Part shown: in pieces, positions 1 through 64,000 of the stretch | Layout: the number at the start of each line of letters is the position of its first letter | Position numbering within the stretch: position 1 is the stretch's first letter | Source of the DNA: Parcubacteria group bacterium Gr01-1014_30 | GTDB taxonomy: Bacteria; Patescibacteriota; Minisyncoccia; Minisyncoccales; 2-12-FULL-40-12 | Assembly (NCBI GenBank): GCA_007376185.1 | Contig: VMFS01000003.1 | Location: forward strand, 25,983-89,982 | Direction of reading: 5' to 3' | DNA: 64,000 nt | The notes under the pieces: generated by a model | Told to the model about the DNA's origin: nothing | Databases searched by the model: none | The model's input: only the letters and a program-made list of their open reading frames with translations | Made by a program: the position numbers and the translations under genes

Positions 1-2145
1 TATTTCCCATTTGTTTCGGGCAGGGTTTATCTTTTCAGATTATTGGTGGTTTTGGCTTTTTTCTTCTGGATATGGCATCTGACAAAAGTTACAAGTTACA
101 AGTTACAAGTTACAAGAAGTATACTGGTTGTCGCTTTGATTCTGTTCTTTCTGGCGCAGATTTTGGTTTCTTTTTTTGGGGTTGACCCTCTTTTTTCTTT
201 TTTCTCTTCCATATCAAGGTCTGACGGCGTTTTTCAGTATGGTTTTTGGATTTTATATCTTTTGATGCTGATTTTTGTGTTCAAAGAAGACAAGGACTGG
301 AAAATTCTTTTTTCCGTTTTTACAGTTGTCGCCTTTATTATGTCTCTTTTTGCCTGGCTGGGGTTTCCGCCAGAGCAAGAAATATACGGCAACCTTTTCG
401 GCAACCCAGCTTATTTTTCCGGATTTTTGATCTTTGCCATAGGTTTTTCTTTACTGACTTTCGAGAGGAAGTTTTTCAGTAACCCTCTTTTGAACAATTT
501 ATTTTTGGTCCTGTCTGTCTTTTTTGCCGTTACCTTGGTTTTTACTAAAATTAGGGGAGCTTTTATTGGTCTGGCCGGCGGAATTTTTCTTTTTTGCGCT
601 TTGTCAGCCGTATTTTTAAGAAGGGAGAGAGAAAACAGAAAATTAGCTCTTTTTTGCGGAATTGCTTTATTGGCAGGAGTTGTTTCCCTGCTACTTCTTT
701 TTTCTGCCAGAGAAACAGAGTTTGTTAAAAATAATGTTTATTTATCCCGCGTAGCAAGCATTGCCGAGTTTCGTGCCGCAGATTCTCCCATAGAGCGTTT
801 TTTGGTGTGGAACGTTGCGTTAAAGGCCTTTTTGGAAAAACCTCTGCTGGGCTGGGGTCCTGAAAACTTTGCTTCAGCTTTCAATAAATACTACGACCTG
901 CGAGTAGGCGAGCGAGAAACCTGGTTTGACAGGGCGCACAACGTTCCTCTAGACATTTTGGCAACAGGAGGAGTTTTCCTTTTTGCCTTTTACCTATTTT
1001 GGATTTTCGCCGTCCTTTTTTTGATTCTCAAGATAGCTTCAAAAGTAAAGATTCTGTCTTTTATTTTGGGTTCGGTATTTTTTGCCTATTTTCTGCAAGG
1101 GCTTTTCTTTTTTGACACTTTTGCCAACTCTCTGGGCCTTTTCCCGTTCTTGGCATATCTTGTGTACTTAAATCCGAAATCCGAAACTCTAAATCCTAAA
1201 CAAATTCAAAATTCAAAATTCAAAATTCAAAATTTTATTTTAGTTGTTGCGGCGGTTTTTTCTGCTTTTCTAATTTACGCAACAGTTATAATGCCTTGGA
1301 AAGCCAATGCCGCGGCGCTGAATTTTTACACTCACACCGAGGCAGAGCTCTATAAAGAATCTAAGCCCTTTTTGAAAAAGGCATTTGTCATAAAGTCGCC
1401 CTACACGTATTGGGAAGTGAGAAGAGAGTTGGCTTGGCAGTTCTTGAGAATTTTGGAAGATAGGGTCAAAGAGGGAATGCCGTCTGAAGACCTTCAGGCA
1501 ATAAAGGAAACTTATGATTTAATAACTCCGGAACTTGAAAGGTTTATTATAGCGAAACCACAGGAGCCCCAGATGTATTATGTTTTGGGGAGAATTTATC
1601 TGGCAGGTTTTGAAAAGTTACATAGAGATGACCTTGGCAAGGCAGAGACAATCCTTAAAAAGGCGCTTAACTATTCTGATTTAAGACAGGAATATTTTCA
1701 GGAACTAAAGCGGGCTTTAGTTTTGCAGGGCAAGTTTGACGAAGCCGAAATTTTATTACAAGGATATGTTCAAAGAGTGGATTTTTACGATTACTACCCT
1801 TTCTTGACTATGGGGCATTTTTACTTTGACGTTGAAAGATACCAGCAGGCACAGGAACAGTATGAGAAGGCAAGAGAAGTTGGCTACGATTTTTGCCGAG
1901 TTGGAGCCGAGTACAGTCGTTATATGTTTTCAGCGGAGCAGGCGGGAAATTACCAAAAAGTCGTTGAAATGGGGCAGGAATGTTTGCAAAAAAGGGGACC
2001 TGACGCAGCCACTTACTTTAACGTTGCCGTAGGTTTCTTTCATCTAGGAGAAAAAGAAAAAGCAAGGGAGTTTTTCTTGAAGGCATTTGAACTGGATCCC
2101 AAAGAGTACGAGCAGTATCGTGAAATCTTTGCCCCCACACCATAA
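1..2145 (+). CDS. O-antigen ligase/polymerase-like (Wzy_C-type) polytopic membrane protein with C-terminal TPR domain; 5' partial
   Basis: The frame is open from nt 1, so the TTG at 43 is not the true start. N-terminal YFPFVSGRVYLFRLL aligns to YFFPFVAPKTIFFRLI of the paralog at 48290-50461. Many TM helices. Ligase-type loop WGPENF...FDRAHNVPLDILATGG. C-terminal TPR-like repeats (GHFYFDVERYQQAQEQYEKA, AVGFFHLGEKEKAREFFLKAFELDP). Confidence 0.75.
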   Translation, partial: YFPFVSGRVYLFRLLVVLAFFFWIWHLTKVTSYKLQVTRSILVVALILFFLAQILVSFFGVDPLFSFFSSISRSDGVFQYGFWILYLLMLIFVFKEDKDWKILFSVFTVVAFIMSLFAWLGFPPEQEIYGNLFGNPAYFSGFLIFAIGFSLLTFERKFFSNPLLNNLFLVLSVFFAVTLVFTKIRGAFIGLAGGIFLFCALSAVFLRRERENRKLALFCGIALLAGVVSLLLLFSARETEFVKNNVYLSRVASIAEFRAADSPIERFLVWNVALKAFLEKPLLGWGPENFASAFNKYYDLRVGERETWFDRAHNVPLDILATGGVFLFAFYLFWIFAVLFLILKIASKVKILSFILGSVFFAYFLQGLFFFDTFANSLGLFPFLAYLVYLNPKSETLNPKQIQNSKFKIQNFILVVAAVFSAFLIYATVIMPWKANAAALNFYTHTEAELYKESKPFLKKAFVIKSPYTYWEVRRELAWQFLRILEDRVKEGMPSEDLQAIKETYDLITPELERFIIAKPQEPQMYYVLGRIYLAGFEKLHRDDLGKAETILKKALNYSDLRQEYFQELKRALVLQGKFDEAEILLQGYVQRVDFYDYYPFLTMGHFYFDVERYQQAQEQYEKAREVGYDFCRVGAEYSRYMFSAEQAGNYQKVVEMGQECLQKRGPDAATYFNVAVGFFHLGEKEKAREFFLKAFELDPKEYEQYREIFAPTP
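88..118 (+). repeat. Heptanucleotide tandem repeat (acaagtt x3 perfect plus partial units) inside a CDS
   Basis: Read directly: aaagtt acaagtt acaagtt acaagtt acaagaa. Encodes KVTSYKLQVTRS. Confidence 0.8.
1170..1232 (+). repeat. Array of nine 7-nt units (aaatccg x2, aaactct, aaatcct, aaacaaa, ttcaaaa x4) inside a CDS
   Basis: Read directly. 63 nt = 21 codons, encoding LNPKSETLNPKQIQNSKFKIQNF in a loop between TM helices. Confidence 0.8.
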
Positions 2146-2206
2146 CGAGCAGATACGCCACTAGGGTGGCGTAAACGGCAAAGCCGCTGCTCGTTTGGTG
2201 TGGGGG
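2132..2206 (+). repeat. Long nested hairpin (REP-like, possible terminator) overlapping the stop codon of the upstream gene
   Basis: Arms cccccacaccataacgagcag / ctgctcgtttggtgtggggg. Inner hairpin acgccac-tagg-gtggcgt. Followed by tttgttg. The TAA stop at 2143-2145 lies inside the left arm. Confidence 0.7.
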
Positions 2207-2245
2207 TTTGTTGAGTAGAAAAGCAGTTTGTTGTATATATAAATT

Positions 2246-3943
2246 ATGTTGGCCAAAACAGCCAAACTTGTATACTTTTTTGCAGTTTCAGCTTTTCTAT
2301 TGCTGCCGGTTTTTGGTTTTGCGCAAACGGTTTCTTTTAACGTTGACCCTGCCTACGATTTGTTGAGCAGGACGCAAATTGAAGCTGAACTCGTCAGGAC
2401 AACGCAAAATCTGTATTTCTACATTGAAAAGAGTTGGTGGAACAACCTCGCGTCTCAAGAACAGAATAACATAAGGATAGTTCTCTTTGAGTTGGGTGAA
2501 GAATTTACGGGGAGAATATATCCTGTTTTGACGACAACCTTTGGGCAAGAACCCAAGCCGGGAATTGACCGAGACGAGAAAATAACGATTTTAATACACC
2601 AAATGCGTCAAGACGCCGGCGGTTACTTTAATTCTGGCGATGCCTATTCGCGCCTTCAAGCGCCAAGGTCCAACGAAAGAGAAATGGTTTATTTGTCAGC
2701 CAACCGTGTTACCAGCCCCAACTTGAAAAGTTTTCTAGCTCACGAATTTGTCCATTTGATCACAATTAACCAAAAGGATTTGCTCCGCAGGGTAACTGAA
2801 GAAATATGGCTGAATGAAGCCAGAGCCGAGCTGGCTCCCACGTTGCTTGGTTATGACGAAATTTTCCAGGGGAGCAACCTTGAAGCAAGGATGATAGCTT
2901 TTTTGGAGAAACCTACTTTGTCTTTAACCGAATGGCTAAATTTAAAATATGACTACGGCGCCGTAAACTTATTTGCCCAGTACATAGTTGACCATTACGG
3001 CACCAAAATCTTGGTTGACTCTCTTCAATCTTCCAAAATCGGCATTGCTTCCTTGGAAGAGGCATTGTTGCGCCAGGGCGTATCAAAGACGTTTGCTCAA
3101 CTTTTTTCGGACTGGGCGATAACTCTCTTGCTTAACGATTGTTCTGTGGGTCAGAGATATTGTTATCTGAATCAGCATTTAAAAAACTTGAAAATTGTGC
3201 CAACCATTTATTTTCTCCCGAGGACGGAAACAACAATATCAACCGTTCACGGGAGCACCTTTTGGTCTTTGAACTGGCATAGGCTTGTGGGAGGGGAAGG
3301 TCAACTCTCTTTGGAATTTGAAGGCAACAGCGCAGTTTCATTTGAAGTTCCTTTGGCTCTCTGCGACAGACAAAACCTTTGTTCCATAACATTCTTGGCT
3401 TTGGACTCTCAAGAAAAGGGCCGGCTCCAGCTCGCTGACTTTAGCCAAAAATACAATTCTCTTACCATACTTCCTTTCGTTAAAAGCAAGACCGAAGGGT
3501 TTGACGGCGAGCAGAGAAGTTTTTCTTTTTCTTGGAAAACCAGCGTCGGGCAAGGAGCCCAGACAGAAGCAGAATTGAGAAACCAGCTTCTCTCGAGAGT
3601 CGCCCAACTCCGGGCGCAGCTTGCACAACTACAAGCTCAGTTATCGGCGCTCTTTAACGGCCAGCCCTTACCTGGCGCAGTTTCTTGTACTCAGCTTAAC
3701 AACAACTTATACTTTGGCGTAAGAAACAGCCAGGAAGTTCGTTGTCTTCAGGAATTCTTAAAAACTGAAGGCGTTTATCCGGAAGGCCTGGTTACGGGTA
3801 ACTTTCTTTCTTTGACGAGGACTGCTGTAATTCGCTTTCAAGAGAAATACGCTTCGGAAATTTTAACTCCGTTTGGTCTGCAACAGGGAACTGGATATGT
3901 AGGGCAGGCAACTAGAGCAAAGCTAAACCAGTTGCTTCAGTAA
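2246..3943 (+). CDS. Secreted HEXXH metallopeptidase-like protein with coiled coil and C-terminal peptidoglycan-binding-like domain
   Basis: Signal-peptide-like N-terminus (FFAVSAFLLLPVFGFAQT). LAHEFVHLI (HEXXH). AQLRAQLAQLQAQLSAL coiled coil. C-terminal VRCLQEFLKTEGVYPEGLVTGNFLSLTRTAVIRFQ resembles PG_binding_1. Confidence 0.55.
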   Translation: MLAKTAKLVYFFAVSAFLLLPVFGFAQTVSFNVDPAYDLLSRTQIEAELVRTTQNLYFYIEKSWWNNLASQEQNNIRIVLFELGEEFTGRIYPVLTTTFGQEPKPGIDRDEKITILIHQMRQDAGGYFNSGDAYSRLQAPRSNEREMVYLSANRVTSPNLKSFLAHEFVHLITINQKDLLRRVTEEIWLNEARAELAPTLLGYDEIFQGSNLEARMIAFLEKPTLSLTEWLNLKYDYGAVNLFAQYIVDHYGTKILVDSLQSSKIGIASLEEALLRQGVSKTFAQLFSDWAITLLLNDCSVGQRYCYLNQHLKNLKIVPTIYFLPRTETTISTVHGSTFWSLNWHRLVGGEGQLSLEFEGNSAVSFEVPLALCDRQNLCSITFLALDSQEKGRLQLADFSQKYNSLTILPFVKSKTEGFDGEQRSFSFSWKTSVGQGAQTEAELRNQLLSRVAQLRAQLAQLQAQLSALFNGQPLPGAVSCTQLNNNLYFGVRNSQEVRCLQEFLKTEGVYPEGLVTGNFLSLTRTAVIRFQEKYASEILTPFGLQQGTGYVGQATRAKLNQLLQ

Positions 3944-3948
3944 CCGTG

Positions 3949-4073
3949 AGGAATCTGGAATCTTGAATTTAGAGTCTTGAACGAGAATACAGCATAAAAG
4001 AATAAAGGATCTTCTTGTATTCTATATTCTAAATTCCAATTCTAGATTCAAGATTCTGTATTCTCCATTCTGG
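3949..4073. repeat. Imperfect palindrome built from 7-nt periodic units (NNNgaat... / attcNNN...)
   Basis: Left arm: gaggaat ctggaat cttgaat ttagagt cttgaac gagaata. Right arm: tattcta tattcta aattcca attctag attcaag attctgt attctcc attctgg. Lies downstream of the 2246-3943 stop, so it is a possible terminator. Confidence 0.7.
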
Positions 4074-4089
4074 CACTATTTGACCCCTC

Positions 4090-4118
4090 TTGACATCATC
4101 TGATGGTTGCTTTATTAT
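4090..4118 (+). promoter_or_regulatory. Sigma70-like promoter TTGACA-17-TATTAT
   Basis: TTGACA at 4090-4095, 17-nt spacer, TATTAT at 4113-4118. aaagg RBS-like and ATG at 4126 follow. Confidence 0.5.
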
Positions 4119-4125
4119 TAAAGGT

Positions 4126-4374
4126 ATGGATGGCATAAACCCAAAAGAGGTCTACACAACCAAAGAAACACAGGATTTTTTGAAGATAAGCTCCTCTACG
4201 ATGAAGAGGATGATAAAAAACGGGATTATCAAGGCCTACAGGGTAGGCGGGACTTATCGCATTTGGGGCTCTGAGATTTTAAAACTTATTTCTCCGGAAG
4301 TTGAAACAAAGGTCTACAGACGGTTTTACAAGCCCATAAAAGAAAAAGTAAGCAAAGTTATTGAAAAATGGTAG
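4126..4374 (+). CDS. Excisionase-family helix-turn-helix DNA-binding protein
   Basis: YTTKETQDFLKISSSTMKRMIKNGIIKAYRVGGTYRIWGSEI matches the HTH_17/excisionase pattern. The start was moved to the ATG at 4126 behind the promoter and RBS. Confidence 0.6.
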   Translation: MDGINPKEVYTTKETQDFLKISSSTMKRMIKNGIIKAYRVGGTYRIWGSEILKLISPEVETKVYRRFYKPIKEKVSKVIEKW

Positions 4375-4832
4375 GCAACAACAAACGCCAAAAGAAAATA
4401 GTTGTGGCGGTTTCTGGCGGTTTTGACCCGGTTCATGCCGGCCACATACAGCTGTTTGAAGAAGCAAAGAAGCTGGGTTCGGAGTTGGTCGTTATTCTAA
4501 ACAACGACAACTGGTTAAGGAAAAAGAAAGGGTACGTTTTTATAAACCAAGACGAGCGCAAAAAAATAGTTGAATCAGTAAAGTGGGTTGACAGAGTTGT
4601 GATTTCAGAGCACGCAGAGGGAGATGAAGACAAAAGCATAAACGGAGAACTTAAGAAAGTGCGTCCCGACATCTTTGCCAACGGCGGCGACAGAACCAAA
4701 GATAACATTCCGGAAGTGGCGGTTTGCAATGAAATAAATTGTAAGATGGTTTTCAACGTGGGCAGAGACGGGAAAGTGCAGTCAAGCTCGTGGCTGTTAA
4801 AAAAGTTTTTGGAAAATGTCAAAGAAGCCTAA
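4368..4832 (+). CDS. Cytidylyltransferase-fold nucleotidyltransferase (RfaE domain II / TagD-like)
   Basis: VAVSGGFDPVHAGHIQLFEEAKKLG carries the HxGH motif. Size is ~150 aa. Confidence 0.7.
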   Translation: MVGNNKRQKKIVVAVSGGFDPVHAGHIQLFEEAKKLGSELVVILNNDNWLRKKKGYVFINQDERKKIVESVKWVDRVVISEHAEGDEDKSINGELKKVRPDIFANGGDRTKDNIPEVAVCNEINCKMVFNVGRDGKVQSSSWLLKKFLENVKEA

Positions 4833-5559
4833 TAATAAAATTGGGATACTAGGTTATGGAGAAGTGGGGCGGGCGATTGCAAAGTTTTATAAAAATCCAA
4901 AAATCAAAGATCTAAATAGAAATGATGATTTGCAGGGAGTTGAGATTTTGCACATATGTATTCCCTGGAGCAAGAGGTTTGTTGAGATTGTTAAAAAAGA
5001 AATCAAAAAAATAAAGCCGCGCCTGACGATAATCCACTCCACGGTTGCGCCGGGGACCACTAAGAAAATCGGTGGCAGGATAGTTCACAGTCCGGTAAGA
5101 GGAGTGCACCCCAACTTATACGAGGGAATCAAGACATTCGTTAAATACATCGGAGCCGACAGCAAGAAAGCAGGTCTTGTGGCAAAGAAACACTTTGAAA
5201 GTTTGGGAATTAAAGCAAAAGTATTCTATCCTTCAGCAACAGCGGAACTTGGAAAGTTACTTGACACAACTTATTACGGCTTGGTTATTGCCTGGTATGG
5301 AGAAATGAAAAAATTGTGCGATAAATACGGCGTTAATTTTGACAACGCCGTAACAGATTTTAATAAAACCTACAACGAAGGGTATGCGAAATTGGGCAGA
5401 AAGAACGTGATAAGGCCAGTTCTTTTTCCGCCAAAAGGCGGAATAAAAGGACATTGTGTTGTGCAAAATACTGAGATCCTCAAAAAATATTTCAATAGCA
5501 AGGCATTAGATTTAATTTTAGAATACAGGCCCAACAAACAACATGGAACAAAAAACTGA
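4816..5559 (+). CDS. NAD(P)-binding Rossmann-fold protein, function unknown
   Basis: N-terminal IGILGYGEVGRAIAKFY (GxGxxG). No further family assignment is possible by eye. Confidence 0.35.
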   Translation: MSKKPNNKIGILGYGEVGRAIAKFYKNPKIKDLNRNDDLQGVEILHICIPWSKRFVEIVKKEIKKIKPRLTIIHSTVAPGTTKKIGGRIVHSPVRGVHPNLYEGIKTFVKYIGADSKKAGLVAKKHFESLGIKAKVFYPSATAELGKLLDTTYYGLVIAWYGEMKKLCDKYGVNFDNAVTDFNKTYNEGYAKLGRKNVIRPVLFPPKGGIKGHCVVQNTEILKKYFNSKALDLILEYRPNKQHGTKN

Positions 5560-6511
5560 AAAAATCCTAGTTACTGGTGCGGGGGGATTCATAGGGCATC
5601 ACCTTGTTCGCTATCTTAAGCGAAAAGGTTATTGGGTAAGAGGAGCGGACATTAAGTATCCCGAGTTTTCTCCGCGCGATGAAGCTGACGAATTTTTGCT
5701 TTTGGACTTGCGGGACTTTCGTAACTGTTTGGAAGCCGTAAAAGGAATGGACAAAGTTTATCAGTTGGCAGCCGACATGGGCGGTATAGGATTTATTACC
5801 AGGGTCAAAGCCGACGTGGTTAGAAACAATATTCTTATCAATACGAATATGGCTGAGGCCTCAATGTTCGCCGGCATCAAAAGGCTGTTTTTCAGCAGTT
5901 CAGCATGCATTTATCCGGCTTATAAGCAGAGAGACCCCAAGGTTGCTCCTTTGAAAGAAAGCGACGCTTATCCTGCCGAGTGCGAAGATGGTTATGGTTG
6001 GGAAAAACTGATTTCAGAAAGAATGTACACTAACTTTTACGAAGACCACGGTTTGGACGTTAGAATAGCTCGTTATCACAATATTTTTGGACCGGAAGGG
6101 ACTTATCAAGGCGGCAGGGAGAAAGCGCCCTCGGCCCTCTCCAGGAAAGTAGCTCAGGCCAAAAATCCCGGAGAAATTGAAATATGGGGAGACGGAAAAC
6201 AGACAAGGTCGTTTTTATATGTTGACGATTGCGTGGAAGGCAGCTGGAGATTAGTGGAATCTGATTTCAGAGAACCTTTAAACATTGGTTCAGACCGACT
6301 TGTGACGATTGACGAGCTCGCCGATATGATAATTAAAACTTCAGGGAAAGGGATTGTTAAAAGGTACAACCTTTCAGCTCCTCAAGGGGTAAGAGGCAGA
6401 AATTCCGATAACACTTTATGCAAGAAAATCCTTGGCTGGGAACCAAAGATTCCGTTGGAAGAGGGGATTGAGAAAACTTATAAATGGGTTGAAAAAGTAG
6501 CATGCCAATAA
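5543..6511 (+). CDS. SDR epimerase, GDP-mannose 3,5-epimerase-like
   Basis: GAGGFIGHHL. SSACIYPAYKQ...LKESDAYPAECEDGYGWEKL...ARYHNIFGPEGTYQGGREKAPSA closely parallels the GME signature SSACIYPEFKQ...AWPAEPQDAYGLEKL...FHNIYGPFGTWKGGREKAPAA. Confidence 0.7.
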   Translation: MEQKTEKILVTGAGGFIGHHLVRYLKRKGYWVRGADIKYPEFSPRDEADEFLLLDLRDFRNCLEAVKGMDKVYQLAADMGGIGFITRVKADVVRNNILINTNMAEASMFAGIKRLFFSSSACIYPAYKQRDPKVAPLKESDAYPAECEDGYGWEKLISERMYTNFYEDHGLDVRIARYHNIFGPEGTYQGGREKAPSALSRKVAQAKNPGEIEIWGDGKQTRSFLYVDDCVEGSWRLVESDFREPLNIGSDRLVTIDELADMIIKTSGKGIVKRYNLSAPQGVRGRNSDNTLCKKILGWEPKIPLEEGIEKTYKWVEKVACQ

Positions 6512-7977
6512 GCACCTTCAAAGATGTTAAATCGTTTTTGTTTGACAATCTAAGCACGAGACAAACGATCTTTAAAAACACTTTTTGGCTTGGCCTTGCC
6601 GAGGGCTTTGGCAAGCTCTCTAAACTGGTTTTACTTATTTATGTCGCCAAAATCTTGGGAGCGACTGAGTACGGAAAGTTCAGTTTTGCTTTGGCCTTTG
6701 TCGGTTTGTTCGGAGTTGTGGCGAGTTTGGGATTGTCAAGAATAGTTGTGAGAGAGTTGGCGAGCGGCCAAGAAAAGGAAAAAGAAATTTCCTCCCTACT
6801 GTTTTTAAGAATTCTTTTGAGTTTGGTGGCGCTGGCTTTAATTTTGTCTGGCTCTTTCTTTGTTACTCAAGAACCTTTAATTAGAAAAGTAATTTGGATT
6901 TTGGGCCTATACTTTTTACTGGACACCTTTGCTTCTTTCTTAAACTTTTTCTTTCAGGCGCGCCAGAAAATGGAGTACGAATCATGGACGAGGATACTGC
7001 GCGCGCTGGCGCTGACGGGTCTTGGACTTTTCGTGATTTTCAGCTTTCCTTCCTTGGTGAATTTGAGCTACGCTTATCTGGCTGCCAGCTTAATCGCCCT
7101 AATTTTGGTCTTGATTTTTTTTCACATTAAAGTTGCAGCTTTATCTTTAAGTTTTAATAAATCAATTTGGCGGGATTACTTGGCAATGTCTTGGCCCCTG
7201 GCTTTATCGGCATTTTTCGCGATGGTTTACGGCCAAATTGACTCCGTAATTATGGGGTACTTAAATCAACTGACCCAAACCGGCTGGTATAACGCGGCTT
7301 ACAGGGTTGTCGGAGGCGTTTTGATTCCAATAGGCTTGGTTTCCACCAGTTTTTACCCGGCTTTGAGCAGGGCTTTCAAAGAATCGCGGGAAAAATTGCA
7401 AAAGATTTGGAATTATCAGTCAGAACTTATGCTCTTTTTGGCTCTGCCTATGACGGTGGGCGGCATAATTTTGGCCCCAAAAATAATTGATTTTATTTAT
7501 GACCAAACGTACGTTTCTTCGGTTTTGGCGTTTCAAATTTTGATTGTTATGGCAGGCATTGCCTTTTTGCAAAGTCCTTTCAGCAGTATGCTGTTGATTT
7601 TTAACCAGCAAACAAAGTTTTTATGGTCGGGGTTGCTAGGGGCCGCAGTAAACATTGGGCTTAACCTGTTTTTGATTCCTCGTTACAGCTTATACGGAGC
7701 GGCTTTGGCGGCTGTAATTACCGCCGCGGTGGTATTATTTCTTTACGTCTGGTTGACTTTGCGTTTTACTTCGGCAAGAATTTTTAATTTAAGATTTTTG
7801 GGGACAGGACTTTTAGCCGCTCTCTCAACGCTGATAATGTATTTTGTCATTACAATTCCCGGAGTTTACAATCTTAACGTTGTTTTTTCAATAATCATCG
7901 GAGCCCTTATTTATTTTGCGGTATTTTTCGCCGCGAAGTTCACGCTGGGTTACACGAAACCGTTTTTTAGAATATGA
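6502..7977 (+). CDS. Wzx-type polysaccharide flippase (MOP superfamily)
   Basis: ~490 aa with ~12-14 TM helices. N-terminal FKNTFWLGLAEGFGKLSKLVLLIYVAKILG is typical of the polysaccharide biosynthesis protein family. Confidence 0.7.
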   Translation: MPISTFKDVKSFLFDNLSTRQTIFKNTFWLGLAEGFGKLSKLVLLIYVAKILGATEYGKFSFALAFVGLFGVVASLGLSRIVVRELASGQEKEKEISSLLFLRILLSLVALALILSGSFFVTQEPLIRKVIWILGLYFLLDTFASFLNFFFQARQKMEYESWTRILRALALTGLGLFVIFSFPSLVNLSYAYLAASLIALILVLIFFHIKVAALSLSFNKSIWRDYLAMSWPLALSAFFAMVYGQIDSVIMGYLNQLTQTGWYNAAYRVVGGVLIPIGLVSTSFYPALSRAFKESREKLQKIWNYQSELMLFLALPMTVGGIILAPKIIDFIYDQTYVSSVLAFQILIVMAGIAFLQSPFSSMLLIFNQQTKFLWSGLLGAAVNIGLNLFLIPRYSLYGAALAAVITAAVVLFLYVWLTLRFTSARIFNLRFLGTGLLAALSTLIMYFVITIPGVYNLNVVFSIIIGALIYFAVFFAAKFTLGYTKPFFRI

Positions 7978-8780
7978 GCCAAGCAAGTCAACAAAAAATT
8001 GGCGTAGCTGGAGTGGGTTATGTGGGAGGAGCGGTAAAGCATTGGTTTGAAACTCAAGGCCTGCCTTTGTTTTTATATGACAAAGGCAAGGGCGTTGGCT
8101 CTCTTGAGGAATTGAATAAAGCAGAAGTCGTGTTTTTGTGCCTGCCTACGCCTTTTGATGAAAAGAGCGGATTCAGCGACTCGGCTATTTGGGAAGTACT
8201 GAAAGGTCTTGAAGGAGAGAAGGTTGTAGTTGTTAAATCCACTGTTCTGCCCGGCTCCACCGATAAGTACCAGGCAAGCTTTCCCCAGCATAAAATTTTG
8301 TTCAACCCCGAGTTTTTGACCGAGAAAAACGCAAATCAGGACTTCATCAATCCCAAAAGACAACTGGTCGGCTACACAAAAGAGAGCACGCAAGAAGCTG
8401 AAAAAGTTATGGCCTTTTTGCCCAAAGCTCACTTTCAAAGAATTATGGAAGCAAAGGCGGCTGAAATGGTTAAGTATTTTGGGAACTTATTTTTGGCTAA
8501 CAGAGTTATTTTCGCTAACCAAATGTATGATGTATGCGAGAAATTAGGTATTGATTATGACGCGGTCAAAGAAGCAGCAGGCGAGGATTCAAGAGTTGGC
8601 AATAGCCATTTCGACGTGTTTTCAGACGGTTATCGCGGATACTCAAGATCATGCCTGCCAAAGGACACCAAGGCCTTTATACAATTAGCCGAAAGTTTGG
8701 GTTTGAATCCAAGATTGCTTAAAACAATTGACGAGGTTAACGAAAGATTTATTTTTGGCGACAAAAACTATGAATGGTAA
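7974..8780 (+). CDS. UDP-glucose/GDP-mannose dehydrogenase family protein (short form)
   Basis: IGVAGVGYVGGAV NAD motif. FNPEFLTEKNA central motif. No C-terminal UDP-binding domain. Confidence 0.55.
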   Translation: MSQASQQKIGVAGVGYVGGAVKHWFETQGLPLFLYDKGKGVGSLEELNKAEVVFLCLPTPFDEKSGFSDSAIWEVLKGLEGEKVVVVKSTVLPGSTDKYQASFPQHKILFNPEFLTEKNANQDFINPKRQLVGYTKESTQEAEKVMAFLPKAHFQRIMEAKAAEMVKYFGNLFLANRVIFANQMYDVCEKLGIDYDAVKEAAGEDSRVGNSHFDVFSDGYRGYSRSCLPKDTKAFIQLAESLGLNPRLLKTIDEVNERFIFGDKNYEW

Positions 8781-9759
8781 AAAAAATGTTATACTTGTTA
8801 CCGGCGGAGCGGGGTTCATTGGTTCACATTTGTGCGAACGTCTTTTGCAAGAGGGTTATTTTGTGATTTGTCTTGATAACTTCAATACTTTTTACGACCC
8901 GCGCTTGAAAGAAGACAATATTGGCGGGATTAAATCACACTCTCAATTCGTTTTGGTAAGGGGCGATATTTTGGATGCCAGAACTTTAGAAAGCATATTT
9001 GCCAATCACAAAATTGACGAAATTGTACATTTGGCCGCGTTACCAGGAGTTAGAACTTCTTTTTCAGGATCTGGCAGTTACATTAACGTTAATCTGCGAG
9101 GCACTTTGAATTTGCTTAATATGGCAAAAGAGCATAATGTTTCCCAATTCATTTTTTGCTCATCTTCTTCTGTATATGGGAAAGACAGTCAAGTACCTTT
9201 TGTTGAAACAGAAAATAATTTAGTGCCGATTTCACCTTACGGCGTGAGCAAGCTTTCTGCTGAAATTTTGTGCAAAAGTTATCACAAACTTTACGACATC
9301 CCCGTTACGATTTTGCGCATATTTTCAGCTTTCGGGCCGCGGCAAAGGCCTGAATTAGCACTTCACCAGTTTGTCAGGGCGATGAAAAAAGGCCAAGTGA
9401 TTTCAATGTTGGGGGACGGCAGTTCCTCGCGTGATTTCACTTTCGTTGACGACATCGTGGAAGGCATTGTTTTAGCGTTGCAAAAGCGATTCTCTTTTGA
9501 AATTTTCAATCTGGGCAATTCAAAGACCATTCAGTTAAAAGAGCTCATTGATTTGCTGGGAGAGAAACTTGGGATTGAGCCCAAAGTTAAGCAGCTTGCC
9601 GGACACATTGGGGATTTGGATATTACTTATGCCAGTATTGATAAAGCCAAAGAACTTTTAGGTTGGAGCCCTAAAGTTTCTTTTGAAGAAGGTCTTGACA
9701 AGTTTTTGGCGTGGCACAAGGAAAAAGAAGAATTTTTGATTACGTTAAAATATGATTAA
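8770..9759 (+). CDS. NAD-dependent sugar epimerase (UDP-glucuronate 4-epimerase-like)
   Basis: VILVTGGAGFIGSHL. YGVSKLSAE (YxxxK). FGPRQRP. The start was set at the ATG at 8770, overlapping the upstream stop. Confidence 0.7.
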   Translation: MNGKKNVILVTGGAGFIGSHLCERLLQEGYFVICLDNFNTFYDPRLKEDNIGGIKSHSQFVLVRGDILDARTLESIFANHKIDEIVHLAALPGVRTSFSGSGSYINVNLRGTLNLLNMAKEHNVSQFIFCSSSSVYGKDSQVPFVETENNLVPISPYGVSKLSAEILCKSYHKLYDIPVTILRIFSAFGPRQRPELALHQFVRAMKKGQVISMLGDGSSSRDFTFVDDIVEGIVLALQKRFSFEIFNLGNSKTIQLKELIDLLGEKLGIEPKVKQLAGHIGDLDITYASIDKAKELLGWSPKVSFEEGLDKFLAWHKEKEEFLITLKYD

Positions 9760-10657
9760 GCAAATTGCTAAAGAAACAGTTATAACTTGCCTTTTTGGCG
9801 ACCCTGTTGCTCAGAGCGTGTCTCCTTATATGTACGGATATTTTGCCAAAAGAACCGGCATTGAGTATTACAGCCATTTGAAAATTCGCGTGCCCAAAGA
9901 GAAAAAAGGTGAGCTTGGAGAAGCCATCTTGGCGGCAAAGACGTTGGGTTTTGCAGGAATCAACATTACCGTGCCTTACAAAATGGAGGTTATCAAAGAA
10001 CTTGATAAGGTGGATTCGAGAGCCAAAACCATCGGCGCGGTGAATGCCATTTTGGTTAAAGACGGAAAACTAACAGGATACAATACCGACGGCCTTGGAG
10101 CTTTGGCTGCCATGGAGAACAGGTTGCGCAAAATGACTCAAAAGGACAAGGTCGTTGTTTTTGGCGCAGGGGGAGCCTCGAGAGCAATTTTAGGCACGCT
10201 TTTGCCCATTACCAAAAATATTACGGTTCTGCAGAGAAAAGACGACTTTAACTTGGCACATTCTTTAAAAAAATCAATGAAAAAAGTGAATATTCTGCCC
10301 TTAAATTTTGAGAATATCAGCAAATCAGTTATAAGGGCAAACTTTGTGTTAAATGCAACCTCTGTAGGTATGATTCCCAATACAAGGGAGAGCGTTATTT
10401 TGGAAAAGTTGTTCTCGGAGATAAACCGGAAGGCTGCTCTGCGACAGAAATTTTTCTTTGATACTGTTTACAATCCCTATGAAACCAAGTTTTTGTCGCT
10501 TGCCAAAAAATACGGAGCCAAACTCTGCCAGGGGTTGTATATGATGGCGTATCAGGGAGCCGCTTCTTTTGAATTATGGACGGGAAAGAAGGTCGCAAAA
10601 AAAGATGTTGAAGTTGCCTTAAAAATCCTTAAACAAAAAATGGGAGTAAAAGGCTAA
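9752..10657 (+). CDS. Shikimate/quinate dehydrogenase family protein
   Basis: SVSPYMYGYF, GINITVPYK, GAVNAI, GYNTDG and VFGAGGASRAI follow the AroE family order. Confidence 0.75.
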   Translation: MIKQIAKETVITCLFGDPVAQSVSPYMYGYFAKRTGIEYYSHLKIRVPKEKKGELGEAILAAKTLGFAGINITVPYKMEVIKELDKVDSRAKTIGAVNAILVKDGKLTGYNTDGLGALAAMENRLRKMTQKDKVVVFGAGGASRAILGTLLPITKNITVLQRKDDFNLAHSLKKSMKKVNILPLNFENISKSVIRANFVLNATSVGMIPNTRESVILEKLFSEINRKAALRQKFFFDTVYNPYETKFLSLAKKYGAKLCQGLYMMAYQGAASFELWTGKKVAKKDVEVALKILKQKMGVKG

Positions 10658-10664
10658 AAATTGT

Positions 10665-11666
10665 ATGAACACAGAAAATAAAAAAGTAGGTTACGGGGTT
10701 GTGGGCTGCGGCAGAATTTTCCCAGCGCATTATGCGGCGATAAAAAAAGACAGAGATAGCCAACTTATTGCGGTATACGATATCAACTCAGACGCAGTAA
10801 GAGCTGTCAAGGAGAAATTCGGAGTAGAAGCAAAAAATAGTTTGCAAGAGCTGCTTTCTGATCCAAGAGTTGATGTGGTTACAGTATGCACTCCTCATCA
10901 CACACACAAAGATGTTATTTTGAAGGTTATTGAAACCGGGAAGTACTGTTTGTGTGAAAAGCCCATTTGTTTGACAACGAAAGAAGGCGAGGAAATTTTG
11001 ACAAGCCCTCACTACAAAGACAATGTGTTCGTATGCTACCAAAATAGGTTCAATCCGGCCGCGCAATTTTTAATGAAATTGCTTAAAAAAGGAATTTTAG
11101 GGCAAGTTAAGCTGTGTTCTGCGTCTTTAAGGTGGTGGAGAGATAACAGTTATTTTCAGGATTGGCATGGCGATGTGGAGAAAGTCGGTGGCATGGGCTT
11201 TAACCAGGGCGCGCATATTTTAGACATTATGAGACAGGTTTGTGGCATGCCTTTGAGAGTTGATAGGTTAGCTAAGCCAATGCGCGAGAATTCCAACGTG
11301 GACGACGTGCTTTTGGCAAATGTTGTTTTTGATTCAGGCTCGTACGGCAACATAGAGCTGACAACTTTCGCGCCCTACAAGGACTGGGAAGTGTCACTTT
11401 TGGTAGCTGGAGAAAAGGGCACGATAAAAATCGGCGGCGTGTCAGTGAATAAAGTTGAGTTTTTGGACGTCAAAGATGAAGAGTTGATGAAAACCTATCC
11501 CCAATATTCAGAAGAAATAGAAACCGGATACGGCAACAGCCACCCGAGAGTTATTTCAGCTTTAACTGAATTTGTCAAAACCGGCAAAAAGCATCCCAGT
11601 TTAGCTGACGCCAGAGATGGCGTTCAAACAACGGAATTCATTGAAAAAATTTATGAAAGACATTAA
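10665..11666 (+). CDS. Gfo/Idh/MocA family oxidoreductase
   Basis: [36 protein letters not shown] (EKP motif). Confidence 0.75.
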
Positions 11667-12579
11667 CCAACAAGATTTAGAAAAAAATATCCCCTTGGTA
11701 ACAAGGAAAGATTACCAAAGAGAGGTAAAAGCAGGACTCGTTGAGTTCGGAAAAGAAAAAATAGTGGTGATAGCCGGCCCCTGCACCATAGAAAGCAAGA
11801 CGCAAGTAATGGAAATTGCCAAAGCCGTGAAAGATGCGGGAGCTAAAATGCTGCGAGGCGGAGCTTTCAAGCCCTTAACTTTTCCTTATGGCGACCCTTT
11901 GGCTCAGCCAGATTCTAACAGCGGTCAGCCATCTGTTGACCGGCTGAAAGTGTTGACTAAAAAAGAGCAAATGGAGTCAGCCGAAAAAAGGTTGTCTTAT
12001 CTGGCTGAAGCCGGAGCAAAGTATGGGTTGCCAGTGGTGGCGGAAATCATTTACGCCGATTCTGTAGCGATGATGGAAAAGTACGTTGATATGTTTCAAG
12101 TAGGATACCGCCATATGTGGAATATGGATTTGATTGACGCTCTTTCAAAGACCAAAAAGCCATTGCTGCTGAAGCGTCATTACGGAGAAAGTTTGAGGTC
12201 GCTATTGGGCGTGGCAGAGCATTATGAGGCGAGAAACAAGCATAATTTTGCTTTTGTGGAAAGGGGCGTGGCGGTTCCTCACACGCACAATCCGCAATCA
12301 AGAGCAGTTATTGACATTCAGGCGATTCCTGCTTTGAAAGAATTCGCGCCTTCAGTTCCCGTGATTGTTGACCCGAGCCACTCAACTTTTAAGCGGATTT
12401 ATGTGAGTTCTGTGGCAAGGGCAGCCATTGCAGCCGGAGCTGACGGGCTTTTGATTGACATACATCCAGAACCCGAAAAGGCATGGGTTGACCCTTTGCA
12501 GGCGCTGGATTTTAAGGCCTTTGAAAAATTGATGACGGAAATTGAGGGGATAGCAAAAGTTTTGGGAAAGACAATATGA
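11653..12579 (+). CDS. Divergent class I-beta DAHP synthase / KDO8P synthase family aldolase
   Basis: [27 protein letters not shown] and [13 protein letters not shown] are conserved. Canonical KPRTSPY is KPLTFPY, and QIGARNMQN is QVGYRHMWN. There is an extra ~40-aa segment after [10 protein letters not shown]. Confidence 0.65.
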
Positions 12580-12590
12580 GTTTGATGGTA

Positions 12591-12778
12591 GCTCGGCGGT
12601 AAAGTTCCCGTTCGCCGTCCCTCAAAAATCGATCGTCAGCGAAGATGAAGAAGAGATTTATCTCTTCTGACTCCCAGCGAGATTTTGGGGTCTGCGCTCT
12701 CGCGCCGCCATTCCGCCCTCAAGCGGAAACCTTGCTGGCGGCGCTCCGAGAGCCGTCCGGAAACTTCACCGCCTCGCT
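12591..12778. mobile_element. MITE-like GC-rich element with ~20-nt imperfect terminal inverted repeats
   Basis: Ends are gctcggcggtaaagttcccg and ccggaaacttcaccgcctcgc (about 16/20 complementary). Central hairpin agaagaga-ttta-tctcttct. Fills the 12580-12784 intergenic gap. Confidence 0.55.
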
Positions 12779-12784
12779 TAAAAT

Positions 12785-13546
12785 ATGCCTAAAGTATCCA
12801 TCATAGTTAGAACAAAGAACGAAGAAAAGTGGATAGGCGAGTGTTTGAGAGCGGTTTTCGGCCAGAAGTTTAAGGGGTTCGCTGAAACTTCGTCTCCTTT
12901 CACTCCCGCAGGGGCGAGAAGAGAACGAAGTTCTCTGCGAGCGCCTCTCTCTGTTTCACAGAGTTCGGCTTTTGAAGTTGTTGTTGTTGATAACGGGAGC
13001 TTTGACAAAACGTTGGATATCGCGAAAAAATTTCCGGTGAAAATCGTTCATCACAAAGGTAAAGCTTGGTTTCCCGGAAGGTCAATTAACGCCGGAATCA
13101 GAAATTCGTCCGGAAAGTACATTGCTTTGCTTTCGGGACACTGCGTTCCTGTAAACAATAGTTGGCTTAGCGATTTAGTGAGGGAAGTAAAAGCTCCAAA
13201 AATTGCTGGAGTCTACGGCAGGCAACTCCCTTTGCCAGAAAGTTCACCCTTGGACAAGCAGGATTTATTGATGTTTTTCGGCAAAGACCCATTAATTCAA
13301 ACAAAAGGACACTTCTTTTATTTTGACAACGCAAATTGCGTTATCAAAAGGTCGGTTTGGGAGAAAATTCCCTTTGACGCAAAAATTAGGCACAAAGAAA
13401 ACATTATTTGGGGCAGAAAAGTTGTTCAAAGAGGATACAAAATTGTTTACACTCCCAAAGCAAAAGTTTATCACTGGCACGGAATAAATCACGCAGGAAA
13501 TATAAAAAGAGCCAAAGAAGTGGTTAAAGTGCTGGAAAAATTATGA
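12785..13546 (+). CDS. Family 2 glycosyltransferase carrying an in-frame palindromic insert
   Basis: VSIIVRTKNEEKWIGECLRAVFGQ...EVVVVDNGSFDKT is a GT2 N-terminus. A 30-aa foreign segment interrupts it. Confidence 0.75.
   Translation: MPKVSIIVRTKNEEKWIGECLRAVFGQKFKGFAETSSPFTPAGARRERSSLRAPLSVSQSSAFEVVVVDNGSFDKTLDIAKKFPVKIVHHKGKAWFPGRSINAGIRNSSGKYIALLSGHCVPVNNSWLSDLVREVKAPKIAGVYGRQLPLPESSPLDKQDLLMFFGKDPLIQTKGHFFYFDNANCVIKRSVWEKIPFDAKIRHKENIIWGRKVVQRGYKIVYTPKAKVYHWHGINHAGNIKRAKEVVKVLEKL
12881..12970 (+). repeat. In-frame GC-rich palindromic module (90 nt, 30 codons)
   Basis: Encodes AETSSPFTPAGARRERSSLRAPLSVSQSSA between KFKGF and EVVVVDNGS. Arms gaaacttcgtctc / gagaacgaagttctc. Hairpin ctctg-tttca-cagag. 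Confidence 0.7.
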
Positions 13547-14265
13547 ACAAAGAGAACCAAAAGGTGGTGGCAGTAATAATTGCAAGAGGCGGTTCAAAAG
13601 GCGTGCCAAGGAAAAATGTACGGCTTTTGGCAGGCAAACCTTTAATTGCTTACCCCATAATTGCGGCAAAAAATTGTGCTTTGATTAACAGGGTAATAGT
13701 TTCAACAGACAACGACGAGATTGCTTCAGTTGCCAAAGAATGGGGAGGGGAAGTTCCTTTTGTGAGACCTGCGGAATTGGCTGAAGATTTAACCGCGACA
13801 GAGCCGGTTTTGCAGCATGCCATAAAATGGCTTGATGAAAACGAAAAATATCATACGGACATTATGGTGTTTTTGACCGCCACATTTGTTCCGCGAAAGA
13901 AGGGAATTGTGGAAAAAGTCGTTAAACATTTAATTGAACATCCGGAACTGGATTCTGTATTTACAGCAACTCCTACGCACAAAAACTACTGGCGCTTCAA
14001 AGATGGGCAGTGGGTTAGATTGGCTTCAGATATCCCGCATTATGGTTCGCGGCAAACAAAAGAGCCCTTGTGGCGAGAAGATACTCCTTTGGTTTGCGCT
14101 ACAAGAGCTGACTGGATAAGACAGGGAAAAAGAATGGGAGAGAAAGTTTGGATTATTGAGAATGACGCCGAGTTTTCAGTTGACATTGACACTGAATTTG
14201 ATTTCTGGATGGCAGAGGAATACATCAAAAGAGTTAAAAATATTAAAGACTATGAAGGGTTCTAA
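13543..14265 (+). CDS. CMP-sugar (acylneuraminate/ulosonate) cytidylyltransferase family protein
   Basis: AVIIARGGSKGVPRKNVRLLAGKPLIAYPI is the NeuA/CTP_transf_3 N-terminal signature. Confidence 0.75.
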   Translation: MNKENQKVVAVIIARGGSKGVPRKNVRLLAGKPLIAYPIIAAKNCALINRVIVSTDNDEIASVAKEWGGEVPFVRPAELAEDLTATEPVLQHAIKWLDENEKYHTDIMVFLTATFVPRKKGIVEKVVKHLIEHPELDSVFTATPTHKNYWRFKDGQWVRLASDIPHYGSRQTKEPLWREDTPLVCATRADWIRQGKRMGEKVWIIENDAEFSVDIDTEFDFWMAEEYIKRVKNIKDYEGF

Positions 14266-14713
14266 CATTACAAATCAAAATACTTGTCCCGCTTGCGACA
14301 AGTTTCAGCATCCTGAAACGAGTCCGGGCGGAAGAATAAAAGATTACCAACACTGGTTTTTAGAGCATATACCAGAGCCAGTTCCGGTAAAAGGTTGGCT
14401 GGCGCTGAGATTAATAAGGCATGCTGAAGGACTTGTTGGCTTAGACAGCCAAGAAGCTAAAGAACTGGGAGAAATTTTGGAAAATCTGCCAAAGGTCTTA
14501 AAAGAAACAACCGGAGCCGCGCAAATTTATCTCTGTTGTTTTACAGAAGTTGTGCCGCATTTACATTTTCACTTTATTCCCAGATATCCGGAAGAAACCA
14601 AAAGAACCATTGAAGTTTTTGCTCTGCAAAATGAGGTGAAAGCAGGCAAACTGCCGGCGGGTGATCCAAAAGAAGCAGCAACTTTAGCGGAAAGCCTAAA
14701 AAAGAAATTATGA
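14252..14713 (+). CDS. HIT (histidine triad) family protein with N-terminal CxxC
   Basis: VPHLHFHFIPRY is the histidine triad. The start was set at the ATG at 14252, overlapping the upstream stop. Confidence 0.6.
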   Translation: MKGSNITNQNTCPACDKFQHPETSPGGRIKDYQHWFLEHIPEPVPVKGWLALRLIRHAEGLVGLDSQEAKELGEILENLPKVLKETTGAAQIYLCCFTEVVPHLHFHFIPRYPEETKRTIEVFALQNEVKAGKLPAGDPKEAATLAESLKKKL

Positions 14714-15537
14714 TCAACAAAAAGTATTGCCCAAATTGCGAATCGGGAAAGAGAAAACTTATTTTGGATGTGTCTGGAGAAAAGGACACCTATTTGGATT
14801 ATTTGAATTCCAAAGGGTATTTGGATATTGATTATAAAAATATTGTGAGGCAGTACTGGCAGTGCGAAGGTTGTGGTTTGGTTTATCGCAGCCCTGTTTT
14901 AGACAAAAACGAAAAGGAGATTTTGTATGAATATTTTAGGGACGTTGAGTTCAGGGGCGAAAACAGGCAAGAGTATTTCAATAGAATAACTTCTTACCCG
15001 CGACAAGAAAGCGAAAATTACGAAAAATGCAGGTTTTTGGAAAAGTATATTCCAGAGACGGGAACCTTGTTGGACGTTGGCTGCGGCGCAGGAGTGTTTA
15101 TTTATGCTTTCAAAAATTATTTTCAAAAATGGGAAGTGTTAGGTATTGAACCGACTGAAGGCTTTGCCGAGTTTGCCGAGAAAGAAGGCATAAAAGTTGA
15201 CTACGGCTACTTAACAGAAAATACGTATGATAAAACTTTCAACCTTATTAGCTTGATTCACGTTTTGGAGCACGTTGACAGCCCAAAGCCAATGCTGTCG
15301 CTTCTCAAAAAATATCTGGGCTCAAAAAGCTTGCTTTACATTGAAAGCCCTTCTGTGAAGGACATAGATTATTTACCGTCATCTCACGACAGATTTATGA
15401 GCCAGCACGACGTGATTTTTTCTGAAAGTTTTCTGCAAAATTGTTTGAGAGAGTCAGGTTACGAAATTGCGGCTTCTGAAGATTTTATTTCAGCCAGAAA
15501 AAGGAATAACGTCAGGATTTTAGCTAAACTTTTATGA
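14710..15537 (+). CDS. Class I SAM-dependent methyltransferase with N-terminal zinc ribbon
   Basis: CPNC...CEGC. LLDVGCGAGVF motif I. LIHVLEHV. Confidence 0.7.
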   Translation: MINKKYCPNCESGKRKLILDVSGEKDTYLDYLNSKGYLDIDYKNIVRQYWQCEGCGLVYRSPVLDKNEKEILYEYFRDVEFRGENRQEYFNRITSYPRQESENYEKCRFLEKYIPETGTLLDVGCGAGVFIYAFKNYFQKWEVLGIEPTEGFAEFAEKEGIKVDYGYLTENTYDKTFNLISLIHVLEHVDSPKPMLSLLKKYLGSKSLLYIESPSVKDIDYLPSSHDRFMSQHDVIFSESFLQNCLRESGYEIAASEDFISARKRNNVRILAKLL

Positions 15538-16505
15538 CAAAGAGAGTTCTTATAACAGGAGGAGCTGGGTTTATTGGTTCTTATCTAACTGAGCGGCTCT
15601 TAAATCTTGGCTATAATGTATGGGTTATTGATAATCTTTCAGCTGGTTCTGCCAAGAATATCCAGCATCTACTGAAAAGACGCAATTTCCGCTTCGTTAA
15701 AGGGGAAATTTCAAACAAGCAACTCATGAAAAATCTGATGAAGCATACTACGAGGATTTGGCATCTTGCCGCAACCATGGGAGTTAGGCGGATAATGGAG
15801 CAACCTTTGGAATCTTTTAAGAATAACATTGAGAGCACCCACACGATTCTATCTTTAGCTGCAAATAAAAAGATACCAGTATTGATTACTTCTTCCTCAG
15901 AGGTCTACGGGAAGAATCCATATCTTCCTTTTGAAGAAAGCGCAGACAGAATTTATGGAAATATACAAAGCGCGAGATGGGGATATGCTTTGGCAAAAGC
16001 AGTTAATGAATTTCTTGCTTTGGGTTATCTCTGGCAAAAAAAACTTCCATGTATTATAGTACGGCTTTTTAATGTCATTGGGCCGCGTCAAACATCGGCT
16101 TCTGGGATGGTTGTGCCAACTTTCGTGCAGCAAGCCCTGTCTAGAAAGCCCATCACGGTATACGGTGATGGAACACAAACAAGATGTTTTGTAGATGTTG
16201 AAGACATTGTGAGCTCTCTAATTACGCTCATGGAAACAAAGAAAGCTTTTGGTGAAACCTTCGATGTGGGGTCCGACGAAGAGATTAAAATGATAGAGCT
16301 AGCGAGATTAGTAAAAAAATTAACAAAAAGCAGTTCAGACATTCTTTTGATACCCTATAAGAAAGTTTATAATTCTCCTTTTGAGGATGTCATGCGCAGC
16401 AAACCTAGTCTTACTAAAATTAGAAAGTTCATCAACTTTAAACCAAATTTTACCCTTAAGGAAAGTTTAAAAAAAATTATTGATTATGCGAAAACAAATT
16501 TCTAG
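15534..16505 (+). CDS. SDR sugar epimerase/dehydratase (UDP-glucuronate decarboxylase-like)
   Basis: VLITGGAGFIGSYL. SSSEVYG. YALAKAVNE (YxxxK). Confidence 0.7.
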   Translation: MTKRVLITGGAGFIGSYLTERLLNLGYNVWVIDNLSAGSAKNIQHLLKRRNFRFVKGEISNKQLMKNLMKHTTRIWHLAATMGVRRIMEQPLESFKNNIESTHTILSLAANKKIPVLITSSSEVYGKNPYLPFEESADRIYGNIQSARWGYALAKAVNEFLALGYLWQKKLPCIIVRLFNVIGPRQTSASGMVVPTFVQQALSRKPITVYGDGTQTRCFVDVEDIVSSLITLMETKKAFGETFDVGSDEEIKMIELARLVKKLTKSSSDILLIPYKKVYNSPFEDVMRSKPSLTKIRKFINFKPNFTLKESLKKIIDYAKTNF

Positions 16506-17670
16506 AAAAAACTCCCCCTCATTTTTGTTCATAGATCACGTGTATCCGCCTGCTTTGGATTATTTCAACTTGAATGACGATACAAAGAGCAATTATGAAG
16601 CAACTAAAAGGAAAATCTCTCAGCAGATACTAAACAGAGGTTCTCTTCTTGCGGTGAATTTTCAAAAGCTCGGGTATAGGGCGGATTCGATTATATTAAG
16701 TTGCGAACCGCTCCAGAAAAAATGGGCCAGAGAGCACGGCATCGGAATAACCTCCCTTCCCGTTCCCCATATTGCCAGGAAATCGTATTTTGTAAGGTCT
16801 ATTTTTTCAAAATTCCCAAAAATGTACTATTTTCTTAAAGGGTTAGCTGAGAAAAAAAGTTTTAATTTCCAGATTCTGCTTGCCCAAATTCAGGATTTCA
16901 AACCCGCCGTTTTGTTCATTCTTGACTTTCACCAATTTACTCCAGACTTTTTGGAAACAGCAAGAAAATATGTTGGGAAAATAGCGGCTTTCGTCAACGC
17001 TCCAATATATGCGCCAGCTGAATTATTTAAAAGTTACGACATTCTTTTTTCGCCTTTTCCTCACTACGTGGAAATGTTTCAGAAAATGGGAATTTCGTCC
17101 GCTTATCTTCCATTTAGTTTTGAGCCGATTATTTTGGAGGAAATTGGCAAAAAAGAAAGAATTGAGGACTGCGTTTTCATTGGCGGATTAAGCAGGGGCA
17201 TGGATAAAATCTCCTTTCTTGAAGAGCTTTCCCGAAAAATCAATGTGAAGTTCTGGGGATATATGAATCCGACTCTTCCTTCTGATTCGCCAATCCTGTC
17301 AACTTATAAAGGTCAAGCTTGGGGAATTGACGTATTGAAGATTTTGGCAAAAAGCAAGATTGTCGTGAACCGCCACGTTCAGAAACATGAAAATTTCTCC
17401 AGTAAATACGCAGATAATGTTCGACTTTATGAGTCAACGGGCATGGGAGCACTATTAATTACCGACTGGAAAGAGAATCTGGGAGAGTTATTTGAAATTG
17501 GGAAAGAAGTGGAGACGTACCGCACGAGCGAAGAAGCCGCAGAGAAGGTTAAATATTACCTTTCTCACGAGCGAGAAAGAGAAAAAATCGCCAAAGCAGG
17601 GCAAGCGCGAACGCTGCAGGACCATACCTATGAACAGCGAGCGAAAAAGATAATGGAAATTTTATCATGA
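16486..17670 (+). CDS. CgeB-like glycosyltransferase (GT-B C-terminal domain)
   Basis: C-terminal YESTGMGALLITD...EVETYRTSEEAAEKVKYYLSHEREREKIAKAGQARTLQDHTYEQRAKKIMEIL matches the CgeB/Glyco_trans_1_2 pattern. First ATG at 16486. Confidence 0.55.
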   Translation: MRKQISRKNSPSFLFIDHVYPPALDYFNLNDDTKSNYEATKRKISQQILNRGSLLAVNFQKLGYRADSIILSCEPLQKKWAREHGIGITSLPVPHIARKSYFVRSIFSKFPKMYYFLKGLAEKKSFNFQILLAQIQDFKPAVLFILDFHQFTPDFLETARKYVGKIAAFVNAPIYAPAELFKSYDILFSPFPHYVEMFQKMGISSAYLPFSFEPIILEEIGKKERIEDCVFIGGLSRGMDKISFLEELSRKINVKFWGYMNPTLPSDSPILSTYKGQAWGIDVLKILAKSKIVVNRHVQKHENFSSKYADNVRLYESTGMGALLITDWKENLGELFEIGKEVETYRTSEEAAEKVKYYLSHEREREKIAKAGQARTLQDHTYEQRAKKIMEILS

Positions 17671-18341
17671 TAAACCTTTTTGATCATCCATTTACAATCA
17701 CTACCTACAATGCCTTTCGGCGAAGATTTTTAATTGGGAAGGCAAAACTGCAGCGTCGAAATTTTGACGATTATATTTTTGGTTTGTGGGCAAAGAACTT
17801 TGGTGTAGCCCTAGATATTAATTGTTTGAAAAGGTTGGATACTATCTTGCAAAAAATGAAACCACGATCGATTTTTGAATTTGGCTCATGAGTTTCCACG
17901 GCAGTGCTTGCAAAGTATGCAGAAAACAACGATTGCACTATTACCGTAGTCGAAGATAGTTCTACTTATTTGGAGATTATGAAAAAAAATATTTCAACAA
18001 AGTATAAAAGTGATCACTTCACTTTTGTTTATGCGCCGAATCACTACAAGGATTATCTGGAAGCGAGTATCAATCCAGGAACGATGGATTTGGTGGTTAT
18101 CGATGGTCCTGATGGAGAAGAACATCGGCTATACAATAAGTTTTTCTATGAAAAGATTATTGGACCTGAAACTACATGCATTATTGATGATACAGACTAT
18201 TCTGCGCTCGATAGACTTGCGGAGGAGATTGCGCGCAGAAATTCGCTAAAGAAAATTGATTTTCGGGATGCGTTTTATAGTAAAGCACATCAATACTCAA
18301 TTCTCTTCCCGCAAACAGCAAACACCAAAGAAATAATATGA
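17667..18341 (+). pseudogene. Class I methyltransferase-like gene interrupted by a single in-frame TGA (17889-17891)
   Basis: ORFs 17667-17891 and 17904-18341 share one frame. The continuous reading is ...RSIFEFGS-TGA-VSTAVLAKYAE...DLVVIDGPDG. The stop sits where a Gly of an E-x-G-x-G-type SAM motif is expected. Confidence 0.5.
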
Positions 18342-19564
18342 AGATCCTTTTCGTGGCCGGAACAAACTTTGAGTTGTATTACCTGAGTTCAGTTGTTTAT
18401 CTTCTGCGATCGTATGACAAGTCGCTTGAGTTTAAGCTGTTTTTGCGCCGCAATTTCGCCAACAATATTACGCCTGAAGTCAGAAGTTTGTATTCAGAAA
18501 TAGAGCTTTTTCAAATTCCTGCTTTAACTCCGCCTCTAACTTGGAATCCCGCAAAGATGCTTTACAATATTTTTGAAAACTTTTACGACTATTTGGTTTA
18601 CAGAAATCAAATGAAAGAAAATCTTTCCAAAGTTGAAATTGCTTGCATATGCGGCATAAAAGAGTTTTTCGCCAACGTGTTGGCAAAACACGCCCCAAAG
18701 AACTTGCGCATAGTTGCTTTAAGGCTCGCCAACCAGCGGCTTGAGGAGACAAAGGAGTTTCGCAAGCGTCCTTTTCTTTCATTTTTATTAAATATTAAAA
18801 ACAGAATTTTTGGATATTCGCCAGTTGAATATAAATGGAGCTTTAAAGGAGGATTAGATCCCTTAACTAAAAACTTCGTCAGCTACCCTTACCATCGCAC
18901 AATATCCATTACCGATCATAACATTGGCAGAGAAGATTCTTTCTTCAGACTGCCGCCGCCATTTGTCGCATTAAAAAAACTATACAAAGGGGGTAGTAGA
19001 AGTTCGGCCGGACTTCGTCCGACTGATTCGCATTCGGCGAATGCCGAACTTTCACTACCCCCCAAACTCCAAGATCAAACTCCTGCCATTTTGCTGGCTG
19101 GCGATAAAACCCCGTTTTATGAAGGATGGGCCGAAAAGGACGAAAAAACATACGAGAGCGTTCTTGATTTTTTGAGAGAAAATTTTCCCAAGCACAAACT
19201 TTACTTCAAACCTAAGATAGGCAGGACAGATCCTTCCAAATACAATTTAGCCGGTTTTGAGCTTTTGTCACCTGACATTTCTTTGGAAGAGATTTGCTTG
19301 AGATATAACATTCAAAAAGTAATTTCCATAAGGTCAACGAGTTCAAAAGTAGGATCTTATTTTGGTATTCCAAGTTATATGCTTTACCCTTTGTTTCCCA
19401 TTCCCGAGCGGTTCAAAGAAGGCATTGAAAATGAGCACTACGATATGCGGTCGGTCGTTAGAGTTTCAAAACTTGAAGATATACTCTTTAAATCCGATAC
19501 ATTCATACAACAATATAACCTTGAAAAATTAGCAGAGCTCTATTGGCAAGCAATAGTTGAGTAA
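18338..19564 (+). CDS. Hypothetical glycan-cluster protein carrying an in-frame palindromic insert
   Basis: Long ORF with ATGA coupling to both neighbours. No recognisable motif by eye. Confidence 0.4.
   Translation: MKILFVAGTNFELYYLSSVVYLLRSYDKSLEFKLFLRRNFANNITPEVRSLYSEIELFQIPALTPPLTWNPAKMLYNIFENFYDYLVYRNQMKENLSKVEIACICGIKEFFANVLAKHAPKNLRIVALRLANQRLEETKEFRKRPFLSFLLNIKNRIFGYSPVEYKWSFKGGLDPLTKNFVSYPYHRTISITDHNIGREDSFFRLPPPFVALKKLYKGGSRSSAGLRPTDSHSANAELSLPPKLQDQTPAILLAGDKTPFYEGWAEKDEKTYESVLDFLRENFPKHKLYFKPKIGRTDPSKYNLAGFELLSPDISLEEICLRYNIQKVISIRSTSSKVGSYFGIPSYMLYPLFPIPERFKEGIENEHYDMRSVVRVSKLEDILFKSDTFIQQYNLEKLAELYWQAIVE
18989..19063 (+). repeat. In-frame GC-rich palindromic module (75 nt, 25 codons)
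   Basis: Outer arms gggggtagtagaagttcggc / gccgaactttcactacccccc (18/20). Inner hairpins cgga-cttcg-tccg and attcgc...gcgaat. Encodes GGSRSSAGLRPTDSHSANAELSLPP. Confidence 0.75.
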
Positions 19565-19570
19565 ATAAAT

Positions 19571-20635
19571 ATGAAAATACTTTATGTTGCGATTAAATAT
19601 GATTACGGGAAGCCAGAAAAAGGTTACTCTTCCCATCATTATAATTTTTACAGCGCTTTGGCAAAAATGGGAGGCGGCGGAAACGATGTCATTTACTTTC
19701 CTTACGACGAAGTGATGCTGAAATTCGGAAGAGAAGAAATGAATAAGAATTTGCTGGATACGGTTTTTCAACAAAAGCCTGATTTAGTTTTCTGTTTAAT
19801 AGGTGATGATGCCATTAGAAAAGAAACAATGGGGGAAATCACCAAAGCTGGCATTACGACCATAAACTGGTGCGCCGACGACCACTGGAAGTTTTACAAC
19901 TACACCAAATACTGGCTGCCTTATTACACCTGGCAGGTGACAACAGACCCCGATATGCTGCCAGAATACGAAAAAGTCGGCTACAAAAACGTTATTTTGA
20001 GCCAGTGGGCTTGCGACCATTTTACTTACAAGCCGCAAAATTTGCCCAAAATTTATGACGTTACTTTTGTGGGAGCGGCTCACGGTACAAGAAAAAAAAT
20101 GGTGGAAAAACTGAAAAAGGCAGGCATTGAAGTTTTATGCTGGGGAGCCGGTTGGCCAAAAGGCAGGGTTTCGCAAGAAGATATGCTAAAGATTTGGGCA
20201 CAAAGCAAAATCAATCTTAACTTTGCCAAGAGTTCAGGAGTTTTGTGGAAAGAGCTTGCTTCAATATTTTTGCGCAGAAGATACGACGATAAAATTGTGC
20301 CTACTAATCCTAAATACTGGTCAGCTAACGCAAAAACCGCTTTTGCCTCCCTTACCAAAAACCAGATTAAAGGGAGAAACTTTGAGGTACCCGGCTGCAA
20401 AACTTTCTTTTTGACAGAATATGTCAGGCATTTAGAAGATTATTATGAGATTGGCAGAGAAATAGAATATTTTAGAAATATTCCAGAACTTATTGAAAAA
20501 ATAAAGTACTATTTGGTTAATGAAAAAGAAAGAGAATTTATCGCTCAGGCAGGTTATGAGAGGACAATAAAAGAGCATACTTTTGAAAAAAGATTTAATG
20601 AAATATTTAAAATTATGGGATTATCAAAACAATGA
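19571..20635 (+). CDS. CgeB-like glycosyltransferase
   Basis: C-terminal FEVPGCKTFFLTEY...IEYFRNIPELIEKIKYYLVNEKEREFIAQAGYERTIKEHTFEKRFNEIF is paralogous in style to 16486-17670. Confidence 0.55.
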   Translation: MKILYVAIKYDYGKPEKGYSSHHYNFYSALAKMGGGGNDVIYFPYDEVMLKFGREEMNKNLLDTVFQQKPDLVFCLIGDDAIRKETMGEITKAGITTINWCADDHWKFYNYTKYWLPYYTWQVTTDPDMLPEYEKVGYKNVILSQWACDHFTYKPQNLPKIYDVTFVGAAHGTRKKMVEKLKKAGIEVLCWGAGWPKGRVSQEDMLKIWAQSKINLNFAKSSGVLWKELASIFLRRRYDDKIVPTNPKYWSANAKTAFASLTKNQIKGRNFEVPGCKTFFLTEYVRHLEDYYEIGREIEYFRNIPELIEKIKYYLVNEKEREFIAQAGYERTIKEHTFEKRFNEIFKIMGLSKQ

Positions 20636-21396
20636 GTAGAAAATACCCGAAATTTATATATTTCCTATATAACTTCATAAACCCGATAATTAATCCTCAT
20701 CGGTTAGTAAAATTTATACCGGAATATCTTAATTTTTTTAAGAACTTGATTAAATATTTTAGAATGGGAGGGGCAGAAAAATTTAGTTTTTTTGATTTAA
20801 CCCCTTCTCTTTATGAGAGAACGCCAAGTTCGGGATTTGACCGCCATTATTTTTACCAAGACATCTGGGCTGCAAGAAGGATAATTAAAAGTCAGGTCAA
20901 ACGTCATATTGACGTTGGCTCTAGAGTGGATTTTGTGGGTTTTTTATCTGCGGTTTGCAAAGTAACTTTTGTTGACATTCGTCCTTTAGAAGTAAATTTA
21001 AAAAATTTTGAATCAGTGAAAGGCAATATTATATCTTTGCCTTTCAAAGATAATTCTATTCCATCACTTTCTTGCCTGCATGTAGCCGAACACATTGGAC
21101 TTGGCAGGTATGGAGACAAACTAGACCCCAAAGGGACAGAGAGGGCTTGCCGAGAACTTACCAGGGTTTTGGCGAAGGGAGGCAATTTATATTTTTCTTT
21201 GCCAGTTGGCAAACCAAAATTGTGTTTCAACGCGCACAGGATTCACTCGCCTGAACAAATTCTTCAGTATTTTAGCGGCTTAAAATTGGTTGAACTTTCA
21301 GGAGTTAATGACAAAGGCATATTCAGAGAAAAGATTGCCGTTGACCGGCTGAAAAATGAAAATTATGCCTGCGGCCTATTTTGGTTTAAAAAATGA
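20632..21396 (+). CDS. DUF268-like SAM-dependent methyltransferase
   Basis: LSCLHVAEHIGLGRYGDKLDPKGTERACRELTRVLAKGGNLYFSLPVG matches the DUF268 methyltransferase pattern. Confidence 0.55.
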   Translation: MSRKYPKFIYFLYNFINPIINPHRLVKFIPEYLNFFKNLIKYFRMGGAEKFSFFDLTPSLYERTPSSGFDRHYFYQDIWAARRIIKSQVKRHIDVGSRVDFVGFLSAVCKVTFVDIRPLEVNLKNFESVKGNIISLPFKDNSIPSLSCLHVAEHIGLGRYGDKLDPKGTERACRELTRVLAKGGNLYFSLPVGKPKLCFNAHRIHSPEQILQYFSGLKLVELSGVNDKGIFREKIAVDRLKNENYACGLFWFKK

Positions 21397-22883
21397 AGCA
21401 TCAGCTCAATGTTTTCAAAACGGAGTTAAGGGAAAGAGGTCTATTTTATGCTTTGAAAAAGGCAGTGCTTTATTTATTGCGGCCAATTACCGATTTAATG
21501 AAGACAAGCACATTTTTGGTAAACTTGCGGTATGGAGTTTTGCCTAATCTGTTATCAAAAATCACGTTTCATCAAGATAATCTGCTACTAAAACTCCCGC
21601 AAACCGATTTAGTTCGCGCCGTGCGGAACTTTTGGTATGGAAGTATTCTCGACAGGTTTGTTCTTGAAGGAGAGGAAATTAAAAAAGAAGAAATTTTTAC
21701 TTACGGAGGACCTAACCCCGAATTTAGTTGCCCAATTTGCCAAAAGGCAGAGTGGGTGTCAAGAATCAGACAAGAAAATTTATTTTTAGATCATTCTTGT
21801 CCAAGTTCTGAAAAATGCAGGAAATTGTGCGAAAAGCAAGGCAATGATTTATGGACTCACTTTCACCAGAATTTTGATTTTTCTTTGGGTTGCTCCGCTG
21901 ACTTGCCGGCTCCCAAAGGCGTTTACGTCCTTTTTGGGAAACTGGATATGTTTCACGCTCTTCGTTTGGAACCAATGGAGAGAATTTTTCATCGCCAATT
22001 TGCTTTTGCTTGTCAGCTTGATATAGCAGAAGGGCCTTTTGGCATTGACTGGAAAAAATATGATTTTATGTTTATGTATCTTCCGGGAGCCGTGCCCAAA
22101 TTTAAACGTCCACCAATTCCAGTAATTCTTTTCGCTCACGATTTTTGGCGAGAACCCAAAGCCAGTCAGTGGGTATTGGACTGGTTGGAGCCAGAGGTCT
22201 TTTTAACTACTTACCCAACTCAATTTAAAGAAAATTATCGTTTTCCAAAAAATACCAAAGTTGTATTTCACCCCATGTTTACGTCAAATTTCTTTACCAG
22301 ACCCAATCTTTCTCAAAAATCAATTGATTTGCTTTCAGTGGGGAACACCAAGGGGCCTCTTTATCAAGGAAGGAGAAACTTGAATATGCAATTGCAAAAA
22401 TTTAAAGAACAATACCCCTCATATAAACTTGAATTTTCGCACATTGTGGGCACTCTTAAGCCGAATGAGCAAGAGGGACTTGAATACACCGATTCTCAAG
22501 GCAACCAAATAAGATATTTAAATAAATGGTCAGAATACTTGGGAACTGCAAAATATGTTATTTTCGGCAAAATGAAATATCCTATTTTGGTCGGTAAATA
22601 TTACGAAACCTTGGGGTCTGGCGCCATACCCATTTTCCCTGAAGTGCCCGACTTGAAACTTTTGGGAGTAAAACCCTTTGAACACTATATTCCCTTAGCT
22701 GAAATTGAAGGAAATTCAGAAAGATTAAAATATTTTTTAGATAATTACGAAAAATTCAAGTATATTGGCAAAAATGCGGTAAAATGGTATAAAGATAATT
22801 CAGATAAGATGCTTTTTGCCGGTTTTGAGGGCTCAATTAGAGAAGTTACCAATTATAAATTTCCAAAAAGATTAGTTCGCTGA
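21393..22883 (+). CDS. Hypothetical protein with C-terminal GT-B-like (CgeB-type) region; its stop codon is supplied by a repeat module
   Basis: C-terminal KYYETLGSGAIPIFPEVPDL...FEHYIPL. The TGA at 22881-22883 lies inside gttcgctgaaacttcgtttcctctc. Confidence 0.4.
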   Translation: MKHQLNVFKTELRERGLFYALKKAVLYLLRPITDLMKTSTFLVNLRYGVLPNLLSKITFHQDNLLLKLPQTDLVRAVRNFWYGSILDRFVLEGEEIKKEEIFTYGGPNPEFSCPICQKAEWVSRIRQENLFLDHSCPSSEKCRKLCEKQGNDLWTHFHQNFDFSLGCSADLPAPKGVYVLFGKLDMFHALRLEPMERIFHRQFAFACQLDIAEGPFGIDWKKYDFMFMYLPGAVPKFKRPPIPVILFAHDFWREPKASQWVLDWLEPEVFLTTYPTQFKENYRFPKNTKVVFHPMFTSNFFTRPNLSQKSIDLLSVGNTKGPLYQGRRNLNMQLQKFKEQYPSYKLEFSHIVGTLKPNEQEGLEYTDSQGNQIRYLNKWSEYLGTAKYVIFGKMKYPILVGKYYETLGSGAIPIFPEVPDLKLLGVKPFEHYIPLAEIEGNSERLKYFLDNYEKFKYIGKNAVKWYKDNSDKMLFAGFEGSIREVTNYKFPKRLVR

Positions 22884-22921
22884 AACTTCGTTTCCTCTCA
22901 CGTTTAGTTTCGCTTAGCAAA
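22875..22921 (+). repeat. Copy of the GTTCGCTGAAACTTCGTYTCCT module at a gene end
   Basis: gttcgctgaaacttcgtttcctctc is nearly identical to 12877-12901, which is read through in frame there. Confidence 0.7.
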
Positions 22922-22930
22922 ACTCAACTT

Positions 22931-23860
22931 ATGAATACAAATAAAAAAATCCTTGTTACTGGGGTTTTGGGAACCATTGGCATGCCGCTTTGGGAAGAGC
23001 TTAGAAAAAGAGGATACCAGGTTTTTGGCTGTGACCTCCGTCATTATCATGACCCCGAGTATTTGAGATGCGATGTAAGTGAGTATCGGCAGCTGGACAG
23101 AATTTTCAGCGAGCATAAATTTGATTATGTTTACCATATGGCTGCTGAATTCGGCAGAAAAGGCGGTGAAGACTTTTATGAGTCCTTGTGGAAGACAAAT
23201 GCCGTTGGCACGAAAAACATACTAAGGGCGCAAGAGAAATACAAATTCAGGTTGATTTATCCGAGCAGTTCAGAGGTTTACGGCACCGCCTATTCAGGAG
23301 TTATGACCGAAGACGTGCCGCAAAAGGTTGCTGTTCGCTTGGGCAACGATTACGGCATGTCAAAGTGGGTCAATGAAATGCAGATTATGAATTCCATGGA
23401 AAAGTTTGGCACGGAAACAGTAAGAGTTCGCTTTTCCAATGTTTACGGACCCGGAGAATATTACAGCGATTACCGCAGCGTTATCTGTATTTTTATCTAC
23501 AGAACTCTGCACAATTTGCCTTATACCGTTTATAGTAACGACAAAAGGGCATTTCTTTACATAGATGACGCGGTGCGCACGTTCGCCAATATATGTGAAA
23601 GATTCAAATCAGGAGAAGTTTACAACATCAGCAACAGGGATTTGGTAGATATGAAGCAGGTTTCAGACATAATTATCAAAATACTTGGCAAAGATGACCG
23701 GCTTATTGAGTACAAAGAGATAGACGCTACGGCCACTTTGGTTAAAGACCTTGATAACTCAAAGGCCTTGCGCGATTTGGACCACAAAAAAACGATTTCT
23801 TTGGAAGAAGGATTGGACCAAACCATAGAATGGCAGAAAAAAGTTTATGGAATTAGTTGA
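22931..23860 (+). CDS. SDR sugar epimerase/dehydratase
   Basis: ILVTGVLGTIGMPL. SSSEVYG. YGMSKWVNE (YxxxK). Confidence 0.7.
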   Translation: MNTNKKILVTGVLGTIGMPLWEELRKRGYQVFGCDLRHYHDPEYLRCDVSEYRQLDRIFSEHKFDYVYHMAAEFGRKGGEDFYESLWKTNAVGTKNILRAQEKYKFRLIYPSSSEVYGTAYSGVMTEDVPQKVAVRLGNDYGMSKWVNEMQIMNSMEKFGTETVRVRFSNVYGPGEYYSDYRSVICIFIYRTLHNLPYTVYSNDKRAFLYIDDAVRTFANICERFKSGEVYNISNRDLVDMKQVSDIIIKILGKDDRLIEYKEIDATATLVKDLDNSKALRDLDHKKTISLEEGLDQTIEWQKKVYGIS

Positions 23861-25106
23861 ACTTTACAGCAATTTAGAAAAATACTTTAGGGAAAGTGAC
23901 CACAAAGAAAGGCATCCCGCAAAGTTCCGTGTTCCCATAGGCGGCAGTTTTTATGATGAAAAGGAAGTAAAGGCGGTTTTGGAATGCTATCTGAATGGAT
24001 GGCTATCAACGCAAATTAAAGTGGTTGAGTTTGAAAAAATCTTTTCCGATTATATTGGCGCTCGCCATGCCGTAGCAGTCAATTCAGGAACGTCGGCTAA
24101 TATTTTGGCGCTAAATGCGTTGATGGAAGCAGGGGACTTAAAAAAAGGAGATGAAGTCATTGTTCCTGCCACCACTTTTGTCACCGTTGTCAGCCCTGTG
24201 GTTCAACTTGGTATGGTTCCTGTATATGTGGACGTTGAAAAAAATAGCTTGAACATTGACCCAAAAGAAGTTGAAAGAGCGATTAATCGTGAAAAGACCA
24301 AAGCCATAATGGTGGTTCATACTTTGGGCAGGCCGGCCCAAATGGATAAAATTATGGAGATTGCCAAAAAATACAATCTTAAAGTTATTGAGGATTGTTG
24401 CGAAGCTCACGGCGCTGCTTTCAAAGATAAAAAGGTCGGCACATTTGGAGACTTGGCAACTTTCAGTTTTTATGTCGCCCACAACATAACTACAGGCGAG
24501 GGGGGCACTTTGCTTACAAATTCAGACAAATACCATCAAATTGCCGCAGAGTTAAGAGAGTTTGGTCGCTTTAAGTCCTACCAAGGAGAACGGTTCGGTT
24601 ATTCTGACGAAAAGCTCAAAGATTACGATGAAAGATATGTCTTTCACAGAATAGGTTATAACTTCCGCATGGCTGACGCGCCTGCTGCCTTTGGGATTGA
24701 ACAGGTAAAAAAATTGGATATGCTTAACGAAAAAAGAATCCAGAATGCCAAATTTTACACAGACAATTTTGACGACGAACTTAAAAAAGTTTTCCAATTT
24801 CCATCTCTTGATGACTCTGATTTTTTTCAGGTATTTTACGCTTTCCCTATTGTTATTAAGTCAGATGCGCAAATATCAAGGACAAAGGCAGTTAGATATC
24901 TTGAATCAAAAGGTATAGAAACCAGAGCTTTATTTTGCAGCAGCTTGCCAGACCAGCCATGTTTTAAAAATGCTCCTGGCAGAACAGCAGGTTTATTGCC
25001 AGTAAGTCGTTTCTTAAGAGACAACGCTTTTTTTATTGGCTGTCACCCAGGCATAAATGAAAATGATTTGTCTTATGTTATTGAAACGTTAAAAAAGAGC
25101 ATTTAG
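23847..25106 (+). CDS. RfbH/DdhC/ColD-like PLP/PMP-dependent NDP-4-keto-6-deoxyhexose 3-dehydratase
   Basis: DegT-family fold (AVNSGTSANILAL, IEDCCEAHGA). SFYVAHNITTGEGG has His where aminotransferases carry the Schiff-base Lys, as in FYPAHHITxGEGG of RfbH. Confidence 0.7.
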   Translation: MELVELYSNLEKYFRESDHKERHPAKFRVPIGGSFYDEKEVKAVLECYLNGWLSTQIKVVEFEKIFSDYIGARHAVAVNSGTSANILALNALMEAGDLKKGDEVIVPATTFVTVVSPVVQLGMVPVYVDVEKNSLNIDPKEVERAINREKTKAIMVVHTLGRPAQMDKIMEIAKKYNLKVIEDCCEAHGAAFKDKKVGTFGDLATFSFYVAHNITTGEGGTLLTNSDKYHQIAAELREFGRFKSYQGERFGYSDEKLKDYDERYVFHRIGYNFRMADAPAAFGIEQVKKLDMLNEKRIQNAKFYTDNFDDELKKVFQFPSLDDSDFFQVFYAFPIVIKSDAQISRTKAVRYLESKGIETRALFCSSLPDQPCFKNAPGRTAGLLPVSRFLRDNAFFIGCHPGINENDLSYVIETLKKSI

Positions 25107-25153
25107 CTTCGAAATAGTCAGAAGAGATAAATCTCTTCCTTATTTTCGCTAAC
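25106..25153 (-). repeat. Copy of the AGCGAAGATAAGGAAGAGATTTATCTCTTC hairpin core (reverse orientation)
   Basis: gcttcgaaatagtcagaagagataaatctcttccttattttcgctaac is the reverse complement of the cores at 12635-12681 and 44851-44900. Confidence 0.7.
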
Positions 25154-25162
25154 ACTTGATAA

Positions 25163-26284
25163 ATGAAATTCAAAAAAAAGAAAATTGCAATTGTCGCAGG
25201 CGCGAGACCAAACTTTGTGAAAATAGCGCAGCTAGTGTCTATTTTGCGAAAGCATAGGTTTTTTGACTATAAGCTTTTCCATACCGGCCAGCACTTTGAT
25301 TTTGAGATGTCGCAGGTTTTTTTTCAGGACTTAAAGATTCCAAAGCCGCATTTTAATCTTAATATTCGCTCAGGCAAGCATCCTTTTACCACGCAGATTG
25401 CCCTCATAAAGAAAAGACTCCAGGAGCATTTTAACAAAGAGCAGCCAGACCTTTGTTTAGTTTTTGGTGATGCAAACTCAGCAATCGGCGGAGCTCTGGC
25501 GGCTCATACTCTCGATATACCTGTTGGGCACATTGAAGCAGGTTTAAGGAGTTTTGACCGCACCATGTCAGAAGAATCAAATCGTTTAGTTACCGACCTT
25601 TTATCAAGATTTCTTTTTACGCATTCTGAAAGCGCCAACAAGAATCTTTCAAAAGAAGGACACTCAACTTCAAAAATGTTTTTTGTCGGCAATACTATGA
25701 TTGACGCTTTGGTGCGCCATAAAAAGGAAATTGCTAAGAGAAAGGTTGCTCAAAAGTTGGGATTTAAGCCAAAAGAATATGGAGTTCTTACCTTGCACCG
25801 CTATAACAACACAGATATCAAACCTGTATTAGATGATATTTTACAAGCAATCTTGATGATGCAAACAGAATTGCCTCTGGTATTCCCAATTCACCCTTCA
25901 ACCAAAGAAAGAATTTCTTTTTTCTCGCCTCACTTTTTTAAACAGTTAAAGTTTGCCAGAAATCTTCATATTTCAGAGCCCGTTGGGTATCTTGACTCCA
26001 TCTCGCTCTTAAAAGATGCAAAAATTGTCTTAACCGACTCTGGCGGCGTTCAAGAAGAAACAACTTTTCTTGGAGTTCCTTGTGTAACCCTGAGGCAAAA
26101 CACAGAGAGACCCATTACCGTGACAGCTGGCACCAACGTTATTGGAGGAATTACCAAAGACCAGATTCTTTCTGAATTCGGCGAGATGATGCAAAAGCCA
26201 AAAAAGAGGAAAAAAATTCCTCCTTTATGGGACGGTAAAGCTTCTCTAAGAATTGTAAGAGTTTTAGAGAAGAAGTTGTTATGA
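25163..26284 (+). CDS. wecB: UDP-N-acetylglucosamine 2-epimerase (non-hydrolysing)
   Basis: IVAGARPNFVKIA, GDANSAIGGALAA, HIEAGLRSFDRTMSEESNR, DSGGVQEE. Confidence 0.8.
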   Translation: MKFKKKKIAIVAGARPNFVKIAQLVSILRKHRFFDYKLFHTGQHFDFEMSQVFFQDLKIPKPHFNLNIRSGKHPFTTQIALIKKRLQEHFNKEQPDLCLVFGDANSAIGGALAAHTLDIPVGHIEAGLRSFDRTMSEESNRLVTDLLSRFLFTHSESANKNLSKEGHSTSKMFFVGNTMIDALVRHKKEIAKRKVAQKLGFKPKEYGVLTLHRYNNTDIKPVLDDILQAILMMQTELPLVFPIHPSTKERISFFSPHFFKQLKFARNLHISEPVGYLDSISLLKDAKIVLTDSGGVQEETTFLGVPCVTLRQNTERPITVTAGTNVIGGITKDQILSEFGEMMQKPKKRKKIPPLWDGKASLRIVRVLEKKLL

Positions 26285-27528
26285 AGAGGGTCTTAATCAT
26301 TTCTTATCATTTCCCTCCGGTGAACAATGTAAACGCGCGAAGATTTGGAGAGATGGCGCACCTTATGAGAGATTTTGGCTGGGAACCTTTTGTGGTTACT
26401 ACAAACAGCAAGGGGACTTTACCGCTGAAAATTTCAGAAAAGAATGTTATTAGAGTTGGCAAGAACTATTATAGCGAAGATGAATTAGTCGCAAAAGAAG
26501 GTTACAAAGGTGTTCCTTTATTTTTAAAGCTCCCATATTTTTTATACAGGGTTTTAAGAATGGAAATTTGGAGCTTAGATAGATTTATTTTTAGCTGGGG
26601 TAAAGAAGTTCGCAAGAAAAATGAGTTTATAAAGTTGCAAAGCCCAGATTTAATAATCGGAACTGGTTATCCTCCTGTTGGCATCTGGCTGGCAAAATTT
26701 TTTTCCAAAGAACTGAAAAAACCTTGGATCGCAGATCTTCATGATCCGCTTTCTCTTTGGAACAACTCCAAATTCTTACTTTGGCAACTTATTGATAGAA
26801 TAATTGACAAGAATCTTTTACAAAGCGCATCAGCGATAACAACACTTGGCAGAAAGTTAGCCAATCAAATGGGAAAACTTTACAAAAGAGATGTGAAGGT
26901 TATATATAACGGCTTCGAGGAAATAGATCAGGAAGATGAAGCGATAGAGGAAAATCCAAGGAAAGAAAAAATTTTATACTATGCCGGCCGTTTTCATGAA
27001 CACCGCATGAAAGCTGCTCGTTTGTTTATTGGATGGTTGTCGCAAAATAAGGAAGAGAATGTAAAGTTTACGTTAAGGTCGCTTGGGCCAAAAGAAGCAA
27101 ATGAGGAATTGCTTGAGTATGCTAAAGAAAAAAAGGTTTTAGACAAGATTGAGCTTTTACCTCCGGCTGACTTGAAAACCGTTTCACAAGAGGAAAGAAA
27201 AGCCGACGTCCTTTTGCTCTTTGAAGATTTAAAAAAAACTAGAAGGAATTTTGAAAGTACGCTACCTGCTAAACTTATGGAATATCTTGCCAAAGAAGCG
27301 CAAATTGTGGCCATTGCCAGGGGAGATTCTGAAATAGGCGAGATTTTAGCTGAGACAAAAAGGGGGTATCTTGTTTCAGATTTTTCACAACTTGGAGCGG
27401 TATTAAAAAAAATCTTTTCTGGAAACTTTCACCCTTTTCAAAAAAATCTTGTTGAAAAATATTCAAGGCGGAAGCAGTGCGAAATTTTATGTAAAATCTT
27501 TGATGATGTTTATGCAAGACACCATTGA
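26281..27528 (+). CDS. GT-B glycosyltransferase (GT4-like)
   Basis: N-terminal VLIISYHFPPVNNVNARRFGEMAHLM is typical of Glyco_trans_4-type N domains. ~415 aa. Confidence 0.55.
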   Translation: MKRVLIISYHFPPVNNVNARRFGEMAHLMRDFGWEPFVVTTNSKGTLPLKISEKNVIRVGKNYYSEDELVAKEGYKGVPLFLKLPYFLYRVLRMEIWSLDRFIFSWGKEVRKKNEFIKLQSPDLIIGTGYPPVGIWLAKFFSKELKKPWIADLHDPLSLWNNSKFLLWQLIDRIIDKNLLQSASAITTLGRKLANQMGKLYKRDVKVIYNGFEEIDQEDEAIEENPRKEKILYYAGRFHEHRMKAARLFIGWLSQNKEENVKFTLRSLGPKEANEELLEYAKEKKVLDKIELLPPADLKTVSQEERKADVLLLFEDLKKTRRNFESTLPAKLMEYLAKEAQIVAIARGDSEIGEILAETKRGYLVSDFSQLGAVLKKIFSGNFHPFQKNLVEKYSRRKQCEILCKIFDDVYARHH

Positions 27529-28333
27529 AAAAGTTAAAGAGTACTGGAACTCAAGGCCCTGCAATATAAAACATTCGCCAAGTCCCATTGGGACTAAGCA
27601 GTATTTTGACGAGGTGGAAGCCAGAAAATATTTTGTGGAGCCTCATATTCCCATTTTTACCGATTTTTCCAGGTGGCGAGGCAAAAAAGTTTTAGAAATC
27701 GGATGCGGTATAGGAACAGACACCATTAGCTTTGCTCGTGAGGGCGCTGAAGTTACCGCTGTTGAACTTTCTGAAAAATCTTTGGCTTTGGCTAAAACAA
27801 GAGCCAAAGTTTACAATTTAGAAAGCAAAATAAAATTTTATTTGGGCAATGCCGAACAACTATCCAAGTTTGTTCCGGTTGAGCCTTACGACTTGATTTA
27901 TTCTTTTGGAGTAATACATCATACTCCGAATCCGGAAAAGATTATGGAAGAAATAAAAAAATACGCTAAAGCAGGCACAGTCGTTAAAATAATGGTATAT
28001 CATAAGTACTCTTTTAAGGTTCTTTGGATTTTGTTTAGTTTTGGCAAAGGAGCTTTTTGGAAAATAAACGGATTGGTGGTTCGCTATTCAGAAGCAAAAG
28101 AACACAGCCCGGTTACTTACACCTACTCCAAAAAAGAGGCAAAAGAATTGATGAAAGGTTTCAAAATAACAGATATGTCTGTAGAACACATCTTCCCTTA
28201 TAAAATTTCAGACTATATTAAATATAAATACACAAAGGTCTGGTATTTTCGTTTTCTCCCAAAAAGTTTTTTCCGCCAGCTGGAAAGACATTTCGGCTGG
28301 CATCTTTTAATAACGGCAGTCGGAAGAGAATAG
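27503..28333 (+). CDS. Class I SAM-dependent methyltransferase
   Basis: VLEIGCGIGTD motif I. The start is uncertain: ATGs at 27503, 27506 and 27512 all overlap the upstream gene end. Confidence 0.65.
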   Translation: MMFMQDTIEKVKEYWNSRPCNIKHSPSPIGTKQYFDEVEARKYFVEPHIPIFTDFSRWRGKKVLEIGCGIGTDTISFAREGAEVTAVELSEKSLALAKTRAKVYNLESKIKFYLGNAEQLSKFVPVEPYDLIYSFGVIHHTPNPEKIMEEIKKYAKAGTVVKIMVYHKYSFKVLWILFSFGKGAFWKINGLVVRYSEAKEHSPVTYTYSKKEAKELMKGFKITDMSVEHIFPYKISDYIKYKYTKVWYFRFLPKSFFRQLERHFGWHLLITAVGRE

Positions 28334-28377
28334 AATTCTCTTCCTCGCCTTCGCTTCCATAGCTGGAAGTTTGGTAA

Positions 28378-29265
28378 ATGTTGACCATTTTTACAACAAC
28401 AAAGCCATCAATAGGAGAAATTGGCTTCATTCAGAGAAATGCGATTAATAGCTGGCGGTTGTTGAGGCCCAAGCCACAGATACTTTTATTTGACAACGAA
28501 AAGGGCGCAAAAAAACTGGCAAAAGACCTTAAAATAACTCACGTTCCGGAGGTTCGAAAAAACGAATACGGCACGCCGCTGGTTAGAGATATTTTTGAGA
28601 AGGCTCAAAGTTTGGCCAAGAACAGGATTTTGGCGTATGTTAACGCCGACATTATTTTAATGCAGGATTTTATGGAGGCGATTTCAAGGATAAAGTTTGA
28701 TAAATTTGTTCTTGTCGGCCAGAGAAGGGACATTGACATCAAAAAGAATATAAGATTTCAGAAAGGCTGGCGGGAAAAGTTACGCAAGATTGTTGCCAAA
28801 GAAAGCAAGCTTCACGGGCCTTCAGGCATAGATTATTTTGTTTTCCCAAAAGGTTTTTTTTCAAACATACCTAATTTTGCTTTGGGGAGAACTCTTTGGG
28901 ACAACTGGTTTTTGTACAAAGCTTGGATTTCGGGCGCTACTTTGATAGACGCGACCGAAGTTATAACGGCCATTCACCAAAATCACAAAGTTCACCTGCC
29001 CCGAGGGCATAAAAAAAACGTCTGGAAGGGACCTGAAGCTAAAATGAATCAAACGTTAGCCGGCGGGCTATCTCGCGCTTTCACAATCAGGGACTGCTCC
29101 AAACTTTTGACAAAAGAAGGTTTAGAAAATCCCAAGGTCGATTTTTACAGAATCTTTTCCGCGCCTTTCCGTTACTACGACAAGCTGCCAGCTTTAAAGC
29201 CGTTTTTGTTCTTTGGCTGGCTAGTTTTCTTAATATGGCGAAAAATAAAGATAATCAAAACTTAA
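28378..29265 (+). CDS. Hypothetical, possible GT-A-like glycosyltransferase with C-terminal TM helix
   Basis: TIFTTTKPSIGEIGFIQRNAINSW...AYVNADIIL pattern. C-terminal hydrophobic LFFGWLVFLIW. Confidence 0.35.
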   Translation: MLTIFTTTKPSIGEIGFIQRNAINSWRLLRPKPQILLFDNEKGAKKLAKDLKITHVPEVRKNEYGTPLVRDIFEKAQSLAKNRILAYVNADIILMQDFMEAISRIKFDKFVLVGQRRDIDIKKNIRFQKGWREKLRKIVAKESKLHGPSGIDYFVFPKGFFSNIPNFALGRTLWDNWFLYKAWISGATLIDATEVITAIHQNHKVHLPRGHKKNVWKGPEAKMNQTLAGGLSRAFTIRDCSKLLTKEGLENPKVDFYRIFSAPFRYYDKLPALKPFLFFGWLVFLIWRKIKIIKT

Positions 29266-30926
29266 TCAGGATAGGTTTGGCTCAAATAAACTGCACTGTC
29301 GGCGACTTGGAAGGAAATTTCCAAAAAATTAAAGCGTGGATAAAAAAAGCCGAGGATCTTAACCTTGACGTTATCGCTTTTCCTGAGCTTGCAATAACCG
29401 GTTACCCGCCAGAAGACCTTTTGCTCAAACCCAGATTTATCCAAGACAACTTGAAAAAAATAAGAGAGCTAGCACCTTTTGTTAAAAAAACAGCGGCCAT
29501 TGTGGGATTTGTTGATAAAGAAGGAAGTCACATATATAACTCCGCCGCCTTAATCAAAGGAGGAAAAATAGTTGGAGTTTATCGTAAAATGTGTTTGCCA
29601 AACTACGGCGTATTTGACGAAAAGCGTTATTTTCTGCCGGGGCAGAAGCTTTTGGTTTTCAAAATAGGGAAAATTACAGCTGGAATAAATATCTGTGAGG
29701 ACATCTGGGAAGAATCTGGCCCCACAAGGGCGCTGGGCAAAAGGGGGACAAAAATAGTGTTTACCATCAATGGGTCCCCATACCACCAAGGTAAAATTAG
29801 ACAAAGAGAAGAAATAGTTAAAGATCAAGCTAAAGCAAACAAAATTGCAGTAGTTTACATCAATTTGGTAGGTGGCCAAGATGAGTTGGTTTTTGACGGT
29901 CAGAGCATGGTAGTGGATAGTAAGGGTTTAGTGGTCTCGAGAGCCAAAGCGTTTGTGGAAGAGTTGCTGGTGGTGGAAATAGATGCAACGGGTTCTAAAT
30001 TAAAATTTAAAAGTTCAAAATTGGAATCTCTTTTTTTGGAAGAAGAAGTATATAAAGCGTTATTGCTCGGCTTGGGAGATTATGTGAGGAAAAACGGTTT
30101 CAAAAAAGTGGTAGTTGGGCTTTCTGGCGGGATTGATTCATCTTTGGTAGCAACTTTGGCTGTTGACGCTTTGGGCAAAGATAACGTCACTGGAGTAGTT
30201 ATGCCTTCAAGGTTTTCTTCTCTTTTATCAAAAGAAGACGCAGAAAGTTTAGCTAAAAATTTGAGAATTAAATTAATGATAGTTTCTATTGAACCAATTT
30301 TCAAAGCTTACTTGGAAACCTTAAATCCACAAATTCAAGATTTGGAGCAGGATATAGCTATGGAGAACATTCAAGCTAGGATCCGCGGCAACATTTTAAT
30401 GGCTTTTTCCAATAAATTTAACTGGCTGGTTTTGACCACCGGGAACAAATCAGAGATGAGTGTGGGTTATGCCACCCTTTATGGAGATATGGCTGGAGGT
30501 TTCGCGCCCATCAAAGATATTCCCAAAACTTTGGTCTACAAGCTTGCAAGATACAGAAACTCGCTTGCCGAGCCCGTGACGGCGAGGCGGGAGAGGTTAG
30601 CAGAACATTCAGCGACCTCAAGAGTCATACCGGAAAGTGTGCTAGTAAAGGAACCATCGGCCGAGCTGAGGTTAAACCAAAAAGACAGAGATTCTCTGCC
30701 GCCTTACGAAATCTTAGACCCTATCTTGAAGTTATACGTTGAACAGGATTTAGGCGTTGATCGGATTTTGAAGTTGGGTTTTGAGAAAGAGGTTGTTTCA
30801 AAGGTTGCAGGAATGGTTGACAAATCAGAATATAAGAGAAGGCAGTCGCCTCCTGGCATCAAAATCACTCCCAAGGCTTTTGGCAAAGACCGAAGAGTGC
30901 CAATTACCAACAAGTATGGAAAATAA
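29235..30926 (+). CDS. nadE: Glutamine-dependent NAD+ synthetase carrying an in-frame insert
   Basis: N-terminal CN-hydrolase domain (IGLAQINCTVGD, FPELAITGYPPEDL). PP-loop VVGLSGGIDSS. KEPSAEL. Confidence 0.85.
   Translation: MAKNKDNQNLIRIGLAQINCTVGDLEGNFQKIKAWIKKAEDLNLDVIAFPELAITGYPPEDLLLKPRFIQDNLKKIRELAPFVKKTAAIVGFVDKEGSHIYNSAALIKGGKIVGVYRKMCLPNYGVFDEKRYFLPGQKLLVFKIGKITAGINICEDIWEESGPTRALGKRGTKIVFTINGSPYHQGKIRQREEIVKDQAKANKIAVVYINLVGGQDELVFDGQSMVVDSKGLVVSRAKAFVEELLVVEIDATGSKLKFKSSKLESLFLEEEVYKALLLGLGDYVRKNGFKKVVVGLSGGIDSSLVATLAVDALGKDNVTGVVMPSRFSSLLSKEDAESLAKNLRIKLMIVSIEPIFKAYLETLNPQIQDLEQDIAMENIQARIRGNILMAFSNKFNWLVLTTGNKSEMSVGYATLYGDMAGGFAPIKDIPKTLVYKLARYRNSLAEPVTARRERLAEHSATSRVIPESVLVKEPSAELRLNQKDRDSLPPYEILDPILKLYVEQDLGVDRILKLGFEKEVVSKVAGMVDKSEYKRRQSPPGIKITPKAFGKDRRVPITNKYGK
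30561..30620 (+). repeat. In-frame GC-rich palindromic module (~60 nt)
   Basis: Encodes SLAEPVTARRERLAEHSATS between LARYRN and RVIPESV. Stem cgcttgccg / cggcgaggcg. Boundaries are approximate. Confidence 0.5.
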
Positions 30927-32232
30927 ACCTAAACTTTCAATTCTCGGTCTGGGAAAACTAGGAGCACCCATGGTGGCCGCTTTTGCGGCGCGTGGTTTTA
31001 GAGTTATTGGAGTTGACGTAAATGCCGATTTTGTAAGGTTGATAAATGAGGGCAGGTCGTCTGTTTTTGAGCCGCACCTGGAAGATTATTTAAGAGCCAA
31101 TAAATCAATGATATCAGCCACTCAAAATTACGAAGAAGCTGTTTTAAATTCGGATATTACTTTTATTATTGTGCCAACGCCGAGCGACAATAACAATGAT
31201 TTTTCAATGAAGTATGTGGTTGAAGTCGGCAAAAAAATAGGCGAGGCAATTAAGAAAAAGAAAACTTTTCATTTGGTTGTTTTAACAAGTACGGTAACGC
31301 CTTCTTCTACTCAAAGAGAACTTCTACCGGTTTTGGCGAGGAGCTCTCAAAAGCAGTTGGGTCGGGACTTTGGCTTGTGTTACAATCCTGAGTTCATTGC
31401 TTTGGGCGAGGTAATTGAGGACATACTAAACCCAGATTTTGTTTTGATAGGAGAATCCGATAAAAGAAGCGGCGACATTTTGGAAGAATTTTACAAAAAT
31501 GTTTGCCAAAACAACCCTCCGATTAAAAAAATGAGCATTATCAATGCCGAAATCACCAAAATAGCCTTAAACACATACGTGACCACCAAAATTTCTTATG
31601 CCAATATGCTGGCTGAATTGTGCGAAGCAATTCCAGGGGGCAATGTCGACGTTGTCACAGATGCTTTGGGATGCGACACCAGAATCGGGCAAAAGTATTT
31701 AAAAGGCGCCCTTGGCTATATGGGCCCGTGCTTTCCGAGAGACGGACGAGCGTTTATGTATACGGCAAAGAAGTTCGGTATTTCACTTCCCATTACCCAA
31801 GCCACGGATGAGATTAACAGACGGCAGGTGCCGCGGCTGCAAGAAAAAGTTTTAAGGTTGGTGCCAAAAAAAGGAAAAATCGCAGTTTTGGGCGTTGCTT
31901 ACAAGCCCAATACAAACATTATTGAAGAGTCGCAAGGTTTGGAGTTTGCCAAAGTTTTTTCTGAAAAGGAATTCCAAGTTAAAGTTTACGACCCCAAAGC
32001 TATGGCAGAAGCAAAAAAAAGCTTGAATAATGCCTTATTTTCAGCTTCCCTTAAAGAAGCTGTTGGAGAGGCCGACCTTATATTTATTGCCACTCCCTGG
32101 GAAGAATTTAAAAATATGAAGCCAGCCTGGCTAAAACACGGAGTAGTTTTATTCGACTGCTGGCGGATTTTAGACCCCAGAAAGTATGAAGGTATAGCCA
32201 AGTATATTCCTTTGGGCGTTAATGTTCGTTGA
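30916..32232 (+). CDS. UDP-glucose/GDP-mannose (nucleotide-sugar) 6-dehydrogenase family protein
   Basis: LSILGLGKLGAPMV. YNPEFIALGE. CFPRD. C-terminal UDP-binding domain VAVLGVAYKPNT. The start was set at the ATG at 30916. Confidence 0.75.
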   Translation: MENKPKLSILGLGKLGAPMVAAFAARGFRVIGVDVNADFVRLINEGRSSVFEPHLEDYLRANKSMISATQNYEEAVLNSDITFIIVPTPSDNNNDFSMKYVVEVGKKIGEAIKKKKTFHLVVLTSTVTPSSTQRELLPVLARSSQKQLGRDFGLCYNPEFIALGEVIEDILNPDFVLIGESDKRSGDILEEFYKNVCQNNPPIKKMSIINAEITKIALNTYVTTKISYANMLAELCEAIPGGNVDVVTDALGCDTRIGQKYLKGALGYMGPCFPRDGRAFMYTAKKFGISLPITQATDEINRRQVPRLQEKVLRLVPKKGKIAVLGVAYKPNTNIIEESQGLEFAKVFSEKEFQVKVYDPKAMAEAKKSLNNALFSASLKEAVGEADLIFIATPWEEFKNMKPAWLKHGVVLFDCWRILDPRKYEGIAKYIPLGVNVR

Positions 32233-32268
32233 GCTGCGCTCGTTTCGCATCTCGGCTAAGGCTAAATC

Positions 32269-33363
32269 ATGAAGACGGCCATTGTTACCACCACCATAAA
32301 TATACCCGAAGCTCTGGCAGGTTATGCAGAGTCGGCAAAGCAATACGGCCACCGCGACGTGGCTTTCATTATAATTGGCGACTTAAAAACCCCTCAAGGC
32401 GCAAAAGATTTTTGCGAGAAACTGGCAAAAGAAAGCTCTCTTGAGGTTTTGTTTCTTGACGTTGAAAGCCAGAAAAGTTATCTGAAAAAGTATCCGGAAC
32501 TTTTGGATTTCCTGCCTTATAACTCCGACAAGAGGAGAAACATTGGTTTTTTACTAGCTTACGAGCAAGGGGCTGAGAAAATAATCACAATTGACGACGA
32601 CAATTTTTGTTTGGAAGGCGATTTCATTGGTCAGCACGGTATAGTCGGCGAGATAAAGAGCTTCGACTCTATTTACTCAGAAAGCGGGTGGTTTAACGTT
32701 TGCTCTTTTTTGAAAGAGGCAAGGGGGCAGGCATTTTTTCACCGCGGCTATCCGGTACAGAAAAGAGTCAAAGAACACAAAATTGAGCAGTCAATCGCGC
32801 AGGGAAAAGTGGCGGCAAACGCCGGCCTCTGGTTGGGCGATCCAGACGTTGACGCAGTTACCAGAATAGCTATTAGTCCGGAGGCAGTGGGATATAAAAG
32901 GCAGGATAACTTCTTTTTGGCCAAGGGAACTTGGTCGCCTTTTGACTCGCAAAACGTGGCGTTTGCCAGAGAGGTTATTCCAGCCTATTTTCTGAGCCAC
33001 CATATTGGCAGAGATTCCGACATCTGGGCAAGCTACATTGTGCGCAAAATTACAGATCATATGGGGGAATTAGTAAGCTACGGCAGACCGTTGGTGAAGC
33101 AGTTGCGTAACGAGCACGATTTAGTCAGCGATTTGGAACAAGAACTAGATAGCATGCGCTTAATAGACAGGTTCTGCGAGCATTTGAGAAACATAAACCT
33201 GAAAGGGCAAAGCTACAAAGAATGTTTTACCGTTTTGGTTGGCAAACTGGGAGAATCCTTCAGGCAGGATGAAAGTTTTTCAGAAAGGGATGCGGTTTTG
33301 CTGAACAATTTCTGCCAAGGCCTTAGAGTATGGGCGGAAACAATAGACAAAGTCGGCTCTTAA
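32269..33363 (+). CDS. Hypothetical, possibly GT75/STELLO (DUF288)-like glycosyltransferase
   Basis: AIVTTTINIPEAL...VAFIIIGDLKTP...ITIDDDNF resembles the DUF288/RGP arrangement. Weak, by eye. Confidence 0.3.
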   Translation: MKTAIVTTTINIPEALAGYAESAKQYGHRDVAFIIIGDLKTPQGAKDFCEKLAKESSLEVLFLDVESQKSYLKKYPELLDFLPYNSDKRRNIGFLLAYEQGAEKIITIDDDNFCLEGDFIGQHGIVGEIKSFDSIYSESGWFNVCSFLKEARGQAFFHRGYPVQKRVKEHKIEQSIAQGKVAANAGLWLGDPDVDAVTRIAISPEAVGYKRQDNFFLAKGTWSPFDSQNVAFAREVIPAYFLSHHIGRDSDIWASYIVRKITDHMGELVSYGRPLVKQLRNEHDLVSDLEQELDSMRLIDRFCEHLRNINLKGQSYKECFTVLVGKLGESFRQDESFSERDAVLLNNFCQGLRVWAETIDKVGS

Positions 33364-34305
33364 ATGGCTAGTATCTTACCCAAGTTAAGAGAACTGCAAA
33401 GAGCGAAAGGCGTCTTGCCCAAAAAACCCGCGAAAAAAGACAGGGTTGGTTTCGTTTTCAGCACCAAAGAGAGAACGGACTTCACCAAGAGGACGCTCGC
33501 ATCTTTGGACAGGGACAAAGGATACGATATTTTATGGATGGATGGCAGTGATACGGAAACAGCCAGACGTTTGCCCAAAATATACCGTTTTAAGAACGTC
33601 AAACTCAAAGAATATCATTTAGATATCAGGGGAGGGCCGGATAAAACTATACAGTTCGGCTTGGAAAGATTGCTGGAGTTAGGCTACGACTGGTGCGGTC
33701 TTATTGAAAACGACATTTTGTTCAAAAAGGGCTGGTTTGCGAAATTGATGAACTTGTTCCGACTTTCCGCCAAAGAAGGAATCGCGGCGGGAGCCGGTAC
33801 GGTCAGAAATTTGGAGAGCAGGGTTTTGGAATACAGAAAGGGTTACACCGTAAACTGGAACATCGGAGCAGGCATGATTCTTTTCACCAGAGAAGCCGCG
33901 CAGCTATTGGTTAAAAATTATCCTCCAATAGCCACGGCTTTTGGTTTATACAAGTTTTGGGCAGAGCATTTTGGTTTGGATTTGAGTCAAGCTAAGGAGC
34001 TTTGGTTTGGAAAGCCCAATAGAGCGCTTTCTTCTGACTTCAACTACGAAACCGTGCTTTATTCCAATGGTTTCTCGGCGATAGGGTCAATGCCGGCTTT
34101 TGTGGCTGGAGAGTTGGAGCAGGGAGTCAATCCGCAAGAGAGAGGCACAAAGTACGTTTCTGGCAAAAAACAAGGGCTTTTATACCCCACCATTACTTCC
34201 AAAAAATTGTTGCGGATTCGTTTGGTCTCGCCGTTTTTAACCTTCATGTTGATACTTTTCAGGAATGCGCCTTGGCTTAAAAGATTGGTACGCCGCTTTC
34301 TATGA
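33364..34305 (+). CDS. Hypothetical glycan-cluster protein (possible GT-A fold)
   Basis: Tight spacing with neighbours. VGFVFSTKERTDFTKRTLASL resembles a GT-A N-terminus. Confidence 0.3.
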   Translation: MASILPKLRELQRAKGVLPKKPAKKDRVGFVFSTKERTDFTKRTLASLDRDKGYDILWMDGSDTETARRLPKIYRFKNVKLKEYHLDIRGGPDKTIQFGLERLLELGYDWCGLIENDILFKKGWFAKLMNLFRLSAKEGIAAGAGTVRNLESRVLEYRKGYTVNWNIGAGMILFTREAAQLLVKNYPPIATAFGLYKFWAEHFGLDLSQAKELWFGKPNRALSSDFNYETVLYSNGFSAIGSMPAFVAGELEQGVNPQERGTKYVSGKKQGLLYPTITSKKLLRIRLVSPFLTFMLILFRNAPWLKRLVRRFL

Positions 34306-35189
34306 GAAAGGAAAAAGGATTTTATGCCGCAAAAATATATCAAGCTTTTCGCAGAAACTTGTTGAGAGGGCGGTATTTGGGAAACAGTTCCTTGCCGGTA
34401 AAAATTTTTGCAGAACCTTTAATCAAGTTGCTTTCTTGGCGAAAACGGATGAAAGTTTTTCCGGCAGATCCCTGGGGCACCAGAATGCGGTTTCTTCTAG
34501 GGTGGTGGGAGCCAGAGACGGTTAAAGTATGCGAGGAAATTATTAAACCCGGGATGACAATAGTTGACGTTGGAGCCCACGTTGGATACTACACAAGGAT
34601 TTTTTCAGAGCTAGTTGGTAAAAAGGGCAAGGTGCTAGCATTTGAGCCGCATCCTGCTACTTTTAATTTTCTTTCTTTTAATATTCCTCCCTTTTCATAT
34701 CCTAATGTCAAGCTCTTCCCTTTAGCCCTATCTGATAGAAAAGAAACACTTGCACTCTTTGAAGTTAAGGGGTCAGGCAAACATAGTTTTTACGACGTTT
34801 CATCTTTAGCTGAAAGAGACCCTCAGGCATATGAATTTAAGAAAAAATGGAAAGTCAAAGCAGAGATTTTAGACGAAATTTTAGATGAACACGAAATTCA
34901 GAATGTGGACTTTATGAAAGTAGATGTTGAGGGAGCTGAACTCAGAGTTTTAAAAGGAGCTGAAAAAACAATCAGACAGTCAGCCAACATACAGCTTATT
35001 GTAGAGTTCAACATTGGAACGCTATCTTTGGCAGGGGTTTTGCCAGAGGAATTTATAAAACAGCTTAAAAATCTGGGCTTTAGAAAAATTTTGGGGGTGG
35101 ACGATGTTGAACGAAAGTTGCGACCAGTTAAAGAGCTTTGGGAGCGTGCCCAAGCAGGTTACATTGATCTTTTATGCAGCAAGAGTTAA
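34302..35189 (+). CDS. FkbM-family methyltransferase
   Basis: IVDVGAHVGYYT. FMKVDVEGAELRVLKGA. Confidence 0.7.
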   Translation: MRKEKGFYAAKIYQAFRRNLLRGRYLGNSSLPVKIFAEPLIKLLSWRKRMKVFPADPWGTRMRFLLGWWEPETVKVCEEIIKPGMTIVDVGAHVGYYTRIFSELVGKKGKVLAFEPHPATFNFLSFNIPPFSYPNVKLFPLALSDRKETLALFEVKGSGKHSFYDVSSLAERDPQAYEFKKKWKVKAEILDEILDEHEIQNVDFMKVDVEGAELRVLKGAEKTIRQSANIQLIVEFNIGTLSLAGVLPEEFIKQLKNLGFRKILGVDDVERKLRPVKELWERAQAGYIDLLCSKS

Positions 35190-36190
35190 AGAAAATTCTT
35201 ATTTCAACATACAAACCGACTAAAGGCAGAGGGGGCTTTACCTATGCAACAACGCTTAAAGAGGCCCTATCTCAGCATTTTCAGGTAGACAGCTTAAATT
35301 TATCTCCCGAGAATAAATTACCCCTGTATTTCAAAATCCCGAAAATACTGACGAATCTTTGGGAATCGAGCAGCGTAAAATCCTACGATATCGTGATTCG
35401 AGATTTAGATTCTTGCCTACTTTTAAATAAAAAACCTACAAAGACTATCGCCATTATTCATCACATTGATTATTCTTTTGCCTCGCTATTGGTGAAGTTT
35501 GTATTCTTCTTTTTGACTCCTCTGATTTTGCGAAATTTAAGAGAAGTTGATGCTATCGTTGTAGTTTCTAAATACTGGCAGCGGTATTTTGAAAAAAGAG
35601 GTTATCGCAATGTCCACCTTATTTATAACGGCTTTGAGCCGTCGTTTTATAATTTGGATTTAGATGAAATTGAGCAGTTTAAGAAAAATTATGGACTCCT
35701 GGGAAAACCAATTGTCTACTTGGGGGATTGCCAAAAAGCAAAGGGCGTGACGAAGAGCTATGAGGCCTTAAAGGGCATTGATGTGTATCTGGTTACCTCG
35801 GGAAAGCAGGGGGTGAAAATCCCTGCGAAAAATTTAGAATTAGGTTACGAAGATTACCTAAAGCTTTTGTCAGCTTCTTTCTTGGTGGTTACTATGTCTC
35901 AATTTCCGGAAGGGTGGTGCCGCACTACCCATGAGGCAATGCTTTTGAAAAAACCTGTTGTGGGTTCAGGCAGAGGCGGCATGAGAGAGCTCTTGGAAGG
36001 AGGGCATCAAATAATTTGCGATGACTTTAATTCTTTAAAAGAAAAGGTTAAATACTTGTTAGACCATCCGCAAGAGCAAAAAAGAGTGGGCGAAGCTGGT
36101 TTTAATTTTGCCAAAAACTTTACCGCTGAAAAATTTAAAAATGACTGGCTGAAACTCTTATTTAGAGTTTGCGGAAATAAAATAGAGTAA
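35174..36190 (+). CDS. GT-B glycosyltransferase (GT1/GT4 family)
   Basis: EGWCRTTHEAMLLKKPVVGSGRGGMRELLEGG is an E-x7-E-type C-terminal motif region. Confidence 0.65.
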   Translation: MQQELKKILISTYKPTKGRGGFTYATTLKEALSQHFQVDSLNLSPENKLPLYFKIPKILTNLWESSSVKSYDIVIRDLDSCLLLNKKPTKTIAIIHHIDYSFASLLVKFVFFFLTPLILRNLREVDAIVVVSKYWQRYFEKRGYRNVHLIYNGFEPSFYNLDLDEIEQFKKNYGLLGKPIVYLGDCQKAKGVTKSYEALKGIDVYLVTSGKQGVKIPAKNLELGYEDYLKLLSASFLVVTMSQFPEGWCRTTHEAMLLKKPVVGSGRGGMRELLEGGHQIICDDFNSLKEKVKYLLDHPQEQKRVGEAGFNFAKNFTAEKFKNDWLKLLFRVCGNKIE

Positions 36191-37424
36191 GGCAGCTGAT
36201 AAAAATTTGGCTGATAAGAAGTGATGCTGTTACGCCCCAGATTCCAAAAAAAGGTATAAGGGCAAAAAAAAGCGCTATTTTCAAAAAAGGGGAGGCTGTG
36301 TTGATAACATATAAATCCTTTTGGCGCATGTCAGCTATCAAGGCAGCATTGAGAAAGGAAAAGGGTGCTAAAGCAATCATTAGAGAGAGTGCCTGGAAAT
36401 AGATAACTGATTCTAAGTATTGTGGAAGCAAAATTTTATATATGAGTGGAGCGGCTAAAGCCAAAAGTAAAGCCAAAGGCAAGAAAACAAAGAACAATTT
36501 ATAGAATTTTTTCATAATATCCGGTTTTTTTTCTTTGATATTCTGTTTTCCCAATTTTGGAAGAGCCAAAGATGTGATGGGAATTGCGGTAACTATTCTA
36601 TGAATAGGCAGTTGAGCAAAGGCATAAATAGCAACTTCAGCCGCTCCCAGGAATTTCCACAGCAATAATTTGTCTATGTGGGTTGCCGCCACAGAAAGAA
36701 CTCCCATAACGGTTAAGTGCTTTCCAAAAGATATTGCCCGTTGGTCTTGCTCATCATTGGCGACGTGCTTTAGAGTTTTTCTGTAAAGCAGCCAGTCAAC
36801 GAAAGTGTGGCTCAACAAAAAGGCAGAGACAATTATCAGCAGGTCGTTGCTTATATAAAGCGCAATCAAAAGAGCCAGGGCCACCATTGCCGCAGAAAAC
36901 ACTTCGTACTTTGTTTGCACGTCAAATCTTTTCCTACCGTTCCAAAAGTAAAGGTAAATCTGAAACGACTCAAGAAGGGGTAAAAAGAAGGCACCCAGCA
37001 AGAAAACAGCACCCAAAGCTTGGTTGCCTCTTAAAGAGTACCAAATAGCAAGTAGGAGCGCAAAAAAAGAACCAAGCAAGCCCCATTTTAATTTCTCTCG
37101 CATGGCCAAGCTCATAGTTCCTTCTTTTCCTTGAGCTATGCTTTTTACCATGGATGTGTGAATGCCGGGTAGGGTGAATATTGAAAGAACCGAGATTATG
37201 GCTATTAAGTACTGATATTTGCCGTAGGTTTCCCGGGGAAGCAAGTTGGCAAAACCGACCATCAAGACAAAAGAAATCAAAAGCAGGGCGATTTTGCCTG
37301 CTATCAACCAAAATCCTCCGCCCACCACATAGCTCATATTTGTGCCGGTGTATTTTTCAGACCAGACAATGAGTTCCTGAAATTTATGCTTGAGTTTATG
37401 CATATATTCATCTATTATAAGCAA
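36162..37424 (-). CDS. Second Wzx/MOP-type flippase, the only minus-strand gene of the first 43 kb
   Basis: 420 aa and polytopic. N-terminal GGGFWLIAGKIALLLISFVLMVGFANLLPRETYGKYQYL resembles the polysaccharide biosynthesis protein family. Confidence 0.6.
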   Translation of the reverse strand: MLIIDEYMHKLKHKFQELIVWSEKYTGTNMSYVVGGGFWLIAGKIALLLISFVLMVGFANLLPRETYGKYQYLIAIISVLSIFTLPGIHTSMVKSIAQGKEGTMSLAMREKLKWGLLGSFFALLLAIWYSLRGNQALGAVFLLGAFFLPLLESFQIYLYFWNGRKRFDVQTKYEVFSAAMVALALLIALYISNDLLIIVSAFLLSHTFVDWLLYRKTLKHVANDEQDQRAISFGKHLTVMGVLSVAATHIDKLLLWKFLGAAEVAIYAFAQLPIHRIVTAIPITSLALPKLGKQNIKEKKPDIMKKFYKLFFVFLPLALLLALAAPLIYKILLPQYLESVIYFQALSLMIALAPFSFLNAALIADMRQKDLYVINTASPFLKIALFFALIPFFGIWGVTASLLISQIFISCLTLFYFRKL

Positions 37425-37441
37425 TTCAGAGGAAATTTAAA

Positions 37442-38782
37442 ATGGCGGACTTGAAAAAGATAATTTCACCAACTGCTTTATTAATTATTTTGGCGCTTAG
37501 CATAGGGCTGACTCCCAGTATTCCAGTTGGCACTCTGGAAGGCTTGGAACGGACAATTGACATTCGGGGAGAAGACATTTGGATTCTTGTCTTGTTTTTT
37601 TTCTGGCTGTCTGTTTTTCTCAAATCAAGGCAAGAGCAAATTGAAAAACCTCCTCTTTTTTTACCAATACTTTTCTGGTTAGGCGCAGGCCTGGTGAGTT
37701 TGTTAATTAACTTGTTTTTGGGGAATATTAATGTGCCGCGAGGAGTTTTTTACTTTGCCAAAGAGCTGCAGTTCTTTTTCGTTTACTTTTTCACTTTTTT
37801 CCATGTCAGAAGTTTAACCACCACGAATAAGCTTTTTCGCATTTGGCTTTTTGTGGCGTTGTTAAACATCGTTTGGGTGTTTTGGCAGATTTTCTTCATT
37901 GGCAGAAGGGGCGAATACGGCACTGCTGCTCTCAATGAATGGGGAGTTTTTCCAACCGGAGCTTTCTTTTTGATTTTGTTTATCTTCATCTTCAACTGGT
38001 GGCTACATGTTTACTGGAAGGCAGGTTTTCCGTTCAAGAAAAAGTACTTGTATCTTGGAGCGATTTTAATAATTATTGTGGGGATTCTTGGCGCTCTTTC
38101 CAAAACGGTTTTTATTGCTTTTTGGGTTGCTCTTTTGATAAGTATGATTTTGTACGTATTAAAGACGAAAACATTAAAAGATGCGTGGGCCTCTTTTTTG
38201 CTTTTTTTGACCGTGGGATTGTTTACCTTCGCCGCTTATCTTTCAGTAATACTGCCAAATCTCCCTGCCGCTGAGCGTTTAATGAAGATTTTTTCTTCTT
38301 CGGATTTGGCCGGGGACGTTCAACGAACACGTTTTGACGTTTCAGCGTTACAGCTTCAAGAAGCGCTTGAGCGGCCTTTAGAAATTTTGGGGCCTAAAGA
38401 AAGCATAGGGCCACTGGCAAACTTTTTGTTGGAAGTTTCAAAGTACGCTTTTGGCCGGGGCAAAGGAGCAATTTTGTTGGGTCCTGAGAGTCACAATCAC
38501 TATTTGCGAAATTTCATAGAAACCGGCATTATGGGGAGTTTGCTTTTTTTGACGCTCATGGTAGCTGTTCTGTATTTTGCGTGGAAAGGATTTAAAGACG
38601 CAAAAAACGCAGTTTCTGTCGGGCTTGCAGCTGGGCTCCTTGTAGCTACTCTGACAGTGCTTTTTATGTCAATCGTGGTTGACGCTTTCATAGTTGTTAA
38701 ACCCAACATGACCTATTGGTTTTTTGCGGGTTTGACAATGGCAACATTATACTATGGAAGAGCGCAAACAAAAGGAAATTGA
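37442..38782 (+). CDS. O-antigen polymerase/ligase-like (Wzy-type) membrane protein
   Basis: About 10 or more TM helices with a large late loop (GPESHNHYLRNFIETGIMG, ligase-type H..Y/N motif). Confidence 0.55.
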   Translation: MADLKKIISPTALLIILALSIGLTPSIPVGTLEGLERTIDIRGEDIWILVLFFFWLSVFLKSRQEQIEKPPLFLPILFWLGAGLVSLLINLFLGNINVPRGVFYFAKELQFFFVYFFTFFHVRSLTTTNKLFRIWLFVALLNIVWVFWQIFFIGRRGEYGTAALNEWGVFPTGAFFLILFIFIFNWWLHVYWKAGFPFKKKYLYLGAILIIIVGILGALSKTVFIAFWVALLISMILYVLKTKTLKDAWASFLLFLTVGLFTFAAYLSVILPNLPAAERLMKIFSSSDLAGDVQRTRFDVSALQLQEALERPLEILGPKESIGPLANFLLEVSKYAFGRGKGAILLGPESHNHYLRNFIETGIMGSLLFLTLMVAVLYFAWKGFKDAKNAVSVGLAAGLLVATLTVLFMSIVVDAFIVVKPNMTYWFFAGLTMATLYYGRAQTKGN

Positions 38783-39509
38783 ATACTATGACAAGAAAGT
38801 TGGCGACTTTCAAAGGTTTAAGCCTTCTTTTTTAAGCAGTTATAAATTTCTTTATCAGCTGCTGAAAAACAGGTGCAGAGATAAAGTTGTTTTAGATTTT
38901 GGCTGCGGCGCAGGATTGCACAGCGTACAATTAGCGAAAATGGGAGCAAAAAAAGTTATAGGCATTGATTTGTCGGAGGCTTCTTTGAAGGCGGCAAGAC
39001 TAAGACATGAAATGCAAGATACGAAACACAATATACAATTTATCAACATGGATTGCGAGAACCTGGATTTTGCGGATAGTTATTTTGATGTTATCTTTGA
39101 TGGCGGAACTTTTTCCTCAATTGATTTGGAAACAACTTGGCCGGAACTGATCAGGGTTTTAAAACCGGATGGAGTTTTAATAGGCATTGAAACGTTTGGG
39201 CATAATCCCTTGACCAACTTGAAGCGGAAATTTAACAAACTGACCGGCAATAGAACTGCGTGGGCGGCAAAGCATATTTTTAGAATGCCAGATTTGGCCA
39301 AAGCCAAAGTATATTTCGGCAGCACTGAAGCTTATTACTTTCACTTAGTTTCCTGGCTGGCATTTCCTTTTTTGCGTCTTCCCGGAGGAAAGTTACTGTT
39401 AAAGATACTTGAACTTACTGATAGAATACTCTTGGAGCTGCCTTTTTTGAGAAAATACTCGTTTAAGGTTGTGTTCATTTTTAGCGAACCGAAAAAGAGC
39501 AATAAATGA
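38754..39509 (+). CDS. Class I SAM-dependent methyltransferase (type 11)
   Basis: VLDFGCGAGLHS. VIFDGGTFSS. LKPDGVLIGIE. Confidence 0.7.
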   Translation: MEERKQKEIEYYDKKVGDFQRFKPSFLSSYKFLYQLLKNRCRDKVVLDFGCGAGLHSVQLAKMGAKKVIGIDLSEASLKAARLRHEMQDTKHNIQFINMDCENLDFADSYFDVIFDGGTFSSIDLETTWPELIRVLKPDGVLIGIETFGHNPLTNLKRKFNKLTGNRTAWAAKHIFRMPDLAKAKVYFGSTEAYYFHLVSWLAFPFLRLPGGKLLLKILELTDRILLELPFLRKYSFKVVFIFSEPKKSNK

Positions 39510-39543
39510 TTAAGCCTTTTGTTTCAGTAATAATTCCTTGTAG

Positions 39544-39605
39544 GCTCGCTGAGACTTCGTCTCCTCTCGCACACTGCGCTCGCTTGCGTGAGCGAAGATA
39601 AGAAC
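39544..39605 (+). repeat. 62-nt palindromic module flanked by a ~43-47-bp duplication of the GT2 gene start
   Basis: gctcgctgagacttcgtctcctctcgcacactgcgctcgcttgcgtgagcgaagataagaac. Flanks 39515-39543 and 39624-39652 are a 29-nt direct repeat with 1 mismatch. Confidence 0.75.
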
Positions 39606-39614
39606 AATAAATAA

Positions 39615-40598
39615 ATGACGACCCCTTTTGTTTCAATAATAATTCCTTGTAGAAACGAGGAGAGATATATAAGTAAGTGTTTGGAAACGATTTTGGCTCA
39701 GGATTACCCCAAAGACAAAATGGAAATTTTAGTTGTTGACGGTATGTCTGAAGATAAAACCAGAGAGATAATTAAAAATTGGAAATTAAAAATTGGAAAT
39801 TTAAGATTATTGGATAATCCCAAAAAAATTGCGCCTTCAGCTCTCAATATAGGCGTAAAAAACAGCACAGGGGAAATAATAATGAGAATGGACGCTCATG
39901 CCCGCTACGAACGAGATTATCTTTCAAAATGCGTGAAGTACTTGAAAGAATACGGCGCTGACAATATCGGAGGAACGATGAAAACCCTGCCCCAAAAAAG
40001 TACCATTGTCGCCAAAGCAATCGCGCTGTCTTTGTCTCACATATTCGGAGCCGCTTCCCGATTTAGAATAGGGGAAAGTCAACCGGTCGCTGAACTTCGT
40101 TCATCTCCTACCCTTCGCTCCGCTCGGGTCAAAGAGGTAGACACTGTTTTTGGCGGATGCTACAAAAGAGAGGTTTTTGACAGAATAGGGTTTTTTAACG
40201 AAAACTTAATTCGTTCCCAGGATTTGGAGTTTAATTTGCGCTTGAAAAGAGCCGGCGGCAAAATAATCTTACATCCTGATATTGTCAGCTATTATTATCC
40301 CAAGCCGACTCTGGGCGAATTTTTCTGGCACAACTTTCAAGACGGCATTTGGTCAATCCTGCCATTGAAGTTTGTCAAAGTTCCTTTTAAGTTAAGGCAT
40401 TATATTCCCTTGATTTTTGTTTTGACTCTGCCCTTGAGCTTTTGGCCGTATATTTTGCTTTCTCTGTTTTTTTCTCTGCAGATTGCCGCTCGAGAGAAAG
40501 ATTTAAGGTTGTTTTTCGCAATGCCCTTGGCTTTTGCGACAAGACATTTTGGTTACGGTTTGGGTTCAATTTGGGGATTAGTTAAGTTAATTTTATGA
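39615..40598 (+). CDS. Family 2 glycosyltransferase carrying an in-frame insert and a 14-nt tandem duplication
   Basis: VSIIIPCRNEERYISKCLETILAQDYP...ILVVDGMSEDKT...RMDAHA. C-terminal TM helices. Confidence 0.75.
   Translation: MTTPFVSIIIPCRNEERYISKCLETILAQDYPKDKMEILVVDGMSEDKTREIIKNWKLKIGNLRLLDNPKKIAPSALNIGVKNSTGEIIMRMDAHARYERDYLSKCVKYLKEYGADNIGGTMKTLPQKSTIVAKAIALSLSHIFGAASRFRIGESQPVAELRSSPTLRSARVKEVDTVFGGCYKREVFDRIGFFNENLIRSQDLEFNLRLKRAGGKIILHPDIVSYYYPKPTLGEFFWHNFQDGIWSILPLKFVKVPFKLRHYIPLIFVLTLPLSFWPYILLSLFFSLQIAAREKDLRLFFAMPLAFATRHFGYGLGSIWGLVKLIL
39770..39806 (+). repeat. 14-nt (2 x 7) tandem repeat aaattaaaaattgg x ~2.5 inside a CDS
   Basis: Read directly. Encodes IIKNWKLKIGNLRLL. Confidence 0.7.
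40083..40130 (+). repeat. In-frame GC-rich module (~48 nt) related to the GCTGAAACTTCG family
   Basis: Encodes PVAELRSSPTLRSARV between RIGESQ and KEVDTVFGGCY. The gctgaacttcgttcatctcct core resembles gctgaaacttcgtctcct. Confidence 0.55.
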
Positions 40599-41236
40599 AA
40601 CGATTTTTTGACTTTACAGCAGCTTTGTTTGGGCTGGTTTTGCTTTCGCCCTTGCTCTTACTTTGCGCAATTTTAATTAAAAGAGAATCGCCGGGACCCG
40701 CTTTTTACAGAGGAATCAGAATCGGCAAAGAGGGCAAACCTTTTAGGATTTTTAAGTTCAGGACAATGGTGCCAGATGCAGAAAATCTGGGCGGCCCTTC
40801 AACAGCGGGCGACGACCCGCGGCTTTTGAAAATCGGCAATTTTCTCAAAAAATACCAACTGGACGAGCTGCCGCAACTGATTAACGTTTTGAAAGGCGGT
40901 ATGAGTTTGGTGGGTCCCAGGCCAGACGTGATAGGAATGGTTGAGCTACTAATAGCGGAGGAAAAAAAAATGATTTTGAGTCAGATACCAGGGATGGTTG
41001 ATTTGTCATCCCTTTGGAATTTTAATGAAGGAGAAAGATTGGCTGGTAAAATAGATCCTCATAAAGTATACTTAGAAGAAATATGGCCAACTAAAAAAAG
41101 GTTACAAATATATTATATCCAAAATCGAAGTACTTGGCTTGATATTAGAATTATTTTTAGAGCAGTATTTAAAATATTTGGTCTTAACTGGTTTGCAATA
41201 AAAATTCATGTTGGAGAAGAAGTGTTTAATTTGTAA
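40595..41236 (+). CDS. Initiating polyprenyl-phosphate sugar phosphotransferase (WbaP/PglC bacterial sugar transferase family)
   Basis: RFFDFTAALFGLVLLSPLLLL...ESPGPAFYRGIRIGKEGKPFRIFKFRTM...DELPQLINVLKGGMSLVGPRP. Confidence 0.8.
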   Translation: MKRFFDFTAALFGLVLLSPLLLLCAILIKRESPGPAFYRGIRIGKEGKPFRIFKFRTMVPDAENLGGPSTAGDDPRLLKIGNFLKKYQLDELPQLINVLKGGMSLVGPRPDVIGMVELLIAEEKKMILSQIPGMVDLSSLWNFNEGERLAGKIDPHKVYLEEIWPTKKRLQIYYIQNRSTWLDIRIIFRAVFKIFGLNWFAIKIHVGEEVFNL

Positions 41237-41633
41237 AAAACAATTTTTGGTGAAACCATATCGGTATATAATTGGAAAGTTTTGTTCGCGCGTGTGTTAC
41301 GGTGCTTTTTTAAAGAGTTATATGAAGGGGCTCCGAAATCCATGGTGGAAAGGCGGTAAGAATAAGAGTACGTGGAGATTAAGAGTGTTAGAAAGAGATA
41401 ACTATACCTGCCAAGGATGTGGAATAAATGATTCTAGGGTTCTTACAGTAGACCATATTAGGAATAAGTCATTGCATAAAGATGTGATATATGAAATTAG
41501 TAATGGTGTCACTTTATGCGCTAATTGCCACTTGATCAAAACTAAAGAAGATAAAGAGCTTAGTGCAGTATTCAGTAAAACTTCAAGTAAAACTGTGCGT
41601 AAAACGCTTTTAGGAAGATATGCCAAACTATAA
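41208..41633 (+). CDS. Free-standing HNH endonuclease with N-terminal zinc ribbon
   Basis: RVLERDNYTCQGCG...LTVDHIRNKS...NGVTLCANCH. N-terminal CLICKK...FCSRVC. The region is AT-rich. Confidence 0.7.
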   Translation: MLEKKCLICKKQFLVKPYRYIIGKFCSRVCYGAFLKSYMKGLRNPWWKGGKNKSTWRLRVLERDNYTCQGCGINDSRVLTVDHIRNKSLHKDVIYEISNGVTLCANCHLIKTKEDKELSAVFSKTSSKTVRKTLLGRYAKL

Positions 41634-41910
41634 AGAAACAGCGAAAGATGCAAGGAAAACAGTCCTCCGCTTAATTTACAACGCCCAGACAAGCCACATA
41701 GGTTCAAATTTTTCGGTAGTGGATATTTTGACAGTTCTTTTTGATAAGGCGGATTTAGACAGAGACAAAATAATCTTGAGCAAGGGATGGGCCGCGGCTG
41801 CTCTTTATTACTTTTTGTGGCGCAAAGGCAGAATTACGGAAAAAGAGCTGAACAGTTATTGTCAACATGTAATGTGCGATGAATGTAAAGGGACGGGCAA
41901 AAAGGCTTAA
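41620..41910 (+). CDS. Transketolase N-terminal (TPP-binding) subunit, 5' fragment, with a foreign CxxCxGxG tail
   Basis: TSHIGSNFSVVDILTVLF...DKIILSKGWAAAALYYFLWRKGRITEKEL is the transketolase N-terminal pattern. Ends with HVMCDECKGTGKKA-stop. Confidence 0.7.
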   Translation: MPNYKETAKDARKTVLRLIYNAQTSHIGSNFSVVDILTVLFDKADLDRDKIILSKGWAAAALYYFLWRKGRITEKELNSYCQHVMCDECKGTGKKA

Positions 41911-41941
41911 CTTTTGCAACTGGATTTGCTATAGTTAATAT

Positions 41942-42757
41942 GTGCCAACAGGAGTTTATAAAAGAACAAAATCAGCTTGGAATAAGGGCCATAAAACGGT
42001 TCACTCTTTTATTTGCCAAACATGTAATCAAGAATTCTTTTCTGAAAGGACAAAAGCAAAATTTTGCAAACGCTCTTGTATAAGAACAGATACACAATTT
42101 AAAAAAGGGCAAAAACCTTTGTATGCATTCTCCAAGGGCATCATTCCATGGAATAAAGGCAAGCGAGAACTTGTTAGAAGGATTTGCCCAACCTGCAAGA
42201 AAGAGTTTTCTTTCGTATTAACAGGTAAGGGAAGCAAAAAAAGAGGTCAGAAATTTTGTTCTGTGGCGTGTAACAGAAGTGATACACAATTTAAAAAAGG
42301 GCATACTTTGAAGCTAAGAATCCTTCATTCTGAAGTAACGAAGAAAAAGTTAAGCGAACTCGTTAAAGAAAGAACTGCTGCAGGAAAACATAATTTTGTT
42401 AAAGGCCATCAATTTGGATTTAAAAAAGGATCTGTCCCTTGGAATAAAGATAAAGATTTCGGCAGCACAGAATATCTTGCAAAAAGAATTTCGTGGTTAA
42501 CACTATATCGTGAATGGCGCCTATCAGTTAAAGAGAAAGATGGATTTAAATGTACAAACTGTGGGGGTAAAAATAATTTAAACGTTGATCATTATCCAGT
42601 TTCTTTAGCAGAGCTTATACGGAAATATAAAATTAAGAATCCACAGGAAACAAAAAAGCGTAGAGAATTTTGGGATATTAAGAATGGTAGAATGCTTTGC
42701 GTTTCGTGTCATAAACAGACACCAACATATGGGAAAAACTTTGTGCGAAAAGTGTAA
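41942..42757 (+). CDS. HNH-type homing endonuclease-like protein (GTG start) inserted within the transketolase gene
   Basis: Repeated zinc-ribbon/NUMOD-like units (FCKRSCIRTDTQFKKGQKP, FCSVACNRSDTQFKKGHT, PWNKGK). C-terminal KCTNCGG...NLNVDHYPVS...MLCVSCH. Confidence 0.6.
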   Translation: MPTGVYKRTKSAWNKGHKTVHSFICQTCNQEFFSERTKAKFCKRSCIRTDTQFKKGQKPLYAFSKGIIPWNKGKRELVRRICPTCKKEFSFVLTGKGSKKRGQKFCSVACNRSDTQFKKGHTLKLRILHSEVTKKKLSELVKERTAAGKHNFVKGHQFGFKKGSVPWNKDKDFGSTEYLAKRISWLTLYREWRLSVKEKDGFKCTNCGGKNNLNVDHYPVSLAELIRKYKIKNPQETKKRREFWDIKNGRMLCVSCHKQTPTYGKNFVRKV

Positions 42758-43289
42758 AGGTAGTGGGAAAATATGGAGTAAATGGATTGGCCTTATAGAA
42801 CCTGTCCACCCCGATCTTGTATTTGCAACAGGGTCTATGGGCGGCGGGCTTCCAGCCGGAGTAGGTTTTGCTTTGGCAAAAAAATTAAAGAAAGAAAAAG
42901 GGACTATTTATGTAGTCGAGTCAGACGGAGGAATGCAAGTAGGTACAACGTGGGAAGCAATCCAAATCGCGGCGCAGTACAAGCTCAACAATTTGGTTTT
43001 GATAGTTGATGACAACTCTTTACAGGCAATGGGCGAGACGAAAAAAATCTTAAACATACATCCTTTGGATAGAAAATTAAAGTCATTTGGCTGGGACGTT
43101 CGAAAAATAAACGGACATAATTTTGCGCAAATTGAAAGGACGATTTCCTTCAGAACAAAAAAGCCTTTGGCCATAATCGCCAAAACAATAAAGGGTTATC
43201 CGATTTCCTTTATGCGTGGAAATAACATTTTTCACTACAAGAACTTGAGCAAACAAGAGTATCTAAAGGCCCTAAAGGAGCTAAATTAA
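42729..43289 (+). CDS. Transketolase N-terminal subunit, 3' fragment, with a foreign CxxCxGxG head
   Basis: Starts MGKTLCEKCKGSGKIWSKW, then ATGSMGGGLPAGVGFALA...VVESDGGMQVGTTWEAIQIAAQYKLNNLVLIVDDNSLQ (TPP-binding motif region). Confidence 0.7.
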   Translation: MGKTLCEKCKGSGKIWSKWIGLIEPVHPDLVFATGSMGGGLPAGVGFALAKKLKKEKGTIYVVESDGGMQVGTTWEAIQIAAQYKLNNLVLIVDDNSLQAMGETKKILNIHPLDRKLKSFGWDVRKINGHNFAQIERTISFRTKKPLAIIAKTIKGYPISFMRGNNIFHYKNLSKQEYLKALKELN

Positions 43290-43331
43290 GGACTTGCGAT
43301 GTCGATAAGATTAAAGTCGATAGATTAAAAA

Positions 43332-43832
43332 ATGGGGAAAATAATAAAAAAACAGGATTCAAGAAGGGTTTTTGTGGAAACGTTGGATAAACTTGCGAGA
43401 AAAAACAAAAAAATAATAGTCGTAATTTGCGATGTGGGCTTTAACTATTTGGATAATCCGAAGTTGAAATTTAAAGTCATAAATTTCGGGGTTACCGAGC
43501 CCACCGCGGCAATAATTTCGGCAGCCCTTGCCTTGGAAGGTTACTCCGTCTGGTTTTATTCAATGCTTAACTTCGTAACTTTCAGGGTTCACGAGCAAAT
43601 AAGGAACGCAATCTGTATGCACAAAGCTCCGGTGAAAATTATTGGAGTGAAGGGTTCAGAGAAATACAAATTTTTGGGTTTTTCGCATAACCTGCTATGG
43701 GAAACAGAAGAAATAGAATGGCTCAAAAAACTTCCCGGAATGAAAACTTATTTGCCAAAAAACAACAAAGCCGTTAAAAAAGCGGTTTTGGAAGCCTACA
43801 AATCAAAAAATCCCTGTTACATAAGGTTGTAG
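43332..43832 (+). CDS. Transketolase C-terminal subunit homolog, short (pyrimidine-binding domain only)
   Basis: RRVFVETLDKLARKNKKIIVVICDVG...INFGVTEPTAAIISAALALEG. Only 166 aa. Confidence 0.6.
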   Translation: MGKIIKKQDSRRVFVETLDKLARKNKKIIVVICDVGFNYLDNPKLKFKVINFGVTEPTAAIISAALALEGYSVWFYSMLNFVTFRVHEQIRNAICMHKAPVKIIGVKGSEKYKFLGFSHNLLWETEEIEWLKKLPGMKTYLPKNNKAVKKAVLEAYKSKNPCYIRL

Positions 43833-43842
43833 AAATAATAAA

Positions 43843-43874
43843 CCCCGGCAGGTCAAAAGACTAGCCGGGGTTTT
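43843..43874. terminator. Bidirectional intrinsic terminator
   Basis: aaa-ccccggc-aggtcaaaagacta-gccgggg-tttt lies between convergent genes 43332-43832 (+) and 44007-44666 (-). Confidence 0.7.
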
Positions 43875-44006
43875 CTCTAATATAGGCCGACTCAAATCGG
43901 CTTCTTCTCAATGTCGTACAGTTCAAGATAATCTTGGTAAGATGAGAGGGCCGGCCCCGCGGAAACGCTTTCCACACCTTCCACCAAAGGAAGACGCTTG
44001 GCTTCG

Positions 44007-44666
44007 TCAAAGCCGTAAGCTAGGAAAAACTTCTGGCAGAACCCTGTCGTTCCCGAAAGCGGTCTTGGTGCCGCTTTCTATCATCTCGTCAAGAGAGGTG
44101 ATGAGAGTAATGGACTCGTTGGAAAGGTTGCCGTAATTCGTCTGCAAACGATGCAACGTTGCCCAGCGATTTTTATCAAGGGGCATGCACCAATAAGCGG
44201 AAAGAAAGATGAACCCCTCCCGTTTGTTGTCGGGATCGGCCGCGTCAAGGGCGGCCTTGCTAACCGTGTTCAAGAACGTGCCAAAGGGAACGCAGTTTGC
44301 GCAAATGATGCGTTTAATCTCTTTAAGCATCACCCGGTGTCTATGAGATACGGGTCGGTTCAAAGCCGGCGTCATGGAAAAGATTTCCTGGGGCGCGTGT
44401 CCCAAAGCCGCAAGTTCCGCAGTTGAGACCGCGGTCTTCTCCAACGAAAGCTCTTCTTGAAGCTCTCGGCGGAAGGTGTTAAGGGGTCCGCTGTCGGTTC
44501 TGGCCGACTCCCCAATCCAGTTTCCTCCAATAAAGTTGAGTTGATGTCTGAATAACTTGATGGGGAAATCACCAGTTTTGCGTTCAAGGAAGATGCGATT
44601 AGGGTTAATTCTGGGATAAATGATTCCAACACTGCCAATGTGCGAAATCCGAGGTCTTTTTTCCAT
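44007..44666 (-). CDS. Hypothetical protein, possible divergent Nudix fold
   Basis: GGNWIGE...FRRELQEEL loosely resembles an expanded Nudix box. Weak. Confidence 0.3.
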   Translation of the reverse strand: MEKRPRISHIGSVGIIYPRINPNRIFLERKTGDFPIKLFRHQLNFIGGNWIGESARTDSGPLNTFRRELQEELSLEKTAVSTAELAALGHAPQEIFSMTPALNRPVSHRHRVMLKEIKRIICANCVPFGTFLNTVSKAALDAADPDNKREGFIFLSAYWCMPLDKNRWATLHRLQTNYGNLSNESITLITSLDEMIESGTKTAFGNDRVLPEVFPSLRL

Positions 44667-44719
44667 TTCTCCTCCTTCCGTTTCTGGAATTCCTGAATAT
44701 TCACCTAATAAGAGCTTTA

Positions 44720-45091
44720 GGGGACAGGACTCAAACTAGAGTCACCTTGAGAAGCGAAAAAAATGAGATGATTTCAAGGCGCAACGACGCAGGCGCACTA
44801 GCGAAAGCGGATGCGTCAAGGAGGAGCAACGCAGAAATCAGCCATCGAGCGTTAGCGAAGATAAGGAAGAGATTTATCTCTTCCGACATTTTTTCGCTTC
44901 CCCCAAGGGCGGGCAAATTAGGACAATCTTCTTCGTTGTTCCGATTCCTTCGGAATCGAGAATCCTCGACAGCTTCGCTGTCGGGACTCGTCGTTAGCGT
45001 ATCTCGTTCCGCAGATACGCTCAGCTCCTCGCGCCTATAATCTTGCCCTAATTCGCTCCGCTCAAGTGATTCTATCTTGAGTCCTATCCCC
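44720..45091. mobile_element. 372-bp non-coding MITE-like element with ~31-nt terminal inverted repeats
   Basis: Left end ggggacaggactcaaactagagtcaccttgag. Right end ctcaagtgattctatcttgagtcctatcccc. The interior is a chain of short hairpins (gattccttcggaatc, cgacagcttcgctgtcg, agcgtatctcgttccgcagatacgct) plus the gaagagatttatctcttc core. Confidence 0.6.
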
Positions 45092-45138
45092 TTGGGATAT
45101 TACTTGATTTTTGGACTAAGTCAAGATATGCTTTATAT

Positions 45139-46344
45139 ATGGAATACCGCATAAATTTTATAAACAACAGCTACCGCCGGTTTGCAAAGGCGCACAAAGA
45201 AGAGCTGATTTCGGCTTTTTGGGACTGTTTAGAAAGAGGGGCTTTGACCTTAAGAGAGGAGGTTTCTAAGTTTGAAGACAACTTGGCAAACTTTGTGGGC
45301 ACCAAATACGCAATAGGCGTTAACTCGGGCACAGACGCCTTGTTTTTATCTTGCAAGGCATTGGGAATAAAAGGAAACTGGAATTATCTCTTGGAAAGAG
45401 TGTATGCCGGAGAAATCACAATAGATGAGGCCAACAAATTGTTTGAGGGTGACGAACTAATTACGGTATCACACACTTTCATTGCCTCAATACAATGCAT
45501 TGTTAACTGTGGCGCCAAACCGGTGTTGGTTGATGTTGGCGAGAACGAATTGATGAATCCTGAACTCATTGAGCCGGCAATAACCGAGCGGACAAAAGCC
45601 ATTTTGCCAGTGCACTTTCACGGAAAGGTGTGCGATATGGACGCCATTTTGGACATAGCCGCTAAACATAATTTACACATTATTGAGGACGCGGCCCAGG
45701 CACTGGGTTCCTCTTATAAAGGTAAAATGGCAGGCAGTTTTGGAGACGCGGGGTGTTTCAGTTTTAACACGGCAAAGCTTTTGGGCGGTTTTGGCGATGG
45801 AGGAGGTATCGTTACAAACAGTAGAGATTTGTGCGAAAAACTTTATCTTTTGAGAAACCACTGGAATATGGCGCAAACGTCCGTAAGAATGTCCGATTTC
45901 CCCACGCCTGAAATTGTGCAGTGGGCGTGGAAGTCGCGGCTGGATAACGTGCAGGCCGCTTTGCTCAACGTCAAGTTCAAATACTACAGAGACCTTCTGG
46001 TCAGGCGCAAGCAGATTGCGGATATGTATTGCGAAGGATTGAAGGGCTTGCCTTTGAAACTGCCAAAGTATGGGGAAGGCGACGTGATTCAGGAATTTAT
46101 CGTGCGTATAGGAAATGAGGAGGAGCGGGAAAAGTTCAAGAAATTTATGGATGAAAAAGGCATTGAGGTTTTGATTCGCGAAACAACGCCAAATCACAAG
46201 GTGAAAAATTTGTACTTGGACCATTTTTCTTTGCCCGTGACCGAAAGCATTTCCAAGGACGCGGTAAGATTACCTACTTACCCTGAGCTTGAAGACAGCG
46301 AAGTGGATGAGATTATAGGGGCTATTAGAGAGTTCTATAAATAA
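45139..46344 (+). CDS. DegT/DnrJ/EryC1/StrS-family sugar aminotransferase
   Basis: GVNSGTDALFL. IIEDAAQALGS. SFNTAKLLGGFGDGGG (the Lys is present). Carries a ~35-aa insert (GNWNYLLERVYAGEITIDEANKLFEGDE). Confidence 0.8.
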   Translation: MEYRINFINNSYRRFAKAHKEELISAFWDCLERGALTLREEVSKFEDNLANFVGTKYAIGVNSGTDALFLSCKALGIKGNWNYLLERVYAGEITIDEANKLFEGDELITVSHTFIASIQCIVNCGAKPVLVDVGENELMNPELIEPAITERTKAILPVHFHGKVCDMDAILDIAAKHNLHIIEDAAQALGSSYKGKMAGSFGDAGCFSFNTAKLLGGFGDGGGIVTNSRDLCEKLYLLRNHWNMAQTSVRMSDFPTPEIVQWAWKSRLDNVQAALLNVKFKYYRDLLVRRKQIADMYCEGLKGLPLKLPKYGEGDVIQEFIVRIGNEEEREKFKKFMDEKGIEVLIRETTPNHKVKNLYLDHFSLPVTESISKDAVRLPTYPELEDSEVDEIIGAIREFYK

Positions 46345-46417
46345 ACCCCGTAATACAACTTCCAGCACGCTTCGCGTGCAAAATCGCTGAAAGCGACTGG
46401 AAGATGATATACGGGGT
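46345..46417 (+). repeat. Y-shaped structured repeat, copy 1 (candidate ncRNA / REP-like element)
   Basis: accccgta-atacaa-cttccag-[cacgc ttc gcgtg]-caaaa-[tcgct gaa agcga]-ctggaag-atgata-tacggggt. Confidence 0.7.
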
Positions 46418-46425
46418 AAATAAAC

Positions 46426-48309
46426 TTGTTTTCCGTTTCTAAAAAAATTTTCTTTGAAAATAGACCTTTAACAAAGTTGGCGTTTTTTACTTTGGCCGAC
46501 GCGGTCCTACTTGCTTTTTCGGTTCTCTTGGCTTTTTTGGTTAGATTTGAAGGCCAGATTCCACAAAGATATTATTTGAACATTTTGGGCATAATGCTTT
46601 TTGGCTGGGTTATTACTTTGCCTGTTTTTTATTTTTTTCGACTTTACCGTTTTACTTGGCGGTACGTCTCAACCCAGGAGCTGGTTCAGCTCGTTAAGGG
46701 CACAGCTCTCAGCTTTTTGTTGCTGACCGGAGTTTTTTTCGTTTTAAGAGACCTGACAATTTTTTCGGGATTTCCCAGATCAGCCCTTTTTATCACTTAC
46801 TTTTTTGTCTTCGTTTTGACGGGCGGCCTACGTTTTGCCAAGCGGCTTTGGCTGCAGCTTTCTCCTCTTGCTAAAATGGGATCTAAAGAGAGAATCTTGA
46901 TTGCGGGAGCTGGCGACGCAGGAGAGCTGATTTTGAGAAATATTTTAAACACAAAAAATCCCTACCAGGTTATCGGTTTTGTAGACGACTCGCATGCAAG
47001 ACAGGGAGTGTCTATACACGGCGTTGAGGTTTTTGGCAAAATCGCGGATATTCCGCGGATTGTAGTGAAAAAGAATATTGAAGGCTTGATTGTGGCTATG
47101 CCATCGGCCGACTCTAGAGCCATTCAAGAAGCCGTTCAAAAAGCAAGGGAAGCGGGGCTAAAAAAAATTAAGATAATTCCGCCGATTGAAGACGTATTTG
47201 CCGGCAAAGTTACTCTGGCGCAGCTGAGAGAAGTTCAAATGGAAGATTTGCTTTCCAGAGACGTTGTTTTGACCGACAGAAGGCCTATTGCAGAGTTCCT
47301 GAAAAACAAAGTTGTTCTGGTCACGGGAGCTGCCGGTTCCATAGGATCTGAACTATGTCGCCAGATAGCCCTTTTTGTTCCTTCTGCGTTAATTATGTTG
47401 GACCAGGACGAGACGGGTATTTTTAATATCGCAGAGGAACTAAAAGACCGTTTCCCCGACCTGAAAAGAGTCCCGCGGATTTGCGACATTGGCGATGAGG
47501 CAAAAATTGAAAGTATATTCTTGGAGTTTCGCCCTGCCGTTTTGTTTCACGCGGCGGCTTACAAGCACGTTCCTTTAATGGAGGAAAACTCAGACGAAGC
47601 CGTGAAAAACAACGTTTTTGGCACAAGAGTTGTGGCAGAGGCGGCTTTGAGAAACGGCGTGGACACCTTTGTGTACATAAGCACCGACAAAGCCGTAAAT
47701 CCGACGTCGGTGATGGGTGCGACAAAAAGGGTTGGCGAGATGATTTGTCAATCGTTGCAGGGACAAGGTAAAACAAAGTTTGCCTCGGTCAGATTCGGCA
47801 ACGTTTTGGACAGTCGGGGGAGCGTTATACCTGTTTTCCGTGAGAAAATCAAAAAGAGAGAACCGATCCAAGTAACCCATCCTGAAATGAAGCGTTATTT
47901 TATGATGACGTCGGAGGCATGCTTGCTGGTTTTGCAGGCAGGCGCCATGGGCAAAGGGGGTGAGGTTTTCGTTCTGGACATGGGTAATCCCATAAAAATT
48001 TTGGAACTGGCAAAAGAAATGATTAAATTGTCGGGCTTGGAACCCGACCGCGACATACCCATTGTTTTCACTGAGCCAAGACCCGGAGAAAAACTTTTTG
48101 AAGAGATAATGTCGGCTGAAGAGGGGACAATAGCTACTCAAAACCAAAAGATTTTCATAGCAAAACTGTCAGAAATTAACGGAAGTCAGTTAGAGCAAGG
48201 ACTGGAAAATTTAAAAAAAGAGGTATATAATGGCAAAAAAGAAGAGATAATCCAGGTTTTAAAAGAAGTTGTTCATAGTTACAAACCAAATGCCGTTTTC
48301 GCCGACTAA
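46426..48309 (+). CDS. Membrane-anchored nucleotide-sugar 4,6-dehydratase (CapD/PglF/WbpM family)
   Basis: Four N-terminal TM helices. VLVTGAAGSIGSELCRQI. YISTDKAVNPTSVMGATKR. Confidence 0.8.
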   Translation: MFSVSKKIFFENRPLTKLAFFTLADAVLLAFSVLLAFLVRFEGQIPQRYYLNILGIMLFGWVITLPVFYFFRLYRFTWRYVSTQELVQLVKGTALSFLLLTGVFFVLRDLTIFSGFPRSALFITYFFVFVLTGGLRFAKRLWLQLSPLAKMGSKERILIAGAGDAGELILRNILNTKNPYQVIGFVDDSHARQGVSIHGVEVFGKIADIPRIVVKKNIEGLIVAMPSADSRAIQEAVQKAREAGLKKIKIIPPIEDVFAGKVTLAQLREVQMEDLLSRDVVLTDRRPIAEFLKNKVVLVTGAAGSIGSELCRQIALFVPSALIMLDQDETGIFNIAEELKDRFPDLKRVPRICDIGDEAKIESIFLEFRPAVLFHAAAYKHVPLMEENSDEAVKNNVFGTRVVAEAALRNGVDTFVYISTDKAVNPTSVMGATKRVGEMICQSLQGQGKTKFASVRFGNVLDSRGSVIPVFREKIKKREPIQVTHPEMKRYFMMTSEACLLVLQAGAMGKGGEVFVLDMGNPIKILELAKEMIKLSGLEPDRDIPIVFTEPRPGEKLFEEIMSAEEGTIATQNQKIFIAKLSEINGSQLEQGLENLKKEVYNGKKEEIIQVLKEVVHSYKPNAVFAD

Positions 48310-50461
48310 AGAAAAATTAGAGAGAATATGTCTTACCATTATTGAGTGGGGTGTTTATTTGGCCTTGTTTTCGCCTTTGATTTTTATCAGGAATTATTTT
48401 TTCCCTTTTGTTGCCCCCAAGACGATTTTTTTCCGTCTCATTATTGACGTTGTTTTCATTGCCTACCTGATATTGGCGGTTTCAATTCCAAAATATCGCC
48501 CTAAAATAACTCCCTTGTCTTTGGCAATCGCCGCCTTTTTAGCGATATTCTTTTTAACCGCAATTTTCGGAGTGAGCTTTCAGAGGAGTTTTTGGAGCGT
48601 TTTTGAAAGAATGACCGGACTTTTAACCTTCTTGCACCTTTTCGCTTTTTACGTTGTTTTGACGGCAGTTTTTACAGAAAGAAAGCAGTGGGAAAAGATT
48701 TTATTTGTTTCAATCGTAGCAGCCCTTGTTATTTGTTTTTACGCTTTGCTCGCAAAAGACCCTTTGACTCGCGGCGGAGGGACTTTGGGCAACTCGTCTT
48801 TTCTTTCCTCTTACCTTCTTTTTAACATCTTCTTTGCCGCAATTTTGATGGTGTCAAAAGCCGGCCTCTGGAGAGTTGTTTCAGGGGTGGCTCTGGCTAT
48901 TTTCTTGTTTGTTTTGTTCTTTAACCCGGTTACCGTTACCAAGGGAGTTGTTTCTGCCCTTCTCATAGGAGCGGTTTTGCTTGGAACAGGATATATGTTT
49001 TTTTCGCAAAACAGACTTCTGAAAAAACTGGCTGCACCCTTTTTTATTTTGATGGTTGTCGCGGGAGTACTTATCGTCAAGAGTTACCATTTTCAAGACA
49101 GACCTTTTAATTTATTGCAAATTCCCGACAGGTCACGGCAAATTGTCTGGAGTGTTGGTTGGCAGGCCTGGCAGGAAAGGTTTTGGTTTGGCTGGGGTTG
49201 GGAAAACTTCAACGTTCCCTTCGCCAAACACTACGACCCCGAACTTCCCCGGACCGCCGACATCTGGTACGACCGAGTTCACAACGTTGTCTTGGACATG
49301 GGTGTAAGTTCTGGAGTTGTTGGACTGTTAAGTTATTTATCAATCTTTTTCTTTGCTGCTTTAGGGTTGTTAAGACGCGCCAAAGCTGATGCCAGAGGCA
49401 ACTTTGTTCCGTTGGCTCTGGTTGCCTTACTTATTGCTTATTTTCTGCAAAACCTTTGGGTTTTTGACATGATTTCAAGCTACCTAATGTTTTTCTTAGC
49501 GCTGGCTTTCATAGGTTTTATGATTTCTTCTCAGGAAACAGACCAAACCAAGCTCAAAACTGTTCCGCTGTCGCCGTTTGTCGCGGCTGTTCTAATAATT
49601 TTGACTGTATTTGTTTTTTTTATCGGGAATATTCAGCCAGCCAGAGCTTCAAAAGCAATTCTAAGGGGGCTTGCCTTGCCTTTGGAGCAGTCCCTGCCCG
49701 CTTTTCAGAGCGCGTTTAAATTATCTCCGATGGTGAAGTTTGAAGGGCCCGAACAACTATCTTTTAGAATTACTGGCTTACTTTCTCAAGACAATCTAAA
49801 TAAAGAGCTGCTTCGCCAAGGGCTCCAGCTGGCAGAGCAAGAATTTAAAAAAGCTATTGAAAGGAACCCTTCAGACTTCAGAATGTATTTATTTTTGGGC
49901 AGGCATTACAATTATTTTTACTCTTTTGACAACGACCAAAAAAAGTTGGACAAAGCCGATGAATCTTTGATGAGAGCTATGGAGTTGAGCCCCGCAAACC
50001 AGCAGGTCTATCTTAACTTCGCGCAATTGCGGTTTTTGCAGGGCAGGGATGAGGAAGCCCTTGATTTTTTGAAAAAAGCAAGGGATTTAGAACCCCTATT
50101 TTTCGGAGTCAGATGGCACTTGCTTCGCGGTTACAAACTGGCCGGAAAATACGACTTGGCCTTAGCCGAGTTAAAAGAATTAGAGTTAGCTGGCCTTGAT
50201 TGGTGGGAGATCTTGGAAACTTTGAGAGAAGGCATAGAAATTCTTGAAAAAACTGGAGAGGAGCTTTCAGTTTTGGTTCCGCTTTACGAAAAAGGCGTCC
50301 AACTGAACCCTCAAGACATCGCTTTGTGGGAGAAGTTGGTTAATGGCTATATTGGTCTGGGCGAAGTAGAAAAGGCGAAAACAGCTGCGGAAAAATTGCG
50401 CGAGATAAGACCGGAATTTGCGCCTCAAGTTGAACAGCTCTTGAAACAGATGGGGTTTTAG
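48290..50461 (+). CDS. O-antigen ligase/polymerase-like membrane protein with C-terminal TPR domain (paralog of 1-2145)
   Basis: WGWENFNVPFAKHYDP...YDRVHNVVLDMGVSSG. TPR-like C-terminus (FLGRHYNYFYSFDNDQKKLDKADESLMRAMELSP etc.). ATG at 48290. Confidence 0.75.
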   Translation: MPFSPTKEKLERICLTIIEWGVYLALFSPLIFIRNYFFPFVAPKTIFFRLIIDVVFIAYLILAVSIPKYRPKITPLSLAIAAFLAIFFLTAIFGVSFQRSFWSVFERMTGLLTFLHLFAFYVVLTAVFTERKQWEKILFVSIVAALVICFYALLAKDPLTRGGGTLGNSSFLSSYLLFNIFFAAILMVSKAGLWRVVSGVALAIFLFVLFFNPVTVTKGVVSALLIGAVLLGTGYMFFSQNRLLKKLAAPFFILMVVAGVLIVKSYHFQDRPFNLLQIPDRSRQIVWSVGWQAWQERFWFGWGWENFNVPFAKHYDPELPRTADIWYDRVHNVVLDMGVSSGVVGLLSYLSIFFFAALGLLRRAKADARGNFVPLALVALLIAYFLQNLWVFDMISSYLMFFLALAFIGFMISSQETDQTKLKTVPLSPFVAAVLIILTVFVFFIGNIQPARASKAILRGLALPLEQSLPAFQSAFKLSPMVKFEGPEQLSFRITGLLSQDNLNKELLRQGLQLAEQEFKKAIERNPSDFRMYLFLGRHYNYFYSFDNDQKKLDKADESLMRAMELSPANQQVYLNFAQLRFLQGRDEEALDFLKKARDLEPLFFGVRWHLLRGYKLAGKYDLALAELKELELAGLDWWEILETLREGIEILEKTGEELSVLVPLYEKGVQLNPQDIALWEKLVNGYIGLGEVEKAKTAAEKLREIRPEFAPQVEQLLKQMGF

Positions 50462-50471
50462 AAAATACTTG

Positions 50472-50779
50472 ACCCCGCCCTTGAAAAGCTCCTCTTCTTT
50501 CTGTATGCACTACGTCTATGTTTTGAGAATGAACAACAAAAGAGCATATATTGGTTTCACCACTGACCTTAGAAAAAGAGTTCAAGAACATAAAACAGGC
50601 AAAGTATTTACAACTAGCAAATATCTCCCAGTTCGTCTTGTCTACTACGAATGCTACCTATCTAGGGATGATGCAGAAAGAAGAGAAAGAATGCTCAAAC
50701 GATATGGCAGCACGTGGTCTCATTTGATGCGGAGAATAACAAAAAGTTTCAGAGTATAAGAGCTTTTCAAGGGCGGGGT
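50472..50779. mobile_element. GIY-YIG gene cassette bracketed by a perfect 20-bp inverted repeat
   Basis: accccgcccttgaaaagctc at 50472-50491. Its exact reverse complement gagcttttcaagggcggggt is at 50760-50779. Confidence 0.65.
50505..50759 (+). CDS. Small GIY-YIG nuclease family protein (COG2827/UPF0213-like)
   Basis: MHYVYVLRMNNKRAYIGFTTDLRKRVQEHKTGK...LVYYECYLSRDDAERRERMLK. Confidence 0.75.
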   Translation: MHYVYVLRMNNKRAYIGFTTDLRKRVQEHKTGKVFTTSKYLPVRLVYYECYLSRDDAERRERMLKRYGSTWSHLMRRITKSFRV

Positions 50780-50807
50780 TGACAAATTCATTTCTTTTTG
50801 CTAAGCT
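50779..50807 (+). promoter_or_regulatory. Sigma70-like promoter TTGACA-17-TAAGCT
   Basis: TTGACA at 50779-50784 overlaps the outer edge of the right inverted repeat. TAAGCT at 50802-50807. Confidence 0.35.
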
Positions 50808-50813
50808 ACTATA

Positions 50814-50971
50814 GTGAGTGCCCCCGTCCTCTAGGCTGTTTATTATCTTTTTTAGACAATCAGTCACTCAGAAACAAGAATGATTTATGAGGACATTATA
50901 TACGGCATAGAGGGCGGGGAACTTCGCTAAGTCGACGACAGGCTTTCCTCGAGCAAAGCCTGTCGTTTTTT
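50814..50971 (+). ncRNA. Candidate ~160-nt non-coding transcript (promoter to intrinsic terminator, no real ORF)
   Basis: Long-range stem ccccgtcctcta (50822-50833) with tagagggcgggg (50908-50919), with one G-U pair. Ends in terminator cgacaggcttt-cctcgagc-aaagcctgtcg-tttttt (50935-50971). The only ORF is a 16-codon micro-ORF. Confidence 0.35.
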
Positions 50972-51105
50972 ATTGAGATATGAGGACTTCATATTTTGAG
51001 AGGCAAAATGAGTATATTTACATCCCTGATTTAAGAACCTATGCCAACGCATAAACTCACCCCACTCTGCTACTCACTATATTTATACCCACTGCCCACT
51101 GGCTA

Positions 51106-51185
51106 TTGACAGCTTATGAGGGTTTGCTATACTGACAATGTGATGACACTCTGGAGTATCCGCAAGGATAGCTCCAGATTTTTTA
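51106..51185 (+). promoter_or_regulatory. Near-consensus promoter (TTGACA-16-TATACT) followed within ~20 nt by a terminator hairpin
   Basis: TTGACA at 51106-51111. TATACT at 51128-51133. Hairpin ctggagtatcc-gcaa-ggatagctccag at 51151-51177, then tttttt. Confidence 0.4.
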
Positions 51186-51219
51186 TTTCTGGCTTATTTC
51201 AGCTTTGAGCTTGCGTAAA

Positions 51220-51654
51220 TCAATGAATTTGGCTCATAATCCGCTTGCCTGCTTTCTTTATTCGGTCAATCGGCACAGCAAAATCACTGTCTCCTGACGA
51301 AAGTACTGCTGTATCATATTTCTCTTTTGTGTCATCCATTTCAAAAGCAAGCTCCATATCCAAATTACCTTTCCACTCCTCTTTGCCGCTTTTTCGGTCT
51401 TTAATCCTTTTTACTACTTTTGTCCTCAAGATATAGCCGTTTATCTCAAGCATATCTAAAAATTTCCTCTGTCCCGTATTGAATTCGTCCACGCCTTTGT
51501 AGATAAAACACTTCGTCTCATCGCCACACTCTTTTTTAAGGTAGCTCATCAGTTTTTGATACGATATTTTCCAACCCAAAGTTCGCTGGGAATAAAATAC
51601 ATTTTCGGCGTCTATAAAAACATAAACCCTGTCTTTCACAAATTGGTGTAGCAT
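51220..51654 (-). CDS. NYN/LabA-like (PIN-related) domain protein
   Basis: VYVFIDAENVFYS...KGNLDMELAFEM...AVLSSGDSDFAVPIDRIKKAGKR. Confidence 0.7.
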   Translation of the reverse strand: MLHQFVKDRVYVFIDAENVFYSQRTLGWKISYQKLMSYLKKECGDETKCFIYKGVDEFNTGQRKFLDMLEINGYILRTKVVKRIKDRKSGKEEWKGNLDMELAFEMDDTKEKYDTAVLSSGDSDFAVPIDRIKKAGKRIMSQIH

Positions 51655-51690
51655 AGAACTATTTTTTACTTTATCAGATTTTCGTAATTT

Positions 51691-51948
51691 TTGTCACCTA
51701 TTTTCTTGCAAGACAGATTAAAGTTATCAATCCACCCCGACAAAATCTTCATTAAAACTTTAGCTTCCGGCGTTGACTTCTTGGGCTGGGTTCATTTCCC
51801 GGACCACAGAGTTTTAAGAACAACGACAAAGAGGAGGATGTTCAGAAGAATACAGAAATCACCAGCTCAAGAAACTATAAACTCATACCTTGGCTTAATT
51901 AGATGGGGTAATGCTTGCAAGCTGCGAAATAGAATCTTAGCCGATTAA
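51691..51948 (+). pseudogene. C-terminal remnant of a reverse transcriptase (DGR/retron/group II-like thumb region)
   Basis: FLQDRLKLSIHPDKIFIKTLASGVDFLGWVHF...RRMFRRI...INSYLGLIRWGNACKLRNRIL. No palm (YxDD) region is encoded upstream. Confidence 0.55.
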
Positions 51949-52039
51949 ACCCATTTATTTTTCCCAAGTTTCTGATATAGTATGGTTGGGCGACAGGCAG
52001 CACTCACTAAAGACTTAGTATTGGAGTTAACTCTGTCGC

Positions 52040-52205
52040 CCATTTGTGGTAATACAACTTTCAGAAGACGAAGCCAACTTTCGTCTCCGGAAGTGGTACA
52101 ACCACGTTCCTTGTAAAGATTGGTGCGGGGCAAGCGGGGAAACCTGTGGGTTTCTAGGTCGGGAGTTTCCGCTCCGCGGAAAACTCTCGCGACCCGACCG
52201 ACCCC
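52040..52205 (+). repeat. Cluster of degenerate palindromic modules in the murB leader
   Basis: ggtaatacaactttcag...ccggaagtggtacaacc resembles the Y-repeat. Also gaaacc-tgtg-ggtttc. Nested hairpin ggtcggg-[agtttccgc tcc gcggaaaact]-ctcgcga-cccgacc. Confidence 0.45.
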
Positions 52206-52213
52206 CTTCCGAT

Positions 52214-53173
52214 ATGGCGCTTTTGTTCAAAAAGAAAGTTTTACTAAAAAACCACACCACTTTTCGCATCGGCGGGCCGGCCAAGTGTTTTTACGAAGCG
52301 AAAACGGCAAAACATTTGATTGCCGCCTTGAGAAAAGCCAGAGAGTTGAAGTTGCCTTTTTTTGTTTTGGGTGAAGGCAGCAACCTTTTGGTTTCCGACA
52401 AGGGCTTTAACGGTTTGGTTGTTAAGATTCAAGATTCAAGATTCAAGATTCAAGATTCTTATCTTTGGGCGGCATCGGGCGTTTCTCTTTCAACTTTGGT
52501 GAGAGAAACCGGAAAACGAGGCCTTTCCGGCCTTGAGTGGGCTGGCGGTTTGCCAGGAACCTTTGGCGGAGCTGTTTTTGGGAACGCCGGCGCTTTTGGC
52601 GGAGAAACCAAAGACAATATTATTTGGGTTGAGGCCTTGGACCCCCACACCAATTTTGGTATGGGGGCGAGCAAAAACCTTAAAGTGAAGCGGTTTACTA
52701 AAGCGCAGTGCAAGTTTGGGTACAGAACTTCAATTTTTAAGGAGCGGGGATGGCTTGTGCTGTCTGCGTTGCTTTCGCTCAAAAGAGGAGACAAAAAGGC
52801 AATTCAAGGCGTAGCTTTAGCTCACATAAAACAGCGGAAAGAAAGGGGCCCTCTGGAATATCCCAACGCAGGCAGTATTTTTAAGAACTGCAAGGTGACT
52901 GGCGTGCCAAAAAAAGTTGCGGGAATGTTTAAAGGAGTTATAAAAGAAGACCCGTTTCCGGTTATTCCAACGGCCGCCATTATAGCCAAAACTCCGGGCC
53001 TAATGGGAATTAAAATAGGCGGAGCCCAAGTTTCCAAGAAGCATCCAAATTTCATCATAAACACTGGCGGAGCTAAAGCGATTGACGTGTTGTCGCTGAT
53101 AAACTTGGTGAAAAGAAAAGTGAAAAAAAGTTTCGGGGTGGACATAGCAGAAGAAATACGCTATATTGAGTAA
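52214..53173 (+). CDS. murB: UDP-N-acetylenolpyruvoylglucosamine reductase
   Basis: LLKNHTTFRIGGPAKCFYEAKT...LPFFVLGEGSNLLVSDKGFNG...FGYRTSIF...GSIFKN. The start was set at the ATG at 52214; the upstream extension is non-coding repeat DNA. Confidence 0.85.
   Translation: MALLFKKKVLLKNHTTFRIGGPAKCFYEAKTAKHLIAALRKARELKLPFFVLGEGSNLLVSDKGFNGLVVKIQDSRFKIQDSYLWAASGVSLSTLVRETGKRGLSGLEWAGGLPGTFGGAVFGNAGAFGGETKDNIIWVEALDPHTNFGMGASKNLKVKRFTKAQCKFGYRTSIFKERGWLVLSALLSLKRGDKKAIQGVALAHIKQRKERGPLEYPNAGSIFKNCKVTGVPKKVAGMFKGVIKEDPFPVIPTAAIIAKTPGLMGIKIGGAQVSKKHPNFIINTGGAKAIDVLSLINLVKRKVKKSFGVDIAEEIRYIE
52424..52458 (+). repeat. Perfect heptanucleotide tandem repeat (aagattc x5) inside murB
   Basis: Read directly. 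Encodes KIQDSRFKIQDS. Confidence 0.85.
52642..52667 (+). repeat. 26-nt palindrome inside murB sharing the cccccacacca arm with the 2132-2206 hairpin
   Basis: cccccacacc-aatttt-ggtatggggg. Encodes DPHTNFGMGA. Confidence 0.55.
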
Positions 53174-53176
53174 TCA

Positions 53177-53668
53177 ATGAAGGAAGGAAAAAGAAAGCCG
53201 AAAAAATCTAAGAAACGCGCCGCCAAACCGGCAGGGGCGCTTGAAAAGCGCGCCCAAAAAGCTGTTGCGCAAAAGGCGGCCAAATACTTTCAGGCGTTGG
53301 GACGCAGGAAAACATCTGTGGCAAGGGTGCGGCTTTGGACTCGAGGAGATGGGAAGTTTCTTATCAACGGGAAGCCGCTTGAAGCTTATTTTCCGTTAAG
53401 CGAGTTAAGGCAACAGGTTTTAGCGCCTTTGACAGAGATGGGTTCCGAGGACAAATTTACGATTTCCGCGCTGGTCAAAGGGGGTGGTTTTAGAGGGCAG
53501 GCAGAGGCCTTGCGCCATGGCTTGGCCAGAGCTCTTGTTTTTTTCAACGCCGATTTCAGAAAACGTTTGAAAAAGGCAGGATTTTTGACTCGCGACCCAA
53601 GGATGCGCGAAAGGAAAAAGTTCGGATTGAAAAGGGCAAGGAGGGCCCCGCAGTGGGCAAAACGTTAA
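53177..53668 (+). CDS. rpsI: 30S ribosomal protein S9 with a Lys/Ala-rich N-terminal extension
   Basis: GRRKTSVARVRL...GGGFRGQAEALRHGLARAL...LTRDPRMRERKKFGLKRARRAPQWAKR. Confidence 0.9.
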   Translation: MKEGKRKPKKSKKRAAKPAGALEKRAQKAVAQKAAKYFQALGRRKTSVARVRLWTRGDGKFLINGKPLEAYFPLSELRQQVLAPLTEMGSEDKFTISALVKGGGFRGQAEALRHGLARALVFFNADFRKRLKKAGFLTRDPRMRERKKFGLKRARRAPQWAKR

Positions 53669-53677
53669 ATTGCGTTC

Positions 53678-53738
53678 GGCAACGAACCCCGCCCTCTAAG
53701 CAGCGAAAATATAAAGCATAGAGGGCGGGGTTGTTGCC
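53678..53738. repeat. Long GC-rich hairpin of the CCCCGCCCT family (no T-tract)
   Basis: ggcaacgaaccccgccctcta-[20-nt loop]-tagagggcggggttgttgcc. Confidence 0.7.
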
Positions 53739-53753
53739 TCACTTAAACTTAAC

Positions 53754-54443
53754 ATGTTGAAGGAACTCATAGACAAATTTTATTTGGACAGGCAAAAGGA
53801 TAGAGAACAGAAGCATTTTTACATTACCGACGCCGGAAAGTGCGGCCGGGCCGTGTTTTTCAAGTTCAAAAACGCGCCGCGCAGAGAACTTGACGCCAAC
53901 ATTCTGCGTCTTTTTGACCACGGCGACCATATACATCAGCTCATTATGAAGCCGCTTTTGAGTACGAGGGACATTCACGTGGTGGCTTCAGAAGTCAACA
54001 TTCCTCCTCAAGAACTGATATCTGGAAGAGCGGACGCCATCTTGTCAGACGGCTCCGACTTGTACGTGCTGGATATTAAAAGCATGAACAGCATGGTTTT
54101 CAGAAACCTGCAAACTCCCAAGGAAGAAAACGTTGACCAGATCCAACTTTACCTGCACTACTTCAAAATACCCAAAGGCATTTTGCTTTATGTTAACAAA
54201 GACAATCAGGACTTAAAAGAGTTCTTGGTGAACTATGACAAAGCCCGGGCGTTAAAGTTGCTGAACGCTCTGGCCGAACTCAAGAAAAAAATTGACTCAA
54301 ACCTGATTCCCGACCGCCTTGAAGACTACCCCAATAACTGGCAGTGTCAGTACTGCCCTTTTAGGACTGTCTGCGACCAAGCCGGTCCCGGGGAGGTTTC
54401 TTGGGAAGAGTTTAAAGCAAAAGTTCAGGGCTCAGGGGATTAG
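53754..54443 (+). CDS. Stand-alone Cas4/RecB-like PD-(D/E)XK nuclease with Fe-S cysteine set
   Basis: N-terminal DAGKCGR. GRADAIL...LYVLDIKS (D...DxK). QIQLYLHY (QxxxY). C-terminal WQCQYCPFRTVC. Confidence 0.65.
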   Translation: MLKELIDKFYLDRQKDREQKHFYITDAGKCGRAVFFKFKNAPRRELDANILRLFDHGDHIHQLIMKPLLSTRDIHVVASEVNIPPQELISGRADAILSDGSDLYVLDIKSMNSMVFRNLQTPKEENVDQIQLYLHYFKIPKGILLYVNKDNQDLKEFLVNYDKARALKLLNALAELKKKIDSNLIPDRLEDYPNNWQCQYCPFRTVCDQAGPGEVSWEEFKAKVQGSGD

Positions 54444-55307
54444 GGCCGAGGATGCGTATAGGTTTCCTTCACTCAGGACGTAGAGACGTTTGTTTTCGTG
54501 GCTGAAGAATATTTTTGGCTCTGCGAACTCGGCCAAGTCAACGATGTTTAGCCCTTCACGGTCGTCAATTTCGGCGACTTTTATTTTTTCTCCGACCGAA
54601 AAAACCAAATAGTAATCGTCCATCCAAAAAACGTCAGAGACCTTTTGGGCAAAACGAGCCACAAGTACTTTATCTCCAGGGTACCTGCGCGGTTGTCCCA
54701 GTTCTTCTTTCAGGAACAGCACCCATATTTCAGAGTTTGAAAAGTAGAGCAGTTTTTTGGCATCTGGAGAGAGTTTAGCGCCTTTTGCTTCTTCAAATAA
54801 ATTTTCAAAGGAGCCGGCGGCCTCATCAAATAAGTACAGAACTTGCGTTTCTTCGTCAATGTAATAATCTATTTTGACCGAGTTTTCGGACGATGTTACT
54901 GCCGAAGGCGGCATTTTTGCAGCGTTTTGGGCCAGTTCCTCAAAAGCTGGATTTTTAGGCAGTAAAATGACGTTTTTGGCGTCGGTTACCTGTTTTTGGA
55001 CAACCTGTAAAGTTTTTTTCCAGGAGTGATAGTCATCTTTGCGGATTTCCACGTCGTAGTTTTTGGGAATTAAGTTGTAAATGTAGGCGGCTCCGAAAAA
55101 AGGGTCGGTTCTTTTAACAAGCTTGCCGTCCAAAAAAATCTGCGCGTTTCTTGGCCAACCTTTAAAGTAAAAACCGCCGGTTTGGGTTATTTTTTTGTTT
55201 TCAAGATCAATGCGGTATCCCAAAGAGTAGCCAATGACCAGGGGAGTTATTACTGTGAAAATAATTGCGAGGGACATTATTAAGATTACGCGAGTTTTTT
55301 TGGCCAT
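54432..55307 (-). CDS. Membrane-anchored PEGA-domain protein
   Basis: N-terminal TM helix. PRNAQIFLDGKLV...YDVEIRKDDYHSWKKTLQV is PEGA-like. Confidence 0.5.
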   Translation of the reverse strand: MAKKTRVILIMSLAIIFTVITPLVIGYSLGYRIDLENKKITQTGGFYFKGWPRNAQIFLDGKLVKRTDPFFGAAYIYNLIPKNYDVEIRKDDYHSWKKTLQVVQKQVTDAKNVILLPKNPAFEELAQNAAKMPPSAVTSSENSVKIDYYIDEETQVLYLFDEAAGSFENLFEEAKGAKLSPDAKKLLYFSNSEIWVLFLKEELGQPRRYPGDKVLVARFAQKVSDVFWMDDYYLVFSVGEKIKVAEIDDREGLNIVDLAEFAEPKIFFSHENKRLYVLSEGNLYASSALIP

Positions 55308-55439
55308 AACAATGTGATTTTACCCCGTTAGAAAGGTATTTTTCAAGTCCGCAGTGATAATTCGTTTTATGGCGAAGCCGACTTGCGTCTCTGAAAGAGG
55401 CATTACCACTTTGTTGAAAAGGAAAGGTGCGGTGTATTG

Positions 55440-55511
55440 ACCCCGTAATACAACTTTCGGCGCGCTAAAGCGCAAAATCGCCGAAGGCGACCGAAAGATG
55501 ATATACGAGGT
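55440..55511 (+). repeat. Y-shaped structured repeat, copy 2
   Basis: accccgta-atacaa-ctttcgg-[gcgc...gcgc]-aaaa-[tcgcc gaa ggcga]-ccgaaag-atgata-tacgaggt. Confidence 0.7.
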
Positions 55512-55527
55512 ATTGACTTAAATTTTG

Positions 55528-55536
55528 TGGTATAAT
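55528..55536 (+). promoter_or_regulatory. Extended -10 promoter element TGgTATAAT
   Basis: tggtataat lies ~40 nt upstream of the DUF378 gene start. Confidence 0.4.
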
Positions 55537-55574
55537 AAGACAAAGGTCGAGTTTTTAAACCGGAATAAACTAAG

Positions 55575-55811
55575 ATGAACGCTTTACACATAGTTGCTTT
55601 TACCCTTTTAGTGGTTGGCGGTTTGAACTGGCTGCTGGTTGGGTTGGTTGGTTGGGATGTGGGCGCGTTATTTGGCGGCCAAGGGGCAGCAGTTTCAAGA
55701 GTCATTTACATATTAGTGGGACTTGCAGCCATCTTTGAGGCCGCAACTCATGGTTCAACGTGCAAGGCCTGTTCAGGTATGATGAAAGGGCAAAGTCAGC
55801 CCATGGCTTGA
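55575..55811 (+). CDS. DUF378-family small membrane protein
   Basis: IVAFTLLVVGGLNWLLVGLVGWDVGALFGG...RVIYILVGLAAI. Confidence 0.6.
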   Translation: MNALHIVAFTLLVVGGLNWLLVGLVGWDVGALFGGQGAAVSRVIYILVGLAAIFEAATHGSTCKACSGMMKGQSQPMA

Positions 55812-55837
55812 GTTTGTTGATAAGCAAGTGAATGATG

Positions 55838-55868
55838 GCCCCGTATACCGTTTATACGGGGCTTTGAT
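55838..55868 (+). terminator. Hairpin with a weak T-tract; shares its stem with the outer stem of the Y-repeat
   Basis: g-ccccgtata-ccgtt-tatacgggg-c then tttgatt. Confidence 0.5.
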
Positions 55869-55886
55869 TAAAGGTATACAAAAGAT

Positions 55887-57125
55887 ATGAAAAAGTATTT
55901 TTTACTTTTGTTGATTTTAGCCATATTTTTGGTTCTTTATTTTTGGCCTTTTCCTGGAGTTCAAAAGCCAGCAGAGCCAGCCTTGGAGACGGAAGTTACG
56001 GACCAAATAACCGTTGATGAAGTTGAAGAACCAGATGAAGGTGAAGAGTCGGAAGGTCTTGAGGTGGTCGCCCGAGAACTGCAAATTCCTTGGGAAATAG
56101 CTTTCCTGCCTGCGCCTGACCGCCTGTCTGCGCAGGCAGGCGCAGGCAGGCAGGAAGGTTTGCCTGATGGCACTTTACTGGCAACCGAAAGGCCGGGAAA
56201 CTTGGCAGTTATTCGTGACGGAAAGGTCGTTAGTCGCATTGCGGTTTCCGGCGTTTACCACAGCGGCGAAGGGGGCTTGCTAGGCATGGCTTTGCATCCA
56301 GATTTCAGGGAGAACAAATTTTTGTATCTCTATTTCACATACAGGGAAGGCAGCCAAACCAAAAACAAAGTGGAGAGATATATTTTTGACGGCGACATTT
56401 TGTCAGACAGAAAAATTATTATTGACAACATTCCGGGAGCTGCAAATCACAACGGCGGCAGAATCGCTTTCGGGCCAGACAGCTACTTATATATAACTAC
56501 TGGAGACGCGCAGGCGCCTAATTTGGCGCAGAACATCAATTCGCTTGCCGGAAAGGTTTTGCGTTTAAGAGACGATGGTTCCATTCCCGAGGACAACCCC
56601 TTTGCTTCGGCCGGCTCAGCACAAGCTGACGCGGTTTGGTCTTTTGGCTATCGCAATCCGCAAGGCCTGGCGTGGGACCAAGCAGGGAGGTTATGGAGCA
56701 CAGAGCACGGCCCTTCTTCTTTGGTGTTGCCGAATTGCTGCCAGGACGAGGTTAATTTGATTGAGAAAGGAGCTAACTACGGCTGGCCAGATAGTGTTGG
56801 AGGTAAAGTAAAAGCAGGAACTATGGCGTCAAAACTGCATTCAGGCGGCGACACTTGGGCGCCATCTGGCGCGGCATACTATAACGGCTCTTTGTTTTTT
56901 GGCGGCCTAAGAGGCCAGAGTTTATATGAGGTGGTTTTACAGGGAGAGGAAGTTGTTGAATTAAAGAGACACTTTAAAGGAGAGTTCGGGCGGATCCGGG
57001 GGGTTTCTCTGGAGCCTGACGGTTTTTTGTACATTATCACTTCCAACAAAGACGGCAGAGGCGTTCCCCAAGCCGACGACGACAAGATAATTCGACTGAA
57101 CCCCAAACTCATCTTTAGTTATTAA
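55887..57125 (+). CDS. PQQ-dependent soluble sugar (glucose/sorbosone) dehydrogenase-like beta-propeller, membrane anchored, with an in-frame insert
   Basis: LGMALHPDF...YLYFTY, NHNGGRIAFGPDSYLYITTGD, GYRNPQGLAWD, GANYGWP. N-terminal TM helix plus an acidic linker. Confidence 0.75.
   Translation: MKKYFLLLLILAIFLVLYFWPFPGVQKPAEPALETEVTDQITVDEVEEPDEGEESEGLEVVARELQIPWEIAFLPAPDRLSAQAGAGRQEGLPDGTLLATERPGNLAVIRDGKVVSRIAVSGVYHSGEGGLLGMALHPDFRENKFLYLYFTYREGSQTKNKVERYIFDGDILSDRKIIIDNIPGAANHNGGRIAFGPDSYLYITTGDAQAPNLAQNINSLAGKVLRLRDDGSIPEDNPFASAGSAQADAVWSFGYRNPQGLAWDQAGRLWSTEHGPSSLVLPNCCQDEVNLIEKGANYGWPDSVGGKVKAGTMASKLHSGGDTWAPSGAAYYNGSLFFGGLRGQSLYEVVLQGEEVVELKRHFKGEFGRIRGVSLEPDGFLYIITSNKDGRGVPQADDDKIIRLNPKLIFSY
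56109..56162 (+). repeat. In-frame GC-rich palindromic module (54 nt, 18 codons)
   Basis: Encodes PAPDRLSAQAGAGRQEGL between IAFL and PDGTLLATER. Arms cctgcctgcgc / gcgcaggcagg. Confidence 0.75.
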
Positions 57126-57196
57126 ACAACCTTAAACAGCACTTTCAACAACTGTACAGTTTTAATTTTGGTCAAATTTGGTAGAATGATAAAATT

Positions 57197-57565
57197 ATGT
57201 CAATTTGGATGGTGACAATCATTTTACTCGCAGCCGCGCTTTCGGGCTGGCTGCTTTTGAAAAGAAACCCTGACCGTTATATTCACGAGAAAACATCGCC
57301 AATGAACATTTTCTTCAAGTGGGGTCACGCTTGGCACCATATTTTTAAGGTCGCGATAATCATTTTGGTTATGATTGTCGTTTTTTCTCTTTACAAGTAT
57401 CTTTTGGCGGCTTCTAGGGTTTTTGCGTTAACAGTAGCGGTCTTGGCCGGAGTTATTCTTTCTGGCGGAAAGGAATTGCTGGATAAATATATTACCTTGG
57501 ACGATGTCATCTCCTCTGCCTTAGCTATAATTGCGGGCTTTTTGTTGCTGTTTTTTCTTTTTTAA
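57197..57565 (+). CDS. Small membrane protein, unknown function
   Basis: Four predicted hydrophobic helices. No motif. Confidence 0.35.
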   Translation: MSIWMVTIILLAAALSGWLLLKRNPDRYIHEKTSPMNIFFKWGHAWHHIFKVAIIILVMIVVFSLYKYLLAASRVFALTVAVLAGVILSGGKELLDKYITLDDVISSALAIIAGFLLLFFLF

Positions 57566-57592
57566 TAGCGTGTTATATAAAAAGTATAGCTT

Positions 57593-58177
57593 ATGGTTTT
57601 AACCGAGTCGGTTCAAAAATTAAAGAAGGGAGACAAGGCGCCGGATTTTTCTTTGAAAGGCGTTGACGACAAAATATACTCTTTGAAGGACTTTGAAGGC
57701 CTGCCTGCCCCCCTGCGCGGTCAGGCGCAGGCAGGCAAACAAGGCCTTTTGGTTATATTTATGTGTAACCACTGCCCTTACGTGAGAGCGAAACTGCCGG
57801 TCATTGCCGAGCTTTACAAAAAGTGGGGTACTAGGATTTCTTTTTGCGGCATCAACAGCAATGACTCTGGATACGAAGGCGAAGGCATGGACAATATGAA
57901 GGTTTTTGCCAAAGAGAGAGCAATTGCTTTTCCTTACTTGTTTGACACACTTCAAGATGTTGCCAAGGCCTATGGAGCAACTTGTACTCCCGACCCGTTT
58001 TTATTCAATAAAAATTCTGAACTGGTTTTCCACGGACGAATTGACGACGCCACGGGCCCGGGCGAGACGGCCAAAGAGAAGACCATGGACGAGAATATCT
58101 CAAAAATGCTTTCAGGCCAAGAAATTTCTGACGAGTTCAAACCGTCAATGGGATGCTCCATTAAGTGGACCCCGTAA
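57593..58177 (+). CDS. Thioredoxin-fold (redoxin-like) protein with an in-frame insert; its stop codon lies inside a repeat
   Basis: KAPDFSLKGVDDKIYSLKDFEG...LLVIFMCNHCPYV (CxxC). The TAA at 58175-58177 lies within ccccgTAAtac of Y-repeat copy 3. Confidence 0.65.
   Translation: MVLTESVQKLKKGDKAPDFSLKGVDDKIYSLKDFEGLPAPLRGQAQAGKQGLLVIFMCNHCPYVRAKLPVIAELYKKWGTRISFCGINSNDSGYEGEGMDNMKVFAKERAIAFPYLFDTLQDVAKAYGATCTPDPFLFNKNSELVFHGRIDDATGPGETAKEKTMDENISKMLSGQEISDEFKPSMGCSIKWTP
57701..57745 (-). repeat. In-frame palindromic module (45 nt, 15 codons), same family as 56109-56162 but in opposite orientation
   Basis: The reverse complement tgcctgcctgcgcctgaccgcgcag matches tcctgcctgcgcctgaccgcctgtctgcgcag of the other copy. 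Encodes LPAPLRGQAQAGKQG. Confidence 0.7.
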
Positions 58178-58248
58178 TACAACTTTCGGTGTGTTCTTGA
58201 AAAGAACACAATTATCGCCGCAGGCGACCGAAAGATGATATACGGGGT
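58169..58248 (+). repeat. Y-shaped structured repeat, copy 3
   Basis: accccgta-atacaa-ctttcgg-[tgtgttctt gaaa agaacaca]-attat-[tcgcc gca ggcga]-ccgaaag-atgata-tacggggt. It exactly fills the gap between two convergent genes. Confidence 0.7.
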
Positions 58249-58251
58249 GGA

Positions 58252-59373
58252 TTACCCGAAAGTAAAAGCGTAAAAACGCGCGCCTCCGCTTTTAATGCGC
58301 AATTCCAAAAAGTGTTCGCCGGTTTTCTCGTTGTTTATTATTTTGTAAAGGCGGCTTTCTTGAATAATCATTTTGCCCTCTAAGTCAACGTCGGCTCCCT
58401 TTGAGCTGTCGGCAAGAGGTTTGCCGTCCTGCCATATTTCGACTTCGACTGGTCCTTGAGCGTCAGCAACTATAAAAACCTCTTTGGCAGAGTAGATATA
58501 ACCGATTTTAGTGTCGCCTGAAAGGGCTTTTGCTGCTTCCGGCGAGATTTCCCACTGGCCTTGAAGGTAGAGAGTGTTTCTAGAGAAGGTTTCCGGAAAC
58601 TCAAGCTGGTAAGTTCCTGCTTTTCCTTTTATGTTTTGCGCTGTTCGCTCGTTGCGTAAAGACCCGAAATAAGTTTCGGGGCTAAGGGCGAAATTTTTTC
58701 CCCTTTCTATTTCCTCTGACGAAAGTGAACTTTCGATGGCGATTTTTTCGCTAACTCTTTCCGCTCTTTCTTGCAGCAGTTTTTGGATTAGCTTTTCAGT
58801 TTCCTCGTAAGCGTCTTCTCCTATGTGGTCGTAGACGATAAAGCCGTCAATGTCTATTAAGTATTTTCTCGGCCAGTAGCGGTTTTGGTAAGCTGACCAG
58901 GTGCCGTAATCATTGTCTAAAACCACGGGATATTTAATGCCCGATCTTATCACAGCTTCAAGGACATTTTCATAGTCCTTTTCAAACGTGAACTCGGGCG
59001 TGTGAATGCCCACTATCAAAAGGCCGTCTTTTGCGTATCTTTCGTACCAGGCGTTCAGATATGGCTGGGTCCGCTGGCAGTTGATGCAGCTGTAGGTCCA
59101 AAAGTCAATAAGAATAACCTTCTTGCCGATGTTTTCAGCAATGGTTATGGACTCGCCTTCGGTATTAATGAAGCCAGCAGGATTCACAATTTCCCGCGCT
59201 CTGGGGTAAATCTTTTCCTTTTGCGTACTGGTCGGAGTTTCCTCACTAATCCTAATTTCGGCTTCTTCGGAAAGACCGGTTCTGCCCCCGGCCCCCAAGA
59301 AATAAATTGCGCTTACAATGATAGCGGTGGCAATGAGCAAAAGAGAAGCTCGCTTTAGCATAGGTTTATTCAT
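58252..59373 (-). CDS. Membrane-anchored thioredoxin-like protein with a DipZ-type C-terminal domain
   Basis: VILIDFWTYSCINCQRTQPYLNAWYERY (CxxC redoxin) plus a ~170-aa C-terminal beta-rich domain, as in the DipZ C-terminus. Confidence 0.65.
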   Translation of the reverse strand: MNKPMLKRASLLLIATAIIVSAIYFLGAGGRTGLSEEAEIRISEETPTSTQKEKIYPRAREIVNPAGFINTEGESITIAENIGKKVILIDFWTYSCINCQRTQPYLNAWYERYAKDGLLIVGIHTPEFTFEKDYENVLEAVIRSGIKYPVVLDNDYGTWSAYQNRYWPRKYLIDIDGFIVYDHIGEDAYEETEKLIQKLLQERAERVSEKIAIESSLSSEEIERGKNFALSPETYFGSLRNERTAQNIKGKAGTYQLEFPETFSRNTLYLQGQWEISPEAAKALSGDTKIGYIYSAKEVFIVADAQGPVEVEIWQDGKPLADSSKGADVDLEGKMIIQESRLYKIINNEKTGEHFLELRIKSGGARFYAFTFG

Positions 59374-60098
59374 TGACCGAGCAGTTTCTCCAGCAGCCCA
59401 AAGTTGGCAAGGACTGCAAGTTTTTGCGTGAAAACAAGCACTCCAAGGATAATAAGGATTACGCCAAAGACAACCGTAATGTACTTGGCCGCCCGATTAA
59501 ACTTAGCAAGGTATTTTTGCACTTGTGCGGTAAAAGCTCCAATTACTAAAAAAGGTACGCCCAAACCGAGAGAGTAGCTCAACAGAAGCCAGAAAGCAGC
59601 GGAGGGTGCAGAGGCCGCCAGCCCCAGTATTGCTCCCAGAGCCGCCCCAACACAAGGAGTCCAGCCCGCCGCGAAAGCGGCTCCGAATAAAAGAGAAGTT
59701 ACATTGCGCCCGAATTGGCCCTTGAGGCGCGATGATAACTTCTCGCTGACACCAAACGTGTGCGCTCTTTCCAAATACGGAATGCTAAAGAGTCGGGTTA
59801 AATACAAGCCGAAAAAAATGATAATAGTGCCCCCGATTCTTGCCAGCCAGATTTGGGCGTCATAAGCTACCCTGGAAAGCAGTGTGTTCAAAAGAACTCC
59901 CAGCGCCGCGAAAACCAACGTGAAGCCGAGCACGAACAACAAGGCGGCGCCAAAGACTCTGCCGCGACTTTTTTCGCCAGTAGTCACGCCGCCTGAAAGA
60001 TAAGCCAAAAAACCCGGAATTATTGGCAGGACGCAAGGCGAGATGAAAGACACAAGGCCTGCAATGAAAGCTATGCCGATTGATATTTGCGTTGCCAT
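59370..60098 (-). CDS. ccdA: Cytochrome c biogenesis-type thiol:disulfide electron transporter CcdA (DsbD core)
   Basis: FIAGLVSFISPCVLPIIPGFLAYL and AAGWTPCVGAALGAIL are the two conserved Cys-containing helices. Six TM helices. Confidence 0.8.
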   Translation of the reverse strand: MATQISIGIAFIAGLVSFISPCVLPIIPGFLAYLSGGVTTGEKSRGRVFGAALLFVLGFTLVFAALGVLLNTLLSRVAYDAQIWLARIGGTIIIFFGLYLTRLFSIPYLERAHTFGVSEKLSSRLKGQFGRNVTSLLFGAAFAAGWTPCVGAALGAILGLAASAPSAAFWLLLSYSLGLGVPFLVIGAFTAQVQKYLAKFNRAAKYITVVFGVILIILGVLVFTQKLAVLANFGLLEKLLGQ

Positions 60099-60100
60099 AA

Positions 60101-60643
60101 CTATTGAGATAGCCGCGTCATCTCTGCAAGGTAACGTTCCTTTTCCCAGGTTTCGAGCGACTTTAACGCTTGTTGACCGTTTTTAATGAACACCTTGGTG
60201 TGCTGATAAGCTATGCCAAACTGTCTGGCCAAAGCCACCTCCTGTTCGTCCGTGTCACTGTCTTGGTAGTTGACTCTAAAACCGATAACAGTGTCTTTTG
60301 GGAATTCGTTGAATGAGGCCTGCATTTTCGGAAATTCAGCTCTGCAAATCGGACACCAGTTGGCGTAAAAGTAAAGCACAACCAGTTTGTCAGAAGCCAA
60401 AGCCGTTTCATAGTCGGCTTGATTGAACTCCAAAAGAAGCGAACTTGAACCTGCCAGAACCTGGCCCTCTTTTTCCGTCATTACGCCGTCGTCTTGGCGC
60501 ATCATTGCATCTTCTTCCATCATTTTTTCTTCGCCTGAACGTTGAGTGAAGTACCATGTTCCTCCCAAAACCGCCAAAATCGCCACAGTTACAAGCAGAA
60601 CTACAACGCCAAACCCGTTTTTAGTTTTTTGCATGGATACCAT
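60101..60643 (-). CDS. Membrane-anchored thioredoxin-like protein (TlpA/ResA-like)
   Basis: N-terminal TM helix. VVLYFYANWCPICRAEFP (WCxxC). Confidence 0.65.
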   Translation of the reverse strand: MVSMQKTKNGFGVVVLLVTVAILAVLGGTWYFTQRSGEEKMMEEDAMMRQDDGVMTEKEGQVLAGSSSLLLEFNQADYETALASDKLVVLYFYANWCPICRAEFPKMQASFNEFPKDTVIGFRVNYQDSDTDEQEVALARQFGIAYQHTKVFIKNGQQALKSLETWEKERYLAEMTRLSQ

Positions 60644-60778
60644 TAGTGATTAATTCCTATTTTCATAATATATTCCTGGTCGACCGTTGCTAACACCATT
60701 TTAAACTTTGCGCAAGGATATTGCAAGAAGATTTATGTTAAGTCCTTTGCCTCCCCGTTTTAATTTTGGTAAAGTAAG

Positions 60779-61992
60779 ATGATGGCGAAAAAGTCGCCAA
60801 ATATTTCAAAAATAATTCTTGCCGTAGTCGCCGCCGGCTTGATTGGTTGGCTTGTTTTTTATTATTCGGCCAGAAAGGACGCTGGAAACTTGGATGACCC
60901 GATTCAAAATCTTGGGAGTTATCGTCTATCGGAATTGCTTGAAAACTTGGAAAATGCTTGCGGAAGAGAAATCGGGTGTCTACTTGACGGACTGCAAGGA
61001 ATCACCGAAAAATACGGCCCGGAGGCGACCTTGGTTCTGCTGGAGAACCTCCAGCTAAGCGGCTATATTCCCCCGCGGTTGACGACCACCAGGTCGCTCA
61101 CGGAGCGGGTAGGCAAACGGCAAAAGTTTTCGGCATTAACATGGAGGCCTTCCTGTTGTGCCCGCTGGAGGCCTACAACGGTGGCTGTCAGCACGGATAT
61201 TTTGAATACGTCTTGGGCAGGACGGGCTCTGAGACGGAAGCTGCTGACCTTATATGCAGTTCTCTTGATGAGTCATTTTCTTCAAAGTTCAGGTTTTACT
61301 GCTATCACGGAGTAGGGCATGGGGTGATGATGGCCCAGGCCTACGATCTGGAAGGTTCTTTGTCCGTGTGCGACTCTTTTTCCGAAAAATACCGCATAGA
61401 GGGATGCTGGCAGGGCGTTTTTATGGAAAACGTTAACGCGGCAATGAGAGGCCAAGCGAGGGCTGGCATATTTTCCGAGGAAAATCCCTTAAAGCCGTGC
61501 GACAAGACGGAAGACAAATACCGCTATCAGTGTTTTATAAATCACGCAGGTTGGTTGATGAAAGTTTTTAAAAATGATATAGGAAAAGCTTCTTTGTCGT
61601 GCCTTGCTGCCCCAGCGGCCTACGTTAATTCCTGCCTTCAAAGCTTAGGTCTTATGGTTTCAAATCCGAGCTGGCAAGGCCAGATTCTAAAAAGACCCTT
61701 GGACAAGGGCACAAACGAACTGGCCGCGGAAATATGTCTAAAGTTTCCCCCAGCTTATGTTGACCAGTGCGTGATCGGAGCTGTTGACAACATTATGAAT
61801 TTCAACGAACTTTACGCACAAGAAGCGGCTGGCTTCTGCACCCTTGTTGATGAAAAGTACCGGCATTTGTGCTATGAAAAGATCGGTTCTAATCTGCGTA
61901 ATCAAACCAACGATAGTTTGTTGGTGGCGAGAGAATGCGATATTTTGGGAAAACCAGGAAAGGATTTTTGTTTGAAGGGCGCAGGATTATGA
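60779..61992 (+). pseudogene. Cys-pair repeat secreted protein, paralog 1, needing a -1 frameshift at a C5 run (61070-61074)
   Basis: ORFs 60779-61315 and 61141-61992 overlap. The second frame stays open back to ~61021 and reads DDHQVAHGAGRQTAKVFG, homologous to CHDQAHKAGRITYELGG of paralog 2. Confidence 0.5.
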
Positions 61993-63464
61993 AAGTTATG
62001 TCTGATAAAATCAAAAAATCAGTCAAAATTTCGGCAGTGCTTTTTTGTCTGTTTTTCGTGTTGGTTTGGGTTAATGCTCATGAAGTCGCGGTAATACGGA
62101 TGGATGACAACGCTTACTATTCAAAGAGCGTAGAAATTCATGAAGGCGATACGGTTTCGTTTAAGAATACCGGAAAAAACGACAAATGGCCGGCTTCCAA
62201 CATCCACCCGACCCATGAAATATATACGGAGTTTGACGCCGGAAAACCGGTCACACCTAACCAAAGCTGGAGTTTTGTTTTCGGCAAACCAGGGGTATGG
62301 CAGTATCACGACCACCTCTACCCCAAAATTACGGGAACGATAACGGTGCTTGCCAGCGGTGAAAATGAGTTACAAGACGCTTCTCAAACTAATTTTTTCA
62401 AAAATCTGGCGCAAAAACTAAAAGCGTTTTTTAAGAAACTGTTAGCGATGTTCGACAGAAAGGCAGAAAGCAGAAATCCTAAAGTAGAATTTATAAGCCG
62501 AGATTCCACGGAAATATTTACAGATACAACAGCTCTGAAGTTTTACATTCAAAACTATGGCGCCGCTGCAACGGTTCAGCAGTTAAACGCTTTGAGTAGC
62601 AGTTTCGGAAGCTGTCATGACCAGGCCCACAAGGCGGGCAGAATAACTTATGAGCTTGGAGGCGACAGGGCGTTTCGGGAATGCGGCGCCGAGTGCCACT
62701 CGGGCTGTTACCACGGAGCCACAGAGGCCTACTTTAGAGAAAAAGGAACCGCGAATCTTGCCGCCGGCTTAAAAACTCTTTGTAGCTCTGAGCTTAACCC
62801 GTTTTTCAGCCACCAGTGCATACACGGGATAGGCCACGGCTTAATGGCTTGGGCCAATTACGAAATTTTTGACGCTCTTTTAGCCTGCGATCTTTTGCCG
62901 GAACGCCAAGATTCATGCTGGACCGGCGTTTTTATGGAAAATATCGTGGGCGGTCTGGGAAAAGAGAGCGGCCACTACACGAGTTATTTGTCCGACGACC
63001 CACATCACCCTTGCGATATTGTTGACGAAAAGTACAAAGGGTCTTGTTACTTTTTGCAAACCTCGCGAATGGTTCAGCTGTTTAACGGCGATTTTAAGAA
63101 AGTCGCCACTTCCTGTTTGGAGGCTCCCGTCCGATATCAGCGCGATTGTTTTCAGAGCATGGGACGGGACGTCGGCGGCTCTGCAAGAAAAAATCCGTCT
63201 AGGGCCATAGAACTTTGTCGCTTAGCGCCCAAGGGAAGCCTAAGGAATGACTGTCTTGGGGGGGCAGTTCAGGATTCTTTCTGGGACCCGACAGGCCAGG
63301 ACGACGCTCTTTCCTTCTGCCGACTTTTGACGGAAAAGGATGAAAAGGATTTGTGTTACGGAGTCATATTCCAGCGGGCGCCAGAAGTCTTAACGTCAAA
63401 AGAAGAATTGGAAAAGTTCTGCTCAAAGGCGGAAAGCGACTATCAAACCCTGTGCCTTCAGTAA
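61989..63464 (+). CDS. Secreted fusion of a cupredoxin-like domain and the Cys-pair repeat domain (paralog 2)
   Basis: Signal anchor. VEIHEGDTVSFKNTGKNDKWPASNIHPTH...GVWQYHDHLYPKITGTITV is cupredoxin-like without the Cys ligand. About 8 C-x(9-13)-C units follow (CHSGCYHG, QCIHGIGHG, SCWTGVFMEN...). Confidence 0.55.
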   Translation: MKVMSDKIKKSVKISAVLFCLFFVLVWVNAHEVAVIRMDDNAYYSKSVEIHEGDTVSFKNTGKNDKWPASNIHPTHEIYTEFDAGKPVTPNQSWSFVFGKPGVWQYHDHLYPKITGTITVLASGENELQDASQTNFFKNLAQKLKAFFKKLLAMFDRKAESRNPKVEFISRDSTEIFTDTTALKFYIQNYGAAATVQQLNALSSSFGSCHDQAHKAGRITYELGGDRAFRECGAECHSGCYHGATEAYFREKGTANLAAGLKTLCSSELNPFFSHQCIHGIGHGLMAWANYEIFDALLACDLLPERQDSCWTGVFMENIVGGLGKESGHYTSYLSDDPHHPCDIVDEKYKGSCYFLQTSRMVQLFNGDFKKVATSCLEAPVRYQRDCFQSMGRDVGGSARKNPSRAIELCRLAPKGSLRNDCLGGAVQDSFWDPTGQDDALSFCRLLTEKDEKDLCYGVIFQRAPEVLTSKEELEKFCSKAESDYQTLCLQ

Positions 63465-63480
63465 TTTTTGCCGAAGATAA

Positions 63481-64000
63481 ATGAAGGACTTTTGGCAATT
63501 AACAATACCTACACTGTTTCTTGTTGCTTTAGCATCTTTCTTTTTTGCAAAAGAGAGTTTTTTAGACGCACGCCTCCACAATATGATTGGTGTTGGGGTA
63601 CGTACTAACACCGACACCGAGATTGCTCTGGAGGCTCAAGGCGACCAACCGCTGAAAGAAACAGTTTCTATTAGCGCTGAAGAACTTAAGATTTGTTTGG
63701 CAAGACCAGGTAGCGAGATAAACAATTGTCTGGATTCGCTTTTTCGCAAGTATCTTGAAAAGAAAACTCCAGTTGAGGCCTTGGCTCTTGTTGAGGAGCT
63801 TGGAAACTACGACTCGAAAATTCGTTTTTCCTGCCATCCAATAGTCCACGCCATTGGCCGAGAAACGTTCAAAAAAGAAGGGACAATACCTGACTCTTTT
63901 GCGGCTTGCGACCAAACTTGCCACTCTGGCTGTTATCATGGCGCCATTGAAAGATTTTTACGCGGCGAGGAACAGAACTCAGACGGCGTAGGGCACTTGA
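63481..64000 (+). CDS. Cys-pair repeat secreted protein, paralog 3; 3' partial (runs off the window)
   Basis: ATG at 63481 and no stop to nt 64000. Signal anchor TIPTLFLVALASFFFA. SCHPIVHAIGRETFKKEG...CDQTCHSGCYHGAIERFL is homologous to paralogs 1 and 2. Absent from the ORF track. Confidence 0.6.
   Translation, partial: MKDFWQLTIPTLFLVALASFFFAKESFLDARLHNMIGVGVRTNTDTEIALEAQGDQPLKETVSISAEELKICLARPGSEINNCLDSLFRKYLEKKTPVEALALVEELGNYDSKIRFSCHPIVHAIGRETFKKEGTIPDSFAACDQTCHSGCYHGAIERFLRGEEQNSDGVGHL

What the first reader, a model, noticed from the sequence alone, without database searches (positions are those of the whole stretch)
9752..14265. Aromatic-pathway-type enzymes are embedded in a sugar cluster next to a CMP-sugar cytidylyltransferase
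Four adjacent genes lie inside a glycosylation island: a shikimate-dehydrogenase-family gene, a Gfo/Idh/MocA oxidoreductase, a DAHP-synthase I-beta-like aldolase and a NeuA-type cytidylyltransferase. None of the other shikimate-pathway genes is present.

The aldolase keeps the PEP-aldolase scaffold ([17 protein letters not shown]). It has lost hallmark DAHPS motifs (KPRTSPY is KPLTFPY; GARNMQN is GYRHMWN) and gained a ~40-aa insert. The DAHPS and KDO8PS families are homologous. A reasonable hypothesis is a neofunctionalised PEP-dependent ulosonic-acid synthase, whose product is reduced or oxidised by the flanking dehydrogenases and activated as a CMP-sugar. That would be a non-NeuB, non-KdsA route to a keto-deoxy acidic sugar.
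Basis: partly seen in the sequence, partly recalled or inferred. Interest (0 to 1): 0.65.

Follow-up and report, generated by a model that had tools for sequence, protein, structure and literature searches.

The report
New PEP-dependent acidic-sugar synthase cassette
A much-altered copy of the first enzyme of aromatic amino-acid synthesis sits in a conserved gene cassette that most likely makes a CMP-activated acidic sugar for cell-surface glycans, a route that neither the curated family models nor the searchable literature describe.

Summary

The aldolase belongs to a tight, discrete family of about 308 aa, 60-88% identical across Patescibacteria, Deltaproteobacteria and Omnitrophica. It keeps the metal and PEP ligands. 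KPRTSPY has become KPLTFPY, losing the aldose-phosphate Arg, and a 25-aa β2-α2 insert and a PHTHN loop have been added.

In 31 of 31 related loci with enough upstream sequence, the aldolase is preceded by one of two enzyme pairs: SDH + Gfo (12 loci) or an IolO-like epimerase + IolB/KduI-like isomerase (19 loci). A cytidylyltransferase-family gene lies within 7 kb in essentially all loci. No locus carries other shikimate genes or a phosphatase.

Aldolases from the two locus types interleave on the tree, so the pairs look interchangeable and probably prepare the acceptor sugar. Inferred, not shown: the acceptor is a non-phosphorylated acid sugar, perhaps a hexuronate.

It is biochemically untested.

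The parts
7974..8780 (+). Short UDP-glucose/NDP-sugar dehydrogenase-like protein (268 aa) lacking the C-terminal UDP-binding domain. Conserved upstream context, shared with L003.
   Evidence: Pfam UDPG_MGDP_dh and _N only. TIGR03026 scores 154 < 189.8, covering profile positions 73-295 of 413. The L003 orthologue is 61% identical in the same position.
8728..9759 (+). SDR epimerase/dehydratase. Its best solved relatives are 6zl6-6zll and MoeE5, which I recall as UDP-glucuronate 4-epimerases. Its stop overlaps the SDH start.
   Evidence: Pfam Epimerase/GDP_Man_Dehyd. PDB 6zl6 E 1.3e-64 and MoeE5 6kv9 E 8e-46. The L003 orthologue is 61% identical, directly upstream of the SDH.
9752..10657 (+). 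Shikimate-dehydrogenase-family oxidoreductase ('SDHs', 301 aa). Proposed ketoreductase or dehydrogenase acting on a carboxylated six-membered-ring sugar.
   Evidence: TIGR00507 212.5 against cut-off 200.2. 1nvt E 3.9e-46. SxS, K, N, NTDG, Y and Q substrate/catalytic residues are all kept. Orthologues in L003, L014 and L023 always precede Gfo-ALD.
10665..11666 (+). Gfo/Idh/MocA NAD(P) oxidoreductase (333 aa). Proposed sugar ring-hydroxyl dehydrogenase (C3-type).
   Evidence: Pfam GFO_IDH_MocA plus C domains. Best NCBIfam neighbours, all below cut-off, are IolG, UDP-GlcNAc 3-dehydrogenase, levoglucosan dehydrogenase and glycoside 3-dehydrogenases. Present in 12 of 31 cassettes.
11617..12579 (+). 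Divergent DAHPS-Iβ-derived PEP aldolase (α-carboxyketose synthase). Probable start at 11653 (MKDI...).
   Evidence: Pfam DAHP_synth_1, below all NCBIfam cut-offs. Metal ligands C56, H255, D281 and D292, and PEP ligands K85, R165, K186 and R216, are kept. R62/S64 of PfuDAH7PS are L87/F89 here. AF2 pLDDT 87; TM 0.76-0.90 to 1zco/1vs1/1rzm. Discrete family.
11893..11979 (+). Family-specific β2-α2 loop region containing the 25-aa insertion that follows KPLTFPYG.
   Evidence: Alignments. Modelled with pLDDT 86-90 as an extended loop leading into a lengthened α2 helix.
12580..12784 (.). GC-rich (56%) hairpin-forming intergenic element between the aldolase and GT2.
   Evidence: MFE -84.8 kcal/mol. 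Partial copies lie in other intergenic gaps.
12785..13546 (+). GT2 glycosyltransferase (253 aa). It corresponds to the N-terminal half of the GT2-cytidylyltransferase fusion found in all other cassettes. It carries a 93-nt in-frame insertion (12881-12973) and lacks the C-terminal CT domain.
   Evidence: Pfam Glycos_transf_2. 41-49% identity to the first ~250 aa of the 446-470-aa fusions. tblastn alignment with the L003 fusion.
13543..14265 (+). NeuA/PseF-like CMP-ulosonic-acid synthetase (240 aa).
   Evidence: Pfam CTP_transf_3. PseF TIGR03584 scores 142.6 and KdsB models 40 or less. PDB NeuA 9ftb E 3e-28, 6ifd, 1qwj. Orthologous (49-61% identity) to the stand-alone CT after the aldolase in L003, L009 and L013.
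14252..14713 (+). Small HIT-like protein (weak match), conserved directly after the CT in the closest cassette. Role unknown.
   Evidence: Pfam HIT E 0.0064, below cut-off. 56% identical orthologue after the CT in L003/L027. No NCBIfam hit.

Best explanation
The block is an operon-like cassette that makes and uses a CMP-activated 3-deoxy-2-ulosonic (keto-deoxy acidic) sugar for a surface glycan.

Proposed steps:
1. Inferred: the SDH-family and Gfo/Idh/MocA enzymes carry out a net redox-neutral conversion. One oxidises a ring hydroxyl to a ketone and the other reduces it from the opposite face, turning a common sugar into the rarer aldose acceptor. In other genomes an IolO-like keto-uronate epimerase plus an IolB/KduI-like uronate isomerase do the same job.
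2. Inferred from conserved catalytic residues and fold: the DAHPS-Iβ-derived aldolase uses its retained Cys-His-Glu/Asp-Asp metal site and Lys/Arg PEP site to condense PEP with that aldehyde, releasing phosphate. The Arg/Ser of KPRTSPY that hold the aldose phosphate are replaced by Leu/Phe, and no phosphatase is in any cassette. The acceptor is therefore probably not phosphorylated.
3. Inferred from family membership and synteny: the NeuA/PseF-like enzyme converts the product with CTP to the CMP-sugar.
4. Inferred from context: the GT2 protein transfers the sugar to the glycan. In some genomes a WaaA-like GT30 is present instead or as well.

My preferred and least certain detail is that the acceptor is an acid sugar such as a hexuronate. 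The carboxylate would replace phosphate as the anionic handle, and the product would be a dicarboxylic 'ulosaric' acid.
For: A discrete, highly constrained family:
- 120/120 nearest homologues have KP[L/M]TFPY.
- There is one full-length representative at 50% identity (494 bits), against 283 bits for the next hit and 240 or less for canonical DAHPS.

Catalytic equipment retained, phosphate-binding residues lost. The fold is DAH7PS Iβ.

Synteny:
- 31 of 31 loci with at least 2.2 kb upstream have SDH+Gfo (12) or IolO-like+IolB-like (19) immediately upstream on the same strand.
- 27 of 32 loci have a CT-family gene immediately downstream, and 31-32 of 32 have one within 7 kb.
- A more distant no-insert relative, P0122, sits in the order CT-CT-Gfo-ALD-SDH-NeuB.
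- A phage contig carries KduI-like, ALD and CT genes plus a GT2/CT fusion.

Interchangeability of the accessory pairs: aldolases from the two locus types interleave in an NJ tree, have equal within-type and between-type identity (69.4, 69.3 and 68.5%), and show no discriminating column.

The CT is NeuA/PseF-like. WaaA-like GT30 genes are present in six loci (L009, L010, L015, L022, L025, L035; five non-redundant).

No phosphatase, KdsD or aro genes appear in the cassettes or in the window.

Hints towards an acid sugar:
- The IolO model scores 297 against a cut-off of 300, and the IolB model 192 against 205. TM0416 matches at 2e-51. IolO is a 5-keto-L-gluconate/D-tagaturonate epimerase (PMC12632266).
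- The SDH keeps its carboxylate-binding residues.
- An SDH-family keto-sugar reductase is a solved precedent (7cok).
- An SDR directly upstream resembles UDP-GlcA 4-epimerases, with 6zl6 at 1e-64 and MoeE5. The functions of these two are from my own recollection.
Against: - There is no biochemical or glycan-structure evidence for any member.
- The sugar's identity is unknown.
- New conserved His/Lys/Arg residues (GYRH, KRHY, PHTHN, TFKR) could have rebuilt a phosphate site, and phosphatases need not be clustered.
- The window SDH passes the aroE equivalog cut-off and keeps every shikimate-binding residue, so on sequence alone it cannot be distinguished from a true AroE.
- Stand-alone CTs in the 'long-SDH' loci are only about 30% identical to the window CT, so products may differ between sublineages.
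- The window copy has lost the CT domain of the GT2-CT fusion and carries an insertion in GT2, so its cassette may be partly degenerate.
- Free hexuronate supply (release from UDP-uronate) has no candidate enzyme.
- The tree is NJ without bootstrap.
Confidence: 0.7

Rival explanations
1. Same kind of pathway, but the reader's order of steps is right. The aldolase condenses PEP with an ordinary neutral or amino aldose. The SDH-like and Gfo enzymes then tailor the pyranose ulosonic acid, which mimics quinate, for example by oxidising and reducing C4/C5 to give an epimer before CMP activation.
For: 3-Deoxy-ulosonic acids in pyranose form are topological mimics of quinate/shikimate (inference). 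The window SDH keeps all shikimate-binding residues, including the carboxylate-binding Ser/Tyr. DegT aminotransferases sit next to several cassettes.
Against: In 19 of 31 loci the pair is replaced by an IolO-like 3-epimerase and an IolB-like aldose-ketose isomerase. These need a free α-hydroxy carbonyl, which a 2-keto-3-deoxy acid does not offer. Aldolases of both locus types are indistinguishable.
Confidence: 0.15
2. Non-orthologous replacement of the Kdo pathway: the aldolase makes Kdo-8-P or Kdo, which is activated as CMP-Kdo.
For: DAHPS and KDO8PS are homologous. WaaA-like Kdo-transferase (GT30) genes follow the CT in L009, L010, L015, L022, L025 and L035.
Against: The CT is NeuA/PseF-like, and KdsB models score 40 bits or less. 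No KdsD or KdsC is present in the cassettes. The phosphate-binding Arg common to KPRT and KANRS is lost. The cassette occurs in Patescibacteria, which from general knowledge lack LPS. The accessory pairs have no role in Kdo synthesis.
Confidence: 0.07
3. Coincidental co-location: a genuine DAHP synthase and AroE of the shikimate pathway (or of a shikimate-derived metabolite) happen to lie in a glycan island.
For: The SDH passes the TIGR00507 aroE cut-off. The aldolase's best named relatives are DAHPS Iβ. NCBI and JGI annotate family members as 3-deoxy-7-phosphoheptulonate synthase.
Against: The aldolase falls below all DAHPS equivalog cut-offs and lacks the E4P-phosphate Arg. It forms a separate clade. 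Synteny with CT/GT genes is conserved across phyla and in a phage, never with aroB/D/K/A/C. SDH is replaceable by non-aro enzymes. A real aro operon (L006: two canonical DAHPS + SDH) looks different.
Confidence: 0.04
4. The CMP-activated product is not a glycan building block. It is a precursor of a small molecule or lipid head group.
For: The GT2 domain's nearest NCBIfam neighbours (MftF, arsenosugar GT) modify small molecules, though all score far below cut-off.
Against: The cassettes are embedded among Wzy_C, flippase, Bac_transf and multiple GT genes in the window and elsewhere.
Confidence: 0.04

Closest known systems
Type Iβ DAH7P synthases (P. furiosus 1ZCO, A. pernix 1VS1, T. maritima 1RZM)
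   Same: Same TIM-barrel fold (TM 0.76-0.90) and 33-44% identity. Same Cys/His/Glu/Asp metal site and Lys/Arg PEP site. The N-terminal β-hairpin region is kept.
   Different: KPRTSPY is [14 protein letters not shown] is GYRHM[F/W]N. KRG is KRHYGES. There is a 25-aa β2-α2 insert and a 3-aa PHTHN insert. Scores fall below all curated DAHPS cut-offs. The genomic context is CMP-sugar/glycan, not aro.
KDO8P synthase (KdsA) / CMP-Kdo pathway
   Same: Homologous PEP-aldolase. Same logic of aldol condensation, then CMP activation, then transfer. A WaaA-like GT30 is present in some cassettes.
   Different: Only about 20% identity. TIGR01362 scores 85 < 314. No KdsD, KdsC or KdsB. The CT is NeuA-like.
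NeuB-type nonulosonic-acid synthases with NeuA/PseF/LegF (sialic, pseudaminic and legionaminic acid pathways)
   Same: PEP + probably non-phosphorylated aldose gives an ulosonic acid, activated by a NeuA-family CT. Acceptor-preparing enzymes are encoded alongside. NeuB genes co-occur in several cassettes.
   Different: The synthase is not a NeuB (PF03102 18.2 < 22.1) and has no SAF domain. The acceptor-preparing enzymes (SDH/Gfo or IolO/IolB-like) are unlike NeuC or PseB-H/LegB-G.
Thermotoga-type inositol/hexuronate enzymes IolO (TM0416) and IolB
   Same: The alternative accessory pair is near-equivalog level to IolO (297 against 300 bits) and close to IolB (192 against 205).
   Different: They are embedded in a biosynthetic CMP-sugar cassette rather than a catabolic iol/uxa operon. 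They are absent from the window itself, which uses SDH+Gfo.
5-Ketofructose reductase of Gluconobacter (PDB 7COK), an SDH-family enzyme acting on a keto-sugar
   Same: It shows that the SDH fold can serve as a sugar ketoreductase. It matches the window SDH at E 3e-26.
   Different: The window SDH is closer to true AroE (1NVT, E 4e-46) and keeps the carboxylate-binding residues.

Membership tests
DAHP synthase type Iβ (functional DAH7PS) | Scores above the curated equivalog cut-off (TIGR01361 / NF006421 / NF009239) | tested here: not met
   231.9 < 267.75; 263.4 < 335; 195 < 279. Only the superfamily-level Pfam PF00793 is met.
DAHP synthase type Iβ (functional DAH7PS) | Metal ligands Cys, His, Glu, Asp and PEP-binding Lys/Arg residues | tested here: met
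   C56, H255, D281 (Glu in most homologues) and D292; K85, R165, K186, R216 align with C31, H201, E227, D238, K60, R115, K136 and R166 of 1ZCO.
DAHP synthase type Iβ (functional DAH7PS) | KPR(T/S) motif whose Arg and Ser/Thr bind the E4P phosphate (role from the established structural literature, recalled) | tested here: not met
   KPLTFPY in the window. KP[L/M]TFPY in 120/120 family members, against KPRTSPY in canonical representatives.
DAHP synthase type Iβ (functional DAH7PS) | Operates with the other shikimate-pathway genes | tested here: inconclusive
   None is present in the 64-kb window or in more than 40 related loci. The rest of the genome could not be searched.
KDO8P synthase | Curated equivalog score (TIGR01362 / NF003543) | tested here: not met
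   85.3 < 314; 91.6 < 242.
NeuB nonulosonic-acid synthase | Pfam NeuB domain above the gathering score; SAF domain | tested here: not met
   PF03102 18.2 < 22.1; no SAF domain.
Shikimate dehydrogenase AroE | TIGR00507 cut-off and the catalytic Lys/Asp plus substrate-binding Ser-x-Ser, Asn, Tyr, Gln | tested here: met
   212.5 ≥ 200.2. All residues are present. This shows family membership, not function.
Shikimate dehydrogenase AroE | Acts on 3-dehydroshikimate within the shikimate pathway | not testable with these tools
   The context argues against it. Its orthologues always precede Gfo-ALD-CT. A second, only 25% identical SDH lineage occupies the same cassette elsewhere.
CMP-ulosonic-acid synthetase (NeuA/PseF/KdsB, PF02348) | Pfam CTP_transf_3 above the gathering score | tested here: met
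   75.7 > 22.6. NeuA structures match at E 3e-28 to 8e-16.
CMP-ulosonic-acid synthetase (NeuA/PseF/KdsB, PF02348) | Equivalog assignment to a known substrate (PseF, KdsB) | tested here: not met
   PseF 142.6 < 205.7; KdsB models 40 bits or less.
Gfo/Idh/MocA oxidoreductase | N-terminal Rossmann and C-terminal α/β domains above the Pfam cut-offs | tested here: met
   97.8, 70.8 and 69.3 bits. No equivalog is reached (IolG 109 < 355).

The most novel reading that the evidence does not exclude
The family is a fourth lineage of α-carboxyketose synthase, after DAHPS, KDO8PS and NeuB. It has swapped the phosphate handle of its acceptor for a carboxylate. It condenses PEP with a rare hexuronate, made either by a Gfo/SDH oxidation-reduction pair or by an IolO/IolB-like epimerase-isomerase pair. 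The product would be a CMP-activated nine-carbon dicarboxylic 'nonulosaric' acid, a class of sugar not yet reported. It would decorate surfaces of Patescibacteria, Desulfobacterota and Omnitrophota, and a phage would also encode the pathway.
Probability: 0.25. Interest if true: 0.85.

Novelty: new variant of a known kind. Interest (0 to 1): 0.68.

Why it matters
All known CMP-activated keto-deoxy acidic sugars (Kdo, sialic, legionaminic and pseudaminic acids, Kdn) come from KdsA- or NeuB-type synthases.

A third synthase lineage derived from DAHP synthase would have several consequences:
- It would add a new entry point to this chemically and immunologically important class of sugars.
- It would explain many genes now mis-annotated as '3-deoxy-7-phosphoheptulonate synthase' and 'shikimate dehydrogenase'. 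Those annotations inflate the predicted aromatic amino-acid capacity of uncultivated, reduced-genome bacteria.
- It would give a clear case of non-orthologous displacement: a dehydrogenase pair against an isomerase/epimerase pair.
- It would show SDH-fold recruitment, twice independently, into sugar metabolism.
- Its presence on a phage contig suggests a role in host-surface or virion modification.

The cassette is small enough to be reconstituted in E. coli, so the question is directly testable.

Tried and rejected
- Ten full-text literature searches found no description of this family or cassette. Terms covered combinations of DAHP synthase with cytidylyltransferase, SDH or KduI, plus heptulosonic/heptulosaric acid, carboxyketose synthase and KANRS/KPRS. 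The SugarBase preprint reports new CMP-ulosonic acids but links no such genes.
- Dha (3-deoxy-lyxo-heptulosaric acid) was considered as the product. No evidence for or against was found.
- Rfam and tRNA scans of the window were empty.
- The single genome-contig scan, run with one sequence, returned only two family loci plus canonical DAHPS loci. An alignment query would have been better.
- The window family was not found in IMG/VR, PLSDB plasmids or GenBank phages. Only canonical DAHPS at under 40% identity appeared, so no cultured carrier was identified.
- P0125 and P0134 (broader clade) lie on contigs too short for context.
- Confirming from the paper that 6ZL6 is UDP-GlcA 4-epimerase failed, because the paper is not held.
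- One NCBIfam call failed on bad coordinates.

Full report
**What is there**

The window comes from Parcubacteria group bacterium Gr01-1014_30: protein P0001 is 100% identical, on a 180-kb contig.

Between 7974 and 14713 all genes are on the + strand, and most starts and stops overlap or nearly abut. In order they are:
- a short NDP-sugar-dehydrogenase-like protein (7974-8780);
- an SDR epimerase (8728-9759);
- a shikimate-dehydrogenase-family protein (9752-10657);
- a Gfo/Idh/MocA oxidoreductase (10665-11666);
- a DAHPS-Iβ-like aldolase (11617-12579, probable start 11653);
- a 205-nt GC-rich hairpin spacer;
- a GT2 glycosyltransferase (12785-13546);
- a NeuA/PseF-like cytidylyltransferase (13543-14265);
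- a small HIT-like protein.

Family assignments rest on Pfam and NCBIfam. The insert is 25 aa rather than about 40, and a GT2 gene separates the aldolase from the cytidylyltransferase.

Pfam scans of essentially all larger ORFs show that bases 43 to about 41,000 (and again 45-50 kb) form a glycan-biosynthesis island. The 64 kb contain no other shikimate-pathway gene.

**The aldolase is a discrete, constrained family, not a DAHP synthase**

It scores below every curated DAHPS and KDO8PS cut-off.

Against P. furiosus DAH7PS (1ZCO) it keeps the metal ligands: C56, H255, D281 and D292 align with C31, H201, E227 and D238. Most homologues have Glu at the third position. It also keeps the PEP-binding K85, R165, K186 and R216.

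The KPRTSPY motif is KPLTFPY. From the structural literature as I recall it, the Arg and Ser/Thr of that motif hold the erythrose-4-phosphate phosphate. Further changes are GARNMQN to GYRHMWN, KRG to KRHYGES, a 3-aa insertion giving PHTHN, and a 25-aa insertion in the β2-α2 loop.

An AlphaFold model (pLDDT 87) superposes on type Iβ DAH7PS structures at TM 0.76-0.90 and less well on KDO8PS.

The 120 nearest database clusters are 305-328 aa and 66-88% identical, and they are named by their sources as Patescibacteria, Deltaproteobacteria and Omnitrophica. All carry KP[L/M]TFPY.

In a library clustered at 50% identity, the family collapses to one full-length representative (494 bits). The next hit scores 283 bits and canonical DAHPS score 240 or less.

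A wider clade without the β2-α2 insert shares KP(L/C/A)TFP, KRH and PHTH (P0122, P0125, P0128-P0130, P0134).

**Conserved synteny**

I collected 48 non-redundant loci encoding family members.

Of the 31 loci with at least 2.2 kb of upstream sequence:
- 12 have an SDH-family gene plus a Gfo/Idh/MocA gene immediately upstream on the same strand;
- 19 have an AP_endonuc_2 TIM-barrel gene plus a KduI/IolB-family cupin gene in that position;
- none has neither.

Of the 32 loci with at least 1.5 kb of downstream sequence:
- 27 have a cytidylyltransferase-family gene immediately downstream;
- 4 have one elsewhere within 7 kb;
- the remaining one (L030) has one by BLAST labelling.

Most cassettes contain both a stand-alone CT of about 240 aa and a GT2-CT fusion of about 455 aa. 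Six loci (five non-redundant) add a WaaA-like GT30, and several add a NanM-like sugar O-methyltransferase. Others add NeuB, NeuC-like, DHDPS-like, hexapeptide acyltransferase or B12-radical-SAM genes.

No aro gene, KdsD, KdsC or other phosphatase appears in the annotated neighbourhoods.

The distant relative P0122 lies in the order CT-CT-Gfo-ALD-SDH-NeuB. A bona fide aro locus (L006: two canonical DAHPS next to an SDH) looks different.

**The two accessory pairs are interchangeable**

Aldolases from 'dehydrogenase' and 'isomerase' loci interleave in a neighbour-joining tree.

Mean pairwise identity is 69.4% within one type, 69.3% within the other and 68.5% between them. No alignment column separates the two types. 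The aldolase therefore probably catalyses the same reaction in both, and the two pairs provide the same net redox-neutral conversion.

The isomerase-type pair is informative:
- The TIM-barrel protein is almost an equivalog of IolO, 5-keto-L-gluconate epimerase (297 bits against a cut-off of 300). Its solved relative is T. maritima TM0416 (E 2e-51).
- The cupin is IolB-like, 5-deoxy-glucuronate isomerase (192 bits against 205).

Such enzymes need a free α-hydroxy-carbonyl, which a 2-keto-3-deoxy acid lacks. I therefore infer that the accessory enzymes act before the condensation, on the acceptor.

An isomerase-epimerase-isomerase sequence gives a net 3-epimerisation of a uronate. A ring-hydroxyl dehydrogenase plus a ketoreductase would give the same result. 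The Gfo protein's nearest named relatives are IolG and sugar 3-dehydrogenases.

**Why an SDH fold?**

The window SDH passes the aroE cut-off and keeps every substrate-binding residue, including those that bind the carboxylate.

A second SDH lineage occupies the same cassette in other phyla. It is 345 aa, only about 25% identical, has a ~50-aa insertion, and has the first Ser replaced by Ala. The fold was therefore recruited twice.

A 3-keto-pyranuronate has the same carboxylate-to-ketone ring spacing as 3-dehydroshikimate (my inference). An SDH-family keto-sugar reductase has been solved (7cok).

Directly upstream in the window and in L003 lie an NDP-sugar-dehydrogenase-like gene and an SDR. 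The SDR's best solved relatives are 6zl6-6zll and MoeE5, which I recall as UDP-glucuronate 4-epimerases. This function could not be verified here.

**Mechanism proposed**

1. The acceptor is prepared by Gfo+SDH.
2. The aldolase performs a metal-dependent condensation with PEP. The acceptor is probably non-phosphorylated and possibly a hexuronate.
3. The NeuA-like enzyme activates the product as a CMP-sugar.
4. The GT2 protein transfers it.

The retained catalytic residues, the fold and the synteny are shown. All substrate identities and the order of steps are inferred.

**Caveats**

- No experiment exists for any member.
- New conserved basic residues might rebuild a phosphate site.
- The rest of the genome was not searchable for aro genes.
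- The window's GT2 has lost the fused CT domain and carries a 93-nt in-frame insertion.
- CT sublineages differ between locus types.

**Novelty**

- Curated libraries have no model for this family.
- Sources annotate members as DAHP synthase.
- Ten literature searches found nothing.

It is a new variant of the known kind 'PEP-dependent ulosonic-acid synthase plus CMP activation'.

Noticed in passing
window 12580-12784 and 12881-12973; partial copies at 17864-17878, 22875-22901, 25116-25138, 39546-39565, 44844-44883: Short GC-rich (54-56% against 42%) hairpin-forming repeat elements lie in intergenic gaps. One 93-nt copy is inserted in frame inside the GT2 gene. It adds 31 aa (AETSSPFTPAGARRERSSLRAPLSVSQSSAF) that are absent from all homologues.
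   Followed up: partly
window 12785-14265 versus L003:10947-13053: In every other cassette the GT2 domain is fused to a second cytidylyltransferase-like domain (446-470 aa). In the window that C-terminal domain is cleanly missing, and GT2 overlaps the stand-alone CT by 4 nt.
   Followed up: yes
L058/L059:3984-11175; L061 (IMGVR_UViG_3300002460_000088): A viral contig of up to 38.5 kb (21-38 kb copies), with Peptidase_M15_3, KilA-N, DnaB_C and many ORFans, carries a mini-cassette: CT/GT2 fusion, KduI-like, a 268-aa aldolase of the wider clade (P0128, GYRHMFN, no insert), CT and methyltransferases. Nineteen contigs carry the identical protein.
   Followed up: partly
window 4816-5559 and 7974-8780: Two short (247 and 268 aa) UDP-glucose-dehydrogenase-like paralogues lack the C-terminal UDP-binding domain, alongside a full-length UGDH at 30781-32232. 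L003 has the same two paralogues. Their substrate is unknown.
   Followed up: no
L001:8931-9980, L002, L004, L011, L024, L031, L034, L038, L056:7612-8649: A second SDH-like lineage sits in the same cassette in other phyla. It is about 345 aa with a ~50-aa insertion in the NAD(P) domain, keeps the NRS/NRT motif, and is only about 25% identical to the window SDH. This implies independent recruitment of the SDH fold.
   Followed up: partly
L011:9056-12242, L034, L056:8643-9668, L018, L025, L029, L032: NeuB, often with a NeuC-like 2-epimerase and a DHDPS/NanA-like protein, lies in or next to many cassettes. Some glycans may therefore carry two different ulosonic acids, which might explain the presence of two CT domains.
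   Followed up: no
window 41208-43832: An HNH endonuclease gene is followed by short separate ORFs matching only parts of Transketolase_N (201 aa) and Transket_pyr (166 aa). This could be a split or a decayed transketolase.
   Followed up: no
window 43-2145 and 48269-50461: Two large Wzy_C (O-antigen-ligase-like) proteins with C-terminal TPR repeats bracket most of the glycosylation island.
   Followed up: no

Follow-up and report, generated by a model that had tools for sequence, protein, structure and literature searches.

The in-frame insert carried by a GT2 glycosyltransferase gene of Parcubacteria group bacterium Gr01-1014_30 probably belongs to a family of short double-hairpin repeats, rich in GC, which are dispersed in the AT-rich genomes of ultra-small Parcubacteria (Patescibacteria/CPR). 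Copies of this family occur in either orientation, mostly within genes, and the element units enter the DNA precisely and without target-site duplication. At three sites of the window, the whole stretch of 64,000 nucleotides analysed here, presence and absence of the element differ among relatives: the GT2 gene discussed first (GT2a), a second GT2 gene (GT2b) and a gene for NAD+ synthase (NadE). CPR/Patescibacteria genomes are generally regarded as streamlined and poor in mobile DNA. As far as the open-access literature searched shows, the family has apparently not been described before; no paper on such elements in CPR/Patescibacteria was found there. An initial reading of the window, made without database searches and referred to below as the sequence-only reading, had also known of no description for such genomes, and the literature search produced nothing against this claim.

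The host gene and its composite insert

The host gene encodes a GT2 glycosyltransferase with a match to the Pfam family PF00535 (E 5e-21). Its product is listed in the public record as 'glycosyltransferase group 2 [Parcubacteria group bacterium Gr01-1014_30]' on a contig of 180,739 bp. The features of the locus are the following:

12785..13546, + strand: host GT2 (GT-A fold), 253 aa, in a conserved DAHP-synthase-like / GT2 / cytidylyltransferase sugar gene cluster
12877..12969, + strand: composite insert with a length of 93 nt (31 codons) and the in-frame translation (G)FAETSSPFTPAGARRERSSLRAPLSVSQSSA, defined by alignment with empty orthologs
12877..12903, + strand: 5' end of the element and hairpin-1 region, GTTCGCTGAAACTTCGTCTCCTTTCAC, with an identical 27-mer at 22875 and 39544
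12901..12942, - strand: nested partial copy of the element, inverted (covariance model 25.1 bits, E 1.6e-7)
12943..12969, + strand: hairpin 2 and 3' end, GCC-TCT-CTCTG-TTTCA-CAGAG-TTC-GGC, 100% identical to the copy of the related locus L001

The Pfam match only starts at residue 60, which corresponds to profile position 25; thus, the N-terminal motif is split. An alignment of the protein with 14 homologs revealed that the residues flanking the insert are contiguous in 12 of them. The boundaries of the insert were set against the empty orthologs of 222-224 aa, with a slack of at most 3 nt in a T-run. The junction-spanning sequence reads ...KFKGFAETSSPF.... The flagged segment has a GC content of 0.556, compared to 0.42 for the whole window. 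When folded as RNA, it reaches a dG of -47.5 kcal/mol (z -4.07), which is far better than shuffled sequence, and folding as DNA results in a z of about -3.4 for either strand.

The insert is a composite. When at most 3 mismatches are allowed, its 5' 23-mer matches the window three times, compared to 0 expected, which rules out a chance match. The reverse complement of 12901..12942, GCTCGCAGAGAACTTCGTTCTCTTCTCGCCCCT, matches the left half of the repeat family. In this nested inverted copy, hairpin 1 is stretched to GAGAAC-GAA-GTTCTC by two compensating 1-nt insertions. The presence of the nested partial copy accounts for the 39 extra central bases of the insert, and the forward and inverted halves pair to form the long hairpin that had been noticed initially. 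Inverted doublets resembling the GT2 composite are also found in L007, L092 and L147.

An AlphaFold model of the protein, built with 15 sequences, has a mean pLDDT of 84.4 and shows a confident GT-A fold. Residues 33-60, located between the helix 17-25 and the strand 63-69, form the sole stretch with a pLDDT below 50; outside of this stretch, the model superposes on GT-A enzymes such as SpsA, TarS and TarP. From this low-confidence loop inside a confident fold, it is predicted that the insert forms a disordered loop on the surface of an enzyme that is normal in other respects.

The sequence-only reading had described an in-frame, GC-rich and self-folding module in this GT2 (12881-12970), which splits the N-terminal motif, and had stated that the flanking residues are contiguous in ordinary GT2 enzymes. 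Both claims held, and the self-pairings it named are present in the predicted fold. The size it gave, 90 nt or 30 codons, was wrong: the true insert comprises 93 nt or 31 codons (12877-12969), and the count was too low because a single Phe codon had been assigned to both sides. The strings GTTCGCT and GTTCGGCT, which were said to border the module, do occur there, yet they form the termini of the element itself; they do not represent a target-site duplication since the empty sites lack them.

Filled and empty sites

The four closest homologs of the GT2 protein are 71-75% identical and derive from syntenic loci with the gene order DAHP-synthase-like, GT2, cytidylyltransferase. In the GT2 orthologs of L002, L003 and L004 (222-224 aa; 71-74% identity), the insert is exactly absent and ...KFKD is directly followed by FE.... 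The L001 ortholog (240 aa) carries an insert of 18 codons or 54 nt at the same site as the 93-nt insert of the window. On the DNA level, the empty site reads AAGGA followed by TTTTGAAG; the L001 site reads AGAGA, the insert TTTCGCTGAGACTTCGTCTCATCTCACGCCTCTCTCTGTTTCACAGAGTTCGGC and then TTTTGAAG, and the window has the same arrangement with 39 extra central bases.

Using the covariance model with filters switched off, six copies of the family were detected in the window, which contains at least five further copies. The window contains no tRNA or tmRNA genes. The additional copies include:

22875..22932, + strand: full-length copy (56 bits), intergenic; the TGA of the copy is the stop codon of ORF 21393-22883
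39544..39603, + strand: copy preceded by a 13-codon duplicate of the 5' part of the next GT2; the relative L054 shows a conserved arrangement of this kind
40085..40132, + strand: shortened copy, in frame in the second GT2 (39615-40598), read as PVAELRSSPTLRSAR
30563..30617, - strand: degenerate copy, antisense, in frame in NAD+ synthase (29235-30926), read as AEPVTARRERLAEHSAT

Two of these window copies lie in frame in other genes, the second GT2 and the NAD synthase, and empty orthologous sites exist for both. In the second GT2, 45 nt are missing from the 76%-identical L054 ortholog. The NAD+ synthase carries an insert of 51 nt (17 aa), which is absent from 8/8 closest homologs, and comparison with the DNA of the empty sites in L178 and L179 places the limits of this insert exactly at GG...CTCGGC, with unambiguous junctions and no duplication. 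A target-site duplication was sought at the three filled/empty pairs and was not found; the NadE pair is clean, and the GT2a pair is ambiguous by at most 3 nt in the T-run. A GTCAA repeat at GT2b was considered as a target duplication and rejected, as it is incompatible with the length difference of 45 nt.

Two of the checks proposed with the sequence-only reading, a structural model of the protein and a search for further copies and empty sites, favour it: the segment is a low-confidence loop in a confident fold, and copies are present in the window and in many related genomes, next to exactly empty syntenic orthologs. It would have been refuted by a homologous loop in other lineages without similarity to other loci; this is not the case, since a homologous loop is missing from orthologs of other lineages and the sequence recurs elsewhere.

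Architecture and distribution of the repeat family

The canonical unit of the family has 54 nt (18 codons) and reads GG TCGC TGAGAC-TTC-GTCTCA TCTCCC GCC TC GCCCCGC-TTC-GCGGGGC TC GGY. It consists of a conserved hairpin 1 (TGAGAC-TTC-GTCTCA), a linker and a hairpin 2 with a covarying stem, and 42/51 copies are exactly 54 nt long. In the two-hairpin structure, 87% of the cells are paired, compared to 28-41% in slid-pairing controls, and 9/10 hairpin-2 pairs show compensatory changes. The copies were retrieved by an exact core word; thus, the seeming invariance of the core is partly built in. Divergent copies recovered with the covariance model also covary in hairpin 1 (TGAAGGC/GCCTTCA, AGAGGAC/GTCCTCT and TGAAGC/GCTTCA), and the same model picks up extra, more divergent copies in loci beyond the window. 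The ends of the element form at best an imperfect inverted pair of 8 nt, TCGCTGAG versus the reverse complement TTGCCGAG.

The loci that host the family are AT-rich with a median GC content of 0.36, and the element itself has a GC content of about 0.6. A search of species-representative genomes with an 18-mer of the family yielded 53 matches, which is approximately the chance expectation for such a word. About 25 of these matches are located in Patescibacteria MAGs, and all of them possess 35-40 nt more of the consensus. The matches outside the CPR (Bradyrhizobium, Vibrio and others) were rejected as family members, as they lack the extended consensus and their number equals that expected by chance for 596 Gb. 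A 'Humimicrobiaceae' (Actinomycetota) MAG was likewise rejected as a sign of spread beyond the CPR; its locus shares synteny and 82-88% identity with that of a Parcubacteria MAG. An exact 22-mer of the family is present in at least 120 metagenome stretches. Viral contigs scanned with a degenerate family 22-mer gave 0 matches, and thus there is no sign of a phage vehicle.

A search of the whole window against Rfam 15 at the gathering threshold gave no match, and only noise (E above 3) was obtained for the GT2 element and the canonical copy at E <=10. A hammerhead-like core was also considered; however, CUGAGAC deviates from the CUGANGA consensus, and the Rfam result concurs with its rejection.

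Position in genes and use of reading frames

Grouping of the copies by flank similarity resulted in 61 independent sites, 52 of which lie inside ORFs of at least 100 aa (about 85% intragenic). The proteins hosting the family include ClpB, GlmS, GatB, topoisomerase I (TopA), peptidyl-tRNA hydrolase (Pth), TatD and a sigma factor. None of the 52 intragenic copies has a stop codon in the frame of the host gene. Of its six frames, the unit can be read without a stop in four; their use among the intragenic copies is very uneven, and two frames account for 50 of these copies:

AETSSHL frame, sense, peptide VAETSSHLPPRPASRGS: 37 copies
DETKSQR frame, antisense, peptide PSPAKRGEAGDETKSQR: 13 copies
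RREMRRSLS frame, antisense, peptide RAPRSGARREMRRSLSD: 2 copies
SLRLRL frame, sense, peptide SLRLRLISRLAPLRGAR: 0 copies

The peptides of the favoured frames are hydrophilic and near-neutral, with GRAVY values of -0.8 and -2.0 and a net charge of about +1; those of the avoided stop-free frames have a charge of about +4. The peptides encoded by the family are probably disordered, in addition to being hydrophilic and near-neutral. A query of 42 aa concatenated from the peptides, used to count host proteins, returned no candidate from the word index. It is inferred that translation turns the units into surface loops which the host proteins tolerate. This inference is based on the frame and length statistics only, and neither transcript nor peptide data are available. 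Decoding of the element as an extra loop is preferred because splicing or bypass would give no reason for the observed rules of frame and length.

Conservation of the element in place

The GT2 genes of the window and L001 share 73-79% DNA identity and are 58% identical at third codon positions. The element shared by both is identical at 51 of 55 nt, and its right-hand 28 nt are wholly identical. For a wider comparison, 30 nt of the element that had not been used for retrieval were compared with 420 nt of flanks in 14 clusters of orthologous sites. The median identity was 97% for the element and 74% for the coding flanks, and the element was more conserved than its flanks in 13/14 clusters (sign test, p 0.0009). 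Hairpin-2 variants differ from site to site, yet they are preserved within each site; thus, homogenisation or gene conversion between copies does not explain the conservation.

Since the element is more conserved at orthologous sites than the coding flanks, the label 'selfish' is not established. A pure junk element, or a purely selfish and tolerated one, is not enough to account for conservation beyond that of the flanks, as drift would be expected if junk encoded a disordered loop. The remaining options are selection on the nucleic acid at its site and protection of the element by an unidentified process.

As a separate observation, some ortholog pairs have one near-identical and one diverged flank with the border at the element; recombination at the repeat or an assembly chimera are both possible.

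Insertion sites, inferred mobility and proposed history of the GT2 locus

A flank logo of the independent sites displays G at position -2 in 55/61 copies, a position which belongs to the element, R/A at -4/-3 and a T-rich stretch at +3/+4, and the pattern is weak overall. On the right-hand side, G is found at +5 in 38/42 copies and A at +6 in 39/42. The GA at +5/+6 is already present in the empty GT2a and NadE sites, which points to a target preference; at GT2b, GA is located two positions further on. A weak insertion-site preference, RA^NNNNGA, is inferred, with GA being target-derived in two of the three empty sites.

To look for a transposase near the copies, all flanking ORFs that reach 110 aa or more (0.95 Mb of DNA) were clustered, and the 20 largest clusters were read; none was transposase-like, and the identifiable ones were housekeeping. 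A tblastn search with IS608 TnpA gave nothing below E=3, which is a weak test. As no transposase or trans-acting partner was found, the mechanism of mobility is pure inference. The family may spread as a non-autonomous element whose hairpins would be recognised in single-stranded DNA by an enzyme acting in trans; no such enzyme has been identified. Our best guess is an enzyme of the HUH/Y1 type, as in IS200/IS605-derived elements or REP/RAYT, because no duplication occurs and the hairpins combine conserved loops with variable stems. The bottom strand of the unit has C-GAA-G loops, and such loops are known from the d(GCGAAGC) type of DNA mini-hairpin, which is unusually stable.

For the GT2 locus, it is proposed that a 54-nt unit was present before the lineages of the window and L001 split. 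The window lineage would then have gained 39 nt in the form of a partial inverted copy nested after hairpin 1, thereby producing a 93-nt composite that is predicted to fold as one long hairpin plus the original hairpin 2.

Alternative explanations

The reading that survives best next to a tolerated repeat is that the double hairpin is a nucleic-acid signal under purifying selection at the level of the host, with the in-frame and near-neutral peptide merely being its cost. This is possible. One candidate role is that of a site in single-stranded DNA which is recognised by proteins of recombination, replication or DNA uptake; alternatively, the structure could act in the mRNA and influence its stability, its processing or the pace of translation. 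Several points support this reading: the median identities of 97% and 74% with 13/14 site clusters in favour of the element, the 51/55 identity between window and L001 against 58% at the third codon positions of the gene, and the preservation of site-specific hairpin-2 variants, which argues against homogenisation by gene conversion. In addition, the loops are conserved (C-TTC-G / C-GAA-G) while the stems covary, hairpin and reading frame are both kept by compensating 1-nt indels, and several pairs have a near-identical and a diverged flank joining at the element. However, the host genes contain copies in sense as well as antisense direction (37:15), which speaks against one common role at the mRNA level, and the density is modest with ~6 copies per 64 kb. 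Furthermore, several copies are degenerate (30563, 40085), close relatives fare well with the same sites empty, no binding protein or function is known, and the mosaic flanks may have arisen by chimeric assembly at the repeat.

It is very unlikely that the insert never reaches the protein, either through removal as a tiny intron-like element or through skipping as a translational bypass ('hop') element, in which case the GT2 protein would be normal. In favour of this reading, the inserts are GC-rich and stably folded and are located in AT-rich coding sequence of essential genes. Such inserts superficially resemble the GC-rich byps of Magnusiomyces mitochondria (cf. T4 gene 60). Removal or bypass would, however, leave frame, stop codons and length unconstrained, yet 52/52 intragenic copies are stop-free, 50/52 use two frames and 42/51 copies have exactly 18 codons. 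No known ribozyme or intron model in Rfam matches the insert either.

An ordinary, lineage-specific surface loop of the GT2, which arose by local duplication or slippage and does not belong to a repeat family, can practically be ruled out. The insert is located in a loop tolerant of length variation, and the L001 ortholog has part of it, which would fit this reading; however, it is refuted by the copies elsewhere. An identical nucleotide sequence is found at unrelated loci of the window, the family occurs in unrelated proteins of many genomes and in both orientations, and it is the nucleotides that are conserved rather than the peptide. An assembly or sequencing artefact (a chimeric join or an adapter-like sequence) can be dismissed with the same certainty: short repeats can misjoin metagenome assemblies and some pairs have mosaic flanks, but the insert is found at the same site in assemblies of independent projects (NCBI MAG, ENA ERZ27245926, JGI and Logan), and the copies differ by compensatory substitutions and keep their reading frames.

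Significance of the repeat family

With the reading of a dispersed, translated repeat family retained, a short structured repeat is found in essential genes across many Parcubacteria, where it obeys strict frame rules and is better conserved than the genes that carry it. The family accounts for puzzling insertions and split Pfam matches in CPR proteins and provides a sequence marker for the clade; its repeats may also break or misjoin metagenome assemblies. It represents a second independent case, after Rickettsia, of proteins absorbing selfish or imposed sequence. The conservation in place raises the possibility that the element has been co-opted as a signal. Should the signal reading prove true, which is possible, the element would belong to a new class of 'coding-embedded' genomic signals in the smallest bacterial genomes and would not be selfish DNA. 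The reason for the conservation of the copies in place is the part most worth following.

Comparison with known systems

Translational bypass elements such as those of T4 gene 60 and the mitochondrial byps need not be in frame or stop-free, whereas the Parcubacteria copies are stop-free. PARCELs (PMC2996958) are more similar, as they are coding, dyad-symmetric, readable on either strand and spread among microbes with small genomes. They consist, however, of 25-residue motifs in tandem arrays within membrane-targeted ORFs of unknown function, in contrast to the single scattered inserts in housekeeping enzymes described here.

The family also shares features with MITEs (Correia, ERIC, BOX and Coxiella QMITE1/2; PMC10969869, PMC5896051), which are small, non-autonomous and structured elements that sometimes overlap or are fused to ORFs. 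Typical MITEs have a size of 100-400 bp, terminal inverted repeats and target direct repeats of 2-11 nt; the Parcubacteria element lacks a target duplication at three filled/empty pairs, and no parent IS was found near its copies. The absence of a duplication and the hairpins agree with the single-strand 'peel and paste' elements (IS200/IS605 derivatives and REP/RAYT), which the inferred mode of insertion resembles most. IS200/IS605-derived elements insert next to a short specific target word; the flanks of the Parcubacteria copies display just a weak motif.

REP/REPIN elements (RAYT) are likewise short, GC-rich and imperfect palindromes, in which loop and foot are conserved in sequence and the stems vary. 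They also show no target-site duplication and may persist for long at orthologous positions, and the inverted doublets of the Parcubacteria family (window 12877-12942, L007, L092 and L147) resemble REPINs. However, REPs are extragenic by definition, while the Parcubacteria elements are mostly intragenic and in frame. In addition, no RAYT/Y1 gene, which the repeats usually flank in REP systems, was found in 0.95 Mb around the copies, and a GTAG-type 5' tetranucleotide is missing.

The Rickettsia palindromic elements (RPE; Ogata et al. 2000, summarised in PMC10969869) have a size of ~100-150 bp, form ten families and are found in Rickettsia only. In both cases, palindromic repeats are dispersed in small AT-rich genomes and lie in frame in unrelated metabolic or housekeeping genes; the extra peptide is read through, which is inferred for the Parcubacteria family, its position is compatible with the fold, and insert-free orthologs exist. 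The Parcubacteria unit differs by its 54 nt, its own two-hairpin architecture and its Patescibacteria host, and ~85% of its copies are intragenic, compared to roughly half of the RPEs. The RPE-like behaviour suggested by the sequence-only reading is thus supported, except that its 'selfish' part is not established and that the element is not an RPE itself. It behaves like an RPE but constitutes a separate family in a different phylum, a distinction that is based on size, architecture and host and not on sequence relatedness to RPEs.

Mosaic flanks and duplication at element sites

A copy of the element, the double-hairpin repeat of ~54 nt carried in frame inside housekeeping genes of Parcubacteria, precedes the second GT2 gene of the window (copy at 39544-39603, + strand; gene at 39615-40598). 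Within 39507-39654, the first 13 codons of this GT2 gene are duplicated upstream (81% identity over 54 nt), and the element copy sits between both versions of the 5' end; the leftover of the duplication is a short ORF (MIKPFVSVIIPCRLAETSSPLAHCARLRERR, then stop). The layout of duplicate, element and GT2 is kept in the relative L054 (reverse strand, around 4866-4960). The duplication resembles the scar of a recombination or gene replacement event at the element. Several orthologous element sites are mosaic: one flank is 88-100% identical between contigs, and the opposite flank only 49-76% (pairs L040/L123, L058/L088, L079/L110 and L039/L156). These flanks might reflect recombination breakpoints at the repeat or, alternatively, metagenome assembly chimeras formed there.

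The locus of the element-hosting GT2 gene

The GT2 gene at 12785-13546 (+ strand) is separated from the DAHP-synthase-like gene by a 205-nt GC-rich block (12580-12784, GC up to 0.68). This block is absent from the syntenic loci L001 and L003, in which the two genes overlap. In L002 (3665-3804) and L004 (6108-6232), its place is taken by a different, structured GC-rich block (~140 nt), which was found again in the unrelated locus L167 (671-779) with 80% identity. This intergenic site seems to accumulate elements of this kind.

In the public protein P0001, the GT2 start is annotated 20 codons downstream of 12785, resulting in 233 aa. This removes the conserved N-terminal beta-strand VSIIVRTKNEE, which is present in all homologs; the ATG at 12785 is the better start.

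Taxonomic label of DATKUR01

The MAG DATKUR01, the source of L007, L011, L032 and L041, is labelled Candidatus Humimicrobiaceae, i.e., Actinomycetota. However, its locus L011 is syntenic with L012 of Parcubacteria bacterium DG_74_1 (82-88% identity), and its locus GC is 0.37-0.41, which makes an error in labelling or binning likely.

Further repeats and in-frame inserts

A separate repeat family, AGCGAAGATAAGGAAGAGATTTATCTCTTC, forms its own hairpin (AGAAGAGAT-TT-ATCTCTTCT) and occurs three times in the window, with none expected. Many of the metagenome loci from Parcubacteria contain it as well, two of them as tandem arrays of four units each at a spacing of ~47 nt. The window further harbors a three-copy family of ~70 nt and two GC-rich palindromes, which lie 1.6 kb apart and flank ORFs.

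Repeats besides the element (window positions unless a locus is named)
12638-12667, + strand: AGCGAAGATAAGGAAGAGATTTATCTCTTC repeat
25121-25150, - strand: AGCGAAGATAAGGAAGAGATTTATCTCTTC repeat
44854-44883, + strand: AGCGAAGATAAGGAAGAGATTTATCTCTTC repeat
L126:4060-4240: four-unit AGCGAAGATAAGGAAGAGATTTATCTCTTC array
L152:2577-2757: four-unit AGCGAAGATAAGGAAGAGATTTATCTCTTC array
46345-46418, 55440-55512, 58169-58249: ACCCCGTAATACAAC...GATGATATACGGGGTA repeat
56102-56152, 57699-57738: GCCTGC/GCAGGC palindromes

Translations of the element-hosting proteins in L151, L152 and L131 contain other GC-rich-looking in-frame peptides shared between unrelated proteins; DYNPPTT..., for instance, occurs in a TatD-like protein as well as in an Mfd-like one. 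Such recurrence suggests additional families of in-frame inserts in these genomes.

Follow-up and report, generated by a model that had tools for sequence, protein, structure and literature searches.

The window, by which we mean the whole 64,000-nucleotide stretch of DNA analysed here, carries a long cluster of glycan biosynthesis genes, co-directional and including Kdo-type sugar genes, and the interrupted gene described below sits inside it. The cluster encodes epimerases, dehydratases, a flippase-type Polysacc_synt protein, shikimate-dehydrogenase-like and GFO/IDH/MocA oxidoreductases, a DAHP_synth_1 (KdsA-type) synthase, a CTP_transf_3 (KdsB-type) cytidylyltransferase and several glycosyltransferases, in addition to further methyltransferases (Methyltransf_23, DUF268/Methyltransf_11, FkbM and others), Wzy_C-type proteins and an initiating Bac_transf sugar transferase. 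Immediately upstream of the interrupted gene, at 16486-17670 on the plus strand, lies a Glyco_trans_1_2 glycosyltransferase gene, and immediately downstream, at 18338-19564 on the same strand, a gene for a 408-aa protein with no Pfam match. The order of genes is much alike in relatives, running DAHP_synth_1, CTP_transf_3, Methyltransf_23, Glyco_trans_1_2, the methyltransferase, a protein of about 380-408 aa and a DUF268 methyltransferase; homologous loci L002 and L011 likewise have the Glyco_trans_1_2 gene upstream and a Pfam-less protein of about 380 aa at the equivalent downstream position.

Several other features of the cluster and its surroundings were recorded. Together with the downstream neighbour, the large cluster ORFs without a Pfam match at 21393-22883, 26281-27528 and 37442-38782 encode proteins of 408-496 aa that may be polymerases or glycosyltransferases not yet recognised as such. 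On either side of the cluster, at 43-2145 and 48269-50461, lie genes for two large Wzy_C (O-antigen ligase/polymerase-like) proteins fused to C-terminal TPR repeats. At 7974-8780 there is a short UDP-glucose/GDP-mannose dehydrogenase-like ORF of 268 aa, whose NAD-binding Pfam match begins at profile position 73 and whose C-terminal UDP-binding domain is absent; locus L002 has a similar 270-aa dehydrogenase-like product, and the ORF may be a conserved short paralog, not a fragment. In one homologous locus (L005, the contig of relative P0004), the Glyco_trans_1_2 region is called in three pieces of 115, 96 and 108 aa and the UDPG dehydrogenase in pieces of 212 and 74 aa; these split calls, at 109-922 and 6648-7816, point to a low-quality Logan contig or a decaying cluster. 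GC content is approximately 0.37-0.42 across the glycan cluster (1-44000) and 0.44-0.48 from 44000 to 64000, where MurB, GSDH and thioredoxin-like genes lie, and the lowest value belongs to an ORF without a Pfam match at 41942-42757 (GC 0.348, GC3 0.266).

The interrupted gene occupies 17667-18341 on the plus strand as a single frame of 224 sense codons, whose sole internal stop is a TGA at 17889-17891, codon 75. The local translation reads KPRSIFEFGS-stop-VSTAVLAKYAENNDCTITVVED...MDLVVIDGPDGEE...CIIDDTDY, with the residues IFEFGS and VSTAVLAKYAE flanking the stop. The first part of the frame, 17667-17891, is an ORF of 74 aa that would encode the N-terminal helices and strand beta-1 and ends at the premature TGA. 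The rest, 149 codons and a stop at 17892-18341, is still open and would encode the Rossmann core after beta-1, including the stretches for VVIDGPDG (18093-18116) and DDTDY (18186-18200); a mechanical search for ORFs finds in it one of 145 aa with a GTG start, 17904-18341. The initial annotation had described two ORFs that share one frame around a single TGA, and translation of 17667-18341 confirms this. A six-frame scan for TGA codons flanked in both directions by 60 or more sense codons returned 17889 as the only coding-strand site in the window, and two further matches, both on the minus strand, overlap plus-strand genes.

Each end of the gene is joined to its neighbour by an ATGA overlap. 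At 17667-17670 the methyltransferase start codon ATG overlaps the TGA that ends the glycosyltransferase gene upstream, and at 18338-18341 its natural TGA stop overlaps the start of the downstream gene. The internal stop also lies in an ATGA, and we considered a natural gene junction at ATG 17888; this was ruled out, as the frame opened there closes after 23 codons and the homologs are continuous. A fusion of two naturally separate genes was likewise ruled out, the gene being a regular single-gene member of the conserved cassette. Coupled starts are common in the region: over 30 gene starts between 4816 and 40595, the leaders are A/T-rich, many starts are coupled through ATGA overlaps, and no GGAGG-like Shine-Dalgarno sequence occurs in the 20 nt before any of them, which suggests, at the level of sequence, that initiation in this organism may be Shine-Dalgarno-independent.

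To compare the gene with its relatives, 5.8 billion proteins were searched with the joined product, carrying X at the stop position. Besides the 145-aa fragment from the window itself, the search returned ten relatives. Of these, eight are full-length (215-233 aa) and 43-58% identical to the query over 92-100% of its length, the best at 57-58%; full-length relatives are single proteins of about 200-235 aa with 40-59% identity, and the window frame is colinear with them. The remaining two are shorter: P0008 (200 aa) is missing some of the N-terminus, and P0011 (141 aa) represents the C-terminal portion of another copy that is interrupted. All nine homologs that cover the site have glycine in the column of the stop, and the alignment has no gap or other indel near it. 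The stretch E-F-G-S-stop-V-S-T, codons 71-78 (17877-17900), corresponds to motif I of the family, with consensus E-x-G-x-G-x-[ST]-[ST], and homologs carry variants such as FEFGSGVST, DVGSGVST and EAGGGIST. A profile search of 1.84 billion cluster representatives extended the family to 2312 relatives at E <= 1e-3, 16 of them at E <= 1e-30, and glycine occupies this position in 150 of the 151 family sequences that bear the motif, a count that leaves out one chance motif match in a neighbouring glycosyltransferase (P0014). The proposal that the stop replaces the second glycine of motif I is thus borne out, and the ortholog alignment that had been suggested as its check turned up no naturally two-gene orthologs, no residue other than glycine and no gap at the site. 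No relative of the window copy above 60% identity was found in the databases searched, its clusters have one member, and with the patterns used the family profile found no relative in GTDB representative genomes.

With glycine placed at the stop, the joined protein matches Pfam Methyltransf_24 over residues 71-176, a region that spans the stop (E = 5.3e-05), with a score of 24.5 bits, below the gathering cut-off of 26.3 bits. Precomputed matches to the same family (PF13578) are present on several homologs, and NCBIfam gave no meaningful match for the protein. An AlphaFold2 model of a close intact relative, P0003 (pLDDT 85.8, pTM 0.85), puts the motif-I glycine in the beta-1/alpha-A loop, which joins strand 63-67 to helix 71-82. 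Foldseek comparison of this model with the PDB finds COMT, caffeoyl-CoA O-methyltransferase and TrmR-type class I methyltransferases, the best at E of about 1e-8 and TM 0.6-0.67; nearly all of the top 50 PDB matches are such methyltransferases, at probability 1.00 and query-normalised TM 0.49-0.67. The Rossmann-like seven-strand alpha/beta fold of the class is therefore found on the homolog P0003, not on the window sequence. A sequence profile search of the PDB aligns the motif, weakly (E = 0.003-0.1), with the GxGxG of spermidine synthase and O-methyltransferases.

The family shares with the COMT and caffeoyl-CoA O-methyltransferase group (Methyltransf_24, PF13578; PDB 3ntv, 3tfw, 1jr4 and 5zw3) the fold of the P0003 model, motif I in the beta-1/alpha-A loop with the pattern E-x-G-x-G-x-S-T, an acidic residue after beta-2, conserved Asp-rich motifs IIDGP and IDDTDR and a size of about 220 aa. 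The acidic post-motif DLVVIDGPDG that had been noted in the second ORF is indeed present, and its residues I145, D146, G147 and P148 are invariant in the family. Unlike the COMT-type proteins of known structure, to which sequence identity is only 12-17%, the window copy is broken in motif I, where the codon for the second glycine of the homologs' EFGSGVST is TGA, carries R178Y and scores below threshold against Methyltransf_24. From these sequence comparisons and the homolog model, we conclude that the region is one gene for a putative small COMT-like class I SAM-dependent methyltransferase, which presumably acts on a sugar of the glycan cluster, and that the family is uncharacterised and related to Pfam Methyltransf_24 only remotely.

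The glycine codon itself could be read at ten homologous loci, where it is GGA in five, GGG in three, GGT in one and GGC in one, and TGA in none. The closest relative (P0002, at locus L004) has GGA, and the window sequence TCA TGA GTT stands against TCA GGA followed by GTT or ATA in relatives. Because the relatives have GGN and never TGA, one G-to-T change explains the stop, and the ancestral codon was most likely GGA, as judged from these distant homologs. A recent GGA-to-TGA nonsense mutation, the first of three explanations offered at the outset, is therefore supported by GGA in five of ten loci, by intact orthologs and by the sufficiency of one substitution. The locus has the usual marks of a pseudogene, namely orthologs that run without interruption, a stop one substitution away from a sense codon and a truncated product without essential parts. 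We consider it very probable that the stop is a real and recent nonsense mutation, and that it has left the gene a pseudogene of recent origin or a null allele at strain level.

The remainder of the gene has changed little. Of 55 columns invariant in the other full-length relatives, the window copy keeps 49, the stop being one of its six departures. Length, frame, most conserved residues and both ATGA junctions are intact, and the event therefore appears to be recent. Another departure is R178Y: the window copy has DDTDY where the family has DDTxR, with a near-invariant arginine that is final in the large majority of about 100 motif-matched sequences; two or more base changes are required for it, and it may reflect relaxed constraint on the interrupted gene. 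The conservation pattern as a whole is consistent with a loss of function in the recent past, with constraint perhaps relaxed a little, and gives no date. That the 224 codons show no other lesion is also compatible with continued expression of the gene in some form.

A single base is involved, and the window derives from a metagenome assembly (ENA ERZ27284378, contig k139_45045), both of which leave room for a sequencing or consensus error, with GGA in the true genome and the T at 17889 an artefact. G-to-T changes are typical oxidative-damage errors in library preparation; such errors are of low frequency, however, and should not win a consensus. The site lies outside any homopolymer, and no second interrupted gene was found among the 63 ORFs tabulated in the window. 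Identical 74-aa and 145-aa products also appear in records from three sources, ENA, NCBI and a separately produced Logan assembly, which speaks against an artefact of one assembler, though the underlying reads may be the same. An error at this base is, on this evidence, unlikely.

The meaning of TGA in this organism is apparent from the rest of the window. The 63 ORFs end in TGA 25 times, in TAA 30 times and in TAG 8 times, and ATGA overlaps with the following start account for at least 12 of the TGA stops, in agreement with the initial annotation, which had taken TGA to be a terminator elsewhere in the window. A second explanation offered there was that the gene came from a donor with genetic code 25, in which UGA is read as glycine (Gracilibacteria/Absconditabacteria), the TGA being a relic of the donor code. 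The stop does fall exactly at a glycine, as code 25 would have it at a position where the family requires one. Code-25 organisms would also be phylogenetic neighbours, given that the MurB protein encoded in the window is most similar to CPR/Patescibacteria proteins. Its matches in GTDB representative genomes are distant (35-43% identity; three of four from CPR/Patescibacteria), the nearest being Levybacteria and Saccharibacteria proteins at 41-43% identity, which is weak evidence for placement.

The gene and its relatives nevertheless speak against such a relic. Under code 25, UGA never terminates and is frequent at glycine positions, whereas here the coding frames of the window contain one in-frame TGA, a single codon of about 20,000, and UGA is an ordinary end of genes. 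Glycine is never encoded by TGA at the ten homologous loci, whose contigs, too, end genes in TGA or ATGA, and the nearest hits already suggest that this copy belongs among code-11 relatives. The other eight glycine codons of the gene are GGN, its composition (GC 0.367, GC3 0.344) matches that of adjacent genes (GC 0.365-0.40), and its gene order is common to relatives that use code 11. The GGN codons of the ten loci, the matching composition and the conserved synteny leave the proposal of a UGA=Gly donor unsupported; on composition and synteny, a foreign origin of the gene was rejected more generally. A single GGA-to-TGA step is simpler, and even a gene with such a history would still be a pseudogene in this host. 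A relic of code 25 is thus highly improbable.

The third explanation, local readthrough, found no positive evidence. Around and after the TGA, the predicted RNA fold (81 nt, 17880-17960) is no better than that of shuffled sequences (z = +0.48); nothing in the window matches Rfam at gathering thresholds, and the local matches are at chance level. Within the family set from the profile search, no other fragment starts or stops at the codon-75 site. The same results bear on the possibility that the gene is partly functional, either through low-level UGA readthrough or through reinitiation at the GTG at 17904, which would give a complementing C-terminal fragment. This reading can draw on a frame that is otherwise fully open and keeps most conserved residues, on the position of that GTG, in frame 13 nt past the stop, and on UGA being the leakiest of the bacterial stop codons. 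Against it, in addition to the lack of structure or a known recoding element after the stop and of any family member split at this site, the stop stands in the context UGA-G, reportedly a comparatively strong UGA signal in E. coli (Poole et al. 1995). Near-cognate readthrough of UGA inserts tryptophan, a bulky residue that is unlikely to be tolerated where nearly every family member has glycine, and a fragment started at 17904 would be without G75-A79 of the SAM loop. We regard residual function as improbable.

Selenocysteine insertion or another programmed recoding event at the UGA might be entertained on the sole grounds that the codon is UGA and in frame. The homologs have glycine, not cysteine, at the site, and the folding and Rfam results above provide no SECIS-like hairpin, so that we give this reading almost no credence. 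Very unlikely, too, is that the UGA is usefully decoded, by a UCA-tRNA for glycine or as a leaky stop, in an organism in which UGA is stop, or, in a milder version, that nonsense alleles of this gene recur from selected loss of the methyl group. No tRNA gene was found within the 64-kb window. If useful decoding of UGA were true, a CPR bacterium with code 11 would be a living intermediate towards the UGA=Gly code of its relatives.

A second interrupted copy in the family permits a direct comparison. At the locus of P0011 (L011, the same as L013; JGI Ga0114923_10019365), an in-frame TGA occurs elsewhere in the gene, in YIFKL-stop-DKNFG, at a conserved tryptophan (W41); it is the one internal stop among the homologous loci. 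The corresponding contig from a different JGI metagenome (L012, Ga0209976_10013286) agrees with L013 at 3532 of 3535 shared bases (99.9%) and has TGG at that codon, which lies at 611-613 in L012 and at 1674-1676 in L013; apart from this, the two differ by one Val/Ile substitution and one synonymous change. By this contig comparison, L013 carries a plain strain-level TGG-to-TGA nonsense allele, independent of that in the window. Since one TGA stands at a glycine and the other at a tryptophan, in-frame TGAs in the family share no single decoding rule, and the parallel null allele together with the lack of a common rule favours mutation over recoding. These two independent cases indicate that null alleles of this methyltransferase occur in natural populations, and they fit a general pattern in which accessory genes for surface-glycan modification are easily lost.

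In the nonsense-mutation reading, a G-to-T transversion at 17889 would have turned the codon for the second glycine of the SAM loop, likely GGA, into TGA. As TGA is an ordinary stop in this organism, translation should end after 74 residues, and the product would stop short of the nucleotide-binding loop and the whole Rossmann core, so that no active enzyme would be made. The resulting null state could be that of a young pseudogene or of an allele found in whichever strain dominates the sample. The glycan would then be made without one methyl group, and the coupled downstream gene might possibly be translated less. Interruption of an accessory surface-glycan gene by one nonsense mutation is a well-known phenomenon. 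The locus resembles nonsense pseudogenes and null alleles of surface-polysaccharide clusters of the O-antigen or capsule type, in which one point mutation interrupts an otherwise intact accessory glycan-modification gene; unlike those cases, it belongs to an uncultured bacterium, probably of the CPR/Patescibacteria, and is seen here from metagenome assemblies alone.

For annotation, the ORFs of 74 and 145 aa should be merged into a single disrupted methyltransferase gene instead of being listed as two hypothetical proteins, and the case should not be cited in support of codon reassignment or recoding. Beyond annotation the interruption itself matters little. What the locus does document is an uncharacterised subfamily of COMT-like methyltransferases that travels with Kdo-type sugar genes in the glycan clusters of uncultured bacteria.
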